A DNA stretch of 64,000 bases from assembly GCA_963709405.1 (NCBI GenBank), contig CAVPXM010000038.1, positions 32,001 through 96,000 of the forward strand. The letters run 5' to 3'. Source of the DNA: an uncultured Nitrososphaerales archaeon. GTDB taxonomy: Archaea; Thermoproteota; Nitrososphaeria; Nitrososphaerales; Nitrososphaeraceae. The notes under the pieces are model-generated. The model saw only the letters and a list, made by a program, of their open reading frames with translations, ran no database searches and was not told the DNA's origin. Shown one piece after another: positions 1 through 64,000 of this stretch. How positions within the stretch are numbered: position 1 is the first letter of the stretch; each line of letters opens with the position of its first letter. Position numbers and translations under genes: made by a program.

Positions 1-2
1 TG

Positions 3-518
3 TTAAATTTCATTAGTAAATGATTTTGAAGATGAACTGAATCCAGATTCTATGTCAGCTTGCCCTACCACTTTCCATGTTATTTTTTTTCCTGTGGACG
101 GATTTGTAATTTGTTTGATGATTTCTGCATTAACATTGGATGGTGTAACAGTAAATTGAGACTGCAATTGAGCGTCGGTATTCGAAAGTAGTTGAGGCCT
201 TCCATTAACAGGAACATCCTCATACGATAAAAGCCCTTCACCCAATGGTTGACCGTTTGCAAACAACTGATATTCGATCTTTGAAGTAGTTAATGATTTG
301 TCAGTTGGATTATGTACGTCAAAAATTAGGTTCAAATGAACCATTCGAGGATTATCTGCAGTTGCATTTTTTACGACTTCTACCTTGCCGAGACTTATTG
401 TAACATCTTTTATATCAGTTGGCAAGGTTATAGTCAGAATCAAAGGGAGAAGGACTATCGTCGCCACCACGGCAGCAATTACACCAATAAGAATGATCCT
501 GCGTTTGCTTAGTAGCAT
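3..518 (-). CDS. LEA type 2 / WHy domain membrane-anchored protein
   Basis: N-terminal TM helix followed by the LEA_2 pattern 'FDVHNPTDKSLTTSKIEYQLFANGQPLGEG'. Confidence 0.7.
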   Translation of the reverse strand: MLLSKRRIILIGVIAAVVATIVLLPLILTITLPTDIKDVTISLGKVEVVKNATADNPRMVHLNLIFDVHNPTDKSLTTSKIEYQLFANGQPLGEGLLSYEDVPVNGRPQLLSNTDAQLQSQFTVTPSNVNAEIIKQITNPSTGKKITWKVVGQADIESGFSSSSKSFTNEI

Positions 519-611
519 ATATCTATACAGCTACTGAGTATAAGAGTGAATTAAAAGTTTTCTTCCTACAGCATAAGATAATATTATCATTGCATACCAA
601 ATATTCGTTAA

Positions 612-1109
612 ATGCCACTACTCGATGTCTTTGTTATTTGGTTACACCTAATATGCGCTTCAATATGGGTTGGTGGCTCCATCTTTCTTGGTTTAATCCT
701 TGCACCAATGCTAGGCGCTATTACAAATAGCATGGAAGAGCGCCTTTCGATTATGATAAGAGTCGGGAGGAGGTTTAACACAGTTGCGCTACCCTCTCTT
801 TTTATTTTGATTATAACCGGATTATATAATTCACGCGCCTCCTTGATCGACCCGGGTACACTATTTGGAACTAGTTATGGTATCATTCTTTTGATCAAGA
901 TCGTAGTAGTGATCGCTATGCTCGCTACTTATTTTATTCATATTAGACTTCTTAGCAACGAAGTCGAAAAGAGGATTAGGTCTGAAAATGTTTATGGTCT
1001 ATATGTTCAATCCATCCGCTCGAAAATAATTGTACTTGGGAGAATTACTGTGATAATGTCAGTCGTAATTCTTCTACTTGCTGCCTTCCTCCAAAATGGA
1101 GGACTATAA
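612..1109 (+). CDS. CopD-family (copper resistance D-like) membrane protein
   Basis: 'WLHLICASIWVGG', 'LIITGLYN', 'TSYGIILLIK' motifs; four TM helices. Confidence 0.75.
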   Translation: MPLLDVFVIWLHLICASIWVGGSIFLGLILAPMLGAITNSMEERLSIMIRVGRRFNTVALPSLFILIITGLYNSRASLIDPGTLFGTSYGIILLIKIVVVIAMLATYFIHIRLLSNEVEKRIRSENVYGLYVQSIRSKIIVLGRITVIMSVVILLLAAFLQNGGL

Positions 1110-1959
1110 TCTTGAAGCACTAGTTGCATACTACTTGATAAAAATAGCTGTGATACTATAAGAGGTAAGTTTTGCTCACCCAGATAGTAAAGTTCAATAT
1201 AGATGGATTGAGGCAAGATGTAACAGTAACAAGAATAATAAAGAATCAAGATAGTAATTAAATGTTAAATGCTAAAAAATAGTCCCTAGCGACTGGTAAT
1301 TTTTTCCTTCTATAACCCGGCCGATTTTCATTCGGTTCGCACGTAAATTATCATAGGGATTTTAGAATAAGGCTCGAAAGCTTATGAAATTATGAGGATC
1401 ATTAACTCCAGCCCGCTCTCACCTTCAGTTTCTTAAAATTCATAATCACAACAGACTAGTAGTCAACGATTCTCAAAACGGTTAAAAGCAAAACACACAA
1501 GTAATTGGAATAAGAAGGTAGGTCAGTAATAACAAAAATATAGTGATGATCATAGTTGAGTTACCTAGCTGTGACCGCGAAACATGCTTGGACCATATTA
1601 TATTCATCCTACATATACCCGTTCATAAACGAATAATATCGACGACTAAAGCACAAAGTAACAATATTCAGATATTTATTTATACCAAGGCATACTATCA
1701 TGGTATTGCGATCATTGTTCACAGAGTAATTAATCACTGTGGAATATTGAGAAACTTGTTTAACTACATACAACTATAGATTATGTATGAAAATAGGCAT
1801 AATATCAGGTTTTGATAAACCTAGTTTGAATGAGAGAAGTGTCAATATCTATATGACCTAGGTAAGACGAGCTCTACATAACAAGTGGCAACAAATACTC
1901 TGTTAAATGATCCATTAGGATTTTAGTTTATTTAAGCCGATGGTCAAATCATTGGGTCC

Positions 1960-2090
1960 TGTTAACTTAGAGATACAGGCTCCTTTAGAACTAATTTAAT
2001 AGCCAATTGTATTGGAGTTTTACCTTCTGAAAAAAGAAGATAAGCTTGAGATGAATTAGACAAGGATTCCTTGTAATATTCACAAAAGGT
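1960..2090 (-). pseudogene. Remnant paralogue of the HTH/coiled-coil gene at 5900-6591
   Basis: Clear nucleotide similarity (ctaatttaatagcc..ttgtattggagttt..c.gaaaaaag...gcttgag) to 6345-6420. Confidence 0.6.
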
Positions 2091-2308
2091 TATTTGTGAA
2101 TATTTAGAAACTACTTCGTGTTAAATTCCTTTCAGACAATAGATTATGCGCCAACCATTCCTGGTGCCGGTCAACAGCCAATTGAATTACATGGATCCGG
2201 TTCTAGTATTCTCGTCGATTCATAAATATGGATGTGGATGTATGAACGGATTTATGGATGTTATGCTATTTCTAGGTTAGGAGCAAATTTGATATAGGTC
2301 AGCTGCAG

Positions 2309-3800
2309 ATGCGTCATATGGATCGAGTTAAAGGAAACTTCGCTATAGAAGATGGCGAAGGTGCTTACTTGGTAGCGCATGCTATTGAGAAAGAGGCAGA
2401 ACCAGTCAGGCATGCAATATATAGCACGGTCAAGGGGATAGTAGAAGCGCAGCAATACCTCTTTGATAGCCTTTGGAGTAAGGGCTTACCAGCAGAATAT
2501 CGTTTCAGAGAACTGGAAGAAGGTGTTATACCAGATGTAGTAGAAATATTAAGAGATCCTTATGCAGATACAAAGACTTACATTCGAGCTAATAAAATCA
2601 GCCAGATGATGAGATCTTGATAATGTTTTCTATGTCTAGTTCATTTCTTCGACAGCAAAAGATAGGAAGTATGGACTTACTTCTAGGAGCTGCACTGCTA
2701 CGGAAGGTAAGGGTTAAGATTCTTACATCAGTAAATGAGGAGATAAAGGACTGGCATAGGAAAATTGGACATACAGGAGAGATTGAAATAAGAAATATTG
2801 AACCTTTACTAGAGACGAGAATGACGATTCTTGTTGTAGACAAAAAGTTTTCCTTAGTGACTGAGGTAAAAGATGACAGTAAAGAAACTTCATATGAAGC
2901 TATGGGATTGGCGAGCTATTCAACTAGCAAGTTAACAGTATCGGGCTATGCTTCTATATTCGAAGCACTCTGGAAAGAAAGCGAACTATATGAAGAGGTA
3001 ACAAAACTGTATGAAGAAGCAAGAATTGACAATATATCCCAAAGAGAATTTATAACCGTAGTTGCTCATGAGTTACGTAATCCTTTACAGCCGATAATTA
3101 GTCTATCTGAGGCTCTTCGTTCTAGAGAATAGCTAGCAGCTGGAGGACAATGATACAACAAAGGAAGATGAAATGCTTGATGTCATTGCCAGAAATGCAA
3201 AAAGAATTCAGCTTGCTAACTGAGGATATACTTGACATCACCCGGATAGAGACCAAGACACTTAAGATAAAGAAAGAAGGATTTAGCCTCAAGAGAAGTT
3301 ATTAAGGCAGTGGTACAAGACTATCAGAACGAAATTCGTAAGAGTGATAAGCATATAGAACTATTATCTGTTTGATGATGCCGGTTGTGATAGAACCACA
3401 TAATAATACAGTAATCTAATGATAGTGGCAGATCAAAATAGGATTTATCAGGTCCTATGTAATCTAGTAAATAATGCTATTAAGTTTACTAATGAGGGAA
3501 CTATTAGCATTACGGCAACGACGTCAAGAAAGGTGATGGTAATGATAAGGATGTTACTGTCAGTATAAAAGATTGTGGGACAGGAATCGATGCCGGAATA
3601 TTTCTCGGTTATTCACAAAGTTTGCAACAAAATCCAATAAAGGTACTGGTCTAGGCCTATTCATATGCAAGAATATTGTAGAAGCCCATGGTGGCAGAAT
3701 ATGGGCTAAAAATAATCCTGATGGCAAAGGAGCCACATTTTCATTTACGCTACCATTACCCGACGTCTCCTCGCTAGTGGATGAAGTGCAAAATACATAA
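2309..3800 (+). pseudogene. Sensor histidine kinase (HisKA + HATPase_c), multiply frameshifted
   Basis: 'AHELRNPLQPII' H-box, 'QVLCNLVNNAIKFT' N-box in an intervening frame, '[18 protein letters not shown]' G2 box; spread over several frames. Confidence 0.85.
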
Positions 3801-5899
3801 ATGAGAACAAATAGAAAAAACTGCTAGGCAAACGATTGAGACATTTCTGACATCATGATATATCTCCATTCTGATGATCTTAAGGGTCCTTTAGCTGGAA
3901 AAGACCTATCTGACTTAATTCGGCTTATAGTAAGACGGCAACGCATATGTCAACGTTCATACGAATCAGAATTTAAACCGCGAAATCCGTGGTCAATTAG
4001 AATCATCATCTCCTCAGACGTTGCTTGATGAAGGGACAGAAGATTGAGCTCAGACAAGAGCTTTGGCCAAATCGGGCGCACCACGTAATTGCCATAGTGA
4101 GAACTATAGCTGCGTGATAAATATTGCATCATAATACAACGCTTTGGATTTTTCGACACTTGTAAAGACTTTATAGGGTTCAACTGGTTCAAGTAGACTA
4201 GTCGAGATATGTCGCTGTAGACATATCCTAAATGTTTTAAGGGGAGCATCTATTCAAACTCTGATGGGATGTAGTAAATTAGCGATACTTGATTATACTC
4301 AGCAAACGGTTATCTAACGTTTTGGGAATATTTAATTAGTGCGTTTGGAAATTTTAACTTATGAGTACTTCAGATAAAGATGCCAGTGATCAGAAGGTTA
4401 AGGAACAGACCGACGAAATAAGGAACAAAGTATTCCGATATTTACTGCTGTTTTGGAAAGGATTCCAGTAATGGATCTAAAAGAAGTCGTTAGCGTATTG
4501 ATACTAGTTGAACCTGTACGGTCTGTATTGAGGATTCATGCTACGAGACTGAGTTTCATAGGGGAAAATAAGGCACTTGATCAAATGGTTGAAGAAAAGA
4601 TTAGCGAGTTGAAGACATACTGAACCCGGCACGCTAGCAGGTATTCTAGAAAGAATCGATAAAATGGATCTAAAAGAGACCGCAGGTGGGTTGTTAGGAA
4701 TTGATGCAAGATGTATTTTTTAAAAGATTGCCTTGAAATAACAATATCACCGACCCCTATTGCACTATTTCCATCAGGCAAGATCTGGGGAGCAGAAATG
4801 CTGGATTAATCTAAATCAATGAATCGCACAAAGATGGCAATATATGAAGAACCTCAAAAATAAAGTAAAAGACACGACGTAAGCCGTACTATAATAAGCT
4901 ATGTAAGTGATAGGTATACGATATGCAAAGCAAGTTCAAACGAAGAATCTGAAAAGGTTGCGTAGGTTCGGCTTGATCAAGTCTCCATAAGGAAGTTTGG
5001 GGGTAGTTCTCATCGGAATTGCCTGAAGTCTAACTTATCAATCATTTATGAAAACTGTCAATCGCCGTACCACCAGATTGCTTTTATGCCTATCTACCTT
5101 TCGGACAATACCTGAATCATTAATCATTTATGTGAATCTGTCATAGTTTAAATTCTGTTCTTAACAATCCCTTGACTAGGGTCATCGCATAGTGGTTCTT
5201 TATGTGAGATGCAATTGCATCACATGTGAAATTCAAGGTAAGGCACTATCCTAGATAAAAGATATTCCTATTGGGCATTTACTCGCATATGGAAACTTAA
5301 ACACAATAGAACACTAAAACATCTATTACATTACTCTATTTTTGTAAGACTAGTTCTGTATTATGAAATACTGAATCTACGGTATATGATTACTTGATTA
5401 TCTACCTAGTTTTGTATAATTGTCAAATTTTCTAATATCCAATTTTTTGCATCACCAATAAACACTCTATCCTTAGGAGACAATCCCTGCTCCCATTCCA
5501 GCACGCAAGAGTACATAACTTTAGTGAGAATTCAATGCAGAGAGTACATACACAGTAATCACAGGAGTCAAGGTATCTGCCTTTGTGCCTTTGCAATCAT
5601 CGTTATTCACCATCTCAAGATCCCACGCCAAAACAAGAATCCTACGGCCAAGGCTACTTTTCTAACCTGTTCTTATGATACCGAAATAATTTATAGTAAC
5701 TAATACTTACGGTACATTTATTCGATTTGACTTCTCGGGAGGCAATCTCACTATAGTCATAATATGGTAAATGAGTAGGCTGAGAAAAAATGGGTAGATC
5801 TTCATCGTAAAGCTCACTATTTACATTAGTAAACTATTCTCTCTTTTATCATGATATTTCTAGATGATAATATTCTTTTAGTTGCTAATGCTCTCGGCT

Positions 5900-6591
5900 T
5901 CATTATTACCTCTTTCTTTAATGTCTGATATTTTTTTCATTATTATTCTCGAATTCTTCTTGCTGACTTCTTCAGTTTAAATCTTTCTTGATGCAGAGTA
6001 TCCATCAGAGCTCATTCTTCTCTGGTACGTGTATAACTATATTGAACCAAAGTAGCATGTAAACCAAAGTATTTCCTTCTCTAGATGTCCTTCTTAGATT
6101 CTAGAGACTTACTTCTCTTCGTAATCCTTCATACTTAGCCTGTACGCTTGGCAAATCATTGTTAGTAATTTCAAGAACCCTTTTGACGTGTTCTAGATTC
6201 ATACCTGCGCTTTCGTAAACCTGTACAGCTCAACAAACGACCAGATACCTTCTTTAACATTTTCATAGACATTGTAAAGAGTATAGAGTTGCTGTAGGTT
6301 CCAGTATTGTTTTACAATTCATGTACTTTGGACTCCTTGTAGATCTAATTTAATAGCCACTTGTATTGGAGTTTACTCTTCCGAAAAAAGTTGGTAGGCT
6401 TGAGAGGAATCGGACAGGGATTGCTCTGTTCCAAACTTTTTCAGAATAGGTCCAATATCACGCAGAGATATCCGTGCTTCCTTGGCTATTTCAGCGTAAG
6501 TCTTTCCCTCATTATAATAAAGGTCTAAGACGAGATTTTCTTTTTCGTGTCTTGTCAAGCCGACAATATTATTCATATCTAATTTAGGCAA
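5900..6591 (-). pseudogene. HTH plus coiled-coil hypothetical protein, frameshifted
   Basis: 'LVLDLYYNEGKTYAEIAKEARISLRDIGPILKK' HTH; coding-like sequence continues in other frames downstream. Confidence 0.6.
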
Positions 6592-6719
6592 AATTGAGCC
6601 TTAAAGGGTGTTAAGCGCTATTACCATCCTATTATCATTATTGCCACCTAATTACCTCTATTTTCTCTATTACCTAGCTTATTTTAGAATGAATTCAAAT
6701 AAATAATATCATAAGGAAT

Positions 6720-8041
6720 ATCTACAATATTTTCCTAGCATATATGGATCTCTTCATACTGGCTTAACCCATTCTGTACTTCCTTGATGTCCATGCCAAG
6801 CTCTAGAAAAGAGCTAATGTTCCTTTCAATAGTATTCAGTATGCGGTCAAGTACGCGGCGACTCTCCTCAGTTTCAGATTCCCGAAAATTGAGCAGGTCA
6901 TTTAGCCTTTCATAATCTACGTCGCTAAGAAAGGGGCCGTCAAACTTAACTCCATTTATATAGAATGATTGGCCTCCGAATCGTTCCCAACCAGACCCGT
7001 CATCTTTAGCCTCATACTCAGTAACTGCGACGAGTAGCCCATGTTGGTCAATAATATTTTTGGTACTAGTATCAAGTATTAGGCCGAATTGTGCTACTGC
7101 TGACTGCTTTCTAGGCCGTGAGAATGGGAGCCGTTATCAGAGTCCAAGATTCCAGATTACAAACTGATAAATGCGAGGGTGCATATTAGACTGCTGTGGA
7201 GGTGGCGAAGGTCTTCGTTATATTAACATCTAGACTCAGGTCGAGCATAGACGTCCGTGGAAGGATCTTATAGTGCTGAATAATAGACTCGGCCTCATTA
7301 AAGGTCAACAACTTGTGAAACTCGTCAGTGATGGCTTCTAAGACCAGATTTATTGTGAAGTTAAGAATTTTACTATAAAGTCGATACTTCTCTAATGTCT
7401 GAAAGTGCCGATACGCGCTTGGGGCCAATGGAAGATAACATATATTTTCTTAGCTCCTCGATAGAGGACGTTGAACTGTGGAATGCCATCCAGAGAGTTA
7501 CCATCGGGGGAGTCGGGAATTGCAGTCGGTAACCTGTTAAAAGAACCGACTGGCGTGACATCAATGCTTGTATTTTCGAAGCGTACTTTCGTACGAGCTA
7601 GAATAGCCTGTTCTTCGGACAGGTTGATACTAGTCTGCAGTTCACGAGCACGTCTCTCGTAAATAGATGAGAACCTTCCAGTACGCTGGTCCCATTTACC
7701 TCGATCATGCCACCCGAGATTTTTTGTTTTTGGAGGCCACAGCCAAGTATCTAGCGTCCCTGCATCATATCGTTCTTGGAGTCTATGAAGTGACATCTGC
7801 CCGGATCGTCAGATCTGGGGTTATCGTGCTGTCTGCGCAATAATCGATTTCTTAAGTCCACCCCAATTAATCGGAGTTAGCATTCCTCTATGAATAATGA
7901 AACCAGTACGTCACTGAGGGCGGCTGATGTAATTCTGCGCAAAAGTTAGATAGTAAGCTCTGAGACAGACGTAGGTCGGCTGTCCAGTGAGCTGACCAAA
8001 TCAGTAGGCACTCTGTCGATAAGTCGAAAGGCTTGCTCCAT
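6720..8041 (-). pseudogene. Decayed unknown gene with raised GC
   Basis: Consecutive minus-strand ORF pieces (from ATG near 8041, 7392-7796, 7186-7428, ~6735-7100) broken by stops and frameshifts; no family recognised. Confidence 0.4.
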
Positions 8042-8483
8042 TAATATTATGATATACAGATCATTAATTAACTATTTTCACTTATTTGCAATCCCTTTTT
8101 ACGTAATTGCTCGAGCCAGTTGCAAATGGAAAATGGAAAGTAGTAGAATTGGTAACTTTCATGCACCCTGACGTACACAAGAATAAAGTATCGTCTGAAT
8201 GTCTGGATATCAAACCTTAGTTAGTCTATACATCTGGTGTCTCATTTTAGACAATCTTAATCTAATATGCCGCACATCGTATTAGAAGACACTTTTTCCG
8301 GTATAATTAAACTGGACCCGTAGAACATCCCAAAATAGTCTAGTTTGGTGGAATACAGATTCCTACTGCATATAAAGCAACTTAATTTGAAAATGATCGA
8401 ATATGAGTTTTTTGGTTTTATTGGGCAAGCTAAAAGCAGACACATGCAGATAACAATTATTAATTTAATTAGATGTAACACGC

Positions 8484-9569
8484 GTGAGAATGGGGATTAG
8501 GGAGTATGAAATATGGTATGATAACAATTGGCGCATTTATGATGATTTGAGAAAGTTTGTAGAGAAATCGTTTTCAACGATTTTCGATGAAGAGGGCTTA
8601 GTAAGAGGTACTGATTATATCTTATTAACCTCTAGACTAAAAGGTCGTCGTAATTTTCTTCAAAAGATCTATAAAGAGGATGAGAAAGGTAATCGAAAAT
8701 ATTTGAAACCAACCCAAATAACTGATCTAGCTGGAATAAGAATCGTAGCTTTTCTTATCTCTGATACCAAAATGCTCTGCAATGTAATCGAGCGATACTT
8801 CGATCCCGATTACGAGAGAACAATAAAATCATCAGATAGGTTGGGAAAAAACCTCATTGGATATAGGTCCTCAAATTATGTTGTCAAACTCGGTGGGGAA
8901 TATTTTGGGAAATGGTATGAATATCAAGCATTCAAAGAGATGTATTTTGAGATTCAGGTGGCCACACTGCTTGATTTCACATGGATGGAAATTGAGCATG
9001 ACAGAGTATATAAAACTGCTGCACAATTTCCACCAGGTATTAGTATCCAACGATGATTTAATTTACTGTCTGGCCTATTGGAACTCGCTGATCAAGAATT
9101 TGATGTAATATCAAGAGATGTGAAAAGATATGATATGACATTAACCGAGAAAATTCAGAAGGGAATGATAGATGACTTAGAAATTAGTCCACGGTCACTG
9201 AGAGCATATCTGAAGGATTTTCATGATATTCCCGGTATTACACCCTATTTTGCAGTAAGCAAAGCTGTTTTGCAGGAGTTGAACGTGATGGGAATACAGA
9301 AAATAAGTCAATTAGATGAGATCAAACCAAGAGATTTTAAAGAAAGATACGCAAAGGTTTCGAATAATAAAGATTATGTAACCTATACCGCTATCTTGAG
9401 AGATATGATGATAATTCATGATACGAAAAAGTATTCCTCGAGTGCATTTGATCCTAATTCTTATAACACTTTCGAGTATCATCGTTGGAAAGTCTATAAG
9501 GAATTTGGAGTGAATTTTGATGATTTACCAGCTGGTGTAGAGTTTAAAGAGGGTGGAGATGACGATTAA
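8484..9569 (+). pseudogene. RelA/SpoT-domain (alarmone synthetase-like) protein interrupted by one in-frame TGA at 9054-9056
   Basis: 'SRLK', 'DLAGIRI', 'GYRSSNY', 'EIQVATLLDFTWMEIEHDRVYK'; ORF 9078-9569 is in the same frame (IQR*FNLLSGLLELADQEF). Confidence 0.85.
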
Positions 9570-9769
9570 GTCATATAGAATTATTTGATGAAATCAATAG
9601 TCGACATAACTTCCAGATTATACCCCTCCACTTACATGAAGAACTAATATAGTTATTCATACTACTACGGTATGATCCAATAAATTATCATAATTCATAG
9701 AACAAAATGAATAATATTATCTTGTCCAGATTAGTTTGAATTTCAAAAACTGACTATGATTATTGACTT

Positions 9770-10150
9770 GGGGTTAGCATATTATACAAATATGTGTTTT
9801 CTATCTTTAGTTTTTCCAAACTTATAGGTAAATAGCCAGTATTCTTTGCAGACTTAATATTATAATTGATTACATAATTGGGATTAAAGTCTAGTTCCAT
9901 TATAGAACGGCATCTTCTAGCCAATCCCTAATCATATTGGTAGCCTCATCAGTAGAACATTTTTTAACGTTAATAAGGTAAGGGGCCAGAATACGCCATA
10001 CTGCAAATTTTCTGTAATCGCCTATTGGAGTTTGCAGTAGTTTTCAATCCACCAAATTTTAGTTGAATTTGCGGTCTTGACGTGCACACTCCCGCCAACA
10101 GCTAGTCTCCGCAATGTTTTCATTAATTAGCCATCTTCTAAATTCGCGCA
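9770..10150 (-). pseudogene. C-terminal fragment of AEP primase family gene
   Basis: Minus strand reads LLQTPIGDYRKFAVWRILAPYLINVKKCSTDEATNMIRDWL, matching the C-terminus of 14827-15888. Confidence 0.8.
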
Positions 10151-10270
10151 AGAGACATTTTATTGCAGTCTCGACACTGCAGTCTCGACTACCTGACTAC
10201 ACTTTGAATTCGTGGTGCCGGGAACTCTGACAAGACATGAATTGACCGCGGAAATTTTTTTATTTCTTTA

Positions 10271-10564
10271 TTATCCCTGTATCCTTGAAATCGCCTTCTT
10301 CAAATCATCCAAATTCATTGCAGGATGTATTTCTACGTTGGCATCGAATCCCTGAAATAAAGGTTCTGCAATGTTCGGGATCATATCTGGACTTGGCAAA
10401 TCCAAAACAAAGACCATAGTTCTGTTTCCATTCACTTCAGTAAAGTATGCGGCCTCACAGTTGAACTTCTTGGTATAGTCTTCGATAGTCTTCAAGAAAT
10501 TAGGATCTTTAACCATCTTGTTGCCGGCAGTTGTTGGAATCAATGCTCTAATTAATACTCTCAT
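10271..10564 (-). CDS. Conserved small protein (DUF3303/GYD-like fold)
   Basis: Intact 97 aa ORF, 'EAAYFTEVNGNRT...IAEPLF...VEIHPAMNLDDL'. Confidence 0.65.
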   Translation of the reverse strand: MRVLIRALIPTTAGNKMVKDPNFLKTIEDYTKKFNCEAAYFTEVNGNRTMVFVLDLPSPDMIPNIAEPLFQGFDANVEIHPAMNLDDLKKAISRIQG

Positions 10565-10750
10565 GTCAATTCGTCAAAGTAAGCCGGTCGCGCCTTGATA
10601 ATTAATCTTTCTATCTGAACTCTTGGCGCAACTCACTACAGCATTTGAAACAATATATGAAATTTGTATAGGATGATTTGGCTTGATCTTTGACTAATAG
10701 GGTTTAGATAAGATTTTGAAAATCGTTGATTGTATAATAAATTCTATCCC

Positions 10751-10896
10751 GGCCTGTAAATTCTTAAAAATGAAGCACCATCTTCATTCTGCATTGGAGA
10801 GAAGCATAATCGAGGGAGAGAACGATAGAGTACATCAAAGATAGAACGGAAAGTTTCGATGATTATTTTCCTTGTAGAAAAAATAAATGTAAATTG
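10751..10896 (+). mobile_element. IS6-family transposase 3' fragment
   Basis: Encodes 'CKFLKMKHHLHS...EYIKDRTESFDDYFPCRKNKCKL', similar to the IS6 copies at 38.1, 53.7 and 58.6 kb. Confidence 0.8.
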
Positions 10897-10925
10897 CTCC
10901 TACGACAATAATGAAAGACTCCTCT

Positions 10926-11546
10926 TCAAAGTACATATTTTGGTCCACCAAAAATTTTTGATATGGTCAATATTTTAGCCCATTCTTCAAGTGCTTCTAC
11001 AATAGCACGTGCCTGATGAATATTGTTTCCAACAGCTACAACTCCGTGATTCTTAATTATAACTGCCTTTAATTTTTCACCATCCTGTCCAAATGCTTCA
11101 GAAACTACATTTGCTAATTCTGTTGATCCTGATGGCTTATTTGCGATTATAACAGGATTTCCTACTACTATCTTGGCTTCTTCTATTATATGTCGAAATT
11201 GATATTTTCCAGATATGGCAATACCAAGTGTATATGGACTATGCGTGTGTACGATTGCATTTACTTTTCTTGACTTTTTGTAGATAGATAAATGCATATA
11301 CCATTCTATACTCGGTTTCAATCTACCGAGTGTCTTTCCAGTTTCTAAATGTACTTTGATCAAATCCTCCTCTCGCATATTGTAACGCGGGACCCCAGAT
11401 GGAGTTATCCACATCCATTTTGTGTTTTCGATTCTAATACTATGGTTGCCTGATATAGGCGATGTAAAACCCATCTCATACAAACTTTTAACACAATTTA
11501 CAAGGGTCCTTTTATTATTGACATCAGTTTTATTGATAGAAATCAA
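10926..11546 (-). CDS. Class II aldolase/adducin family protein
   Basis: 'SGNHS', 'ITPSG', 'PSIEWYMHLSIY', 'VHTHSPY', 'KNHGVVAVG'. Confidence 0.9.
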   Translation of the reverse strand: MISINKTDVNNKRTLVNCVKSLYEMGFTSPISGNHSIRIENTKWMWITPSGVPRYNMREEDLIKVHLETGKTLGRLKPSIEWYMHLSIYKKSRKVNAIVHTHSPYTLGIAISGKYQFRHIIEEAKIVVGNPVIIANKPSGSTELANVVSEAFGQDGEKLKAVIIKNHGVVAVGNNIHQARAIVEALEEWAKILTISKIFGGPKYVL

Positions 11547-11730
11547 TATGACGAACGAACATAATGGACAAAGATCCTATTAATGATATTGCAGTGTTAG
11601 AACATTACAATAGCAGGATTTCCAACAAGATTATTTGGTCCTTGATAACTCATTAATTTGATATAATGGGTGCACCTGTCATATCTCCACTTCGCTCCCC
11701 TATTCTTACCTCAATTCTCAAAAAGGAATA

Positions 11731-11955
11731 TTGTATAATAAAACCCTGATGAACCTATTCCGAGACGAGGGCATACTCACTAAAGAAATTGAATCATGCA
11801 AAGGCTTTACAGATCGTCTATCTTCGGAAGATATAAAAGCCTTCCTGAACATGCTCAATGGTTGCTACAAATATTCCAAGGCAATTAATGCGAAAGGATG
11901 GCCATTTCCAACTGAACCTGTAATCATGACCATAGTATTTCGCAGTACAAACTAA
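11731..11955 (+). CDS. Hypothetical protein, probably frameshifted at the 3' end
   Basis: 74 aa ORF with protein-like composition; no recognised motif. Confidence 0.4.
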   Translation: MYNKTLMNLFRDEGILTKEIESCKGFTDRLSSEDIKAFLNMLNGCYKYSKAINAKGWPFPTEPVIMTIVFRSTN

Positions 11956-12074
11956 TCGAGTGGTTAGAAACGCGGATTTACAAGACTAAACATTTCTAGG
12001 TAAAACGATACTTCAGTCTACGCAGCTCACTGCCAAAGTACCTATATGGAGTACCGATACTAATAAAATTATAG

Positions 12075-12235
12075 ATTATTGGTGTATCCGTAGATGGTAC
12101 TAACAGACATGATATGAAAATGAGTAAAGCAATGCTTCAGAGTATAGTAGTCTATAGACCTGAACCAACAATCAGATCAAAGCAGCAGATGTGCCTTGAC
12201 AAAGGCTATGACTTTCCAGAGCTATACGAATTACT
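12075..12235 (+). mobile_element. IS5-family transposase fragment
   Basis: Reads VSVDGTNRHDMKM...MCLDKGYDFPE (AN.HD and DKGYD motifs); abuts the IS481 insertion. Confidence 0.7.
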
Positions 12236-12249
12236 AACTCTTAATTAGT

Positions 12250-13282
12250 TGTTGTACTTGCACGGATAGGTTACATTTTTAATTACCTACATGGGTTACA
12301 CTTTTCTGTTTAGTTCTCGTATGTGTACTGGATGTAATTAACCTTTGTAGGAACATCTCCGATGGAGTAAGACCATTTATGCCTCCATGTTCTCTGGTTT
12401 CGTTATATGCTTTAACAAACATGTCGTATCTTTGTTTACCATCATCTATGTTTGGTATATCTTCTAATGCTATGAATTCATTCTTTACAATCTTGTTATA
12501 TGCTTCTACTTTGCCCTGTAACTGCGGATATGATTTTGGTATTTGCTTATCTTTTATCTGATTATGTATAAGGAAATGTCTGAATATTCTGGATGTAAAC
12601 TGTTTACCGTTATCATGCATCATCATCTTAGGCTTACCATTAATCATTATCCAGTCCTCTAATACATTAAGAACATCCACTGACCTCTTTCTTTCGGACC
12701 ACTTGCTAGCCACCTTCCTAGAACAATCATCTAAGCAACTAATGATGTAATTCCTTTGACTGGAATTACTCAGATAGAAAGGGCCAAGGATATCCATCTG
12801 TACCATATCATTTGGATGCTTCATGACAAACCGTTTGTAAGTTCTTGCTTTGGCCTTACACATGAGGATATTAAGACAATGTCTCTTTAGTATCTTGTAT
12901 ATAGTTCGGGTGCTTAATGAGATTCCAATGATTCTTTTTAGTCGAAACTTGATCCTATTACATCCAAATCTCTTAGTTAATCGTAGATCAAGTATAGTCT
13001 CTTCTACTTCTGGTGTTACCTTCCTGTAGTTGATTTTATGAGGCCTTCTGGAGTTATCTGATAGGCCTTCTATCCCTTTCTGCTTGTATCTATTATTCCA
13101 CTTGTAGTAAGTCTTTCTGGATACACCATATCTCTTACAAATATTACATATGGTATCACCAGTCCATTCTTTTTCGTGTATTAGATTAAACCTTATTCTG
13201 ATTTCTATATGGATTCACTTCCCGACAGAAGTGTAACCCATGTCTGTAAGCTATAATGTCACCTATGTCAGTAAGTACAACA
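12250..13282 (-). mobile_element. IS481-family element, copy 1
   Basis: 28-bp imperfect TIR (TGTTGTACTT...ATAGGT.ACATT), TGT...ACA ends, 6-bp TSD ATTAGT at 12244-12249 and 13283-13288. Confidence 0.92.
12279..13214 (-). CDS. IS481 DDE transposase (HTH + rve core); no canonical in-frame start for the N-terminal part
   Basis: 'CKRYGVSRKTYYKW', 'QMDI', 'LDDCSR', 'HDNGKQF', 'GKVEAYN'; frame open from ATC at 13214. Confidence 0.88.
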   Translation of the reverse strand: MHIEIRIRFNLIHEKEWTGDTICNICKRYGVSRKTYYKWNNRYKQKGIEGLSDNSRRPHKINYRKVTPEVEETILDLRLTKRFGCNRIKFRLKRIIGISLSTRTIYKILKRHCLNILMCKAKARTYKRFVMKHPNDMVQMDILGPFYLSNSSQRNYIISCLDDCSRKVASKWSERKRSVDVLNVLEDWIMINGKPKMMMHDNGKQFTSRIFRHFLIHNQIKDKQIPKSYPQLQGKVEAYNKIVKNEFIALEDIPNIDDGKQRYDMFVKAYNETREHGGINGLTPSEMFLQRLITSSTHTRTKQKSVTHVGN

Positions 13283-13429
13283 ATTAGTCTAGCTAGAATG
13301 CACAACAAAAATGAACTGGAATTGACTGTTAATTTCATAGCTTCGATGAGGATATCTTTGTTGAAATTGATCAGATTAATACAACTAGAAACACCTGATG
13401 AGAATCATCTGTATTAAATTAATTATTCA

Positions 13430-14335
13430 TTTATCTTCAATAGTCTTGAACTTGCTATCTGAAACTTGTCAGAGTCTATTTCTATGCCTATGAATCTTCT
13501 TTTAAGTTTGAGTGCTGGCAGCACCTGTCGTACCAGAACCCATCATAGGAAATTCTAAAATGGGTTCGGCGTTTATTAATTCTTGTCTCTTTTGTTCCTT
13601 TTGTAATTGTCTGTAGACCTTATCTATCTTCACTTTTCCTTTCCTTAATTGATCTTTTATATCCTCAGGTGCATTTTTGATAATCTCTCTGCCTTTAAAG
13701 TATGTCATTGGAGAAACTTGCGCTCTCCTAGCAGAGATATCAATTACTCTGCCTCTTGAATGCAGATTCTTGTCTGTATTATCCCGTTGCTCAATCGACG
13801 TTGATGTTAAAGTCGTGTCTATTCTTTCTAATTGGTTTAATGGGGTAGTATAATTTTGTACCACCCTATTATCATTATTATGAGGAGTGCTCTCGTTATC
13901 CGTTTTCATCGCCCATCTTTTTTCAGCCCCTACCTTCCCAGCACAGAACATTCGAGTTGCTGCTTTTCCAATTTCATTTTCTATAGTCTCCAACTTGTAC
14001 TGTAATTCTATCCTCTGAAACAGAGTCAGGTGTCTGCGATTCATGTTTACTTCTATTCTAAATTTTTGTTCCAGTAATCGATAGTCAAAAAATTTTACAA
14101 ATAACTTTGGATCCTTTCCTAGTTCTTGACACGCCTTGTATCTCTGATAACCATCAAGAATCGTGCCATGTTGATTTAATATTATAGCGTAGTATAACTC
14201 ATTTTCCTTAATTGATTGTTTAAGAGATTCAAAATCTTCTGCTGAGATACATGGAACTAGGTTGTCATATTCATTATTAATGATGACAGTGCCTTCAAAT
14301 CTTTCATCCTGTGGTGTTATTATCGACGTTGTCAT
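13430..14335 (-). pseudogene. ParB/Srx N-terminal domain protein fused to a deleted N6/N4 DNA methyltransferase
   Basis: 'FESLKQSIKENEL...ILDGYQRYKACQELG', 'NMNRRHLT'; ends 'PMMGSGTTGAA' and, after a frameshift, 'LKRRFIGIEID'. Confidence 0.8.
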
Positions 14336-14826
14336 TACATTTTTTTGAAAAATAGGAATAAAATAAAAAAGAAAACAAATATAATCACGCGGCCTAGGTT
14401 ACCATTATATCAAATCAGCAATTACTATATCTACCAGTCACAATGGCGTCATTTTACCTGACTGTATGAATAATATTTGTGATTGTTCTATCCGGTACTT
14501 GAGCGGATTAGAAATTCTTAATATTTCTCTATAATTCTATGGTATACCTCTTGCCACCAAGTAGATGTTATAACAAATAGGATGACTACCATAATTCATA
14601 AGTTCCAATCATTTCAACTAGTATTCGAATTTCATCTATTTGATCGTTATATGAGGTGTCAATATATTAGGAGTAAAAAAGTATAATTAAAAAATAGTAT
14701 AAATCCTAATTTGCTACGCGATAAGAGCCTGATTTCCTGATAGTCGTTCTTGTCTTGGTGTAACATTAATGTAAGAGTAGTCCAGTTTCTATTTTCTCTC
14801 ATCGTGAGTTTAATTTTTCAATGTCA

Positions 14827-15888
14827 CTAATCTAGCGAGACACGTCTAATTAGGATATCATAGAGTTCTTTATCCACATCCTTCAATTTCTCCAAACTAA
14901 TTGGATAGTAGCCTTTGCTTGCACCCATGAGGCCTTCTCTTATCTTACTCTTGGGATTAAAGTTCAATCTTTCTAGTTCGTTGCATTTGTCCAACCAATC
15001 CTTGATAAATCCAAAGGACTCTTCTGATGACATGCCTCTTATTTTCAGCAAATATGGTGTAAGAATTCTCCAAATGCAATATTTCCTATGATCACATAGG
15101 CCAGTTTGAAGCAATGTTTCTATCCACGGAATACTGTTGTTATGATCAAAAATACCAACAACATCCTTGTGTTTCGCTTCTCTTTCTAGCCTTGTTACGT
15201 TTTCCCTGATCTTCTTAACTTCTCTGTCTACCAACCATATATTGAATTCATACAACAAGACATTGAACTTTGGTCTTTTACCATCCCATCTCTGGATTAT
15301 TTTTACCTCTGTTGAATAGTCAGCAATATTGTTATTTCTTACGGCACATTTAGTATTAAATGAGCCTGGAATTCGTATCATGCAAGATTTGAATGATGGA
15401 TTGTGAGATGGATCTGATTTGCAGTTAGTTAAATGTAATTCTGCAAATTTTAAAAATGCTTTAGACGGCTGATCAAACTTGCTGAATAATACCTCTTGTT
15501 CTAGTGGAAAGGCTTCAAGGGGCAAATATATATGATATCCATTACCAGACCATATAACTGTAGGATTCACACCAAATATCCGGTCAATTTTCTTTAGGAC
15601 TTTTTTCACGAATGTGGATAACTCCTCAATGCAATTGAAGGCCGACAGATCCAAATCTATGAATATGAAATTAGGCGCCTGTCTGTTGATATCCCTAAAT
15701 CCTGTATAATCCGGATAGGCATTTATTCTACAGTCCAAAAAATTAGCTTGTTTGAACATTTGAATTGCATCTTCTTTATTAAAAACTAGAACTTGTCTTC
15801 CTTCAGTTGCATTAGTCGATAAGGTTCTAGGCCATACCGGTTCTTGAAAATGGCTTATAATGAAATCTAAATCGTACGTATGTTCCAA
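14827..15888 (-). CDS. Archaeo-eukaryotic primase (AEP) superfamily protein with PriX-like C-terminal domain
   Basis: 'FIDLD' motif I, 'SGNGYHIY' motif II, 'D...MIRIPGSFN' motif III; C-terminal 'WIETLLQT..DHRKYCIWRILTPYL'. Confidence 0.85.
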   Translation of the reverse strand: MEHTYDLDFIISHFQEPVWPRTLSTNATEGRQVLVFNKEDAIQMFKQANFLDCRINAYPDYTGFRDINRQAPNFIFIDLDLSAFNCIEELSTFVKKVLKKIDRIFGVNPTVIWSGNGYHIYLPLEAFPLEQEVLFSKFDQPSKAFLKFAELHLTNCKSDPSHNPSFKSCMIRIPGSFNTKCAVRNNNIADYSTEVKIIQRWDGKRPKFNVLLYEFNIWLVDREVKKIRENVTRLEREAKHKDVVGIFDHNNSIPWIETLLQTGLCDHRKYCIWRILTPYLLKIRGMSSEESFGFIKDWLDKCNELERLNFNPKSKIREGLMGASKGYYPISLEKLKDVDKELYDILIRRVSLD

Positions 15889-15947
15889 GTTTCACACTCA
15901 TGTAATTAATTTGCACATATAATGACTTAAGATTTTTGGACTGGGCC

Positions 15948-15983
15948 GGATTATATCCCTTGTGGTTAAGGGGTTCAACTACT
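15948..15983. repeat. 36-bp dispersed non-coding repeat, copy 1
   Basis: ggattatatcccttgtggttaaggggttcaactact; 34/36 match to 19591-19626. Confidence 0.85.
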
Positions 15984-16197
15984 TTAGCATATAGGCATTA
16001 TTTAAACGGCAGAATAATGACTGAATAATGATCCACCGACATAGTAGAAGTTTGTGTAGTCATCCAAACTGTTGTGTACACACGTATCAGGTGGCTAGTT
16101 GGTCTGGGTTCGGTGGGATGCAGTACACTACTGCATGTAATACACTATTCTAAAACTACACCATCAGTAATGTCTCCAAAATAACCTTGTAAGAAAG

Positions 16198-17278
16198 CTA
16201 TTTGGAAAACATCATACTACTCTCTCTATCTCTATAATCTAATAATGTGAAGCTTATTTCCTTTCTGAAGATCTCAATTTGTTCTTCAAAATCGCTTATC
16301 GGCCAGAAATGTAAACGCATTACTCCAGCTTCATAAAGAACATTTATCTTTTGTATACACTCCTCAACAGACCCAAATAAAAGTAGATTTTCTAACTGTT
16401 CTGCAGGTCTGCCTAATGCTGGAGATAGCCTATCTTTTACCATCCTGTGAACTTTATCTTTATCGCTATTGATGTATCCAAACATTGACATAAGACAATT
16501 TTCAAATGATTCGCTATCTTTACCTAATCTTTTTCTGTATGACAAAAGCATATTCCATTTTTCTCTGAACTTGTCTGGTGTGATATTATATGCAGATGCC
16601 ATCCAACCATCACCATATTTTGCAGTTCTTTTTAGGCCTGCTTCTGATGATCCCCATGTGCCTACGAATATAGGAGGGTGAGGCTTTTGAAATGGCATTG
16701 GTGCAATAGATATTTTCTCTAATTGATAATATTTGCCGCTATAGTCTACGTATTGTGTAGTAGTAGCCTTTATGTCATTACCGTCATCATCATCATGCTC
16801 TCTCCTACTACTATTGTTCCAAAGTATATGCAAAATCTGCAATGCTTCATTAAATCTACTCCACCTATGCTCAAAAGGAATTCCACATGCATCATAATCT
16901 CCCTTATGTGAGCCAGGCCCAACTCCTGTCTGCAAATAGCCTTCCAGAAGATAGTATATCTATAGCTGATAAAGCCTTGGCACATATAACAGGGCTTCTT
17001 ACAACTATGTTTAGTATGGACGTGCCAAGTTTTATCCTATTGGTTACTGCTCGAGCTACTGACAATGTACTTAGCGCGTCCAACCAACTAGTTCTAGAGA
17101 CAATGTGATCGTTTACACTCAATGAATCATAGCCAAGAGACTCTGCCTTTCTTGCAATTGAAAGTATTTGTTCTCTTGTATGAAGCTTTTCATTTTCTTC
17201 ATTATTTTTATTATTACTATTACTGCTGCTATTAAATTCGATAACTGGTAAATGAACTCCAAATGCAAACTGTTTCAT
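16198..17278 (-). pseudogene. LLM-class flavin/F420-dependent oxidoreductase, frameshifted near 16920
   Basis: 'ARKAESLGYDSLSVNDH', 'IKLGTSIL', 'DILSSGRL' then 'GVGPG', 'PFQKPHPPIFVG', 'YGDGWM'. Confidence 0.88.
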
Positions 17279-17849
17279 TCATTACTCCAGGAACAAATAT
17301 ACAAATATATCATATAAACTAGTACATCGTATAGAGAGGCAGGGTTTGTCTCGAGGCTTTGTAGTTCGTATTCTGTGGGCTTGTATATGTATACATGTAG
17401 TGTATACGATATTGTTAGTGCGATGCATATAATTTTATTATTAGAGATAAGATTAGAATAATTTGATATGGTTCCATGAAATTATTGTTAAAGGAGAATT
17501 ATTGCCATTAGTATATAATCACTCAGGTATCTTCTAATTGTAGTCATTTTGATTCTCGTCTTAATCTATATTTATTTGATTATTGCTTGATTTTGTTGCT
17601 GCTGCCTAGAATGGATAATGATAATAATAATAATAATGGTATGAAAATAGGATTAAGACTACCACAAACAGATGAACTTCGTGCTACAAAACAAAATATC
17701 GAAGCAAAGCACTCTGAAGTGCAGATATTTTTATTGTATAATCTTATTGATACCAATTAGTAAATTGTGATTTGAGTATGGGAGCTATGGCAACTATATC
17801 AGTAAGTGAACTTATATAATTCTGAAGACCTTGCAGGGACTGAAATTTA

Positions 17850-18311
17850 TTATTTTTTCTTTTGTATTCTTTTTTGAATTTGACCTAACTGCTTTTGCAA
17901 TAGTTTGATTTTAGATTGCAGGTTTTTTATGACCCCTACCTGTTCCTTTGCGGATTTATTGTGTATTCGTAATGGTGGAGCATACGTAATACCTTGTCGA
18001 TTTGGCCAGTCTGCTTCTCTAGTTGTTTAGCTACATTAGCTGAAATTCTTTTTTTCTTGTTGACTACTTACAGAGGGTTTTATTTTAGATACCTTGGGTC
18101 TTTTTGGAGTTTTGATGGCCTTGGTCAATATCTCCTCTTGTTGTTCCTGTTCTACTATTTTCTTGGGGAGGACTTCGAACTCTTGTCCTTCGGCTACTTC
18201 CACATTTTCTTTTTCTTCATCCTGTTTCTCAATTTGTCCTTCTTCTTGTACTTCTATTGTTGCTTCTACATTGCCTCGAACTATCACTCTATTATCTTCT
18301 GCTTTCGACAT
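17850..18311 (-). pseudogene. Acidic/coiled-coil hypothetical protein, frameshifted
   Basis: ORF 18036-18311 continues in other frames as ISANVAKQLEKQTGQIDKV...LQKQLGQIQKRIQKKK*. Confidence 0.55.
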
Positions 18312-18673
18312 AATGCTTAATCGTATTCGTTATAAATATCGATTTTGTATAACACCTGTTTGTCGACTAGTATGATATAGGGCCTATAGCGCAATTAGAC
18401 AATGAATATTGCCGGCATTTCATGCGTAATTTGGAATTGTGTGTGTATATTTACAATCCACGTTCCATGTAGTACAATTGCCTGGAAATATCGAGTCTTG
18501 TTTCAAAGTCCTTTGAGGGTAATTCTGTACTATCCACTTTGTTTGAGCTTCTTTTAATGAGGTATTTAGAAGCAATATTTCTACATGCAGTATATCTGCC
18601 ATTTTGTGTTATGATAAATCCAGCATAGAATATTTAATTAAAAGCTGCTGTATACTACGATGTTAATCTCTCA

Positions 18674-19168
18674 ATGGCAGCGCAACAACATTCGAAAACA
18701 GGCAAACATCCAAACGATTCCAGAGCTGAGATGACAATTATGATGCTGCCTTCAGATGCTAATCCAAAAGGCAATGTGTTTGGAGGTGTTATATTAAAAC
18801 ATGTAGATCTTATTGCGGGTTTATGCGCCCAAAGACATGCCGGTCGTGCCAATATCGTCACAGCAAGTATCGATAGAATGACTTTTTTAAAGCCTGTATT
18901 CATTGGTAATGCACTAATTCTTTCTGCAAGAGTAAATTATGTAAAAAGATCTTCTATGGAAGTTGAAGTTACTGTGGAAGCTGAAGATCTAGATGACAGT
19001 ATGAGAATTCGCACAGGAACAGCATTTGTTACCATGGTCGCTCTTGATAAATATGGAAAGCCTACAAAAGTTCCAGCACTGATATTGGAAAGAGATGATG
19101 ATAAAATACGATTTCAACAAGGTGAAGCAAGAATGATTTCCCGTCTAAAGGAAGCAGGCAGAATGTAA
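18674..19168 (+). CDS. Acyl-CoA thioesterase (hotdog fold, YciA-like)
   Basis: 'PSDANPKGNVFGGVILKHVD', 'VTASID', 'FVTMVALD..GKP'. Confidence 0.92.
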   Translation: MAAQQHSKTGKHPNDSRAEMTIMMLPSDANPKGNVFGGVILKHVDLIAGLCAQRHAGRANIVTASIDRMTFLKPVFIGNALILSARVNYVKRSSMEVEVTVEAEDLDDSMRIRTGTAFVTMVALDKYGKPTKVPALILERDDDKIRFQQGEARMISRLKEAGRM

Positions 19169-19590
19169 TTCAGATAGTTTTAGGCTGTTCTTTTCAATTC
19201 TATTTACAGTCTGGTAATAATAATATGCGAACGGAAAAGATTCTAACTACTGCCATGATTACTATTATGATTATTTCGCGCGTCAAATATTTCTTCAACA
19301 AACCTGCGATTTCATAATCAGATTAAAGCCTGCCACAGCACAAAACTAGAATCATCATAATATATGTGAGACTACTTCATATCGGCCTACTTTCGTTAAG
19401 CGGATAAGAATTCGAGCACTGCGATAAAATATACTAAGGATTCATATTTGCTTGAACACCTCCCTCATGAGAGAGGGTTCAATTCTCTATTTTACTGAAG
19501 CAGAATATCATTTAGATATGATGTGCAATTATACTGCTACGAAATAGTACTTGCAAATGTAGGCGACAATTTAGCTTACATAAGTGAGCG

Positions 19591-19626
19591 GGATTATATC
19601 CCTTGTGGTAAAAGGGTTCAACTACT
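19591..19626. repeat. 36-bp dispersed non-coding repeat, copy 2
   Basis: ggattatatcccttgtggtaaaagggttcaactact. Confidence 0.85.
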
Positions 19627-19968
19627 CTGTACACAGATGCCTTTTTGAAATAAGCGCGCAAAGACTGAAAATGTGGATAATTGATAACAAGAATGATAGT
19701 AGTAGTATATTAGCTTGGTCTAGTTAGGGTGAGTAAGTTATTGTTATTGTTATATCCTTGCTCCTTTTGTCACTCCTCTCTCTTAATGCTTTACTACAGT
19801 TACTTTAAACTCGAGATTGCGGCTAAATCATTATTCATGAATTCTCTTACAAGGTTAGAACGATCTTATTATGCTGTGGGTGGTAGTTCAACAAAATCTG
19901 GAATATTTGATTATCTATATGAACACAGACTTAGATACCTCATAATCGATCAAATTGAGAAGATTAGT

Positions 19969-21003
19969 TGTTGTACTTGCACAGATAGGTTACATTATTA
20001 GGTACCTACATGGGTTACACTTTGCTGCTTGTTCTTGTATGTATGGTGGATGTAATTAATCTTTGTAGAAACATCTCTGATGGAGTAAGACCATTTATTC
20101 CTCCATGTTCTCTAGTTTCATTATACGCTTTTACAAACATATCATACCTTTGTTTACCATCATCTGTGTTTGGTATATCCTCAACTGCTAGAAATTCATT
20201 CTTCACTATCTTGTTATATGCTTCCACTTTACCCTGAAGCTGCGGATAGCGATTTGGTATTTGTTTATCCTTTATCTGATTGTGTACGAGGAAATGTCTG
20301 AATATGTTAGATGTAAACTGCTTTCCATTGTCATGCATTACTCTATCAGGTTTGCCATTGATCACTATCCAATCCTCTAATACGTCCAGAACATCCACTG
20401 ACCTCTTTCTTTCAGACCACTTGCTAGCTACCTTCCTAGAGCAGTCGTCTAAGCAACTAATGATGTAATTCCTTTGATTGGAATTGCTCAGATAGAAAGG
20501 GCCAAGGATATCCATCTGTACCATATCATTTGGATGCTTCATAGCAAACCGTTTGTAGCTTCGTATTTTAGCTTTACATCTAAGGATGTTAAGACAATGT
20601 CTCTTTAATATCTTGTATATAGTTCGAGTGCTTAATGAGATTCCAACAACCTTTCTCAATCTAAACTTGATCCTATTACATCCAAATCTCTTGCTTAATC
20701 GTAGATCAAGTATTGTTTCCTCTACTTCTGCTGTTACTTTTTTGTACTTGATATTATGAGGTCTTCTTGAGGTATCTGATAGACCTTCCATCCCTTTCTG
20801 TTTGTATCTCTTATTCCACTTATAGTACGTCTTTCTGGATACACCATATTTTTTACAAATAATGCTTATGGTATCACCAGTCCATTCTTTTTCATGTATT
20901 AGACTAAACCTTGTTCTGATTTCTATATGGATTCACTTCCTGACAGCAGAAGTGTAACCCATGTCGGTAAGCTATAATGTCACCTATGTTAGAAAGTACA
21001 ACA
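19969..21003 (-). mobile_element. IS481-family element, copy 2
   Basis: Same TIRs; TSD ATTAGT at 19963-19968 and 21004-21009; diverged from copy 1 by many substitutions. Confidence 0.92.
20015..20932 (-). CDS. IS481 DDE transposase, copy 2
   Basis: Same motifs as copy 1; frame open from ATC at 20932; altered C-terminus (SSKV). Confidence 0.88.
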   Translation of the reverse strand: MHIEIRTRFSLIHEKEWTGDTISIICKKYGVSRKTYYKWNKRYKQKGMEGLSDTSRRPHNIKYKKVTAEVEETILDLRLSKRFGCNRIKFRLRKVVGISLSTRTIYKILKRHCLNILRCKAKIRSYKRFAMKHPNDMVQMDILGPFYLSNSNQRNYIISCLDDCSRKVASKWSERKRSVDVLDVLEDWIVINGKPDRVMHDNGKQFTSNIFRHFLVHNQIKDKQIPNRYPQLQGKVEAYNKIVKNEFLAVEDIPNTDDGKQRYDMFVKAYNETREHGGINGLTPSEMFLQRLITSTIHTRTSSKV

Positions 21004-21145
21004 ATTAGTAAATGAGGCCAAACAAGTCCATTGAATTTAATGGAATCCCGTATCTTGTCAGAGCTAAAATACAGACAGCAAAGAATGACTCAACTAAAGA
21101 CATGGTTACTCTTCCTGTGAAGAAACAACGGTATCCTTGAATTTC

Positions 21146-22675
21146 TCAAAACACCTTTATTCCACCGAAGACTTCTTTCGTCTTTTCTGCTAATTGCTCT
21201 GTGGTTACACCTGCGTGTGTTTCCTTGGCGATGATAAAACCATCATCGTTTCTCAGCTCATTAGGTTTGCCGTCTTGATTCTTGAAAGTAGGCATAAATA
21301 CATCGCTAAACCATTTCGCGACATATGGTCTCAGACTGATTGCTGCCCTTTCCATAAGCTCAAGAGTCTCTTTTAAGTCTTCAAGAATCATGATAGGATA
21401 AGACTGACCGGTTTCTTTATCTAGTATCATAGGTCTAGTATCCATGTTTATCTTCGTAATGATTGTTAGATAGTTCATTAATCTCCCCTGAACGGTCATA
21501 CTCCAGACGTGGTTTTCAGAAACTGGAATAGACTCAGATATGGCTTCGTTTATGGGATTTGGGATCTTGATACCCGAGTCCTTTGGCTTTAGCTTTCTGC
21601 TATGTTGCTTGAGCTTCGCAATTATCACCTTAGTTATATGCTTGCATTTTTCCTTGTCCTCTCTGCTTACCACTAACGTATCGTATTCCTCCGGGAGGTA
21701 GCCGTACTTTAATCCAATTAATTTATTCGCCGCCTTTATTTTTTCGCTGCTTGTATTCGGTGTTATATTGATGAACCGTCTGTTCTTCTCGTCAAAACGC
21801 AATCCTCTAGTATCATCTATGACTCGTGTAGTGAATAACACTGGCATACCTCTCAATCTATTAATCCTCGTTCGCATTTGACCGGAAGCAGACTTCTCAA
21901 CAAAAGTATACTTTTGATCTCGCGGAGTGTCTCGTGATATCAGACTCATCAGTACGCTAAGTAGCGAGTCCTGAGGAGTATCGAGACATAAAATAATCTG
22001 GTTATCTAGATTTATTAACTTCTCTGCACGGTTTTTAATGTCTTTTATCTGTGCCTCAATTGCTTTGATTTCTTCCTTATCTTCCCTAGATAGTTTTTCT
22101 TTATTCTGAATTTCCTCAATTTGTAACTCTAGTTCACCAATTATCGGATCTATAGCACGAGTCTCCTCTTCGTCGGTTTTTTCGTTATATTCTGATATCA
22201 CCATAATACCAGACCTGTGGACTAGAGCCTTGTCAGACATACCAGCCAGTTCTATGATGTACTTACTGGGAAAGTATCCGGCTACAGTAACCAGTAGGTA
22301 TGTTTTACCTGCGCCCGAATCCCTCGAATTAATAGTGTGGGGGATCGGGCATTTCGTAAATGCGCTGCAATAACCATAAAATAGTTGCCTGATAGATACC
22401 TCGTCATATTCCGCTTCCTTCTTCATCGTAGAAATTACAAGGGCAATATCCTTTGTCGTTAGTCTTTCATTTGCAAGCTGCTCATCATAATTTTGTTCGT
22501 GCAATTGACTTGGTGTTCCTTTATCTGCTGACGATTGCGTTTCTTCTGGTGTCGAACAATTCTTTTCCTCGTGGGATTGATAGCTGTCTGAGCTGAGACC
22601 ACGTAGTAACTCGTCTGGATCTTTCTGCTCCTCTCCCAGTTCACGGTCTTCACTTTCGCCATTATTATCTATCAT
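21146..22675 (-). CDS. MCM-like AAA+ ATPase / putative replicative helicase with coiled-coil insertion, possibly C-terminally truncated
   Basis: Walker A 'DSGAGKT', 'MSDKALV', Walker B-like 'ILCLD', sensor-1 'VLFTT', Arg finger 'EKNRRF'. Confidence 0.65.
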   Translation of the reverse strand: MIDNNGESEDRELGEEQKDPDELLRGLSSDSYQSHEEKNCSTPEETQSSADKGTPSQLHEQNYDEQLANERLTTKDIALVISTMKKEAEYDEVSIRQLFYGYCSAFTKCPIPHTINSRDSGAGKTYLLVTVAGYFPSKYIIELAGMSDKALVHRSGIMVISEYNEKTDEEETRAIDPIIGELELQIEEIQNKEKLSREDKEEIKAIEAQIKDIKNRAEKLINLDNQIILCLDTPQDSLLSVLMSLISRDTPRDQKYTFVEKSASGQMRTRINRLRGMPVLFTTRVIDDTRGLRFDEKNRRFINITPNTSSEKIKAANKLIGLKYGYLPEEYDTLVVSREDKEKCKHITKVIIAKLKQHSRKLKPKDSGIKIPNPINEAISESIPVSENHVWSMTVQGRLMNYLTIITKINMDTRPMILDKETGQSYPIMILEDLKETLELMERAAISLRPYVAKWFSDVFMPTFKNQDGKPNELRNDDGFIIAKETHAGVTTEQLAEKTKEVFGGIKVF

Positions 22676-22678
22676 GAC

Positions 22679-23113
22679 TCAAATAAACTCCCACCTTAAG
22701 GGCTCATTTCGGATATATTGATAAAAAGCCATTTTGCGCCGGGATCTAAAAATTCTAAACACGGCCTCAGTTACGATTCTATTGACGGATTCTATCGGTA
22801 GCGTGGCAAGCTCAGCCTTCAATCTCGCAGAGAAATCTTCCAGATGTAGATGAAATATTGGCTTGTATTTGGCATTTTTCCCTTCGAAGTTACCAATACT
22901 TCTTAGACCAGCATATTTGTCAGCCTGATAAAAATACCTATTAAGCTGCCTATAGCTATTTTTTGTCGCCTTTACTTCAACGGTCTTCTGGCACTCGCAC
23001 ATCTGCAAATATAGTTGATCTTCGATGAAGCTAGAGAGCCAGTGAACCTCTTTCGCATTAAATTTCCAATCAGCCAAAAAGGCCGGTGGGACAAATACCT
23101 TCTCTTCATTCAT
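22679..23113 (-). CDS. Hypothetical protein in element operon
   Basis: 144 aa ORF; ATGA overlap with upstream gene, 3 bp to downstream gene. Confidence 0.7.
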   Translation of the reverse strand: MNEEKVFVPPAFLADWKFNAKEVHWLSSFIEDQLYLQMCECQKTVEVKATKNSYRQLNRYFYQADKYAGLRSIGNFEGKNAKYKPIFHLHLEDFSARLKAELATLPIESVNRIVTEAVFRIFRSRRKMAFYQYIRNEPLRWEFI

Positions 23114-24054
23114 TTCCTTAGAGGCACGAACCGAACCCTTTCGTTTACAAGTCGCTGTATATCTCGGGAGCTGAACTCATTAAGTGAAGCCTTATGTATT
23201 TGTTTATCAAAATATTGATCCACTGAGCCAAGCACCAGCCTTCTTAATCTCTCGGGGTCTTTCTGCAAAGCATCAGTTTCGATTTGATATAGTCCGCCAT
23301 TTTCTTTAGCAAATGCATTCGCATTTGGATCACGTCTTAATTTCTCTAAAACTTGCGGATCAGGATTCTTCAGGTGGTCTAGACCAAAGTCCACAATCTG
23401 CGACTTTCTCAGTGCAGTTCTCTCAAAATGAATGCCATAACCTCGAAGTTTCTGTCCGAGATTGTAGGACATTCTGAGACCTGTCGGATCATAATCACCA
23501 AAATAAAGAACGTGGACGATCTTACCTTGTCGTTTCTTAGAAAGTAATCGCTGAATATTGTTGTATTCGTACGTGATACTCGACCACCCGCGATTAGGAA
23601 CAATACGGACTTGTCTATCTTTCAAGATTTCCTGGAATGTTCCAACAACTGCACCTTTTTCTATAAATACTTCGACATAATGACGCTGATCATACCATCT
23701 TGGTATAGTATGATGGTATGATCTGTGTAAGTGTCGCAGTTTACCCAGGAAATAGTTTATAAATTCAATTGGTTCCCAATATCTATCGTCAATTTCAATT
23801 ATGTGCCTGCTGTTATCGACAAAGGAGTCCATCGGAATTAGTTTCTTCTTTCTGGCGGTAGAAAGTGCCTTCACGAGACCCTTATATGCAGGTGTGGTAA
23901 GTGGTATGACCTGATCGGACCCGGCCCTATAAAATATCCCTCTTATCGTAGGCTTGAATCCGGTGTATTCGTTGTCTAGCAGATGCCTAACGTATGGTAT
24001 CACAAAGTCAACCCAGTCGATCACTTTTGTTGCAGCATTGCTGGCGGTGGTCAT
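23110..24054 (-). CDS. Spo11/Topo VI-A-like (Mini-A-like) WHD + Toprim protein
   Basis: 'PTIRGIFYR' (candidate catalytic Tyr), 'VEVFIEK' (Toprim Glu), 'RGWSS', 'YFGDYDPTG' (DxD), 'ETDAL'. Confidence 0.8.
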   Translation of the reverse strand: MTTASNAATKVIDWVDFVIPYVRHLLDNEYTGFKPTIRGIFYRAGSDQVIPLTTPAYKGLVKALSTARKKKLIPMDSFVDNSRHIIEIDDRYWEPIEFINYFLGKLRHLHRSYHHTIPRWYDQRHYVEVFIEKGAVVGTFQEILKDRQVRIVPNRGWSSITYEYNNIQRLLSKKRQGKIVHVLYFGDYDPTGLRMSYNLGQKLRGYGIHFERTALRKSQIVDFGLDHLKNPDPQVLEKLRRDPNANAFAKENGGLYQIETDALQKDPERLRRLVLGSVDQYFDKQIHKASLNEFSSRDIQRLVNERVRFVPLRK

Positions 24055-24422
24055 GACCCAAGCGCCCCCTGTGCTAGAATTTTATTACCATTAATTTCTG
24101 AAGTCTCGTGATTTTTTGACTTTTGCAGTCTGCCTGTGAAATATTCGCTAACAATCGACTGCCTTATTTCGTTTCTAGTACTTGATAATACTTTGCCTGC
24201 GACTTTTTCAAATACGATGCCCTCAAGAAGCAAACCATTATCCTTGCAAATATAGAATTCCTTTACCTCGTTAGAGATGTCACCTACAAAACTCTCTACG
24301 GCAAAGCCTTTCCCGAACTTATGAATAGGAACTACAACGCTAAGGTTATTAGTTGGACTTTCTGTACTCTTCATCGTTCGTGCACTCCTTCTACGATTGA
24401 ACTGCTCCAACTGAACCTGCAA
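24051..24422 (-). CDS. Hypothetical protein in element operon
   Basis: 123 aa ORF, stop overlaps next ATG (ATGA); start uncertain. Confidence 0.6.
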   Translation of the reverse strand: MQVQLEQFNRRRSARTMKSTESPTNNLSVVVPIHKFGKGFAVESFVGDISNEVKEFYICKDNGLLLEGIVFEKVAGKVLSSTRNEIRQSIVSEYFTGRLQKSKNHETSEINGNKILAQGALGS

Positions 24423-24477
24423 TCAGGGCGGCACCTTTGAATGCAAGTATCGGCAACTTTTACTCTTACAGTCAATT

Positions 24478-24666
24478 TTACGTGACCGATTCTTCCTGTG
24501 GCTGAAGTTTGTACTTCTTCAAAACAATTCCGTTTTCCATAGGTTGTTGAACGAAGAAAGTTAATTCATCAATGCCAAGGCGTCTCACGTGACTTGGATC
24601 CAGTGTCAGAACGACTGAAGTCCCCACGTAGTGGGCCTTTTTGATAGGATACGATTTTTCAGACAT
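24478..24666 (-). CDS. AbrB/SpoVT-like swapped-hairpin DNA-binding protein
   Basis: MSEKSYPIKKAHYVGTSVVLTLDPSHVRRLGID...ENGIVLKK; start at ATG 24666. Confidence 0.7.
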   Translation of the reverse strand: MSEKSYPIKKAHYVGTSVVLTLDPSHVRRLGIDELTFFVQQPMENGIVLKKYKLQPQEESVT

Positions 24667-24669
24667 GCT

Positions 24670-24722
24670 ATGTTGTATCAAACACAACATGTTATATTTA
24701 TATGTTGTATCATATACAACAT
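24670..24722. promoter_or_regulatory. Two 21-bp palindromic putative operators flanking a shared TATA-like core
   Basis: ATGTTGTatcaaacACAACAT (24670-24690) and ATGTTGTATcatATACAACAT (24702-24722) separated by gttatatttat. Confidence 0.8.
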
Positions 24723-24730
24723 CTGCTGCA

Positions 24731-25384
24731 ATGTTAGAAACTAACCCACTGAGAATACCCGTCGTCGTAGGTTTTTTTACAGATCTACAGAGAAAAATAG
24801 TTAAGCACGTGGGAACTAACAACAACGCAAGTTACAGGACATTAATTCAAGATATCGGGAAAGATCGAATAACAATTATGCAGTGCTTAAATTCTTTGAT
24901 GGAGTGGCGGTATATTGACAAAAAAAAGGTCAAACCAGAATTTGAAAAAAGCAAGCTGATCTTTTCGTTAACATCTAAGGGAATCGCAGCAGCATGCCTT
25001 AGAAAAGTTATAACTCTAGATGAGATAGCCAAAAATATTAATGGAAAGGACAAGATTACCAAATATGTAAAATTTGTCTATCAAACGTTTAATTCTTCAA
25101 ACCGCAATCTGATGATAGAGCCGCTATTTCGAAAACTCGATAAAACATATGCAGGTTATGAGCCTGGATCTGATGAAGAAAAGAATATAGTAAGAGATTG
25201 TTTTCTCAGAGGCATCGTGGATCTATGCTTTGATGACAATTTTAACGTAAGCAGATTGTTTAATAATAAAGGTATCAAATTGCTAGAGGAATTATATTCG
25301 TCAGAGGAGCTTAAAGAAATGAAGAAATTCTTGGTAAAAGGAAGGGACAACATCAGTTCAACTATTGAAAAGTTTCCAGATTAG
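24731..25384 (+). CDS. Winged-helix transcriptional regulator (putative repressor)
   Basis: 'ASYRTLIQDIGKDRITIMQCLNSLMEWRYID...IFSLTSKG' wHTH; divergent from AbrB-like gene. Confidence 0.75.
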   Translation: MLETNPLRIPVVVGFFTDLQRKIVKHVGTNNNASYRTLIQDIGKDRITIMQCLNSLMEWRYIDKKKVKPEFEKSKLIFSLTSKGIAAACLRKVITLDEIAKNINGKDKITKYVKFVYQTFNSSNRNLMIEPLFRKLDKTYAGYEPGSDEEKNIVRDCFLRGIVDLCFDDNFNVSRLFNNKGIKLLEELYSSEELKEMKKFLVKGRDNISSTIEKFPD

Positions 25385-26561
25385 TAGTGGCCTGTGAAAT
25401 CTGTACCAATTTTGAAGGATTCTTTAATAATTGCTGCATATCCGATATTGCGTTCTTAAGCAGCTGAATGTCTGTATCGTATTTTTCTCTCAATGTATGT
25501 ATCTCCTGGTCTTTCTCCTGTAATTTTGCCTCAATGTTCTTACCTGTCGCTTCTAAGGTTGTATAGTCCAAGAACGTTAAATACTTCATGCATTTGGTTG
25601 TATAGATTACCCTTTTTTCTGATTCCTTTATCGTATAGTAAGGCGATTTAGAATGTCCTAAAAACCATTCAGAGTAATCTTGGTTAACCTGGTTACTTAT
25701 TACACTTTTACAAAACCTTCTCAAAGAATGTAACGTAATTTTCCTTCTTTGCATTCCTTCTTTTCTTTCAGCCATTCCTACGATTGTAAGTAACTTTTCA
25801 AACTCTACCATTACTTTGATGTACAAGTAATTAGGATTGGGCTCATTTCTTATTGTATAGGTACTAAATACCAAGTCGTCTGGCATTGGTATTTTAGTTC
25901 GGCTATCACCCTTATCCCGATACTTCCAATTAATCCATTCCTTTAGATATTTACTTGCTTCATCCGATATGTAAATCTCCCGGGAGATTTTAGTTTTGAC
26001 GTACTCTTTACGAATATGGATCTTTGCAGGACTAATTGAAAAGTCGATATCTCTCAGTCTGATTGCAAGAGCTTCTACCGCTCTTAGTCCTCCACTTGCT
26101 AGAACTAAAAGATATCCCTTTAACCTTCTATTATTACATGATAGCAATAATTTTCTGATATCTGACACATCTAACGGCTCCTCATCTTCATGATAAATCT
26201 TCGGCATCTTGATTTTTCTTTTAAATTTTGAAGGTATAACATCTATATCATAATAAGCAAAATACGATTTGAGTCCAGTTAAGTATAGCCTAACACTACG
26301 TATCGAAAGCTTTCTATTGATCAAAAATGAAATAAAGTTATCTAATATCTCATAGACGCTAATCTCTGATTTCTGAAGTGGTTCCAAGATTGTTTCAGTA
26401 GTATATTCTGGATACTTAACAGTTAGGAAATTATGAAAATGTGTGATGCTGTTAAGATAAGAACTTTTTGAATTTTTGCTGTTACGTGCTATACTTCGTA
26501 AAAAGGAATTCACTTTGGCAGTTTGATATATCTGCTGACGTACGGAGCTATCTTTTGCCAA
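25362..26561 (-). CDS. Tyrosine recombinase / site-specific integrase
   Basis: 'GGLRAVEAL' (R), 'VKTK' (K), 'HSLRRF' (HxxR), 'LGH', 'PYY' (Y); C-terminal coiled coil. Confidence 0.92.
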   Translation of the reverse strand: MAKDSSVRQQIYQTAKVNSFLRSIARNSKNSKSSYLNSITHFHNFLTVKYPEYTTETILEPLQKSEISVYEILDNFISFLINRKLSIRSVRLYLTGLKSYFAYYDIDVIPSKFKRKIKMPKIYHEDEEPLDVSDIRKLLLSCNNRRLKGYLLVLASGGLRAVEALAIRLRDIDFSISPAKIHIRKEYVKTKISREIYISDEASKYLKEWINWKYRDKGDSRTKIPMPDDLVFSTYTIRNEPNPNYLYIKVMVEFEKLLTIVGMAERKEGMQRRKITLHSLRRFCKSVISNQVNQDYSEWFLGHSKSPYYTIKESEKRVIYTTKCMKYLTFLDYTTLEATGKNIEAKLQEKDQEIHTLREKYDTDIQLLKNAISDMQQLLKNPSKLVQISQATTNLETFQ

Positions 26562-26597
26562 AATCTTATATATCTCCCAAGAAATGATATATTAACT

Positions 26598-27149
26598 TTG
26601 TTGGTTGGTATAATATCAGATACCCATGACGATATCGAGAATACGGTACATGCTATAGATTTGTTCAATGTCTATGAAGTTGACTACGTAATTCACGCTG
26701 GAGATTATGTCTTCCCAGGCATAGTCAGGGAGTTTGAAAAGTTGAAAGCAAAATTTGTCGGCGTTCTAGGGAATAATGATGGTGAGAGGATGCATCTATT
26801 AAAGAACTTCTTAGACATCAAAGGAGATTTGAAGGGCGAGTTGGGTGAACTAGAAATAGATGGAATACGCTTCGGCGTATATCATGGAACGGTAGGAGAG
26901 ATCAAGAATCAGCTTGTTAGTTCCGGCAGATATGATATCCTTATCTGTGGACATACCCATAAGATAGAACTGCCAACTAGGAAATTAACAGAAAGACATA
27001 CAAGTGATGATCTAAGAAGCTCAACTCTTGTTCTAAATCCTGGAACAGCTCATAAAAAAGTTCAAAGCATTTCCGGTGCTTTTAATGAGGGTGGGATTAT
27101 AATTTTTCAAACGCGAACTTACGATTATGAGTTTATTAATTTGCCCTGA
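26598..27149 (+). CDS. YfcE-like metallophosphoesterase
   Basis: 'ISDTHD', 'HAGD', 'GNND', 'YHG', 'GHTH', 'LNPG'; TTG start at 26598. Confidence 0.9.
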   Translation: MLVGIISDTHDDIENTVHAIDLFNVYEVDYVIHAGDYVFPGIVREFEKLKAKFVGVLGNNDGERMHLLKNFLDIKGDLKGELGELEIDGIRFGVYHGTVGEIKNQLVSSGRYDILICGHTHKIELPTRKLTERHTSDDLRSSTLVLNPGTAHKKVQSISGAFNEGGIIIFQTRTYDYEFINLP

Positions 27150-27755
27150 AATTCGTAATTGAGCAGTAGCCTAACTTCCAGTTTTTTTGAGATAATGTTA
27201 CTTCCGGTGAATATATATTCCGACTAATATTTCATATTCATCGAAAGTGCAGTTTCCTGTTTCATATGTGTTAATGCCTTCGCATAGCCACTGGGATCAC
27301 TTCCCACTAGATGACCCTGATTAAATTTCATACGATTAGTACTAATAGATCGTCTCGTGTGATCATAATTTGGATGATGTATGGCTAGTAGACTACAGTT
27401 TTCTTAAGGCATTCGATTTCACTAGTAGTTTATTATGTAGAAATGTGAAACGATAACTACCACGATGTAGTGTTCACTGATACAGAGGATTATTTAGTTA
27501 CACTTGTTTCTCAGTTGTGGCAAGGTGGAGACTAGTGTTACCCCTTCGCAGACTCTGAGATTGAACCAGACATTCGTTAAGGATGACATACAGGGTGAAG
27601 CATTAACAAACTGGAAAAGAGTGAGGAACAGTTAGATTTTATTTTTCGCTAATTGTCTGGTATTGGCTTATGCAAACGAGGATGATTTTAAGTTTAACGT
27701 TACCAGTATTGTAAACAAATTATTATTTTTGAATATTGGTCAATGTGAACTTTTT

Positions 27756-28322
27756 TCATCCAAGTTCTTTATGTCTAAAGCAACTAAGAATATGATCATT
27801 TACCATTCCAATTGCTTGCATCATAGAGTAGCAAATAACAGATCCTACAAAAATAAAACCCCTTTTCTTGAGATCGTTGCTCAATAGATCAGAAGTTTGT
27901 GTTCTCGAAGGAACTTCAGTCCAGCTTTTCCAATTATTTTGTTTCGGGTTTCCGTCAACGAAGCTCCACAGATATGAGTCGAAGCTACCAAAATCCTTTT
28001 GTACCCTAATGAATGCGTTGGCATTTTTTACAACGGATTGAATTTTTGATCTGTTTCTTATTATTAATGGATTTGTAACGAGTTGTTGGAGCTTTTCTTC
28101 GTCATATAAGGCAATCTTGTGAACATCAAAATTGTCAAACGCTTTTCTGTATCCTTCCCTTTTTCTAAGTATCATTGACCAATTTAAACCGGCCTGTGCT
28201 GACTCGAGTACCAAGAATTCAAAAAGCTTATTGTCATCATGAACTGGAACAGCCCATTCATTATCGTGATACTCGATATCAATTGGATTGCCAATCTCAG
28301 CCCATTTGCATCGAACTTTCAT
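27756..28322 (-). CDS. tag: DNA-3-methyladenine glycosylase I
   Basis: 'RCKWA...YHDNEW', 'LESAQAGLNW', 'IIRNRSKI', 'GMVNDH..SCF'. Confidence 0.93.
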   Translation of the reverse strand: MKVRCKWAEIGNPIDIEYHDNEWAVPVHDDNKLFEFLVLESAQAGLNWSMILRKREGYRKAFDNFDVHKIALYDEEKLQQLVTNPLIIRNRSKIQSVVKNANAFIRVQKDFGSFDSYLWSFVDGNPKQNNWKSWTEVPSRTQTSDLLSNDLKKRGFIFVGSVICYSMMQAIGMVNDHILSCFRHKELG

Positions 28323-29186
28323 CTGCTTATAGTTAATAGATCAGTGATCATGGAGGTATAAAGTGATGTGCTTAATTTCTTTCACTTTTCTCACCACCGT
28401 TCCATGCTAGAGAGTGGCGAGGGCATAACAGATCCTTCCACGGTCAAGATATAGAATATACAATGTCTGTAATCATTTGTGATTAAGGCAATATCGGTCC
28501 CTTCATTTCAATACTATTAAATTTAGGAGAACATGTAGCTGCGATGCGTTGGAAGCCGGCTATGTTCTAATCTGATTCTTGCTGCAATAATCATAAGTTT
28601 TGATATAAAAATTGACCTATTTGTTTAATTTGGTCGAAAAGTCGCTAGCTACATTCGCCGGGTATTGAGACCAGACTAATCCTACAAGCCAAGCTTCTAA
28701 TTGTAATCCAATCTAATCTGACCTACTTTTAAAGAATTCATTTTTGGTATTTAATTTCCTCTACTTCATATGAATCATCAAGTTGTTTGAATACGAAAAC
28801 ATTGCAAACTCTGCACTGGTATTGTTTCACTGGGCGATCATGACAAATAGACCCATTTAACCACACCATAAGTGAGCCGCAAAGCGGACAGTTCATAGTC
28901 ATCTAGAAAACTAAGCGATAGTTAGTATGTATTAATATTTCGTTAGGACTATCAAAAATATTACTCATGAAGAATGCATTTTGGATCAATTGTAACTCTT
29001 ACTAATAGGATGCCGCAAATCGATCAGATTTCATTAATACAATTAGAGTAAAAAAACAATCCACGTTTCAGATTTCCTACAAACGAGCCATTTAGAATCT
29101 CAGATATATATCAAGATATGACGAGCCCACGTCTAGAATTTAGCAGTAAATGAGATTTGTTGTCGAGCGAATGCCGATTTACTTTA

Positions 29187-29510
29187 CTAAACTGGTAGGG
29201 AGAGTTTGCCACAATATTCTTCTAGTTTTACATCCATCTTGATTCTGGAAATAATATTATTCTTGTCTTCCTCAGTAAACCACTGAGAAATCGATTTTGC
29301 GATTCCGTTTTTATCACATATTGCTATTAAATAACCATTTGTTTCCTTTTTTACGGCAATCAAGTTTTCTTCACCTACAGGTTCCCATATGTTATCTTTG
29401 TTATCCTTCAAAGCTAATGCAGGCAATGCATGACCAGCATACGAATTCAAGAGTTCCTGTGCTGCTCTGACACGTTTTTCACCGATTTTCAATGCTGTGA
29501 AATATAACAT
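29187..29510 (-). CDS. Conserved hypothetical protein
   Basis: Intact 107 aa ORF co-oriented with the HD gene. Confidence 0.75.
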   Translation of the reverse strand: MLYFTALKIGEKRVRAAQELLNSYAGHALPALALKDNKDNIWEPVGEENLIAVKKETNGYLIAICDKNGIAKSISQWFTEEDKNNIISRIKMDVKLEEYCGKLSLPV

Positions 29511-29522
29511 ATGTATTCTATC

Positions 29523-30083
29523 CTAAGATGGTGATTTTAAAGTATTTAAGATATCTAGCATAATGGGAAAGGTGTTGTATGACTTTAAGGTCTTCTTAGA
29601 TGAGAGCAAGAACTGGGCAAGTAGAGCTTTAGGATAGTCCGCCTCATACTTCTTAGCTTGTAATGCCAATTCAAACCTATCAACCATATGTACAAAATTT
29701 GCAGCACTAGTTCTGTTTTGCATGTATTCCTCCCAGATTTTTTTGTACTTTAGACGAATCGGCTTTGGTATGGACTGCAATATCATGTCCATAGCGTTCT
29801 GTTCTAGGTTGCGTTTTAGTTTCTTTCCGATCTCATTTGGCAAGTAGTCGCCAATTACAGATTCAACCAAGTCATGGAGAATTGCCATCTTGAGGATCTT
29901 TTCTGTTTCCAATTCCAACATATCCGACAAAACCATACCTACAAGACATACGGAATAAGAATGGTCTGCGACTGATTCAGGATCATTCACTCCTATCTTT
30001 TTCACCCACCCAGCCCGTTTAACAGACTTTAGTTTCAGGCCATATTGGAAAAAATTATTCAGATCAGACAGCATAATTTTCAT
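29523..30083 (-). CDS. HD-domain phosphohydrolase (HDDC2/YfbR-like)
   Basis: 'KRAGW', 'ESVADHS', 'ILHDLVESVIGD', 'DRFE'. Confidence 0.9.
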   Translation of the reverse strand: MKIMLSDLNNFFQYGLKLKSVKRAGWVKKIGVNDPESVADHSYSVCLVGMVLSDMLELETEKILKMAILHDLVESVIGDYLPNEIGKKLKRNLEQNAMDMILQSIPKPIRLKYKKIWEEYMQNRTSAANFVHMVDRFELALQAKKYEADYPKALLAQFLLSSKKTLKSYNTFPIMLDILNTLKSPS

Positions 30084-30259
30084 CTTCTGATTGCTTCATT
30101 TAAAGACAGAAGAATAAGTACGAGTTTCAGGCTCAATTACACCAATTTTCAGATTCGAATCAATGGCTCGAATAGGACAACGAATAGAATTATGCATGTA
30201 TTACAGCGTATCATAGTATCACGTACAGTGGTTATCAACTCCAACACTCTTTGAGGTTA

Positions 30260-30851
30260 CTAATCTGTAATTCCTTCCCATGCTATGTCCGATATTCCAT
30301 AGCGACGATTTACGGTTCTCGCGATGACAAAGAGGAGGTCGGATAGTCTGTTTAAATAAGTAAGAATGCAAGGATTCACATTTTCTCCTTGGGAGAGAGT
30401 AACTACAGCAATTTCAGATCTCCGTGCAACAGTCCTGTTAACATGAAGTGATGAGCTTTCTAAACTTCCCCCAGGAAGTAAAAAGAAGGTAATCGTAGGC
30501 AAAGCTCGCTTCAAATTTATCAATAGTAGATTCTAAAAACGATGTCATGGTTGTCTCCGCACGGGGAGTTTTGTCGCGTGTTCCGGCGTAAGTTTTTTGG
30601 ACATCGTAAGAAGGATCTGCTAGATCCGCCCCAATGATAAAAAGATCATTTTGTATCTTTGTCAAAACATTTACTATATCCATGAAAATGTTCTTTGCAT
30701 TCCGTCGCATCAATGAGATAGTGACACCTAAATTGGAATTCAGCTCATCTATAGACCCATAAGCGATAATTCTTTGATTGTTTTTTAAAACTCGTTTTCC
30801 ACCAATTAGACCAGTTTCGCCTTTATCGCCAGTCTTAGTATATATTTTCAT
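30260..30851 (-). pseudogene. pduO: ATP:cob(I)alamin adenosyltransferase (PduO type), one frameshift near 30505, possibly a sequencing error
   Basis: 'KIYTKTGDKGET', 'YGSIDELNS', 'IQNDLF' then 'FLLPGG', 'RTVARRSE', 'YLNRLSDLLF'. Confidence 0.9.
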
Positions 30852-30950
30852 GATTAGTTGTATCTAAATATCCAAAGTTGAGCAAATCATTTAAAATGAT
30901 CGGTGTTTATCTCTTTCAAATAGTCGAATCATAGAAAGGAAAGGTAGGCT

Positions 30951-31112
30951 TCAATACGAATGAACTTCAGATTTGTGTTCGCGCAAATATTTTTTTTTCT
31001 TGAATCTCTCATTACATTTTTCACATTTGAACGGTCTCTCAAACTCTAACAAAAAACGCTCTTTTCTTTCTTCTGTGCTCTCTATAATTTGATCAGATTT
31101 AAAATCAACCAT
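30951..31112 (-). CDS. Small C2H2 zinc-finger protein
   Basis: 'ERPFKCEKCNERFKKKKYLREHKSEVH'. Confidence 0.8.
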   Translation of the reverse strand: MVDFKSDQIIESTEERKERFLLEFERPFKCEKCNERFKKKKYLREHKSEVHSY

Positions 31113-32850
31113 TTTGTTATTACCAATTCCGATATGAAAACCTTTTTTTGGTTTATTTGCCTTAAGGAACATAATTATCCTAAAATTATTATTCAGAATC
31201 ATCTAACTAAGTTTTAACCCCTAAAAATTCTTGGGTTATCGCCATGATTATGGTTCTGGTCTGTTTGATTGTCACAGTATACTTATCTAATGCAAAAATT
31301 TTCCTATCGCACATGGTTCCACCTCTAAGTGTAAACCCCATTGCTAATAAGTTGATGACATATAATAATACCGTTCGTTCAGACGTTCAAGGCTGGAAAG
31401 ATAAATAATGTATGATCCAAATAGATAAAGATCAGATATCATTAGCTGAATGAATCAAAAAGAAAAAGCAACGTTTGAATATGACATAAGAAGTGGTGGA
31501 ATTTGCAGCATTTCACGGTCACATTATTGCTCATCGGGTAAATCTTGCATCGTCTCATATAATCTAAATCAATCTGATTTTCATGATTTTCAATTGTTAT
31601 AGGTTGTTTTAAAGTTATGGTTCTCTGCTGTCAGATATCGCAATACTAGCTTAATCCATGTGAACTTCTATCCAGGTGCTTCTCGTTACTAGATATTCTA
31701 TTTTCACGGATATTTTACATTCTTGATTAGATAGATAGGTCAACTTTTTACTTTCTATTTTCTGTATCTGTCTCTCATGTGATGATACTTTATAGAAACA
31801 CGTTGGATACGCTAGCGAAAGCCATTGATCCCTATCTTAAACCTTTTTTCACAAGACCTGAGGATCTATTTGTGTTAGTCTTTCAATAGATAAGTCTAGC
31901 ATATCCTCAACTGCTTGAAAATCGTTTTAGTGTGTAGTGGCAATCATCCATTGAAGTTGATGAAAATACTGGACATCTATGATCATAGGCTGATTATCCA
32001 CATTTACATGGGTATTGCGTGTAGAACGCTTAGCATTATACGTCACAGATTGGTATAACGATTTTACAATGAATCACCATCCAACACTCAAGTCATACAC
32101 GCAGTTACATCGATAATCTATAAAATAGCAACTGGTCTTTTCCTATAGATCACATATTAAGATTTTTTAAACCTTTGTGTATGGCTTTATTGATCTTACC
32201 TCTCACTCCTAAAGACAGACTCGATCCCTTCTCTTGAACCACTTTGATGATTAATAACAGATCAGGACTATCATTCCATTTCTAATCTTTTCTATAAACA
32301 ATATTCTATTAACCCCATCTATAAACATACAATATCCACGTTATTCCCTCCAATCATACATATTACTGCATTTGAAGTTTAGTTCTGGATAAATCATGTC
32401 ATTTATGAAAATTAAATATAATATCATCGGTTCATTCCCTGTATTATATCAAATTTATTGTGTTCTATACAAATACGTCCTGACATAAGTGAATGCACAT
32501 CGCTAACCTTTATCGTCAGATAAGTAGAGGTGATATACAATAACTAACTGCGTAAGGCTAGAGTCGATATTGTAAGATTGGATAGTGAGGGGGATGACCT
32601 GTCAGTTCTTAATTATCTGACCTAGGTGGTTTGAACATTATGATTGTGAGAAATATGTAGAGCCTTCTGAAGTACTATGTGTAATCAATTAGTAGCTTAA
32701 GATATTACGACATGGCAAAAATGTCGCCATGAACAGGAGCAATAGCAATCGTAGATCCGATAACATGAGACCCAATCATTTGACGTGTCATTTGAAAGTT
32801 GAATCTAGATATGGTTAATCAAGATTCTTCGAAATTTCCAAGTATATATA

Positions 32851-33516
32851 GTGCCTCATCCTACTTTGCAGAGGATGTTAGGAAGTAAAGATGTAAAAAA
32901 AATGATACACAAGACATTTGAAAATATTCATAATAACCAAGCCAAAAATATTGACAAACAGAATCCAGAGAAAATACATGCTAATGAGGCTTCGCGTTGT
33001 ACCCGCCTAGCCTACTATGAACGAAAAGATCCTTTACCTTCGGATTCCAACTCCACGATTTCTGTTTTGATTAAGGACAGCGTTAGAAGGCTATTTAATA
33101 ACATCGATTCAGAATATAAAGTTGATGCCTTGTCAATATTGGCGTCCGCAGATATGCTTGTCGACGAGGAGTTTGTAGTGAAATTCGAGCTTGTAACCAA
33201 GCTGCCAGATACTCCCCATCCAAGGGACTTATTGTACCTGAATGCATGTCTATTTGCTTTTGATAAGACAGACGGAATACTAATCTATACAAATATTGAT
33301 GGAGGAACCATTGAATTTTCTTTGACAAGAAATAATAGAATGTTTCAGGAAATAATCAGAAGAGCTCGCATCTTAAGTACGTTGCTCAAAGAAGAAAGAG
33401 TCCCCATAGTGGAACCGTGCGAGCTCTGCCTAACGTGCAAGTATTATGAGAGATGCTATGCACAAGAGAGAAAAAACTCTAGCCTTGGCTTCCTTGGCTT
33501 GGGAATAACGGAATAA
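32851..33516 (+). CDS. Solo Cas4-like PD-(D/E)XK protein with Fe-S staple cysteines
   Basis: 'EASRCTRLAYY' and C-terminal 'LCLTCKYYERC'; no CRISPR array or other cas genes nearby. Confidence 0.75.
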   Translation: MPHPTLQRMLGSKDVKKMIHKTFENIHNNQAKNIDKQNPEKIHANEASRCTRLAYYERKDPLPSDSNSTISVLIKDSVRRLFNNIDSEYKVDALSILASADMLVDEEFVVKFELVTKLPDTPHPRDLLYLNACLFAFDKTDGILIYTNIDGGTIEFSLTRNNRMFQEIIRRARILSTLLKEERVPIVEPCELCLTCKYYERCYAQERKNSSLGFLGLGITE

Positions 33517-34305
33517 GCATGCATATTAAAAAAGATTGTCTACGTTAAGATATCAAAAGGTTTGATTTTTACAGAAACAAGGAGCCTGAATTCATCAGGA
33601 TTAGTCATCACTCCGATAGCATAATTAATTTTCTCTAGTAGTGTAGTATTAATCGGGCTATCATTTCATTAATCCCTTCTAATACAATTGTTAGTCACAT
33701 ATTATTATCCTCTGTCACATTTAAAAAAAGTTACACTTGAATCAATATCGGCGACATGATCTTATGGTATGGGCTGTATGGTAACTGACTCATTTCATAA
33801 AAATAATAGATCTATTCATGGTATCAAGTGTTTTAACTCAAGGTCAAATCTAACTAATGAAAATGGTGGAGACATACAAATATCAATGCAGGCATCTGTG
33901 ATCGTATATATTTAGATATGATACTGTACTGAAAATAATGATAATACGATGATACTGGACAATGGAAACAGCATAGGATAAGTCGAAATATGAATTTAAG
34001 TATAGCGGAAAGTTCTATTAAAAATTGATTTTGTTGTAATGACTGTCATAATAATGCCTTCGTTATTTTAGCATTGAATTAACAGAGATCTAATGACACA
34101 TCCAATATTTCCGCACCAGTACAAGGCTTTTTCGATTACAAAAGAAAGTATTTGGTATCACTCAGAAAGGAAAGTACCGAGAGCTTATCAGTCAATAGTA
34201 TTTTGGCCTCTTACTCTTCTTTGAGTAGTACCAAAATATACAATAGAAGTATGTCATATGCAGATTTTTATAACCAATGGATGTAAGTATATGACGTATT
34301 ACAGA

Positions 34306-35580
34306 ATGGTTGCTATTGAAATCGGACAAATAGTTCAAGATTTTGCTGTCATCATGATTGTATCATCCGTTATGGCTCTATTGTCCTACAAACTTAAGCA
34401 GCCTATGGTAATAGGTTACATATTAGCTGGCATGATCATTGGTCCCTATACACCTCCATTTAGCTTGATTAGAAATGTAGATGTGTTGAACCTTTTTGCA
34501 GAGATTGGCATTATTCTTTTATTATTTGTAGTAGGGATGGAGTTTCCCATTGAGAAACTTAGAAAGATCGGTAAGAAGGCTTTCGTAATTGCTGTGTCTG
34601 AAGCGTTAGGTACATTTGTTATCGGACTTGTCATCGGAACGCAAGTATTGCATTATTCCTTTTCAAATGGCCTCTTTCTGGCCCTGGCAATTTCGGTCAC
34701 GAGCACCGTTATAGTTATGAGAATCCTGGAGGAATTAGATATTGTAAAAGAAGAAGCATCTACGCTAATATTAGGTGTTGCTGTGATTGAGGACATTATT
34801 ATAATATCAATGCTGGCGATTTTGCAGTCTATCACCTCTTCAGCAGGAGGTCAGCTGTCGGTCGGAGAATTAGTAATCTCCATACTCTCGGTATTGGCAT
34901 TCATAGGGGGAGTGTTATTCATAGGCTCAAAAGTAGTACCAAAGTTTGTCAATTACGTAGGCAGTACAAATCAACATGACTTACTTATAGTAGCAGTTCT
35001 CGGAGTGGCGTTTGGTTTATCGTTTGTTGCATACGAGATTGGCATATCCGTCGCAACTGGAGCTTTCTTTGCAGGTGTACTAATAGCAGAATCTAAAGTC
35101 CATTCAGTTACAAAAGTTCTTGCTACTCCAATTCGAGATATGTTCGCAGCTTTATTTTTCGTTTCTGTTGGTGCACTAATGGACATAAGACTTTTGCCTA
35201 TTTTCATAGTCCCTGTTGTTGTTTTGGTGGTAGTATCAGTCGTGGCAAAATTCCTCACGGTCTTTATATCTGCAAGGCTACAAGGTTTCAGTACGTTGAC
35301 TGCATTAAGAACTGGCTTTGGTTTATCTTCTTCTGGAGGAGAGTTAGCTTTGGTCGTTGCTAAAGGGGGAACAGATATTGGTGTTACTAGTGCTTTTCTA
35401 CTACCAATGGTTGGAACGATGACGATAATTACCACATTTATTACGCCATATATGATAAAGTTTGGATGGAGGCTTTCAAATTCGGTAGTATCTAAAACAG
35501 CAACGTTACCATCTCATTATTTTGGTATACAAAAAAGATTAAGTGGATTCAGAATCTTTAAGAAAACTAATAGAAAATAA
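34306..35580 (+). CDS. Cation:proton antiporter (CPA2, KefB-like)
   Basis: 'KQPMVIGYILAGMIIGP', 'LLFVVGMEF', 'VIEDI', 'FFVSVG', 'GEL'. Confidence 0.9.
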   Translation: MVAIEIGQIVQDFAVIMIVSSVMALLSYKLKQPMVIGYILAGMIIGPYTPPFSLIRNVDVLNLFAEIGIILLLFVVGMEFPIEKLRKIGKKAFVIAVSEALGTFVIGLVIGTQVLHYSFSNGLFLALAISVTSTVIVMRILEELDIVKEEASTLILGVAVIEDIIIISMLAILQSITSSAGGQLSVGELVISILSVLAFIGGVLFIGSKVVPKFVNYVGSTNQHDLLIVAVLGVAFGLSFVAYEIGISVATGAFFAGVLIAESKVHSVTKVLATPIRDMFAALFFVSVGALMDIRLLPIFIVPVVVLVVVSVVAKFLTVFISARLQGFSTLTALRTGFGLSSSGGELALVVAKGGTDIGVTSAFLLPMVGTMTIITTFITPYMIKFGWRLSNSVVSKTATLPSHYFGIQKRLSGFRIFKKTNRK

Positions 35581-36567
35581 GATAATATTTGCCGCCAGCC
35601 CAACACTGTCCAGTCTACGTATTAATCTCTTAGCTATGAATAATAATAATAATTCGAACCTAGACGTCTTGTACACGATCAGTTGTCTGTTTCCTAGCCC
35701 GTTGGTTGTATTACAACAAAATCAAGCAACACAGATGGGTAGGTAACAAACTATTATTATTCAGGTGTGTATCTTAATATCATAGCTCTTATATTTACTC
35801 AGTTATCACTACAATAAGCCTGACGCCTCACATGTAATTACGATTTTCATACGGATCATAGCATTTGAATTATACTAGCACTAGATGCTTACTGTCAGTT
35901 CTCTACTGGCGGTTGTGACAAGAATAATCTACGTCTTCATGCTGTGATTAATTGACCATTTATGAATACCTGCTAAACTGTAATCTGACAGATCACAACC
36001 GGCTATAAGACAAATTACTACAATAGGACAAAAATAAGATATATATGCATCATTTAGGTCAATACGATGTTTGTGATGACTATAAAATGGATTGAAACTT
36101 TCATACCCCGAGAGAAATGGTTTGTCGAATTAGAAATTTTCCTTTACGCTATTGAAAGTCACATCCACCATTTTAAATGCTGGATATATTTATAGGAATG
36201 ATTTGACATTGTCGACTAAGGATCTAAAACGATGTTTGATATGTGGCTGTACCGAGCACAAATTATTAGGTTGTTTTACACATTGGCGTTTTCATAATAA
36301 GAATGAAGGAAGATGTAAACTAATGACTAGGAAATAACTTGGTAAATTGTAGTCGATATATTAGTTATCAATTTAATATGTGTATATTTTACAAAAGTTG
36401 ATGGCTAACATCGAAAGCATATCTAAAGACTGATTGTGAGAAAATATAACTTGGAGATTCTGTTAATTGTCGGTCCCTAAGTGGAAATCGATCAAACTAT
36501 GAGCTAATTTTTGATAAATTATTACAGAAAACCATTCCATCTGAATTGAAAACATAAAAAAAGAAGT

Positions 36568-36763
36568 TTAGGAAGTCTTTATTAGTTTGTGAAAATGTTC
36601 TCTATTTTTGGTAATTTCCTGATTCCAACTCTCTTTAGTATAACCATGAATTCTTATGCCATGTTTCTTGGCATTCTGTAATATTTCTTCTTCTGGTTCA
36701 CCGTACATCGTGTGGCTACAGACTGGATCTCCCGCGTCAGTACCAGTTTATCCTCAGAGTCAT
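36568..36763 (-). pseudogene. DUF1059-like small metal-binding protein with a 1-nt insertion
   Basis: MTLRIN(C)TDAGDPVCSHTMYGEPEEEILQNAKKHGIRIHGY...; TGT Cys codon reads TGGT; 196 nt. Confidence 0.75.
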
Positions 36764-37430
36764 TTTATAATAATAACGCAGAAATTAGTTTGGCAGAGAT
36801 ATTTAATAAAGCATACTGGCGAGTCATCGGTTAGTATAACTGTAATATACCTATTAATCTATCATCTGAAGTGTAATGAGACCATCTAGTCGCGTTAGTA
36901 CAGAGATCAAGGATCAATCATTGCCTTTTCAACTTGGTTCTTGATAGACTATACACGAAGATTCTTTAATTCGAATCTGGTTGTTGGAACAATGTGGTCT
37001 GTCGAACCATTAAAATGCTTTAAACAATAAGATCGTTATTTGAATGCGAAAAACCCGAAGCTCTTATTACTGTAAGATAGTGTTATGAAATAGGTGAATA
37101 TGTTCTATTTTGAATTCGTAACCTGCGGTTCCTTCCATCCAGGTAGTCTCATTGAACCATGACGAATGTGGCCTAACACATCTCACAGATTTAGCCATCT
37201 CAAGGTTCTTCAATAGATGAGAATCTGGAGGTCAATTGCACTATTGAAACAATTGATAGAAGATCCTAAAGTACCTTCATTTCAGATTTTACGGCTTTCT
37301 AAAACGGTTACGTCATAAATTTGTTCTTTTATAACCTTCTTATCTGAATGGCGATATCGTTTGTGCTAAGTTTAGTTTTTATGAATTTGAATGTGTATGA
37401 GATAGAGGCCAACTTATTCTCCAGTCATAT

Positions 37431-37967
37431 TTAATGAAAAACTGCGGGTACGATTATGGCGAGTAAATAAACTATTGCAACCGCTTTTACTGTTTTACCT
37501 ATACTCATAACGATAACAAATTTTTTGAAGTTGTATTTCTTTACTCCAGCAATAACTGGTATAACATCTCCACCGATGGGGATCCACGGGGATAGGAAGA
37601 TTATTATCCACCCATATCTTTCTAACATAATAGTAGTTCGCTTATCCTTATCACCATGATAAAAGCTATTACCCTTACCATCATTGCGGAAGTCATCATT
37701 TCCTTTAGAATGTCCTTTGTGTATTAGATGAGACATCTTTTTTCCAGTGTACCCTAAATAGTATGCAAGAAGCCCCCCGACTACTGATCCTACAGTTAGT
37801 ACAATAAATACATCTAGTTGGCTTTGTCCAGAAGCTAACAAGGCAGAGATTGTCAGCTCAGTTGGAATAGGGATGACGGACGATAGTATTCCATTAGCCA
37901 AGAGACCTAATAATCCATATTGTGTAAAGAGCAAAGTTAATGGTGTAGGGATAGCAAAATCGAGCAT
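37431..37967 (-). CDS. VTT/DedA (YqaA-like) membrane protein
   Basis: 'PIPTE', 'GSVVGGLLAYYLG', 'PWIPIGGDVIPVIAG', 'GKTVK'. Confidence 0.85.
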   Translation of the reverse strand: MLDFAIPTPLTLLFTQYGLLGLLANGILSSVIPIPTELTISALLASGQSQLDVFIVLTVGSVVGGLLAYYLGYTGKKMSHLIHKGHSKGNDDFRNDGKGNSFYHGDKDKRTTIMLERYGWIIIFLSPWIPIGGDVIPVIAGVKKYNFKKFVIVMSIGKTVKAVAIVYLLAIIVPAVFH

Positions 37968-38110
37968 CAGTTATTAGCTGCATTGACTAACAAATTAGGA
38001 TACTTTAACTTATGGTGGTATTAATATTTCCAAGCTTGGTTTGCAAACTTAATTTATTAAATCATTGATAAATTCGGCTCTGTAGAAACCATCTTTTGCA
38101 TAACCGTTAG

Positions 38111-38784
38111 AGCTTTGTAAAGTTAAGATATTTTCTCCTTGTTATAATAATATGCAAATAGATTTAACCATTTTTGTACGTGCTTCAGCTTGCAATTTTT
38201 CTTTCTACATGGAAGATAGTCATCAAAACATTCAGTTCTATCCTTTATGTACTCTATCGTCCTTTCTATGATACTTTTCTCATATGAAGAATGGAGGTGA
38301 TGATTTAGTTTCAAGAATTGACAGTCTTGTGGATACCAAGTACCGCCATCGGTAGAAACCGGATGTTCTCCATATTCTTTTATAACGTTCGATAGAAATC
38401 GCTCTGCCACAAACTTATTTCTCTCTTTTGATATATTCAATCTTAGAACCTCCTTACTTTCAGGCTCTATGGCAACCCAAAGCCAAATTAATTAACTCAG
38501 AACCAACTTTGATTTGGGTTTCGTCGAGTATGAATTCGAATATCTTGGTCTTCCTATAATACAATATTTTAGGATTATACTTTTGAATCCAATCTCTTAT
38601 GGCAGTATGGCTTCTTGTAACAAATTTGGATATGGCCTTAGAAGTATTTCTTAACGACAGACCATTAAAATAAAGATGCAAAGCATATACTATGTCTTCA
38701 GGTTCTGTTCCATTTTTTCTTACTTGGTATACCATATATAAAAAACGAGAAAGTAACCTATAGCTTTTCCTTAAATTTAGAGCC
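38111..38784 (-). mobile_element. IS6-family element, frameshifted transposase
   Basis: ORFs 38460-38735 and 38123-38440 ('GLSLR', 'DET', 'STDGG', 'IER'); degenerate GGCTCTGTAAAGTTAAG ends. Confidence 0.88.
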
Positions 38785-38788
38785 TCCC

Positions 38789-38885
38789 TTAGTATACTAA
38801 ATCATATATCGTTATATGGCCATGTACTAAGATTAGTATACTAAATCATATATCGTTATATGGCCATGTACTAAGATTAGTATAC
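38789..38885. repeat. Exact 44-bp tandem duplication (2.2 copies)
   Basis: ttagtatactaaatcatatatcgttatatggccatgtactaaga twice plus ttagtatac. Confidence 0.9.
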
Positions 38886-38981
38886 ATACATAAATTGACG
38901 TTTCTTTAATCCTTTTTATTGATTGTATGTTTAAAATTATTCACTATTTCGGCATTCCTAAGTACTTATCAAAATATAGGT

Positions 38982-39170
38982 TCTGACGCAGATAGTGGTC
39001 AGATTCAGATGGTCAACATGATCCCGAGAAAATTCCTGATATTATAGCACCAATATTAAATGATGGATTTGACATGATTATTGGATCTAGGTTTCTAATT
39101 CAGCAAGATAGAAACAAAGTTCCTGGAAATAGGACTTTAGGTATCAAAACCATAACAAGGCTTGCCCAGG
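38982..39170 (+). pseudogene. Glycosyltransferase family 2 fragment
   Basis: Reads DSDGQHDPEKIPDIIAPILNDGFDMIIGSRFL. Confidence 0.8.
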
Positions 39171-39686
39171 TGACAATCTAGAACTAGCCCAGGAGGCAAG
39201 ATAATTTTATTCCCACTTGTAATTATCTCGCAAATTCGCATTGTCCTATCAGACCTTGTAGAGCCAAACGATGATAATTTGTAACTTGCATACTTTTATG
39301 ATGAGCAATCTTATTTAGCTCTTCTAGGAAAAGATTTCGGAATAAAAGTGTCATGAAATCTATGTCGCCTACCGACGAGATTTATAGAATAAAGTTATGC
39401 TGCCGATCCTGATGTCTTATAACAAAAATTAACCTTAATTTTATGTTATCATAGTAAATAACAGCTGATTCAGATAGGATCACCACATGTGATTGTTAAT
39501 GGCATCAGTCAACACGATTGCGTATACAAACGACCATTTCATTATACGCATTTGATTGGTCCAAACATAATTCGATTGAGTTGTAAGACTATAGACTTAT
39601 GCTCGTACAGGTAGATATAATTGAAAGAGTGTACGTACATTTATAGCAAATCTACCTACATATAATTAGCAAATATCAAATACAAG

Positions 39687-39977
39687 CTACAGAAAAGTTT
39701 TTTCAACAGATTTCAAGATCTGGGAAATGACCTTTATATGCCCATAATTATTCATTATTTTATTCAATATTTCTTTTATCATAGTTTTATTATCTGGATC
39801 ATCTTTTAATAAGACAATCATATCTTCAAATAGATTTGTCAATTTCAATTCATCTTCTTTATCTACTTCATTTTTCAACGCGTATGATTCTTCAGATTTA
39901 TTTCCTTGCGTCGAACTCAAATGAGATAATACTCTGATAATATTATCAACTTTTGAGATAGTATCTTCCCTCTCCAC
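39687..39977 (-). CDS. Hypothetical protein
   Basis: Intact 96 aa helical ORF. Confidence 0.65.
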   Translation of the reverse strand: MEREDTISKVDNIIRVLSHLSSTQGNKSEESYALKNEVDKEDELKLTNLFEDMIVLLKDDPDNKTMIKEILNKIMNNYGHIKVISQILKSVEKTFL

Positions 39978-40915
39978 GGAGATATATTTTTCATTGAATC
40001 ATATGAATGCATTGTAACAAAATGCATTTCACCCTACAGTTTAGGGTACAAAAATAGTGCATTTCTTGGTCAAAAAATCAGTTCAAATACAGATAGTATC
40101 TCTATTGATTCTTCTCAAGAAAATCTACTAATAATATTAATTTTTGGAATCTTTTTCTCCCCTAAATTACCTTCTAATCTCACGTATTTTTAAACCAAAA
40201 AGAAACAAATAGGGCTTTTCGTCGCTTTATGTCATAATTATTTCTGAGACATTCAAAAATCTCTCGATCACGTAGATGTTCTTAACATATTACGCTTCTT
40301 TACCAGCGGTTGCCTTCCCAATTCATCGGTAGCTCTGTGCTGACCTTGAACCTTTGTTACTTTCTATATCTATTCTTCAGATTGCAATTGATATGACATG
40401 ATTGAATTCAAATAACATAACTCACGAGGCTATTTTTAAATAACATGGATGATTTTGCACGTTAAATCAGGATAATAACTATACAAACCCTATCGAAATA
40501 CGAAATAAGAAAGGTATGCTTCATAAAGTGGAGTTTACTGGCCTCCATTATGATATACTAGCAGTTTATTGCCTGCAAAATGATATACTCATATAGGAAA
40601 GTTATCCAGGTGCACCATGTAGTCGTGAGGATGGGTAGTTCATATTTGTTTTTGCTTATCCACCATGAGGTGAATATATATAGCTCATTCTGGCTTAGCT
40701 TAAATATCGACAAAGATCAACCTCCATTTCTGGGTCTCAAAGAAGCAACCACTTATTTAAGAATCCTCCACTACATAGGTGATGCAATTCAAAGCTTTTT
40801 GTTAATGGTTATACAACATCTTAACTGGTAAAACACGGCAGATCCGCATTATATCATATGTAATATGAGAGTATTGCTAATCTCAAAATTTGAACAATAA
40901 AAAAGAAAAAAATGA

Positions 40916-41998
40916 TTACTTGGCGGCCAGATTGAATGTGGCACTCTCGATAAATTCTCCGCTAGGATTTCCAGCAACAGCATCTAAACTAATCTTCACG
41001 ATGAAAGGCCCTGCCTGCGGAATGTTTACGACTTGTTTTCCAGTACCGTCAGGAGCTTTCTGATCTGCAGCTTGTTTGATCGTTTTGCCATCTGGTGTAG
41101 TTACCAAAAAGGTATAACTTACCTGACCTTGAATATTATTTGAGCTATCCATAAAGAGTATACCAAATTGTGTATCTTTGCCATGTACAATAATTACTGG
41201 GTCCCAAAACAACTGAATGTTAAACGATCCACGACCTGTTTGCAAAGTTAATGGCGGTTTAGGTGTTTCGATTAGACTTTTCGGTTGCTTAGGTTGACCT
41301 TGACCAGTGGATTGAAGTTCATAAGCAAATTGAATAGGTGGAGCTCCAGTAGTTACAGCTGCAAAAGCCTGCGCCTTGATTGGATATGGCATATTCTGGT
41401 TCACGTATATGTGGTTATCAGCTCCATAATGCCAAGAGATAGCTGTAGTATCAAACGTTCCGGCTGGGACCGTCACCTTTGCTGCTCCGGTAGGTGCAAT
41501 AGGCGACCCGCCTATAGCCGCTAGCTTGCCCCAGAAAGGAGAAGTTAGTGATTGTCCAGGTTTTGGTACGAATGCTGCTAACCAGGCTAATGTATCAACG
41601 TATGCACTCCTATAGGGCATCAATGCAGGAGGTATCTGTGAACTGCCTAGAGCAGAAAGATCAAGGTCGCTCAAGTGAAAAGTTCCATTAACCACATTGC
41701 CGTTTGGTTCTGTTACGTAGACCGGAGCAATCCAGTAACCCTTGTTGTTATCGAATTGCTTAAAATAAATAGTCATTAGGAACGGCTGGCTTTCTTTTGT
41801 GTCATGATTCTGTATCTTATAAGTGTAATATGTACCCGCTTTCACACCTTTACCTAGGTACCAATTATTGTCTGCATAGGCCTTCTGAAACCCCATTGGG
41901 GATTCCGGTATTAATAACATTGGCGCAACTAATATCGTACTCAAGGCAAAGAATATGCCAATACCAGTAGTGTTCTTATATTGCTTCATATTCATCAA
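40916..41998 (-). CDS. Secreted/surface protein, conserved hypothetical
   Basis: Signal peptide ending 'QKAYA'; 'VTVPAGTFDT'; beta-rich. Confidence 0.8.
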   Translation of the reverse strand: MMNMKQYKNTTGIGIFFALSTILVAPMLLIPESPMGFQKAYADNNWYLGKGVKAGTYYTYKIQNHDTKESQPFLMTIYFKQFDNNKGYWIAPVYVTEPNGNVVNGTFHLSDLDLSALGSSQIPPALMPYRSAYVDTLAWLAAFVPKPGQSLTSPFWGKLAAIGGSPIAPTGAAKVTVPAGTFDTTAISWHYGADNHIYVNQNMPYPIKAQAFAAVTTGAPPIQFAYELQSTGQGQPKQPKSLIETPKPPLTLQTGRGSFNIQLFWDPVIIVHGKDTQFGILFMDSSNNIQGQVSYTFLVTTPDGKTIKQAADQKAPDGTGKQVVNIPQAGPFIVKISLDAVAGNPSGEFIESATFNLAAK

Positions 41999-42324
41999 CT
42001 ATTACAGTTCAGATAACTTGATAAATATTTTTATTTTGTTCTTATAATATTCTCGTATAATGTACCGGAATCTTGTTTGCTAGAGAAACTAATCTTGATC
42101 CTTTTCTAAATTTAAGGAAAAATTCATCAATTATGAATGTGATTTACCAATTATTTAGAATAAATCTTACAATAGCCGCTTTACCATCGTGAGGCACCAG
42201 AGCATATATATTCAAGTTCTGAGATTTAACACGCCCAAGGGGTACGAATTTTGATAGCATTCTTATCCTATTACGACTTTAGCATATAATGGACCTGGCC
42301 TGTAAATTTGCGTAATGATACAGA

Positions 42325-42654
42325 CTAGATATCCGAACTATGTTCAAAAGAGCGAATAGTCGATAAGTGGGGGGCTGTAAGTTTTATCGTGTAAGCGGCA
42401 GTATCATCTGAAGAAAGATGAGAAAGTTCCTCCAAGAATTTTGTCTTATCTCTTCCCCGCTCATAAAGACCGCCTGATTCCTTTATACATAAGGGAAACT
42501 TTTGTAGACTAATGTCTTTAGAACGAAGATAAGAAATAAAACGCTGATAGGCACGAAGATCATACCAATCCCATCCCTTCTCCTCGCAGAAAATTATCCA
42601 TACATCGATGGTGTTTTGGAAGAAAGCCTTTGAACGCAGTTTCTCTAGACTCAT
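42325..42654 (-). CDS. Conserved hypothetical protein
   Basis: MSLEKLRSKAFFQNTIDVWI...; intact ORF. Confidence 0.7.
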   Translation of the reverse strand: MSLEKLRSKAFFQNTIDVWIIFCEEKGWDWYDLRAYQRFISYLRSKDISLQKFPLCIKESGGLYERGRDKTKFLEELSHLSSDDTAAYTIKLTAPHLSTIRSFEHSSDI

Positions 42655-42969
42655 ATATCGATAAATAGAATACATCACAGTATTTTTGAATTTATCGGTA
42701 ATAACTAGTGAGTCAAGGGTTTGATTCTAGTCTTCTATCAATATCAAAAATTATGACACAGGCAAACGATTCGATTCGATTCGATTCAGATTTAAATATT
42801 GTATTACAGAGAGAAAACGATAATGTATGTGGTAAATTGCTCTCATTTAACTTATATTTTGCATCTTTAAGCGAATTTTTGACTATATTATTTAGGATCG
42901 GGTTAATTTATCTTAGCAATAAGCTTATAATCATATAGATTATTAAGCCATTAGTTATATGGATTTAAT

Positions 42970-43386
42970 ATGCCTAACCGAGAACAGATACACGAGGCTA
43001 CATTAAAAAATCGAGAGTATTGCAGTAGGATCCTTAAAATTTCACCCAAAATACGGTACGCCGCAGTTATGAATGAGTTTGGAAGGACTATCGCAGGACA
43101 ATTGCGCAAGGATGTGGTTCCCTTATTTACACCAGATGAGGCAAGAAATGAAAATTATATCGAAGCGACAAGAAATTGCTTAAGAAAGAATTTTGATAAA
43201 TCTATTGGTAAAACTAGCTTCACGTTCACTGAGAATGAAAAAGTAAAGATATTGGTGATCCATGGGGAGACTAATTTCTGCTATGTAACGTTGGATAAAG
43301 ATACGAAAATAACCGATGTGGAACCTATTGTCGATTCGACTAAAAAATTCATGTTTTCAAACAAAATCGATAGTAATTACACTTAG
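42970..43386 (+). CDS. DUF6659-like / roadblock-type small sensor protein
   Basis: 'CSRILKISPKIRYAAVMNEFGRTIAGQLR', a pattern typical of the expanded thaumarchaeal family. Confidence 0.7.
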   Translation: MPNREQIHEATLKNREYCSRILKISPKIRYAAVMNEFGRTIAGQLRKDVVPLFTPDEARNENYIEATRNCLRKNFDKSIGKTSFTFTENEKVKILVIHGETNFCYVTLDKDTKITDVEPIVDSTKKFMFSNKIDSNYT

Positions 43387-43451
43387 ACCTTGAAATTTAA
43401 GATGGATGATTAGAAATAGATCGTGTGTGAAAGCTCTGCGGAAGTAAATGG

Positions 43452-43904
43452 TTAGGCCAAGCATTTCAATTTTCTGATCAACTCCTTATCTCCGTAGATC
43501 GACGGATGATTTGGGTCAGCGAGGATTACCTCATACCATAAATATATCCCGTCCTTGTACAAATAATAAGAACCTAACACTTCCAAATTAGGAAACTTTT
43601 CATTAACTCGTCTTTCTGCAACTTTTTGCATACTTACTCCTTGTTTGATACGGACAACACCCATGTGTTTAGGTCTTCTACCTGATACAGGCCTTTTTTT
43701 TCTCATGCCTCCCCTTCCTACTCTTGCTCGGACCATTATCATTCCTTGTTTGGCTTTGTAGCCTAATTTCCTTGCTCTGTCTATCCTGCTTGGTTTTTCA
43801 ATTCTATTTATGGCTGGCTCGAGTCTCCACCCTATGGCTTTGGCTTTCACTTCAGAATTCAGTTTCCACATCTCTTTCCAAGTGTTGCCTATATGGGAGT
43901 ACAT
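43452..43904 (-). CDS. rpl15e: 50S ribosomal protein L15e
   Basis: 'PSRIDRARKLGYKAKQG', 'GRRPK', 'VAERRV', 'YEVILADPNHP'. Confidence 0.96.
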   Translation of the reverse strand: MYSHIGNTWKEMWKLNSEVKAKAIGWRLEPAINRIEKPSRIDRARKLGYKAKQGMIMVRARVGRGGMRKKRPVSGRRPKHMGVVRIKQGVSMQKVAERRVNEKFPNLEVLGSYYLYKDGIYLWYEVILADPNHPSIYGDKELIRKLKCLA

Positions 43905-44131
43905 ATCTACTGGTTTGTTGGATCGGCCCTTTATATCTGTATATTTCCTATAGCTTAGTTCATTATGACCCAATGATGAGGAAATCATGATGCTAGTTCG
44001 CACATCGTGACGACTAACATAATTGGAGTTACCAAGATCATTTCATAACCAGTTACGGACTAACGATTAAAATGGAATAAAAATTACTATCGGCCAATGA
44101 TGCTGTATATTAGTAATCCTTAGGCTAGCTG

Positions 44132-45058
44132 TTACGTATGCATTATTTGAATAATTTTTTCTGCAATAACTGTAGAGGCTAGTTTCTGTGCCTCCGAGGT
44201 TTGGGCACCAATATGGGGCGTACACACTACATTCGGCAATTCAAAGAGCATTTTATTGACAGGAGGTTCGATCTCAAATACATCTAAAGCTGCCCCAGCT
44301 ATCTTGTGCTCTTTTAAGGCTTCATACAATGCGTTTTCGTCAATAACACCACCTCTTGAAGTATTGATGATGTAAGCAGTTGGCTTCATTCGAGCTAGAC
44401 GATTTGCATCGAACATATGTCTAGTTTGTGATGTAATGGGCACGTGACAGGTTATAAAATCAGAACTTTCGATTAATGTGTCGAGATCAGTCTTAATAAG
44501 TCCTACTTCTTTGACAAAATCTTGATTAATTGGATAAGTATCGTACCCAATTAGATTCATTCTTAACGCCTTTGCGATGCGTGCGGTATTTCTGCCTATA
44601 CTTCCGACCCCTACGATTCCCAAGTATTTGCCATTGAGCTCTGTTCCCATTAGATTCTTTTTTATCCAATTTCCTTTTCTCAATTCTGCGTCTGCGAAGG
44701 TGATATTGCGGCTAAGACACATCATAAAACCTATGACTAGTTCGGACACAGCGCTGATAGCGGCTTCTGGAGCATTAATTACGCGTATATTCTTCCCTTC
44801 CGCGGCTACTACATCTATATTATCCAACCCGACTCCAACTCGAGCAATTATCTTTGCTGATGTTGCGAGATTGATGATATCCTTGGTTAATCTAGTTCTA
44901 CTCCTAACAATTATTATATCATAATCACCGATGGAGGAAACTAGCTTCTCCGTCGTAATTTCAGGTTGATATGTTACCGTTAATCCTGCCCTTTTCAAAC
45001 TATAAATACCTGTTTGGTCAATTGCGTCACAAACAAGAACACTTCCAGTAGCTTGCAT
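44132..45058 (-). CDS. serA: D-3-phosphoglycerate dehydrogenase / D-2-hydroxyacid dehydrogenase
   Basis: 'RVGVGLDNID', 'GVGSIG', 'INTSRGG', 'DVFEIEPP', 'TPHIGAQT'. Confidence 0.85.
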   Translation of the reverse strand: MQATGSVLVCDAIDQTGIYSLKRAGLTVTYQPEITTEKLVSSIGDYDIIIVRSRTRLTKDIINLATSAKIIARVGVGLDNIDVVAAEGKNIRVINAPEAAISAVSELVIGFMMCLSRNITFADAELRKGNWIKKNLMGTELNGKYLGIVGVGSIGRNTARIAKALRMNLIGYDTYPINQDFVKEVGLIKTDLDTLIESSDFITCHVPITSQTRHMFDANRLARMKPTAYIINTSRGGVIDENALYEALKEHKIAGAALDVFEIEPPVNKMLFELPNVVCTPHIGAQTSEAQKLASTVIAEKIIQIMHT

Positions 45059-45393
45059 ACAAAATTTGAAATTGAGGTGCATATATAACTATTGTGTACT
45101 AGATTTAATAGCCACTGAGCTTGAATTCGATAGAGGCTTAACCGAACAGTCTTATCCACTAACGAGCAGGATCGGCACTTTCAACTAAGGTTGGATAGTG
45201 GACCTTGATATTTATTTTCTGAAACGAATGGCAGATTATTTAACAAAAATCAAGAATAGGTTAATGGTGGAGTGTGAATCCCAGCATATAGTAGCTTGTC
45301 AATTCTGTACATCATCATTCATGGTTCACCATGTATAGAATTTTCCGCAGGTCTACCTAGTTGTTTATAGCTATAATCTGTGCGAACTAATTT

Positions 45394-45681
45394 TTGGCTA
45401 TTGAATCTAGTTACCATAGTGAAGATAGTTATCAACGACAAACTAAGGTGATCTCTAGAAATCTTTCGGTAGACCAGCATAATAGATATAATATATTAGC
45501 AAAATTTCTTTACAAAAATGGTCTAGTTGAAAATCATACTCCGTGTTCTATTCTACGAAATCATGTTAAGGAGCTATTGAGACATCATCATAATGAACTA
45601 GATGACTATATCGATAACACAGATTGTCTAAGTAATGGTAATTATTTTCATATATCTGGGCCTCCATCTTCATTATTATAA
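45394..45681 (+). CDS. Hypothetical protein, possibly frameshifted at the 3' end
   Basis: 95 aa ORF; coding-like sequence continues to ~45860. Confidence 0.35.
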   Translation: MAIESSYHSEDSYQRQTKVISRNLSVDQHNRYNILAKFLYKNGLVENHTPCSILRNHVKELLRHHHNELDDYIDNTDCLSNGNYFHISGPPSSLL

Positions 45682-46248
45682 GAGCAGCAAAATAATCAAG
45701 TCAAAAAAGAAGAACAGGTACAACAACAATCTGAAGCTGAAATCGATGATGCGAAACAATTCGTAGACAATCTTATACTAGAAAGGATTATTTCTCGGTA
45801 CACTACAAAGAGGAATGATATCAACAATATATGTATGAAGAACGCCGACAAATGCATTTAAGAGCACATTCGTTACCATCAATACCGATATGATTGTACC
45901 AATTGGACAGATACTCCGTTCATAAGAGTAGATATGTAAGGCATATTTTCATATCATTAAGAGAATAAAAGATATCGCCCATTTGTCCAAAGCTAACTTG
46001 CTGAGAAATCGATAGTGATGTTAAGATTTATCTGTTAACTTGGCATATTATGTTCTCGCGATTCTATATCATAGCTTTACATGTTTTGATTTCTTTTGCG
46101 CATCTAAACAACATGATAATTTGTGCTAGGTACATTTCATATCATAGTTAATTTGAATATCCGTCCGTGCGTCAACTTTAGGTAACTTCTGAGTATCGAC
46201 TTGATAAATGGCCAGGATAGCAAGTTTTTATAGTAATAATTAACGATT

Positions 46249-46788
46249 ATGTCTATGCGCAGGCCAGATTGGGATGAATATTTTATGCTATATGCAGAGA
46301 TAGCAAAACTTCGTTCAAATTGCATTACTAGACATGTAGGTGCTGTAATTGTAAAAGAGAACAGACAGATTGCAACTGGCTATAACGGAACTCCCTCAGG
46401 CATTAAAAACTGTTTTGAAGGTGGATGTATAAGATGTAAAGAAAGAATTCAAGGAAAGATTAAATCGGGTGAACAATTAGACAGATGTTTATGTACCCAC
46501 GCAGAAGCCAATGCAATAATGCAGTGCGCATTATTTGGAAACGCAGGAAGTACTAGAAATGCTACTTTATATACTACTTATACACCATGCATAGAATGCA
46601 GCAAAATGGCTATAGGCGTAGGCATTACAAGAATAGTTGTACTTGGTAGCTATCCAGAAGATGTAACAAAATTGCTGAAAGAAACAAATATTCAACTGAT
46701 CCATCTAGATCGCAGTTATTTGAAGAGATGGATAACACTAATCGATCGAGACTCTGAGGTCTCCAGAGCTCTAACTAATCGAGTGTAA
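46249..46788 (+). CDS. dCMP deaminase family protein
   Basis: 'ATGYNG', 'HAEANA', 'PCIEC'. Confidence 0.92.
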   Translation: MSMRRPDWDEYFMLYAEIAKLRSNCITRHVGAVIVKENRQIATGYNGTPSGIKNCFEGGCIRCKERIQGKIKSGEQLDRCLCTHAEANAIMQCALFGNAGSTRNATLYTTYTPCIECSKMAIGVGITRIVVLGSYPEDVTKLLKETNIQLIHLDRSYLKRWITLIDRDSEVSRALTNRV

Positions 46789-46888
46789 TACCAAAATCAA
46801 TAGGAGGCAGTAAAGATATGATGCTATTACGATTGAAGATATTCAAGAATAAGATTTTATTAGACATCAATAGGCTCTAATTGGAGTA

Positions 46889-47047
46889 ATGAGTAGCAGT
46901 AAATTCAATATCTCACTGACTGAATCGGAGTGGCAAGTCGTACTAAACGCTTTGAGTAACACAATATTTAACGAAGAGCTAACTGATGAAGCGCGAAGAA
47001 GTGCGAAGGAATTGTTTCTTAAACTACAAAAGCATCTTGACATTTAA
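46889..47047 (+). CDS. Small hypothetical protein (52 aa), below the ORF track cutoff
   Basis: MSSSKFNISLTESEWQVVLNALSNTIFNEELTDEARRSAKELFLKLQKHLDI*; GGAG just upstream. Confidence 0.6.
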   Translation: MSSSKFNISLTESEWQVVLNALSNTIFNEELTDEARRSAKELFLKLQKHLDI

Positions 47048-47239
47048 ATCTACTAGAAGAAATTCGTAATTGACACGTAGTAAAGATTCGTGTAATGAGT
47101 TTATAGTGTTTAATTTAGGTTCAATTCAGAATACTGTGTTTATTGGTATACAATACAATTTTTGACTTATTTGCAATTTTATAAAATTGAGAATCCTCTT
47201 AAATATTATGCAATTCTTGCCCAAAAATCTGGGCCTACT

Positions 47240-48112
47240 TCATCCTTTATTTATTCCAGATCTAGCTTTGTGAATTGTGTCTAATATCACATCTACATCT
47301 TCTGCCTCAGGATCTAGTTCCAGATACAAGTTCAACATTTCCAGCGCCTGTTCTGGCCTTTGTTTCTTTAATAGTAAAATTCCCTTATCTCTTACTGCAT
47401 TTGGATTATATTTATCAAGGGCTAGTATCATTTCATTTGCAATTTCCGTATTACTCAGATCTTGAGACTCGTAATAACAAGTCTTTAGATTATTTAGAAT
47501 CCGTACCATAACTTGAGTCGCTGTCGCATTTCGAACAAAATCCTTAGTAAGAGGAATATTCTGGTTGGGATAAAATTGATCCAAAAGTTGCTTCAACGTA
47601 TAATCATCCATTATCCTTCCCTCATTATATGGATCTATAATTATTTCGCCATTATCACCTTCCAAAATGTGTTTAACTAAAAAATGTGCTGGAAAGCTAA
47701 CTGGATATAGTTTAAAATCCAGAGAGTAAGCAATACGCATATACAATATCGATAATGTAATTGGGATCCCCAGTCTCCGTTCTAAAACAACATTGAGAAA
47801 ATTATTTGATGGATTGAAATAGTCATGTACGTTCCCTCTGAACCCCAAAATTTTGAATAGGTAATTATTGATCTCTTCAATTATCTGTGTTGGTCTAAGA
47901 GGCATACGGTTTTTTAGAGATATTTGAAGTTCTTTTCCTATAGAATCTAAACTATCTAATACATTGTTTACTTGCAACTTTGGATACGCCAAGATTCTTG
48001 ATAAATGAAGTGCGTATAACGCCAAGTTAGCGGTACTGTCAGAGGCCGAAATTGAATTGACTACGCTAATGGTCCAGTCTTCAATAATATCACGTAGATC
48101 ATGAATCGGCAA
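47240..48112 (-). CDS. SirB1-like transglutaminase-fold + TPR protein
   Basis: 'GFRGN..DYFNPSNNFLNVVLERRLGIPITLSILY', 'FPAHFL', 'IDPYN', C-terminal TPR. Confidence 0.9.
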   Translation of the reverse strand: MPIHDLRDIIEDWTISVVNSISASDSTANLALYALHLSRILAYPKLQVNNVLDSLDSIGKELQISLKNRMPLRPTQIIEEINNYLFKILGFRGNVHDYFNPSNNFLNVVLERRLGIPITLSILYMRIAYSLDFKLYPVSFPAHFLVKHILEGDNGEIIIDPYNEGRIMDDYTLKQLLDQFYPNQNIPLTKDFVRNATATQVMVRILNNLKTCYYESQDLSNTEIANEMILALDKYNPNAVRDKGILLLKKQRPEQALEMLNLYLELDPEAEDVDVILDTIHKARSGINKG

Positions 48113-48422
48113 TGTGTTTATTGACGAGTTTACCTACTTATAATTTTCACGTGGTTACTTTCCCCGTTCAACGAATCATCATGCTATAATGTTTTCAATA
48201 ACATAAAACAAAATTTAATGTAATGCTCTTCATATCTTATATATTGACTTAAGTATCACTAATTTTACTAGGACTGAAAATTTTGTAGGCCCATAATATT
48301 GGTTTGTAAATTTCCATGGTAACCGTATAGTACCGGCTTATTAGTATCAGCCAAAACCAAATGAAATAGATTCATCAATAGCAAAGTCACATACGATAAA
48401 ATCATGTGGTGATAGATATAAG

Positions 48423-49692
<1,270 letters not shown>

Positions 49693-50389
49693 TAGATTTT
49701 AGTTAATCTATTATTTTATATGCAGTGAGAAAGAGAAATACAGTACTGTCTTCCTTCATCTGGACAACGGGCAAATTGCCTGATTAATTATCTAAACAAT
49801 TTAAAGAGATTATTATGATGACTAAGGCTGACATGATCTTCGATTTGTGGAGATTTTCAAGAATTTAAATATAGTAACTAAGATTTTGATTTAATTATTC
49901 TAATCCAGAAATAACAAAACCCGTTTTCGAAATGCCTTATTGTCTTAACCTAATCGGTGCTTTTCTATTCCCACACACGGACTGTGTTTTGTATATCTTC
50001 GAAGGTTATCAGCCTCAAATTAATTGCAAGGAATGAAATTTTGGTATCCATTCCTCTAAAAGAGCATCTTAACCGCTTTCATATACCCATTCATATTCTT
50101 GCACATTCGGTCCTTGGGTTGTTTATCCAATCTCTTGACCGCCTTTATGCAGGTATTTGCGTTTTGTCTTCATTCGTATTCTTATATTCTATATACTAAA
50201 CGATTCTTATATCAGATCTACGTTAATGTGTCATACTCATTATCTTTGGCTATTTTGTATGATATTCATTGCGGTATGTTGGCTATCGAGGTTGCTATTG
50301 AAAGGAGTCCATTTTAACTATGCTTAATTAATATTTCTTATTGCATAGGATCATCGTACTGAAATAATTTTATCTTATCCTCATATCGA

Positions 50390-51979
50390 TCATAATTTTG
50401 ATATCGCATTTATGTCAAAGTCAAGAATTTTGGTACACAGAGCTCTGATCTTTGAATCCTTAAGTACTTCCTTAATAAACTCATCCGCTACTATTATGAC
50501 TTCGTTGAAATTATTCTTGCTCAAAAATTTTTCTAGCGACACCTTAAATGTCGGATAATCCTCAATTTGCGGTTTTACGGGATGGTTCTTGACATATAAA
50601 ATGTGGGCGGCTGGAAATATATCAGAAATTTCTGCTGGAATTACTCCCAGAAAGCGATTGTATGTACAAACCTGTGCATCTGGTAATCTCTTCGCTATTC
50701 GAAAATATTGCAGGGTAGTGTAAAATGGATGAATATCTGATTCTGGATACAGTACCAATTTTTGTTTGGTATTCACTGATTTAAAATCTGTCACCATTCT
50801 TCTAAACCGCTCTGCTTCTGGTCTGTACTGATCTAGTGGTTCGTACATGAACATGGCCTTTTTCTTAAATTTAGGAGTACCGTCTTTTATAAGAGGTAAA
50901 TCTTTTAATATATATAGTGCCTCCATTAGCTTCGGATGAGCGTGGGCTTTATCTATTACATATTCCCACAGTCTGCCATCAATAATTGCTTGTTTTACTG
51001 CTGAAACCTCAGTTTTGATAACATGGAGATTATGCATTCCTAATTCTATTGTTCTTTGCTCCTTACTCATTTGTAATAGCTCCTTAGTTTTGAAGCTACT
51101 GCACACTGAACATGAACAAGGAAAATAAGAAAGATCCCGTAACCTATGGGTCCCATTTGCGTGCATATAGCGATCCTCCTTAGCGTATAGAATATAGGAT
51201 GCAGAGTCAAACGTATCGCATCCTAATGCAACAATTAGCGGAATAGTAATAGGATGCCCAGCACCAAACAGATGAAATGGTTTAGCAGGTACCGAGCTTT
51301 TGGCAGATACTATCATTTCAGCTAATACTGAAAATTCATACCTCTCCATTACCTCTACTGGACTTCCAATCGCCATGATTTCAAAGCCCATTTTATCTAA
51401 CGATTCTGCAGAATATTTCACCAAATCAGAATGTTCTGCCCCTTGAACAGGTCCGACCCAGACTGGTTCTGTTGTACAATTTCGTTCTTGACTTTTGTTA
51501 TTATATATGATTGAAGGTCCAGCCCTTACTAGTTCAAGGGTTTCTCTTGCATTCTTGAGCGTGTCCTCTACGAAACGTCGAGCCTTTGAATGACTTAGTC
51601 CAAAACCAGTGGGTTTATCTAATGGTACAGGTATATCGCTTTTGATTTCAATTTCAAATTGCGCAATTGTCTTAGGATCTACATTGATCTGACCGTATTC
51701 TAGTACTTGATATCCACCTGAATCAGTCATTACAATACAATCGCTGTCTATGATTTTGTGGATCCCTTTTTTTCTGGCCTCATCTCCAAAATGCCTCAAC
51801 GCAAAATATGCATTTGTTATTACTGCATCGAAACCCATTTTTCTTAGAGTTCGTGGACTGATGCTTTGCCTTACTGGATGTACCACTGGGATGAATGCTG
51901 GCGTTTCTAAAATACCGTGAGGTGTGTCAAGTTTTCCAATGCGTCCCGCTAGGTCAGAATATCTGACCTCAAATGACAA
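50390..51979 (-). CDS. tgtA: tRNA-guanine(15) transglycosylase
   Basis: 'ETPAFIPV', 'TDSGGYQ', 'HLFGAGHP', 'DTFDSASY', 'PCSCSVC'. Confidence 0.95.
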   Translation of the reverse strand: MSFEVRYSDLAGRIGKLDTPHGILETPAFIPVVHPVRQSISPRTLRKMGFDAVITNAYFALRHFGDEARKKGIHKIIDSDCIVMTDSGGYQVLEYGQINVDPKTIAQFEIEIKSDIPVPLDKPTGFGLSHSKARRFVEDTLKNARETLELVRAGPSIIYNNKSQERNCTTEPVWVGPVQGAEHSDLVKYSAESLDKMGFEIMAIGSPVEVMERYEFSVLAEMIVSAKSSVPAKPFHLFGAGHPITIPLIVALGCDTFDSASYILYAKEDRYMHANGTHRLRDLSYFPCSCSVCSSFKTKELLQMSKEQRTIELGMHNLHVIKTEVSAVKQAIIDGRLWEYVIDKAHAHPKLMEALYILKDLPLIKDGTPKFKKKAMFMYEPLDQYRPEAERFRRMVTDFKSVNTKQKLVLYPESDIHPFYTTLQYFRIAKRLPDAQVCTYNRFLGVIPAEISDIFPAAHILYVKNHPVKPQIEDYPTFKVSLEKFLSKNNFNEVIIVADEFIKEVLKDSKIRALCTKILDFDINAISKL

Positions 51980-51981
51980 AT

Positions 51982-52395
51982 TTATTTTTTGGTCTCCCTT
52001 ACAAATTCATCGTATATGGCCCTTACTCTGTCTGCGGCTAAACCAGAGCCCTCTTGGATTCCAGTTTCTGTAACTTTGATCTTTTCCATTACAATAATCG
52101 CACCTACATCCTCTCTGATTTTTACTAGACCAGGAAACACCCTTGATAATCTATCCGATAGAGCTTTATAATCAAAAGGCTTTTCCATCAATTTTATTTC
52201 TTTAACAAATGACCCATTAACTATCATTTTGAGTATACCTTGACCCTCGACATTATCAAGAACTACGTCAAGTTTTTCATCTATGCCCGTTAAAGTTCCA
52301 TTATAAATTTTCTGATCTGAGGTTTCGATAGACACTTTCTTACCCAGAAATTGAATCGTTTCCTCCCCAAACTTGCGTAAAAATACTGCCGACAT
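51982..52395 (-). CDS. Lsm family RNA-binding protein (extended Sm-like)
   Basis: Sm fold 'GKKVSIET....YNGTLTGIDEKLDVVLDN' with C-terminal extension; adjacent to tgtA. Confidence 0.85.
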   Translation of the reverse strand: MSAVFLRKFGEETIQFLGKKVSIETSDQKIYNGTLTGIDEKLDVVLDNVEGQGILKMIVNGSFVKEIKLMEKPFDYKALSDRLSRVFPGLVKIREDVGAIIVMEKIKVTETGIQEGSGLAADRVRAIYDEFVRETKK

Positions 52396-52552
52396 AATGA
52401 TTCCATGGTGGTAATGTCTTTCTGTAATATATTTGAATTTCATCATATACATTGGTCGATTTGATTTGGCTAGCGCATACCAATGCGCTAACATTTTCTC
52501 GCAAGGATAGTGCGGCTAAATCTACCAAGAAATCAGTGTTCAATTACTCAAT

Positions 52553-53153
52553 TCACAATTGCAAAAACTTAGCCATATCGCCCTTTTTACGTATTAGTGA
52601 TATCCAATCTGTTATTCCTATATTTCGCTTACGATTTTTCCGAAGTGTGGATATGATTATGTCTGCAACTTTCTGAAGCGATTTTTCACTTGTGTCAATT
52701 TCTGTAGTCTTCGCTACTCCGAAAACCTTCAAAGTATCAGAAAGACAAATGTCGAGAATCTCACTAACGACATTATCATTGATCTTCTTAGTTGTGTACC
52801 CTCTCTCCGCTAACGTGCTTGATAAGTGATACGGAGATCGTCTGAGAACTGCAACAAGACTTACTTTTCTAGGATTCACCACATATGGAGCTAGATGGCC
52901 AATGATTATGCATCTATCTTTTGATTCCGATTCATCTTCAATGAATCTAGTCAATTTCTTGATATTGACCTCATCTGTCGTTTCACCCTTGACATTTTTT
53001 AAGAAAGCACCATGTCCAAATGCAACCTTATTAATATCAATGATTTCAGATCCCCTTAGTTTTTTAGCAACAAGCAGTGCAGCAGAATGCTTTCCGACGC
53101 CAGGTGTTCCAGTGATGACCAGCCTATATCGTTTACAGATTTTTACTCCCCAT
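52553..53153 (-). CDS. Adenylate kinase, AK6/hCINAP type; apparent frameshift just after the ATG
   Basis: 'LVITGTPGVGKHS', 'IIGHL', 'LAERGY..KKINDN..SEILD', 'EIDTS' in one frame; ATG 53153 is out of frame. Confidence 0.85.
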
Positions 53154-53706
53154 CCGAACTATAGAAATTTAGTTCCTACAGTTATTTGTTATTTGTCATA
53201 TAGTGTAAATGATACATTTTTTGGTGCTATCTATTTGGATTATAATTACGCAATTGTTACATAATTATTATATAATTTGTCGCTTGGTATCTGAAGGAGC
53301 TGCTGAATAAAAATAACCCAATAAATTTCATGATTTTGAATTCTGGTTGAGTAGTTGTATATCTATAATCAGTTGTCACAATAGTCGAGGCTTCCATTTC
53401 TAATGCAATGCAAAGGATATATCACTTACACTCGATTAGATTACATAGAAATTGCGCTCAATGTACATAAGGTCAGCTAATTATGAAAGCACTTCAGGTA
53501 GGTATGCAAATCCAGACGTATCCAGAAACACTGATGTAGCTACACTTTCGTTTTCATGGATAAAAAATACGCAAGACTACTGTATTTATCCCGATCGCAA
53601 TTTGCGATGAGACTCCAGAATAAGATGCGGAAGAAATGGCGAGAGTAAATGTTACCGTGCTCAATCTTGATAACCAAGTGAAGGCAATTTATCCAATAGA
53701 ATTTCG

Positions 53707-54389
53707 GGCTCTGTAAAGTTAAGGAAAAATCTATAGCTTTATGACTCCGATATAGGTTATGATGTGTCAAATAAGAAAGAGAACAGAACCTGAGGATATA
53801 GCATATTCTCTGTATCTGTATTTCCTTGGTCTTTCATTAAGAAATACTTCCAAAGCTGTGTCTAGATTTGTTAAAAGAAGTCATACTGCAATCAGAGACT
53901 GGATTCAAAAATATAAACCAGAGATGTTAAGTTCCAGAAAGATAGATACGTATTACTGAATTTATAATTGATGAAACTATCATTAAAGTTGGTTCCGAAT
54001 ATATCTGGTTATGGATAGCCATTGAAAACGATAACCGAGAAATCCTTCAAATAAGCATATCAAAGAAAGAGAGAAACATGTTTGTTGCAGAACGTTTTAT
54101 ATTAAACCTTGTAAAAAGATATGGAGAACATCCTGTTTTCGACAGATGGAGGTACATGGTATCAAGCACAGGCTTGTAGATTCTTGAGACTGCACCATCA
54201 CATCCATTCTCCATATGAGAAAAGTATCATAGAAAGGACGGTACAATACATCAAAGATAGAACGGAATAGTTTCGGTAATTATTTTCATTGTAGAATAAA
54301 GTAAGTGTAAATTGCAACACATACAAAAATGGTTGGATCTATTTGTTAGTCATCATAACAATAATTTGTTATCTTAACTTTACAGAGCC
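53707..54389 (+). mobile_element. IS6-family element with frameshifted transposase
   Basis: Perfect 17-bp TIR GGCTCTGTAAAGTTAAG; 8-bp TSD GAATTTCG (53699-53706, 54390-54397). Confidence 0.93.
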
Positions 54390-54482
54390 GAATTTCGTAA
54401 TATAACGTCTAATAACGAAGATGCTTTAAATAACAAAAAAGATGATTGTGAAGCTTTTATGTTGTATAGTTATTTTGTCTAC

Positions 54483-54776
54483 TTAGCCTTCTTCCCAACC
54501 TTTATCGAATACACCATTCTTATGTAGAGGCACCGGTTGTCCTGCGGTATATTCCATTGGTCTCATCCAGAATATTGCGTGTGTTGGGCATACGCCGATA
54601 CATGCTCCATCAGATATACATCTTTCTGGGTAAAAGATGAACGCTTTACCTCTCTTCCATCCTTCGACAGGTTTTACTCTAAGAACATCGGGACCAAGAG
54701 CGGTGCAAATCTCCACACAGAGAGCACAGCCTATACATCTTTGTTCATCAACGTCTGGAATTATAGCAATTGGCAT
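54483..54776 (-). CDS. 4Fe-4S dicluster ferredoxin
   Basis: 'CIGCALCVEIC' and 'CISDGACIGVCP'. Confidence 0.92.
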   Translation of the reverse strand: MPIAIIPDVDEQRCIGCALCVEICTALGPDVLRVKPVEGWKRGKAFIFYPERCISDGACIGVCPTHAIFWMRPMEYTAGQPVPLHKNGVFDKGWEEG

Positions 54777-54938
54777 TTTTAATTCACTAAATCTGCATAC
54801 GTTCGAAACTATTTAAACCCTATGCCACTTGCAAAACAGCGTTATAATAGACAATCTTTAAAATTTTTGCAGCAAAATATTCGTTGGATCAATTATTAGA
54901 AGATCAATTTGCAACTAAAAAGAATAGAAAGTGATCAT

Positions 54939-55160
54939 TTACTTCTTAGTCATTCTCAGGACATCCACCTGTCCACTGTGCAACCAATCCTTTAACTCTT
55001 CATGACTAGGCTTCGCATCATGTTTCCCTGCTAAATGGAGATGTAGAAGAACATAGTTAACTTGATTAAGCAACGGTTTGTTCTGTTCATCGCCTTTTCG
55101 ACTTTTAGTTCTGAGATCGTCAGGAACGGTAGCCCACCAATCTTCGAATTTTCGAACCAT
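54939..55160 (-). CDS. Conserved hypothetical protein
   Basis: Intact 73 aa ORF upstream of the ferredoxin. Confidence 0.75.
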   Translation of the reverse strand: MVRKFEDWWATVPDDLRTKSRKGDEQNKPLLNQVNYVLLHLHLAGKHDAKPSHEELKDWLHSGQVDVLRMTKK

Positions 55161-55318
55161 ATCTCAAATTTATGGCCGAAGTTAATAAGCCTTTTGGGTT
55201 TTCGCCAGATCGTCCTAACGGAGCAACGTAACAAGAAATCGTGCTTCAAGTTCTACCTTGTGTTCGAACTCCAGTAACACAATAGGACTAAATGCAGGTC
55301 TTTGGAAAAAGATTATAA

Positions 55319-56164
55319 ATGCCATTTAGTCTTGATGAGTTACTCGCAGCTTATTCTGCTTATCGACGTTTTATAGCTTGCAAACCAAACCCACGTCATA
55401 TACGATACATATTTCCACTTTTTGAGGGGACTTACTTCACATATCGAAAAATCGATGTACTGCGACTGACCAATATCGCAAAATCAATATCAGCAAGGCC
55501 AAGTTTTATCGACATCGGTTGCGGGTACGGAGATTTCTTGATGAAAATGAGGGAGCAAATCTCAAACGCGATTGGTGTAGAAAAGGAGTATAGCTTGTTT
55601 CATCTTCTTAGAAAACCGAAACCAGATTATATATATTTAGACTCTATTGAAGGGTTTGCTAAGAAACCGAGGGATATCGCCTTCGTAGGATGGATGGAAC
55701 CAGGGATAGATTTTCGTAAATTTGTTGCAAGTCTAGCAAAGTGCATCGTCACAACATTTGATGAAGGGGGTCAGTGTGGAATAAACGGAGGTTGTGAATA
55801 CGAGGAGTTTGGATTTAAAAGGATAGCCCATTGGAGAACACCCTCTTGGATAGATGTAAATACAGAATTAATGAATAAATACTACACTACATCGCTATTA
55901 TCTCGAGAGAATATAAGACACCAATTGGAATCGCTACGTTCGTCTCACAATCTTTGGCATGTTTATTCTAAGACAGAAATATCTGATGACGTCCGAAATG
56001 CTCTCCATGATTGGCTACGAAATGAAGAGTTTATTATGGAAAGATACGATTTTGAATCAATTCTTGATGAATGTGGCTATCATTTTAAGGAGAAACTCCC
56101 GACATCGATATCGAAAGACCCATTGTGGGAAGTCATCTTCGACGAGGATCATACGTACAGTTAG
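55319..56164 (+). CDS. Class I SAM-dependent methyltransferase
   Basis: 'FIDIGCGYG', 'IGVE'. Confidence 0.75.
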   Translation: MPFSLDELLAAYSAYRRFIACKPNPRHIRYIFPLFEGTYFTYRKIDVLRLTNIAKSISARPSFIDIGCGYGDFLMKMREQISNAIGVEKEYSLFHLLRKPKPDYIYLDSIEGFAKKPRDIAFVGWMEPGIDFRKFVASLAKCIVTTFDEGGQCGINGGCEYEEFGFKRIAHWRTPSWIDVNTELMNKYYTTSLLSRENIRHQLESLRSSHNLWHVYSKTEISDDVRNALHDWLRNEEFIMERYDFESILDECGYHFKEKLPTSISKDPLWEVIFDEDHTYS

Positions 56165-57357
56165 AACTTATCTTAAACAATTTGGAAAAAGAACTTCAAA
56201 GATGACAACGTGTTAGATATTGAGTTTGCAGGAGGGCATTGACAATATTCTTGTAATCATATGGTCTCTATCAATGGATTGATATTGCCTGGAAAGCAAA
56301 TATCCAATTATTCTGATAATGGCTATGAATGGAAAAAGGGATTCTAGCAATAAAGCAGATTTATAAGCGGCTTTCAATGTTGCGTCGAAAGATCGTCTTT
56401 TGAGAGATAATATTTGAACACAGATAAGTTGATTTTTGTGGCATATGGCTAATTAAGCTCGGTTGCTAGTTATTGCAGTACGTTTCGATGTTATCAGAAA
56501 TCTGTAATCAAAGATTGCTTAGCTATTTTCTTCCTAATGAAGATAGTGACTTTACTGAGCAAAACTAATGATTCTATTATGGATTTCTACAAGTAGACAG
56601 TATAGATTTCGATAGGTAAACAACCATGAGTATGAAATCTGTCCTCACAGATTTATATTAATTACGTATTAGATAATTCATCTTCTTTGCAAAAATGAAT
56701 TAGCACAACTTTTAAAAAGTTTGGATCATTGAAGATATTCTGTGGTACCCAAAACAATTTGCTTCAGTAGGAACTAAATATTTCGGTCCTTCAGATCTGA
56801 TATGCTCTGATGAAACCCTCAACTCATTCACTGAAGCGGTTTTCTATTGTGTATATTCGTTATTAAGAATAACTTTATTGTCAAGCTGAATACTCAACAA
56901 TCACATGAATATTTGCACATACTACCTTATAGGTATTGGTAACGTCAGTGTGTTAGACATCCAACGTTAAATAATTAGGCAGAACATTTGTATGAGTAGG
57001 AACAAAATACGTGGACTGGGCTTCAGTAAATTACCTAAATCATAATAGTATCCTTATTGAATGTACTTTGGTAGCGTTTCATCATACGAGTTAATTATTA
57101 TGCCGGCAGACCCATTACAAAATTGAATATATTATTCAATACATTTGATTAGACTAAACAATATATACCTAGATCTAAAAAGACTCTAAATTGCATGTTA
57201 CCACGGTGAATATTCTACTGGGCGTTCAGAGCTGTAAACTCAGATCATCAGAACGATAAGTCCATCAATCAATACTTCAGCGAAGTGCATAGCAATTTCA
57301 GAACTGACATGCATTTACTTCCGCGAAAAGATAGAGTGTAACTGAACAGACCAATAA

Positions 57358-57897
57358 TTAAGAAGGGGAGCCATCCCTATCAACGACCATATGTGACCAC
57401 TGTCCCTTATTGATAGGCTCGGGAGATGGACTCTTCGCATTAGTTGGTGTTTTTCCTTCAATTACATTTGGTGTTTCTTCGTATGCGAAGTCTTCTAGGC
57501 GCTTCAATGTATTAAATACGGAGTCATAAAATCCCTTGTGGAATTGACTCCCTAATTTACAATATGGATGTCCTCCAATCAAATTATGATTGGGATTATG
57601 ACAATCACCATATAGAATTTTCTTCTTGAGATCAACAGTCAGCCAAGAAAGACACATTAATCCCAAGATCCAAAAGAAAGGCTCAAAATGGAACTTTACG
57701 TATATCGTTGGATTATACGGATCACATTTGTCTTGCTTCTGTTGTCCTACATATTCTTCGACCTTATCTTGTATCTTTGAGAATATTATATTCATGAATT
57801 CCTTATCCAGGGTTGGTCTGCTACCTATTAATTCTTGGATTGAGTTGTAGAATGATTCGACATCTATGTCTTTCGTCAGCCATTTTGTATCACTCAT
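57358..57897 (-). CDS. Hypothetical protein
   Basis: Likely start MSDTKWLTKD; 'CHNPNH...HPYC' cluster. Confidence 0.55.
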   Translation of the reverse strand: MSDTKWLTKDIDVESFYNSIQELIGSRPTLDKEFMNIIFSKIQDKVEEYVGQQKQDKCDPYNPTIYVKFHFEPFFWILGLMCLSWLTVDLKKKILYGDCHNPNHNLIGGHPYCKLGSQFHKGFYDSVFNTLKRLEDFAYEETPNVIEGKTPTNAKSPSPEPINKGQWSHMVVDRDGSPS

Positions 57898-58577
57898 TTT
57901 ACAATGAACTATAAAACAGCCCACATAGATAAACTTACTATTGCCGTTTAAATAAATAGTGACTAGGAGTCGACCCTCAGTAAAAGCAAGAGATGAGAAT
58001 TGTACCTCCAATCATTTGCTTATTACGACTTAACCATGCAATACGAAGATGGGTTGACGATTTAATAGTGTAATATTAGAGTCATGATATCAATCAGTTA
58101 TTTCAAAATTTGGTGAGGTTAGAGTTAATTCACGATCGGTATTATCATATGGTTATTAATGATCAGCATACTATTGGACATTGTTTCATTCAAATATTTA
58201 ACATATCGTCTACTGCTAAAACTAGATACTATTATTCCTGCTCAAACTTATCCAGTGTGTGTTGTTTCGCCTGGTAGCTGAAATTGCATCATTAACCTGT
58301 TCCTCATCAACTATAGTCACTATAGGCTTCTATTAGAATACTCCATCTTTTTGCTCGCAGATTCCCTACCATAAGTCATGGTATATTTTCACACTATCCA
58401 ATTCCTTTAGGCTGGAAATAGGTAACCTGCAAACTCAAGTCTTCTAATACCGATAGTACAGGTGAAGCTCATTCTGATGAAACAAATGCTTCAAGTCTAT
58501 TTCATAGCATAGAATATTGATATACTTTTTGGGCTTGTATTATACAAGGGCATAATAACTAAGGATATTGATCACAG

Positions 58578-59253
58578 GACTCAGTAAAGTTGAGATATCA
58601 ACTCCTTGTTATGATGACAAACAAATAGATCCAGCCATTTCTGTATGTATGTGTTGCAATTTACATTTATTTATTCTACAATGAAAATAATTACCGAAAC
58701 TTTCCGTTCTATCTTTGATATATCGTTCCCTCTCTTTCGATTATGCTTTTCTCAAAGCAGAATGAAGATGGTGTTTTATTTTTAAGAATTTACAGGCCTG
58801 TGCTTGATACCATGTACCCCCTCTGTCAAAAACAGGATGTTCTACATATCTTTTCACAAGGTTTAATATAAAACGTTCTGCAACAAACATGTTTCTCTCT
58901 TTCTTTGGATATGCTTATATGAAGGATTTCTCGGTTATCGTTTTCAATGGCTATCCATAACCAGATATATTCGGAACCAACTTTAATGATAGTTTCATCA
59001 ATTATAAATTCGGTAATACGTAACTTTTTAGAATCTAATATCTCTATATTTTTGAATCCAGTCTCTTATTGCAGTATGGTTTCATTTAATAAATCTGGAC
59101 ACAGCTTTGGAAGTATTTCTTAATGAAAGACCAAGGAAATACAGATACAGAGAATATGCTATATCCTCAGGTTCTGTTCTCTTTCTTATTTGACACATCA
59201 TAACCTATATCGGAGTCATAAAGCTATAGATTTTTCCTTAACTTTACAGAGCC
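58578..59253 (-). mobile_element. IS6-family element, decayed
   Basis: Right TIR perfect, left TIR degenerate (gactcagtaaagttgag); TSD GATCACAG / GATTACAG. Confidence 0.88.
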
Positions 59254-59683
59254 GATTACAGATATTTCGTGAGGGATCAATCTAATTATGGTTGTCATGA
59301 GCCAAGTCTACTTTAAGAAATTAAAACCGATAGTGGGCTCAATTATTGAGTATATGGAGTCAATTATCAACTGATTCTGACCATTGACAATCTTATTTAT
59401 TAATCTGAATTATTGAGGAAAATGATAATATTGCAGAAAATATTCGTAACACAAAACGTGTTTATTGTATCCAGATAGATTCGAACCTCGTGAAGATTTA
59501 TATGACAAGGTTAGAGGATACGCAATATTAATAAATCTGTCCATAAAAATGCCCTTTCTATAGATAATCTAATCTAAACTAGCGATGGTGGCTAATCATG
59601 ACAGTTTTACGAAAATAATAAAATAACGAACTTTATCCGCAGGTCACAAAGGCTCGTAAATGGACAATGCCTATATCCACCCT

Positions 59684-60121
59684 TCACCGTAAAATTGAGT
59701 CCCTGAAAAGCATTTGCTTATTTATTTTTTTTGGACACTCATCTTCAATTAGCATTCCTGCTAAGTTACGGCTTCTTGGGATCCAAGCAAATGATGGTTT
59801 AGATTCTAAGTTATCTATAATATTTAGAACTTGAATTGTAAGCATTCTTATTACACTTCCCTTCCGCATTCGTACCCTTCCTACGATAAAATCAACTATA
59901 CTCTCAGAATCTGTATAGATTATCGTCTGTTTAGAATTTCGGATAGTGTCATTGTTCAATGCTTCTATGATAGCCATAAACTCCGCTTCCATCGAATTAA
60001 GATTAAACCTGCTACGCATGAATCTCTCCTCATTTGTCTCCAAGATATAATACCCATAGATATTGTGAGGGTCTCCAGATGCATCAGTATATACAGTAAT
60101 CATTTCTTTAAGTTGCCTCAC
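59684..60121 (-). CDS. RNase HI-like protein
   Basis: 'VYTDAS', 'SMEAEFMAIIEAL', 'IYTDSESIV', 'WIPRSRNLAG'. Confidence 0.85.
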   Translation of the reverse strand: MRQLKEMITVYTDASGDPHNIYGYYILETNEERFMRSRFNLNSMEAEFMAIIEALNNDTIRNSKQTIIYTDSESIVDFIVGRVRMRKGSVIRMLTIQVLNIIDNLESKPSFAWIPRSRNLAGMLIEDECPKKINKQMLFRDSILR

Positions 60122-60514
60122 TCATATCTAGTTGTGCACTAACTATTGCCACAACATTCACTCTTTTCAAGTTATGCTATATATTCCTCCTATAAATTGT
60201 ATATCGGTATTAATCAGAAGGATTCTCAGGGGCTCCATTTTGATTTTAGAGAACAATATGCTAAGTTGAGATGAGAATGTGTCATTAGATACCATAAGTA
60301 AGTTTTGAGAAATGTGTAGCAGATTTTATTTATCAAGTTGAAATGACATAGTCAGATTTAACAATAGAGTAACGGATCAGATTGAACTTGCAGTAATGGG
60401 TTCTTCTTCATCATAACCAGATTTCGATATAATGATTATTATAAAATGTAATACTTATCAGAGAGTGGGAGGCTGATTAAGTCCGTAAAGTCCGTGTGTA
60501 TATAACTACAGTTA

Positions 60515-60727
60515 TTACTCCTTCTTGTGACTTGCACATTCTACACAATAAATTATTCTATCTGAACTACTATCGCCTCTTACTTGATAACCAATAACTT
60601 TACGACATTCATAACATTGCAACGTTATTGTACACGATTTATGATACATCTTCCCATCGGTAATAATAGTAGGCTGTAATTCATTGATAGGCAGTCCACA
60701 TTTATAACAACGATTGTATTCTTGCAT
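60515..60727 (-). CDS. Small Cys-rich zinc-finger protein
   Basis: CxxC...HxxC...CxxC...CxxC. Confidence 0.65.
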   Translation of the reverse strand: MQEYNRCYKCGLPINELQPTIITDGKMYHKSCTITLQCYECRKVIGYQVRGDSSSDRIIYCVECASHKKE

Positions 60728-61156
60728 ATCTATTATAGAATGATATTATTCTTAAACATGTATGGCAGGTAACTTCATCGGCAACTCAACTTTAGAGAAA
60801 TAACAATCAGCGTTGTGAAAATATGTTGAGTACCGTTTTCATGTAGAGCGCACTTTCAGGCCGGGTTATAGGAATATCTACTGCTCTTTTGGGTATAGGA
60901 GGGTCTATTCTACAATAAATTCGCTGAAAGTAAATTACATGATTGCTTTTTTTGTTAATGTGATCTCGGCATAAGATGAAACATCAATGCTGACCGCATT
61001 TCAGTCTGAGTGAGCCATCTTTAACGAAAGCCAACCGGGAATCAAATAAAGTGAATGGCAGCGTAACCTATATTTTTAAATTGGATCACTATGAGTTGGG
61101 TTTGTGTTTATTATAAAAAGTTATAGAAAAACAACCAAATCACGATTTTTCTAGCT

Positions 61157-62756
61157 TTGAGTTCCTTGGCTGCCTTGGCCTTCATGAGCATCGCATTGTG
61201 GGGTCAAGTGAACGCTACCGCTAACAGTAGTAGTCCTAGTAGTCGTTGCGTCAATAGACTGCCTGGCAATCATACAATGGCGCTACAAGAGGCAAAGTGC
61301 GCCGCGGCAGAAAAGAATCCACCATGGTATCCTACTGTCAATCCAGCCGAACTTCACGACAGCTATAGGACACACGTATATCCTTGCGGAGTTCGGAGGG
61401 TCATTTACAGGTCCCAACCAGGTATTTGCTTACGCATCCCCTTTACAGTACTATAGTCCAATCTTTGGGGTGACCGGTGGAGTAAACGAACTGTATGTCC
61501 TCGGTGGATCATGGGGCAGTGCTATTCCGAAGCCTTCCGGACAATTCGTAGCCAAACTCAATGTAGGAGATCTAACGCAGCTCTGGCGAACAGATCTCGC
61601 CAACTTGAACGCCACCACATCTCCGACTGGTGTGTGGAACTATATTGGGGGCCTCAATGTGCTTGCAGATGGCAGCCTCGCAGTCGTCGCCGGCAGCAAC
61701 TTGTACAAGCTGAATGGCACTACGGGAGCTGTCGAGGCAGAACTTGCCTTGCCAACAGGCCCAAGCCTACCATATAACACAGACTTTAACGGTATGGCAG
61801 CTTGGCCCGACGGTACCCTCGTCTTAAAAACCCAGACAAGAGCACCAGGATGCTCATACGATGCAGGTCTTCCCTTTGCTATACCCTGCCCGGGCCAAAG
61901 TAACTCTCCTAATTCGGTCATGGACATAGTCGATTCAAAGACGTGGAAAGTACTTGACTCGATTCAGCTCAAGGGAGATGTTGCATCCCGCGTAGCAGCC
62001 ACGGTGTACCATGGCAAGGATTACGCGTACATCGGCAACTCGTCAAATCTTTTCCGCTACATTTGGGATGGCAAGAAGCTCACACTTGATAATAGCTGGC
62101 TGCCAGCGAAGATTACAAAGCCAGGTCAGACTAACCTTTTAGCAAATATGATCGCCGGTGACTGGGTTTTCGACTTTACCAACTGCTGTCCACCTACCAC
62201 AACACCGCTAAGCGTCGTGGCTGTCTCACAGGCCAACGCTAGCAAGATGACTCGGATTGACTCGATTCCCCTTTCCCCTGGGCAGCAGAGCTACATACCT
62301 TCCAATTCAGCCGTTGACCCGGATAACCACATGATGTACGTGATGGACGGTGGCGCTGGCAAGATCGTGGGCCTCAAATACAACCCGGTGACTGGCAACA
62401 TGTCAGTCGCATGGAGGACTAACCAGAGTACATTAGCGTTCTTGTCGCTGATAGGTCCTGCTAACCACCGAGTGCTAGTAGGCACTAACATGCATCCCGG
62501 TACGACCACCTCCCAAATGACTAATAATCCTCATCCCAGCTACACTGAACAAGTACAGTGGAGAGACGCCGCCACAGGCAAGTTACTTGCGGCCTCAGAC
62601 TACTTTAGTGGCATGTCTGCCGGAGCTCCCCCAGCTCCAGGCTTTGGTGGCCTCCTCTATTACATGACTTTTAACGGTCACATCATGGCCTTGCAAGTCT
62701 TGCCGAAGCCCGCAAGTTCGAATTCGACATCAACTACAACTGCGCCTGGTGGTTGA
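61157..62756 (+). pseudogene. Secreted beta-propeller-like protein, high GC, one frameshift near 61385
   Basis: Signal peptide in 61157-61456; beta-rich W/G/D repeats in 61470-62756. Confidence 0.65.
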
Positions 62757-63366
62757 TAGATAGATAATCCATAGCATTCTTACATATTCCCTCTGGTATC
62801 ACCCAGCCAGCCAGACAGAGAGACAGACAGACAATCGTTACTGTTACGCCAAATGGCTGATATGAGTCTTAGAGTGTATGCTTACCTTCTTTTTTTCTTT
62901 CTCTTACGTTTATGACCACACAATTTTTCTGTTTCAATTTCATATCTAGATTAGCAGAACCTTTTTGATGAATACGTTCATTATAATTTAGGACTAAATA
63001 TCATTCAATCCATTCTATATGATTATAGTAGACTATAAGAATATGCAGATAAGGGATCAATTTGGACATATTTGGGCAGTTTCAGCTCATGAAAAATGTA
63101 TGACCAGAATAGAAATTGGAAAGGCTGCTAAAGAAGCTTTTAAAAATAACTCTATTATTCGTTAATTTAAGACAATCAGTAAACTTTCCTTACTTCTAGC
63201 ATAAGCAACTCATACAAAGTTTCATCTTTTCACGTAATCCTTTGCATCAATCATCCTGACTTGGTGGGAAAGGATTCGCAAGCACAGATTTAGGGAGTCC
63301 TCAACACACAGGAAAAGGAAAAGTTAGAATTTGGTTGTGTTATATCCTATACTGGGAAGAGATGAT

Positions 63367-64000
63367 ATGTGTCCTTTTAAGAGTAACTCTCATTGGGATA
63401 TAGAAGAAAGTTTCGATTTTACCTTGAATCACTTCCAAGAACCTATCTTCCCAAGAAAAATTATGACAAAAGATCTAGGCTATCAAATAGAGGTATTCAA
63501 TAAACAGGAAGCATTAGGTTATTATAAAAATTCAAAATATGAAGACTGCAGGATAAATGCTTATCCTTCTTTTACCCAATATGAGGGGATTAACAGAACA
63601 CCAATAAGTTTTCTGATGGTCGATTTAGATTTGAAGCACTTTTTTACAAAAGAAAAACTACTGGAAAAGGCACTAAACAAAACATTGGAGAAGATTAGAA
63701 AAGAAAGCATTGGTGGAAATCCAACAGTGCTGTGGACAGGTAATGGCTATCACATATACCAACCAGTCAGCGGATTTCTCCTAGAAGAATACGAAACATT
63801 CTATGAATTCACAAAGTATCTAGATAAAGATTTGACTAGCCTATTCATTCAATTTGCCGAGGAATATTTTACAGATCATACTGCGGATCGTCTCCACCAT
63901 CCAACTGTAAAGTCATGCTTGTTAAGAATTCCAGGAAGTCTAAACTCAAAGTGTATCAGCAAAGAACAAGATGCAGAGATTAAAATAATACAAAAATGGG
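63367..64000 (+). CDS. AEP primase family paralogue, running off the window end
   Basis: 'HFQEPIFPR', 'DCRINAYP', 'MVDLD', 'WTGNGYHIY', 'LLRIPGSLNSKC'; frame open to 64000. Confidence 0.88.
   Translation, partial: MCPFKSNSHWDIEESFDFTLNHFQEPIFPRKIMTKDLGYQIEVFNKQEALGYYKNSKYEDCRINAYPSFTQYEGINRTPISFLMVDLDLKHFFTKEKLLEKALNKTLEKIRKESIGGNPTVLWTGNGYHIYQPVSGFLLEEYETFYEFTKYLDKDLTSLFIQFAEEYFTDHTADRLHHPTVKSCLLRIPGSLNSKCISKEQDAEIKIIQKW

Follow-up and report, generated by a model that had tools for sequence, protein, structure and literature searches.

The 64-bp spacer that separates two divergently transcribed regulator genes is very probably a genuine control region, and one of a familiar type. A pair of palindromes nearly fills it, with the AT-rich core TTATATTTATAT in between, and we interpret it with moderate confidence as the control region of an element-borne module, in which a shared TATA core is flanked by twin operators that are most likely read by a winged-helix (wHTH) protein. 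The relevant features of the window (the whole stretch of DNA analysed, 64 kb) are as follows.

21146–24422, minus strand: four co-oriented, packed ORFs (123, 314, 144 and 509 aa) downstream of the AbrB-like gene, from ORF coordinates
24478–24666, minus strand: 62-aa AbrB/MazE-like (swapped-hairpin-like) small predicted DNA-binding protein, first gene of the leftward string
24664–24666, minus strand: start codon of the leftward 62-aa ORF (CAT on the strand shown), from the sequence
24667–24730: intergenic spacer, 64 bp, between the divergent regulator genes
24670–24690, strandless: candidate operator 1, ATGTTGTATCAAACACAACAT, proximal to the AbrB-like gene, a perfect 7-N7-7 palindrome
24692–24703, strandless: AT-rich core TTATATTTATAT, candidate TATA box(es) common to both directions, centred at 24697.5
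24702–24722, strandless: candidate operator 2, ATGTTGTATCATATACAACAT, proximal to the wHTH gene, a perfect 7-N7-7 and also a perfect 9-3-9 palindrome
24731–24733, plus strand: start ATG of the rightward 217-aa ORF, from the sequence
24731–25384, plus strand: 217-aa winged-helix protein with an N-terminal wHTH (∼residues 18–90) and an all-helical C-terminal domain, from the AF2 model
25362–26561, minus strand: tyrosine recombinase (integrase) that converges on the wHTH gene with a 23-nt overlap, from Pfam and PHROG

Architecture of the spacer and its chance expectation

Both palindromes are perfect 21-bp copies of ATGTTGT-N7-ACAACAT with identical half-sites and a start-to-start distance of 32 bp; their 7-bp centres are not the same (ATCAAAC versus ATCATAT). 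Palindrome 1 lies 3 nt from the leftward start codon, palindrome 2 lies 8 nt from the rightward ATG, and palindrome 2 begins within TTATATTTATAT, with which it shares two bases. The start codons of the divergent genes are 65 bp apart. The first-pass annotation of this DNA had claimed paired palindromes and a TATA box within the 64-bp spacer, each palindrome being on the start side of one promoter and upstream of the other; the coordinates of the palindromes (24670–24690 and 24702–24722) and of the core, whose centre is 31.5 and 33.5 bp from the two start codons, bear out both the elements and their geometry. In Archaea the TATA centre lies ∼26–27 bp upstream of the start site, and the core-to-ATG distances fit this rule with leaders of ∼5–7 nt.

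Perfect 7-N7-7 palindromes number 6 in the window, and 1000 local shuffles gave 6.1 on average, so that a lone palindrome of this form is not significant. A same-arm pair within 100 bp, on the other hand, arose in none of the 1000 shuffles. When the 64 kb were scanned with the motif at up to 2 mismatches, the two spacer sites were the sole matches. At 3 mismatches there were 8 matches compared with 5.75 expected, so that the 6 additional ones are at chance level, and the bare heptamer was not enriched (15 versus 12.6 expected). These scans of the window, with up to 3 mismatches, revealed no operator copy at the integrase promoter, and no further copies above chance were found in the window or in two of the related loci described below (L001 and L002). 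A literature search for the heptamer returned primer lists only.

Four Rfam matches between 24300 and 25100 were all sub-threshold (17–21 bits versus gathering scores of 40–89, E 0.3–0.66), and we rejected the reading of the region as an RNA element. A sigma-70-type promoter scan gave 3 matches, which is chance level, with a model that is not applicable to archaea. The upstream regions of 41 window ORFs showed no clean positional signal for a TATA-to-ATG rule, since the ORF starts are unverified.

Conservation in related loci and metagenomic homologues

The comparison of loci covered three (L001, L002 and L003) that were found with the AbrB-like profile in GTDB genomes and belong to Nitrososphaeraceae. 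In all three a divergent wHTH/AbrB-like pair adjoins a tyrosine integrase or what remains of one, in the same convergent orientation to the wHTH gene as in the window. L001 has two perfect palindromes 32 bp apart with an 11-bp AT-rich core, 3 nt from the AbrB-like start, and the counterpart of operator 2 (5353–5373) is 6 nt from the wHTH start. Between the window and L001 all 28 half-site positions are identical, compared with 11 of the 25 other positions of the block (Fisher p 1.9e-6) and with 58–60% of the third codon positions of the flanking genes. L003 is a decayed element with an integrase remnant and a truncated AbrB-like gene of 49 aa; here two imperfect palindromes (2 and 1 mismatches) lie 41 bp apart around a 20-bp AT-rich stretch, so that AT-rich cores separate the palindromes in both L001 and L003. 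The motif at up to 3 mismatches had 6 matches in L003 versus 1.06 expected, 3 of them intergenic.

The first-pass annotation had staked its reading on the recurrence of paired palindromes in homologous loci, and they recur in two of the three, L001 and L003. In the intergenic region of L002, which at 64% identity is the most distant locus, a scan allowing up to 3 mismatches found no 7-N7-7 copy; the spacer there is 98 bp long and contains a pair of separate TATA-like boxes, and the AbrB-like start is covered by a different palindrome. The twin-palindrome layout is thus not universal in the family. Both L002 and L003 seem to have a pair of TATA-like boxes instead of a single one.

The metagenomic evidence consists solely of translated N-termini. 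A translated half-site ([QR]H before the real start) was present in the mis-called N-termini of 13 of the 32 close metagenomic homologues of the 62-aa protein, versus 0 [QR]H dipeptides in the remaining 1986 residues, and in 24 of 115 in a wider set. The N-terminal extension of the protein P0003 translates an operator-2-type palindrome. The upstream in-frame ATGs are non-coding, as the extension in L001 meets a stop and the frames of the extensions differ between loci. Gene callers make a systematic annotation error, placing both starts at ATGs inside the palindromes.

The two regulators and their host element

The AF2 model of the 62-aa protein (pLDDT 84.4) has a beta-beta-alpha-beta-beta order (E8–14, E17–22, H24–30, E36–43, E46–53), the strand-strand-helix-strand-strand arrangement of the ∼50-residue domain that characterizes the AbrB/MazE/SpoVT superfamily. 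Nine of the 10 best Foldseek matches in the PDB were MazE, AbrB, C68 (pSSVx) or C56 (pSSVi), albeit weak ones (E 1.2–2.1, TM 0.33–0.53); C68 (3o27) and C56 of pSSVi (7xi6) were both among these top 10, and the fold matches include DNA-bound MazE, AbrB and VapB. The first Atlas match was a cluster with PF04014 in 39% of its members (score 0.90, 183 shared features). No family was found in Pfam at E≤0.1 and none in PHROG or NCBIfam, a PDB sequence search with the family profile gave 0 matches at E≤10, and none of the 120 relatives listed has a precomputed Pfam domain. The N-terminal, DNA-facing half of the family is nearly invariant, which would fit a conserved operator too.

The AF2 model of the 217-aa protein (pLDDT 89.7; H18–29, H35–42, H46–58, E62–66, E76–80, then seven helices) contains the three-helix bundle and beta-hairpin wing of a wHTH domain. 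The best Foldseek matches were PadR, ArsR-like and MarR proteins (probability 0.99–1.00, E of at least 3.9e-3, TM ∼0.3 over the whole chain). Nothing reached threshold in Pfam, PHROGs or NCBIfam (the best Pfam match was HVO_A0114, E 0.074, sub-threshold), and a PDB sequence search with the wHTH family profile had 0 matches at E≤10. At E≤0.01, HTH_27 was matched by 9 of 38 family members, TrmB by 8, MarR_2 by 2 and PadR by 2. The labels AbrB-like and wHTH given in the first-pass annotation are supported by the predicted folds; neither regulator reaches a curated threshold, Pfam's included, and we counted this against our preferred reading.

For the 217-aa protein, modeling predicts a homodimer joined by the C-terminal helices. 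The modeled homodimer scored 0.76, versus 0.00 for the best of three controls, with a partner pLDDT of at least 85, and three runs shared at least 95% of contacts. The mark used for this score was reached by 20 of 30 solved homodimers versus 1 of 23 single chains, a calibration that is only rough because a custom alignment was used. The predicted interface (residues 159–217) leaves the wHTH heads free. It is this predicted dimer that makes the wHTH protein the likelier reader of the operators.

The host of the spacer is best read as a cryptic integrated mobile element of a soil ammonia-oxidising Nitrososphaeraceae archaeon. Its integrase gene is intact (Pfam Phage_integrase, E 1.5e-12; PHROG integrase, E 1.7e-21), and the spacer operators are ∼1.8 kb from the integrase-side end. 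On the other side of the spacer, the 314-aa ORF (23110–24054) is topoisomerase (Toprim)-like (PHROG 6247 'DNA topoisomerase', E 5.3e-39) and overlaps both its neighbours by 4 nt, and a 3-nt gap precedes the 509-aa ORF. Judging from this packing and the common orientation, the four leftward ORFs presumably form an operon driven by the leftward promoter. When the integrase end was compared with positions 8000–21400, no convincing att direct repeat came to light (best 11 nt), and the 64-kb window contains no tRNA genes.

Models of operator function and the closest known parallels

In the module as we envisage it, which a family of integrated mobile elements of Nitrososphaeraceae would share, the integrase would be followed by the convergent wHTH gene, the divergent AbrB-like gene and then variable cargo or replication genes. 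The nearly symmetric TATA-like core (24692–24703) most likely serves both directions, with predicted start sites at ∼24671 (leftward) and ∼24724 (rightward) that would yield almost leaderless mRNAs. Each operator would occupy the interval between the TATA core and the nearer promoter's start site, the classical position for an archaeal repressor, and would also lie just upstream of the BRE/TATA of the opposite promoter. Because their centres are 32 bp apart, or three helical turns, both operators would be on the same face of the DNA.

An operator would comprise two inverted 7-bp half-sites and a fixed 7-bp spacer of free sequence, and each palindrome would be read by a two-fold symmetric dimer, most likely that of the wHTH protein formed through its C-terminal helices. 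Counting against a wHTH dimer is the distance of ∼13–14 bp between half-site centres within an operator, since such dimers usually have half-site centres 10–12 bp apart. With a dimer on either side of the TATA core, the wHTH protein would turn off its own gene (autoregulation) as well as the AbrB-like/topoisomerase-like string, and the element would stay quiet. The first product of that string, the AbrB-like protein, would serve as an additional Cro- or CopG-like regulator of this region, or else as an antagonist. The 'dormancy versus induction' role suggested in the first-pass annotation is something that we infer rather than observe, because there is no operator copy at the integrase promoter.

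An AbrB-like protein that reads the palindromes in place of the wHTH protein is possible, if on balance rather unlikely. In the manner of C68 or CopG-type copy-control proteins, it would autoregulate the leftward operon together with the divergent gene, and C68, which is likewise a stand-alone AbrB-like protein, binds two sites between its own and the divergent promoter according to the available passages of PMC5569661. The operator nearest the AbrB-like start is also the one conserved in 13 of the 32 homologues, and both the near-invariance of the N-terminal half of the family and the DNA-bound proteins among the fold matches would agree with such a role. However, separated half-sites around a fixed, sequence-free spacer would appear to be better suited to a two-headed dimer than to a composite swapped-hairpin surface, and the C68 motif, as reported in those passages, is non-palindromic. 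Moreover, the visibility of the AbrB-proximal site among the homologues is partly a reading-frame artefact, and two proteins (P0014 and P0016) have RH for QH with no matching change in their DNA-facing residues, although this last point is weak.

A true cI/Cro-type bistable switch, in which the two proteins share both operators but favour them in reverse order (wHTH on, dormant; AbrB-like and replication genes on, active), seems to us unlikely. In lambda OR, divergent regulators flank repeated near-identical palindromic operators and the small regulator is the first gene of the 'active' operon; the gene arrangement and repeated operators of the window share this topology, and the differing central 7 bp, together with the 9-3-9 symmetry of operator 2 alone, could grade affinities. 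Of the hallmarks of such a switch, which the first-pass annotation proposed, divergently arranged regulator genes (window and all three loci) and repeated operators (two perfect copies each in the window and L001, two imperfect ones in L003, none in L002) are present. HTH_3-like regulators are not: Pfam gave no such match, and the predicted folds are wHTH and beta-beta-alpha-beta-beta. The analogy is not supported, since the identical half-sites of the two palindromes indicate one specificity rather than two. With such half-sites, and with proteins of unrelated folds that are less likely than cI and Cro to share operators, this type of bistability is less likely here. The difference between proximal and distal operators is also not kept in L001, each operator touches both promoters by symmetry, and the integrase promoter has no operator. 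In addition, lambda differs from the window in having three operators rather than two, two back-to-back sigma-70 promoters rather than a predicted TBP/TFB promoter with one shared TATA, and two HTH_3 proteins in place of wHTH and AbrB-like regulators. It is more doubtful still that the region works as an orientation switch for the pre-initiation complex. In that case a symmetric TATA would hold one TBP/TFB complex at a time, the promoters would be mutually exclusive and operator occupancy would set the direction, an occupied operator (wHTH dimer or AbrB-like protein) blocking the near start site while leaving or helping the BRE side of the other promoter. If so, a single TATA box would suffice for a minimal two-state toggle, a form of logic that is not known to have been described in archaea.

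The remaining explanations deny the palindromes an operator role. That they are replication origin or iteron-like sites, with the wHTH protein as Rep, or accessory recombination sites is very improbable. An AT-rich stretch between inverted repeats is reminiscent of an unwinding element flanked by origin recognition boxes, the genes downstream appear to be replication-related, and Krupovic et al., in the available passages of PMC6563490, raise the possibility of a wHTH protein as replication initiator of a small thaumarchaeal integrated element. However, the AT-rich stretch is just 11 bp, the sites are ∼1.8 kb from the integrase-side end, and their exact register with the two start codons (3 and 8 nt in the window, 3 and 6 nt in L001) is what promoter control would predict; origin and promoter roles are in any case not mutually exclusive. 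Least probable of all, and scarcely credible in our view, is that the palindromes have no function and represent chance, a recently duplicated repeat or an RNA hairpin. Lone 7-N7-7 palindromes are indeed as common as chance predicts, and weak sub-threshold Rfam matches overlap the region, but those matches are far below their gathering scores, a same-arm pair never arose by shuffling, and the half-sites are perfectly kept in L001 while the spacers diverged, which is not expected of a neutral duplicate. Neither hairpin would be fully transcribed if the start sites are as predicted.

Among the known systems closest to the proposed module is the C68/ORF60 intergenic region of the Sulfolobus plasmid-virus pSSVx, in which, according to the available passages of PMC5569661, an AbrB-like protein is divergent from a second small DNA-binding regulator and has two binding sites, one of them at the BRE. 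Shared with the window are a stand-alone AbrB-like protein (∼60–70 aa) of a mobile element, a divergent regulator as partner, and two sites, here candidates, in the common region. In contrast to the non-palindromic C68 motif described there, the window has two copies with identical half-sites, symmetric about one TATA core, and its 217-aa wHTH protein takes the place of an ORF60-type CopG (ribbon-helix-helix) homologue. The pSSVx hosts are thermoacidophilic Crenarchaeota, and there is no detectable sequence similarity (PDB sequence search, E 10).

Among haloarchaeal temperate viruses, passages of PMC10123103 describe SNJ2 Orf4 and the phiH1 repressor as provirus-encoded wHTH proteins that act through palindromes beside a TATA box. 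The length of the SNJ2 operator spacer matters there and its composition does not. The phiH1 repressor is said to act through a pair of interrupted palindromes ahead of its own start. By description, then, these systems resemble the window in having a wHTH regulator gene by an integrase and interrupted palindromes at the TATA box, although the operator sequences are unrelated. Whereas Orf4 is described in the same text as repressing the integrase promoter, the window has no operator there and its integrase converges on the wHTH gene. Nor was the SNJ2 induction module (Orc1/Cdc6 and Orf7), as given in those passages, seen among the window genes examined with Pfam, PHROG and NCBIfam.

A shared TATA box has a precedent in T. 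kodakarensis, for which the consulted part of a preprint (10.1101/2020.01.31.928960) reports divergent start sites 52 bp apart. The symmetric AT-rich core of the window likewise lies midway, and its 65-bp ATG distance would fit 52 bp plus leaders of ∼5–7 nt. In contrast to the window, operator pairs that bracket the shared TATA are not described in that part of the preprint. Passages of Krupovic et al. 2019 (PMC6563490) report wHTH proteins and transcription regulators to be widespread in thaumarchaeal integrated elements, and the window resembles the elements described there in its tyrosine integrase, wHTH protein, hypothetical and replication-type genes and Nitrososphaeraceae genome, although it differs in that flanking direct repeats were not found. 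Neither an operator nor a promoter nor an AbrB-like protein is described in those passages: 'AbrB' and 'SpoVT' do not occur, and the one 'palindrom' is in the title of a CRISPR reference.

Nitrososphaeraceae ammonia oxidisers are abundant soil nitrifiers, and we know of no genetic system for them. Literature searches returned nothing on the regulation of their mobile elements, and searches for thaumarchaeal start-site or promoter data gave nothing usable. A compact, conserved control region of ∼100 bp and its two candidate regulators offer a testable operator-regulator pair. The region is also a candidate regulated bidirectional promoter for shuttle vectors, the construction of which from small integrated elements is suggested in passages of Krupovic et al. 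(PMC6563490). Two uncharacterised protein families were defined in the course of this analysis, one of 281 AbrB-like proteins (E≤1e-3) and one of wHTH proteins with 108 cluster representatives.

Paired palindromes in the divergent spacer

The 64-bp spacer between the divergent AbrB-like and winged-helix (wHTH) genes was described in the first-pass annotation as two ATGTTGT-N7-ACAACAT palindromes flanking an AT-rich core, and its account of spacer, palindromes, spacing and core proved right in every detail when the coordinates were rechecked in the sequence. Palindrome 2 is also perfect as 9-3-9. We consider it highly probable that these palindromes are conserved operators acting in cis at a bidirectional promoter.

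Features of the divergent region and its neighbors
20015-20791: rve-family transposase with an HTH_32 domain (insertion sequence), just left of the presumed operon
24478-24666, minus strand: AbrB-like ORF of 62 aa, running leftward from 24666
24670-24690: palindrome 1, ATGTTGTATCAAACACAACAT, in the 64-bp spacer
24692-24703: AT-rich core, TTATATTTATAT, between the two ORFs
24702-24722: palindrome 2, ATGTTGTATCATATACAACAT, in the 64-bp spacer, 32 bp from palindrome 1
24731-25384, plus strand: wHTH ORF of 217 aa, running rightward from 24731
25362-26561, minus strand: tyrosine recombinase (integrase; Pfam E 1.5e-12, PHROG integrase E 1.7e-21)

The window has a low GC content (∼0.32–0.42), and the relatives of its genes are found in metagenome-assembled Nitrososphaeraceae genomes. 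A lone palindrome of the 7-N7-7 type carries no significance (6 in the window versus a mean of 6.1 in 1000 local shuffles), and the heptamer alone was not enriched in the window (15 observed versus 12.6 expected). A pair of same-arm palindromes within 100 bp occurred in none of 1000 local shuffles, and it is unlikely that the palindromes reflect chance, an origin or iteron role, or an RNA element. No third copy of the motif was detected across the 64-kb window at up to two mismatches; at three mismatches there were 8 matches versus 5.75 expected, the 6 additional ones being at chance level. Other perfect palindromes, with 9-nt arms, lie at 2075-2104 (where the arms reach 12 nt or longer), 23691-23720, 25866-25894 and 25973-25990, two of them inside the integrase gene.

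Conservation in related loci

A scan of GTDB genomes with the AbrB-like profile returned three loci, all from Nitrososphaeraceae, and the DNA comparison is limited to these. In all three, the wHTH and AbrB-like genes form a divergent pair, and an integrase gene, or what is left of one, is convergent with the wHTH gene; downstream of the AbrB-like gene, gene content varies among them.

Control regions of the related loci, with identity of the AbrB-like protein
L001 (82%): ATGTTGT-N7-ACAACAT present twice without mismatch, at 5353-5373 and 5385-5405 (spacing 32 bp)
L003 (73%): two imperfect copies, with 2 and 1 mismatches, at a spacing of 41 bp and with a 20-bp AT-rich stretch between them
L002 (64%): no intergenic operator copy; 98-bp spacer; integrase intact (427 aa)

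The expectation that homologous elements keep paired palindromes was thus borne out in the closer relatives, imperfectly in L003, but not in the most distant one, where the region is rearranged. In L001, the core is an 11-bp AT-rich stretch, and the two palindromes end 6 and 3 nt from the wHTH and AbrB-like start codons, respectively. The window and L001 agree at 28 of 28 half-site positions, versus 11 of the remaining 25 in the 53-bp block (Fisher p 1.9e-6); for the flanking genes, identity at third codon positions is 58–60%. The alignment shows a clear phylogenetic footprint, with half-sites and spacer length preserved but not the sequence of the spacer. In L002, two separate TATA-like boxes are each preceded by ACAAC(AT), and a different 24-bp palindrome (10-nt arms, 4-nt center; 5960-5985) covers the AbrB-like start codon; the half-site may persist there in a new arrangement. 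L003 has a third ACAACAT within codons 3–4.

The related elements L001 and L003 are decaying: the L001 integrase (3462-4712) is in two separate ORFs, and L003 retains only a C-terminal integrase remnant (2994-3245) and an AbrB-like gene cut to 49 aa (3982-4131). Degenerate genes and degenerate operators coincide in this one locus.

The operators have also been mistaken for coding sequence. For both regulator genes, gene callers often choose an ATG that lies within a palindrome as the start, so that the predicted N-terminus translates the operator, and this start-codon miscalling is systematic across the family. For the small protein, [QR]H (from ...CAACAT) precedes the conserved core in 13 of 32 close homologues, 5 of them with the full MLY-x-IQH type pattern, while QH or RH dipeptides are absent from the remaining 1986 residues. 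The wider set has [QR]H in 24 of 115 proteins versus 14 in 7525 other residues, and distant family members mostly lack it. The close wHTH homologue P0003 has a full palindrome translated, 6 nt ahead of the start. We rejected these extensions as coding, as the in-frame extension in L001 meets a stop and, for the wHTH gene, the frame differs between the window and L001. Alternative ATGs lie at 24689 and 24690 in the window; the proteins P0001, P0003, P0009 and P0010, among others, are miscalled, with lengths of, e.g., 231 aa versus 217 aa and 70 aa versus 62 aa.

The two regulators and the proposed control circuit

In archaeal promoters the center of the TATA box lies ∼26–27 bp upstream of the start site, with the BRE just upstream of the box. 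Given this geometry, a core centered at 24697.5 would place start sites at ∼24671 and ∼24724, within the outer half-sites, with leaders of ∼5–7 nt; no Shine-Dalgarno motif is visible. With these predicted start sites and core, each operator would span the TATA-to-start region of the nearer promoter, a repressor position, and would also lie immediately ahead of the other promoter's BRE/TATA. In T. kodakarensis, one TATA is documented to serve divergent start sites at a distance of 52 bp from each other (preprint 10.1101/2020.01.31.928960). The operator centers are 32 bp apart (∼three helical turns; 41 bp, or ∼four, in L003), so that two bound dimers could sit on one DNA face, bracketing the TATA core.

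The sites are strictly two-fold symmetric, and their half-sites are set apart by a spacer of fixed length and free sequence. This points to a dimer that reads the DNA through two heads as the probable ligand, and the geometry favors a wHTH homodimer. The model of the 217-aa protein (pLDDT 89.7) begins with a winged helix-turn-helix at the N-terminus and continues with seven helices; its top fold matches were PadR, ArsR-like and MarR regulators (E≥3.9e-3), and HTH_27 and TrmB matched 9 and 8 of 38 family members, respectively. An exhaustive profile search with this family yielded 108 cluster representatives. Prediction of a two-copy complex scored 0.76 (best of 3 controls, 0.00), with at least 95% of contacts in common between runs and partner pLDDT of at least 85; the score mark, which 20 of 30 solved homodimers attained and 1 of 23 single chains did as well, is only a rough guide here because our own alignment was used. 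The modeling supports a symmetric homodimer formed via residues 159–217.

The 62-aa protein matched nothing in Pfam, PHROGs or NCBIfam and no PDB sequence even at E 10, and no Pfam domain occurred among the 120 relatives listed of its large, tightly conserved family (281 proteins at E≤1e-3). Sequence thus did not place it in the AbrB/MazE family. Its AlphaFold2 model (33 sequences; pLDDT 84.4) shows, fairly confidently, a strand-strand-helix-strand-strand order, and 9 of its best 10 PDB fold matches, all weak (E 1.2–2.1), were MazE, AbrB, or C68 and C56, AbrB-like proteins encoded by pSSVx and pSSVi, two Sulfolobus elements. The top ESM Atlas match (score 0.90) was a cluster in which 39% of members carry PF04014. 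As a model-based fold label, AbrB/MazE-like appears reasonable.

We put the chance that the wHTH protein reads the palindromes at roughly even. The AbrB-like protein is a serious alternative reader: according to a review (PMC5569661), the pSSVx protein C68 has two binding sites within its own divergent intergenic region. The first-pass annotation proposed a cI/Cro-like switch between dormancy and induction. A true switch of this type, in which the two proteins would share their operators, is possible; it seems less likely because the two folds are unrelated, the half-sites are identical, the layout is symmetric and the integrase promoter has no operator. The likeness to lambda OR is one of topology only. 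In our best model, two wHTH dimers would repress both promoters, giving wHTH autoregulation and silencing of the AbrB-like/topoisomerase-like string; the AbrB-like protein would either be an additional regulator or antagonize the wHTH protein.

Mobile elements with two regulators and palindromic operators at a divergent promoter are a well-known kind of arrangement. Among the closest known systems are the pSSVx C68/ORF60 region and two wHTH proteins that act as repressors in haloarchaeal proviruses, SNJ2 Orf4 and the phiH1 repressor (PMC10123103). No earlier description of this control region was found in the literature searched, which covered few subscription journals; what is new is the operator motif, its strictly symmetric arrangement as twin operators with a single TATA, the host group, and the two families of uncharacterized proteins.

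The surrounding element

The region resembles the cryptic integrated elements catalogued by Krupovic et al. 2019 (PMC6563490). Neither flanking direct repeats nor a tRNA target was found in the window. Past the integrase lie phosphoesterase and methyladenine glycosylase genes, host-like in appearance. The integrase is convergent with the wHTH gene, overlapping it by 23 nt (25362-25384), and transcription past the wHTH gene, antisense to the integrase, is a possible second layer of control. The convergent 3′ ends overlap by 20 nt in L001 (4693-4712) and 4 nt in L003 (3242-3245); a 47-nt gap separates them in L002.

Downstream of the 62-aa gene are four tightly packed co-oriented ORFs (123, 314, 144 and 509 aa), of which the 314-aa ORF (23110-24054) matches PHROG 6247 'DNA topoisomerase' (E 5.3e-39). 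This ORF contains a GDYDPTG motif. By eye, L003 5077-6972 and L001 10429-11592 appear Toprim-like and L003 4139-5080 GHKL-ATPase-like; small Topo VI-like genes may be common to these elements.

Upstream of the ORF at 12279-12863, a possible peptide resembling part of the rve transposase was noted by eye, a hint that the IS may be present in a second copy. A 42-nt direct repeat (15942-15983 and 19585-19626; 90% identical, 3.6 kb apart) could represent insertion-element ends or another repeat family.
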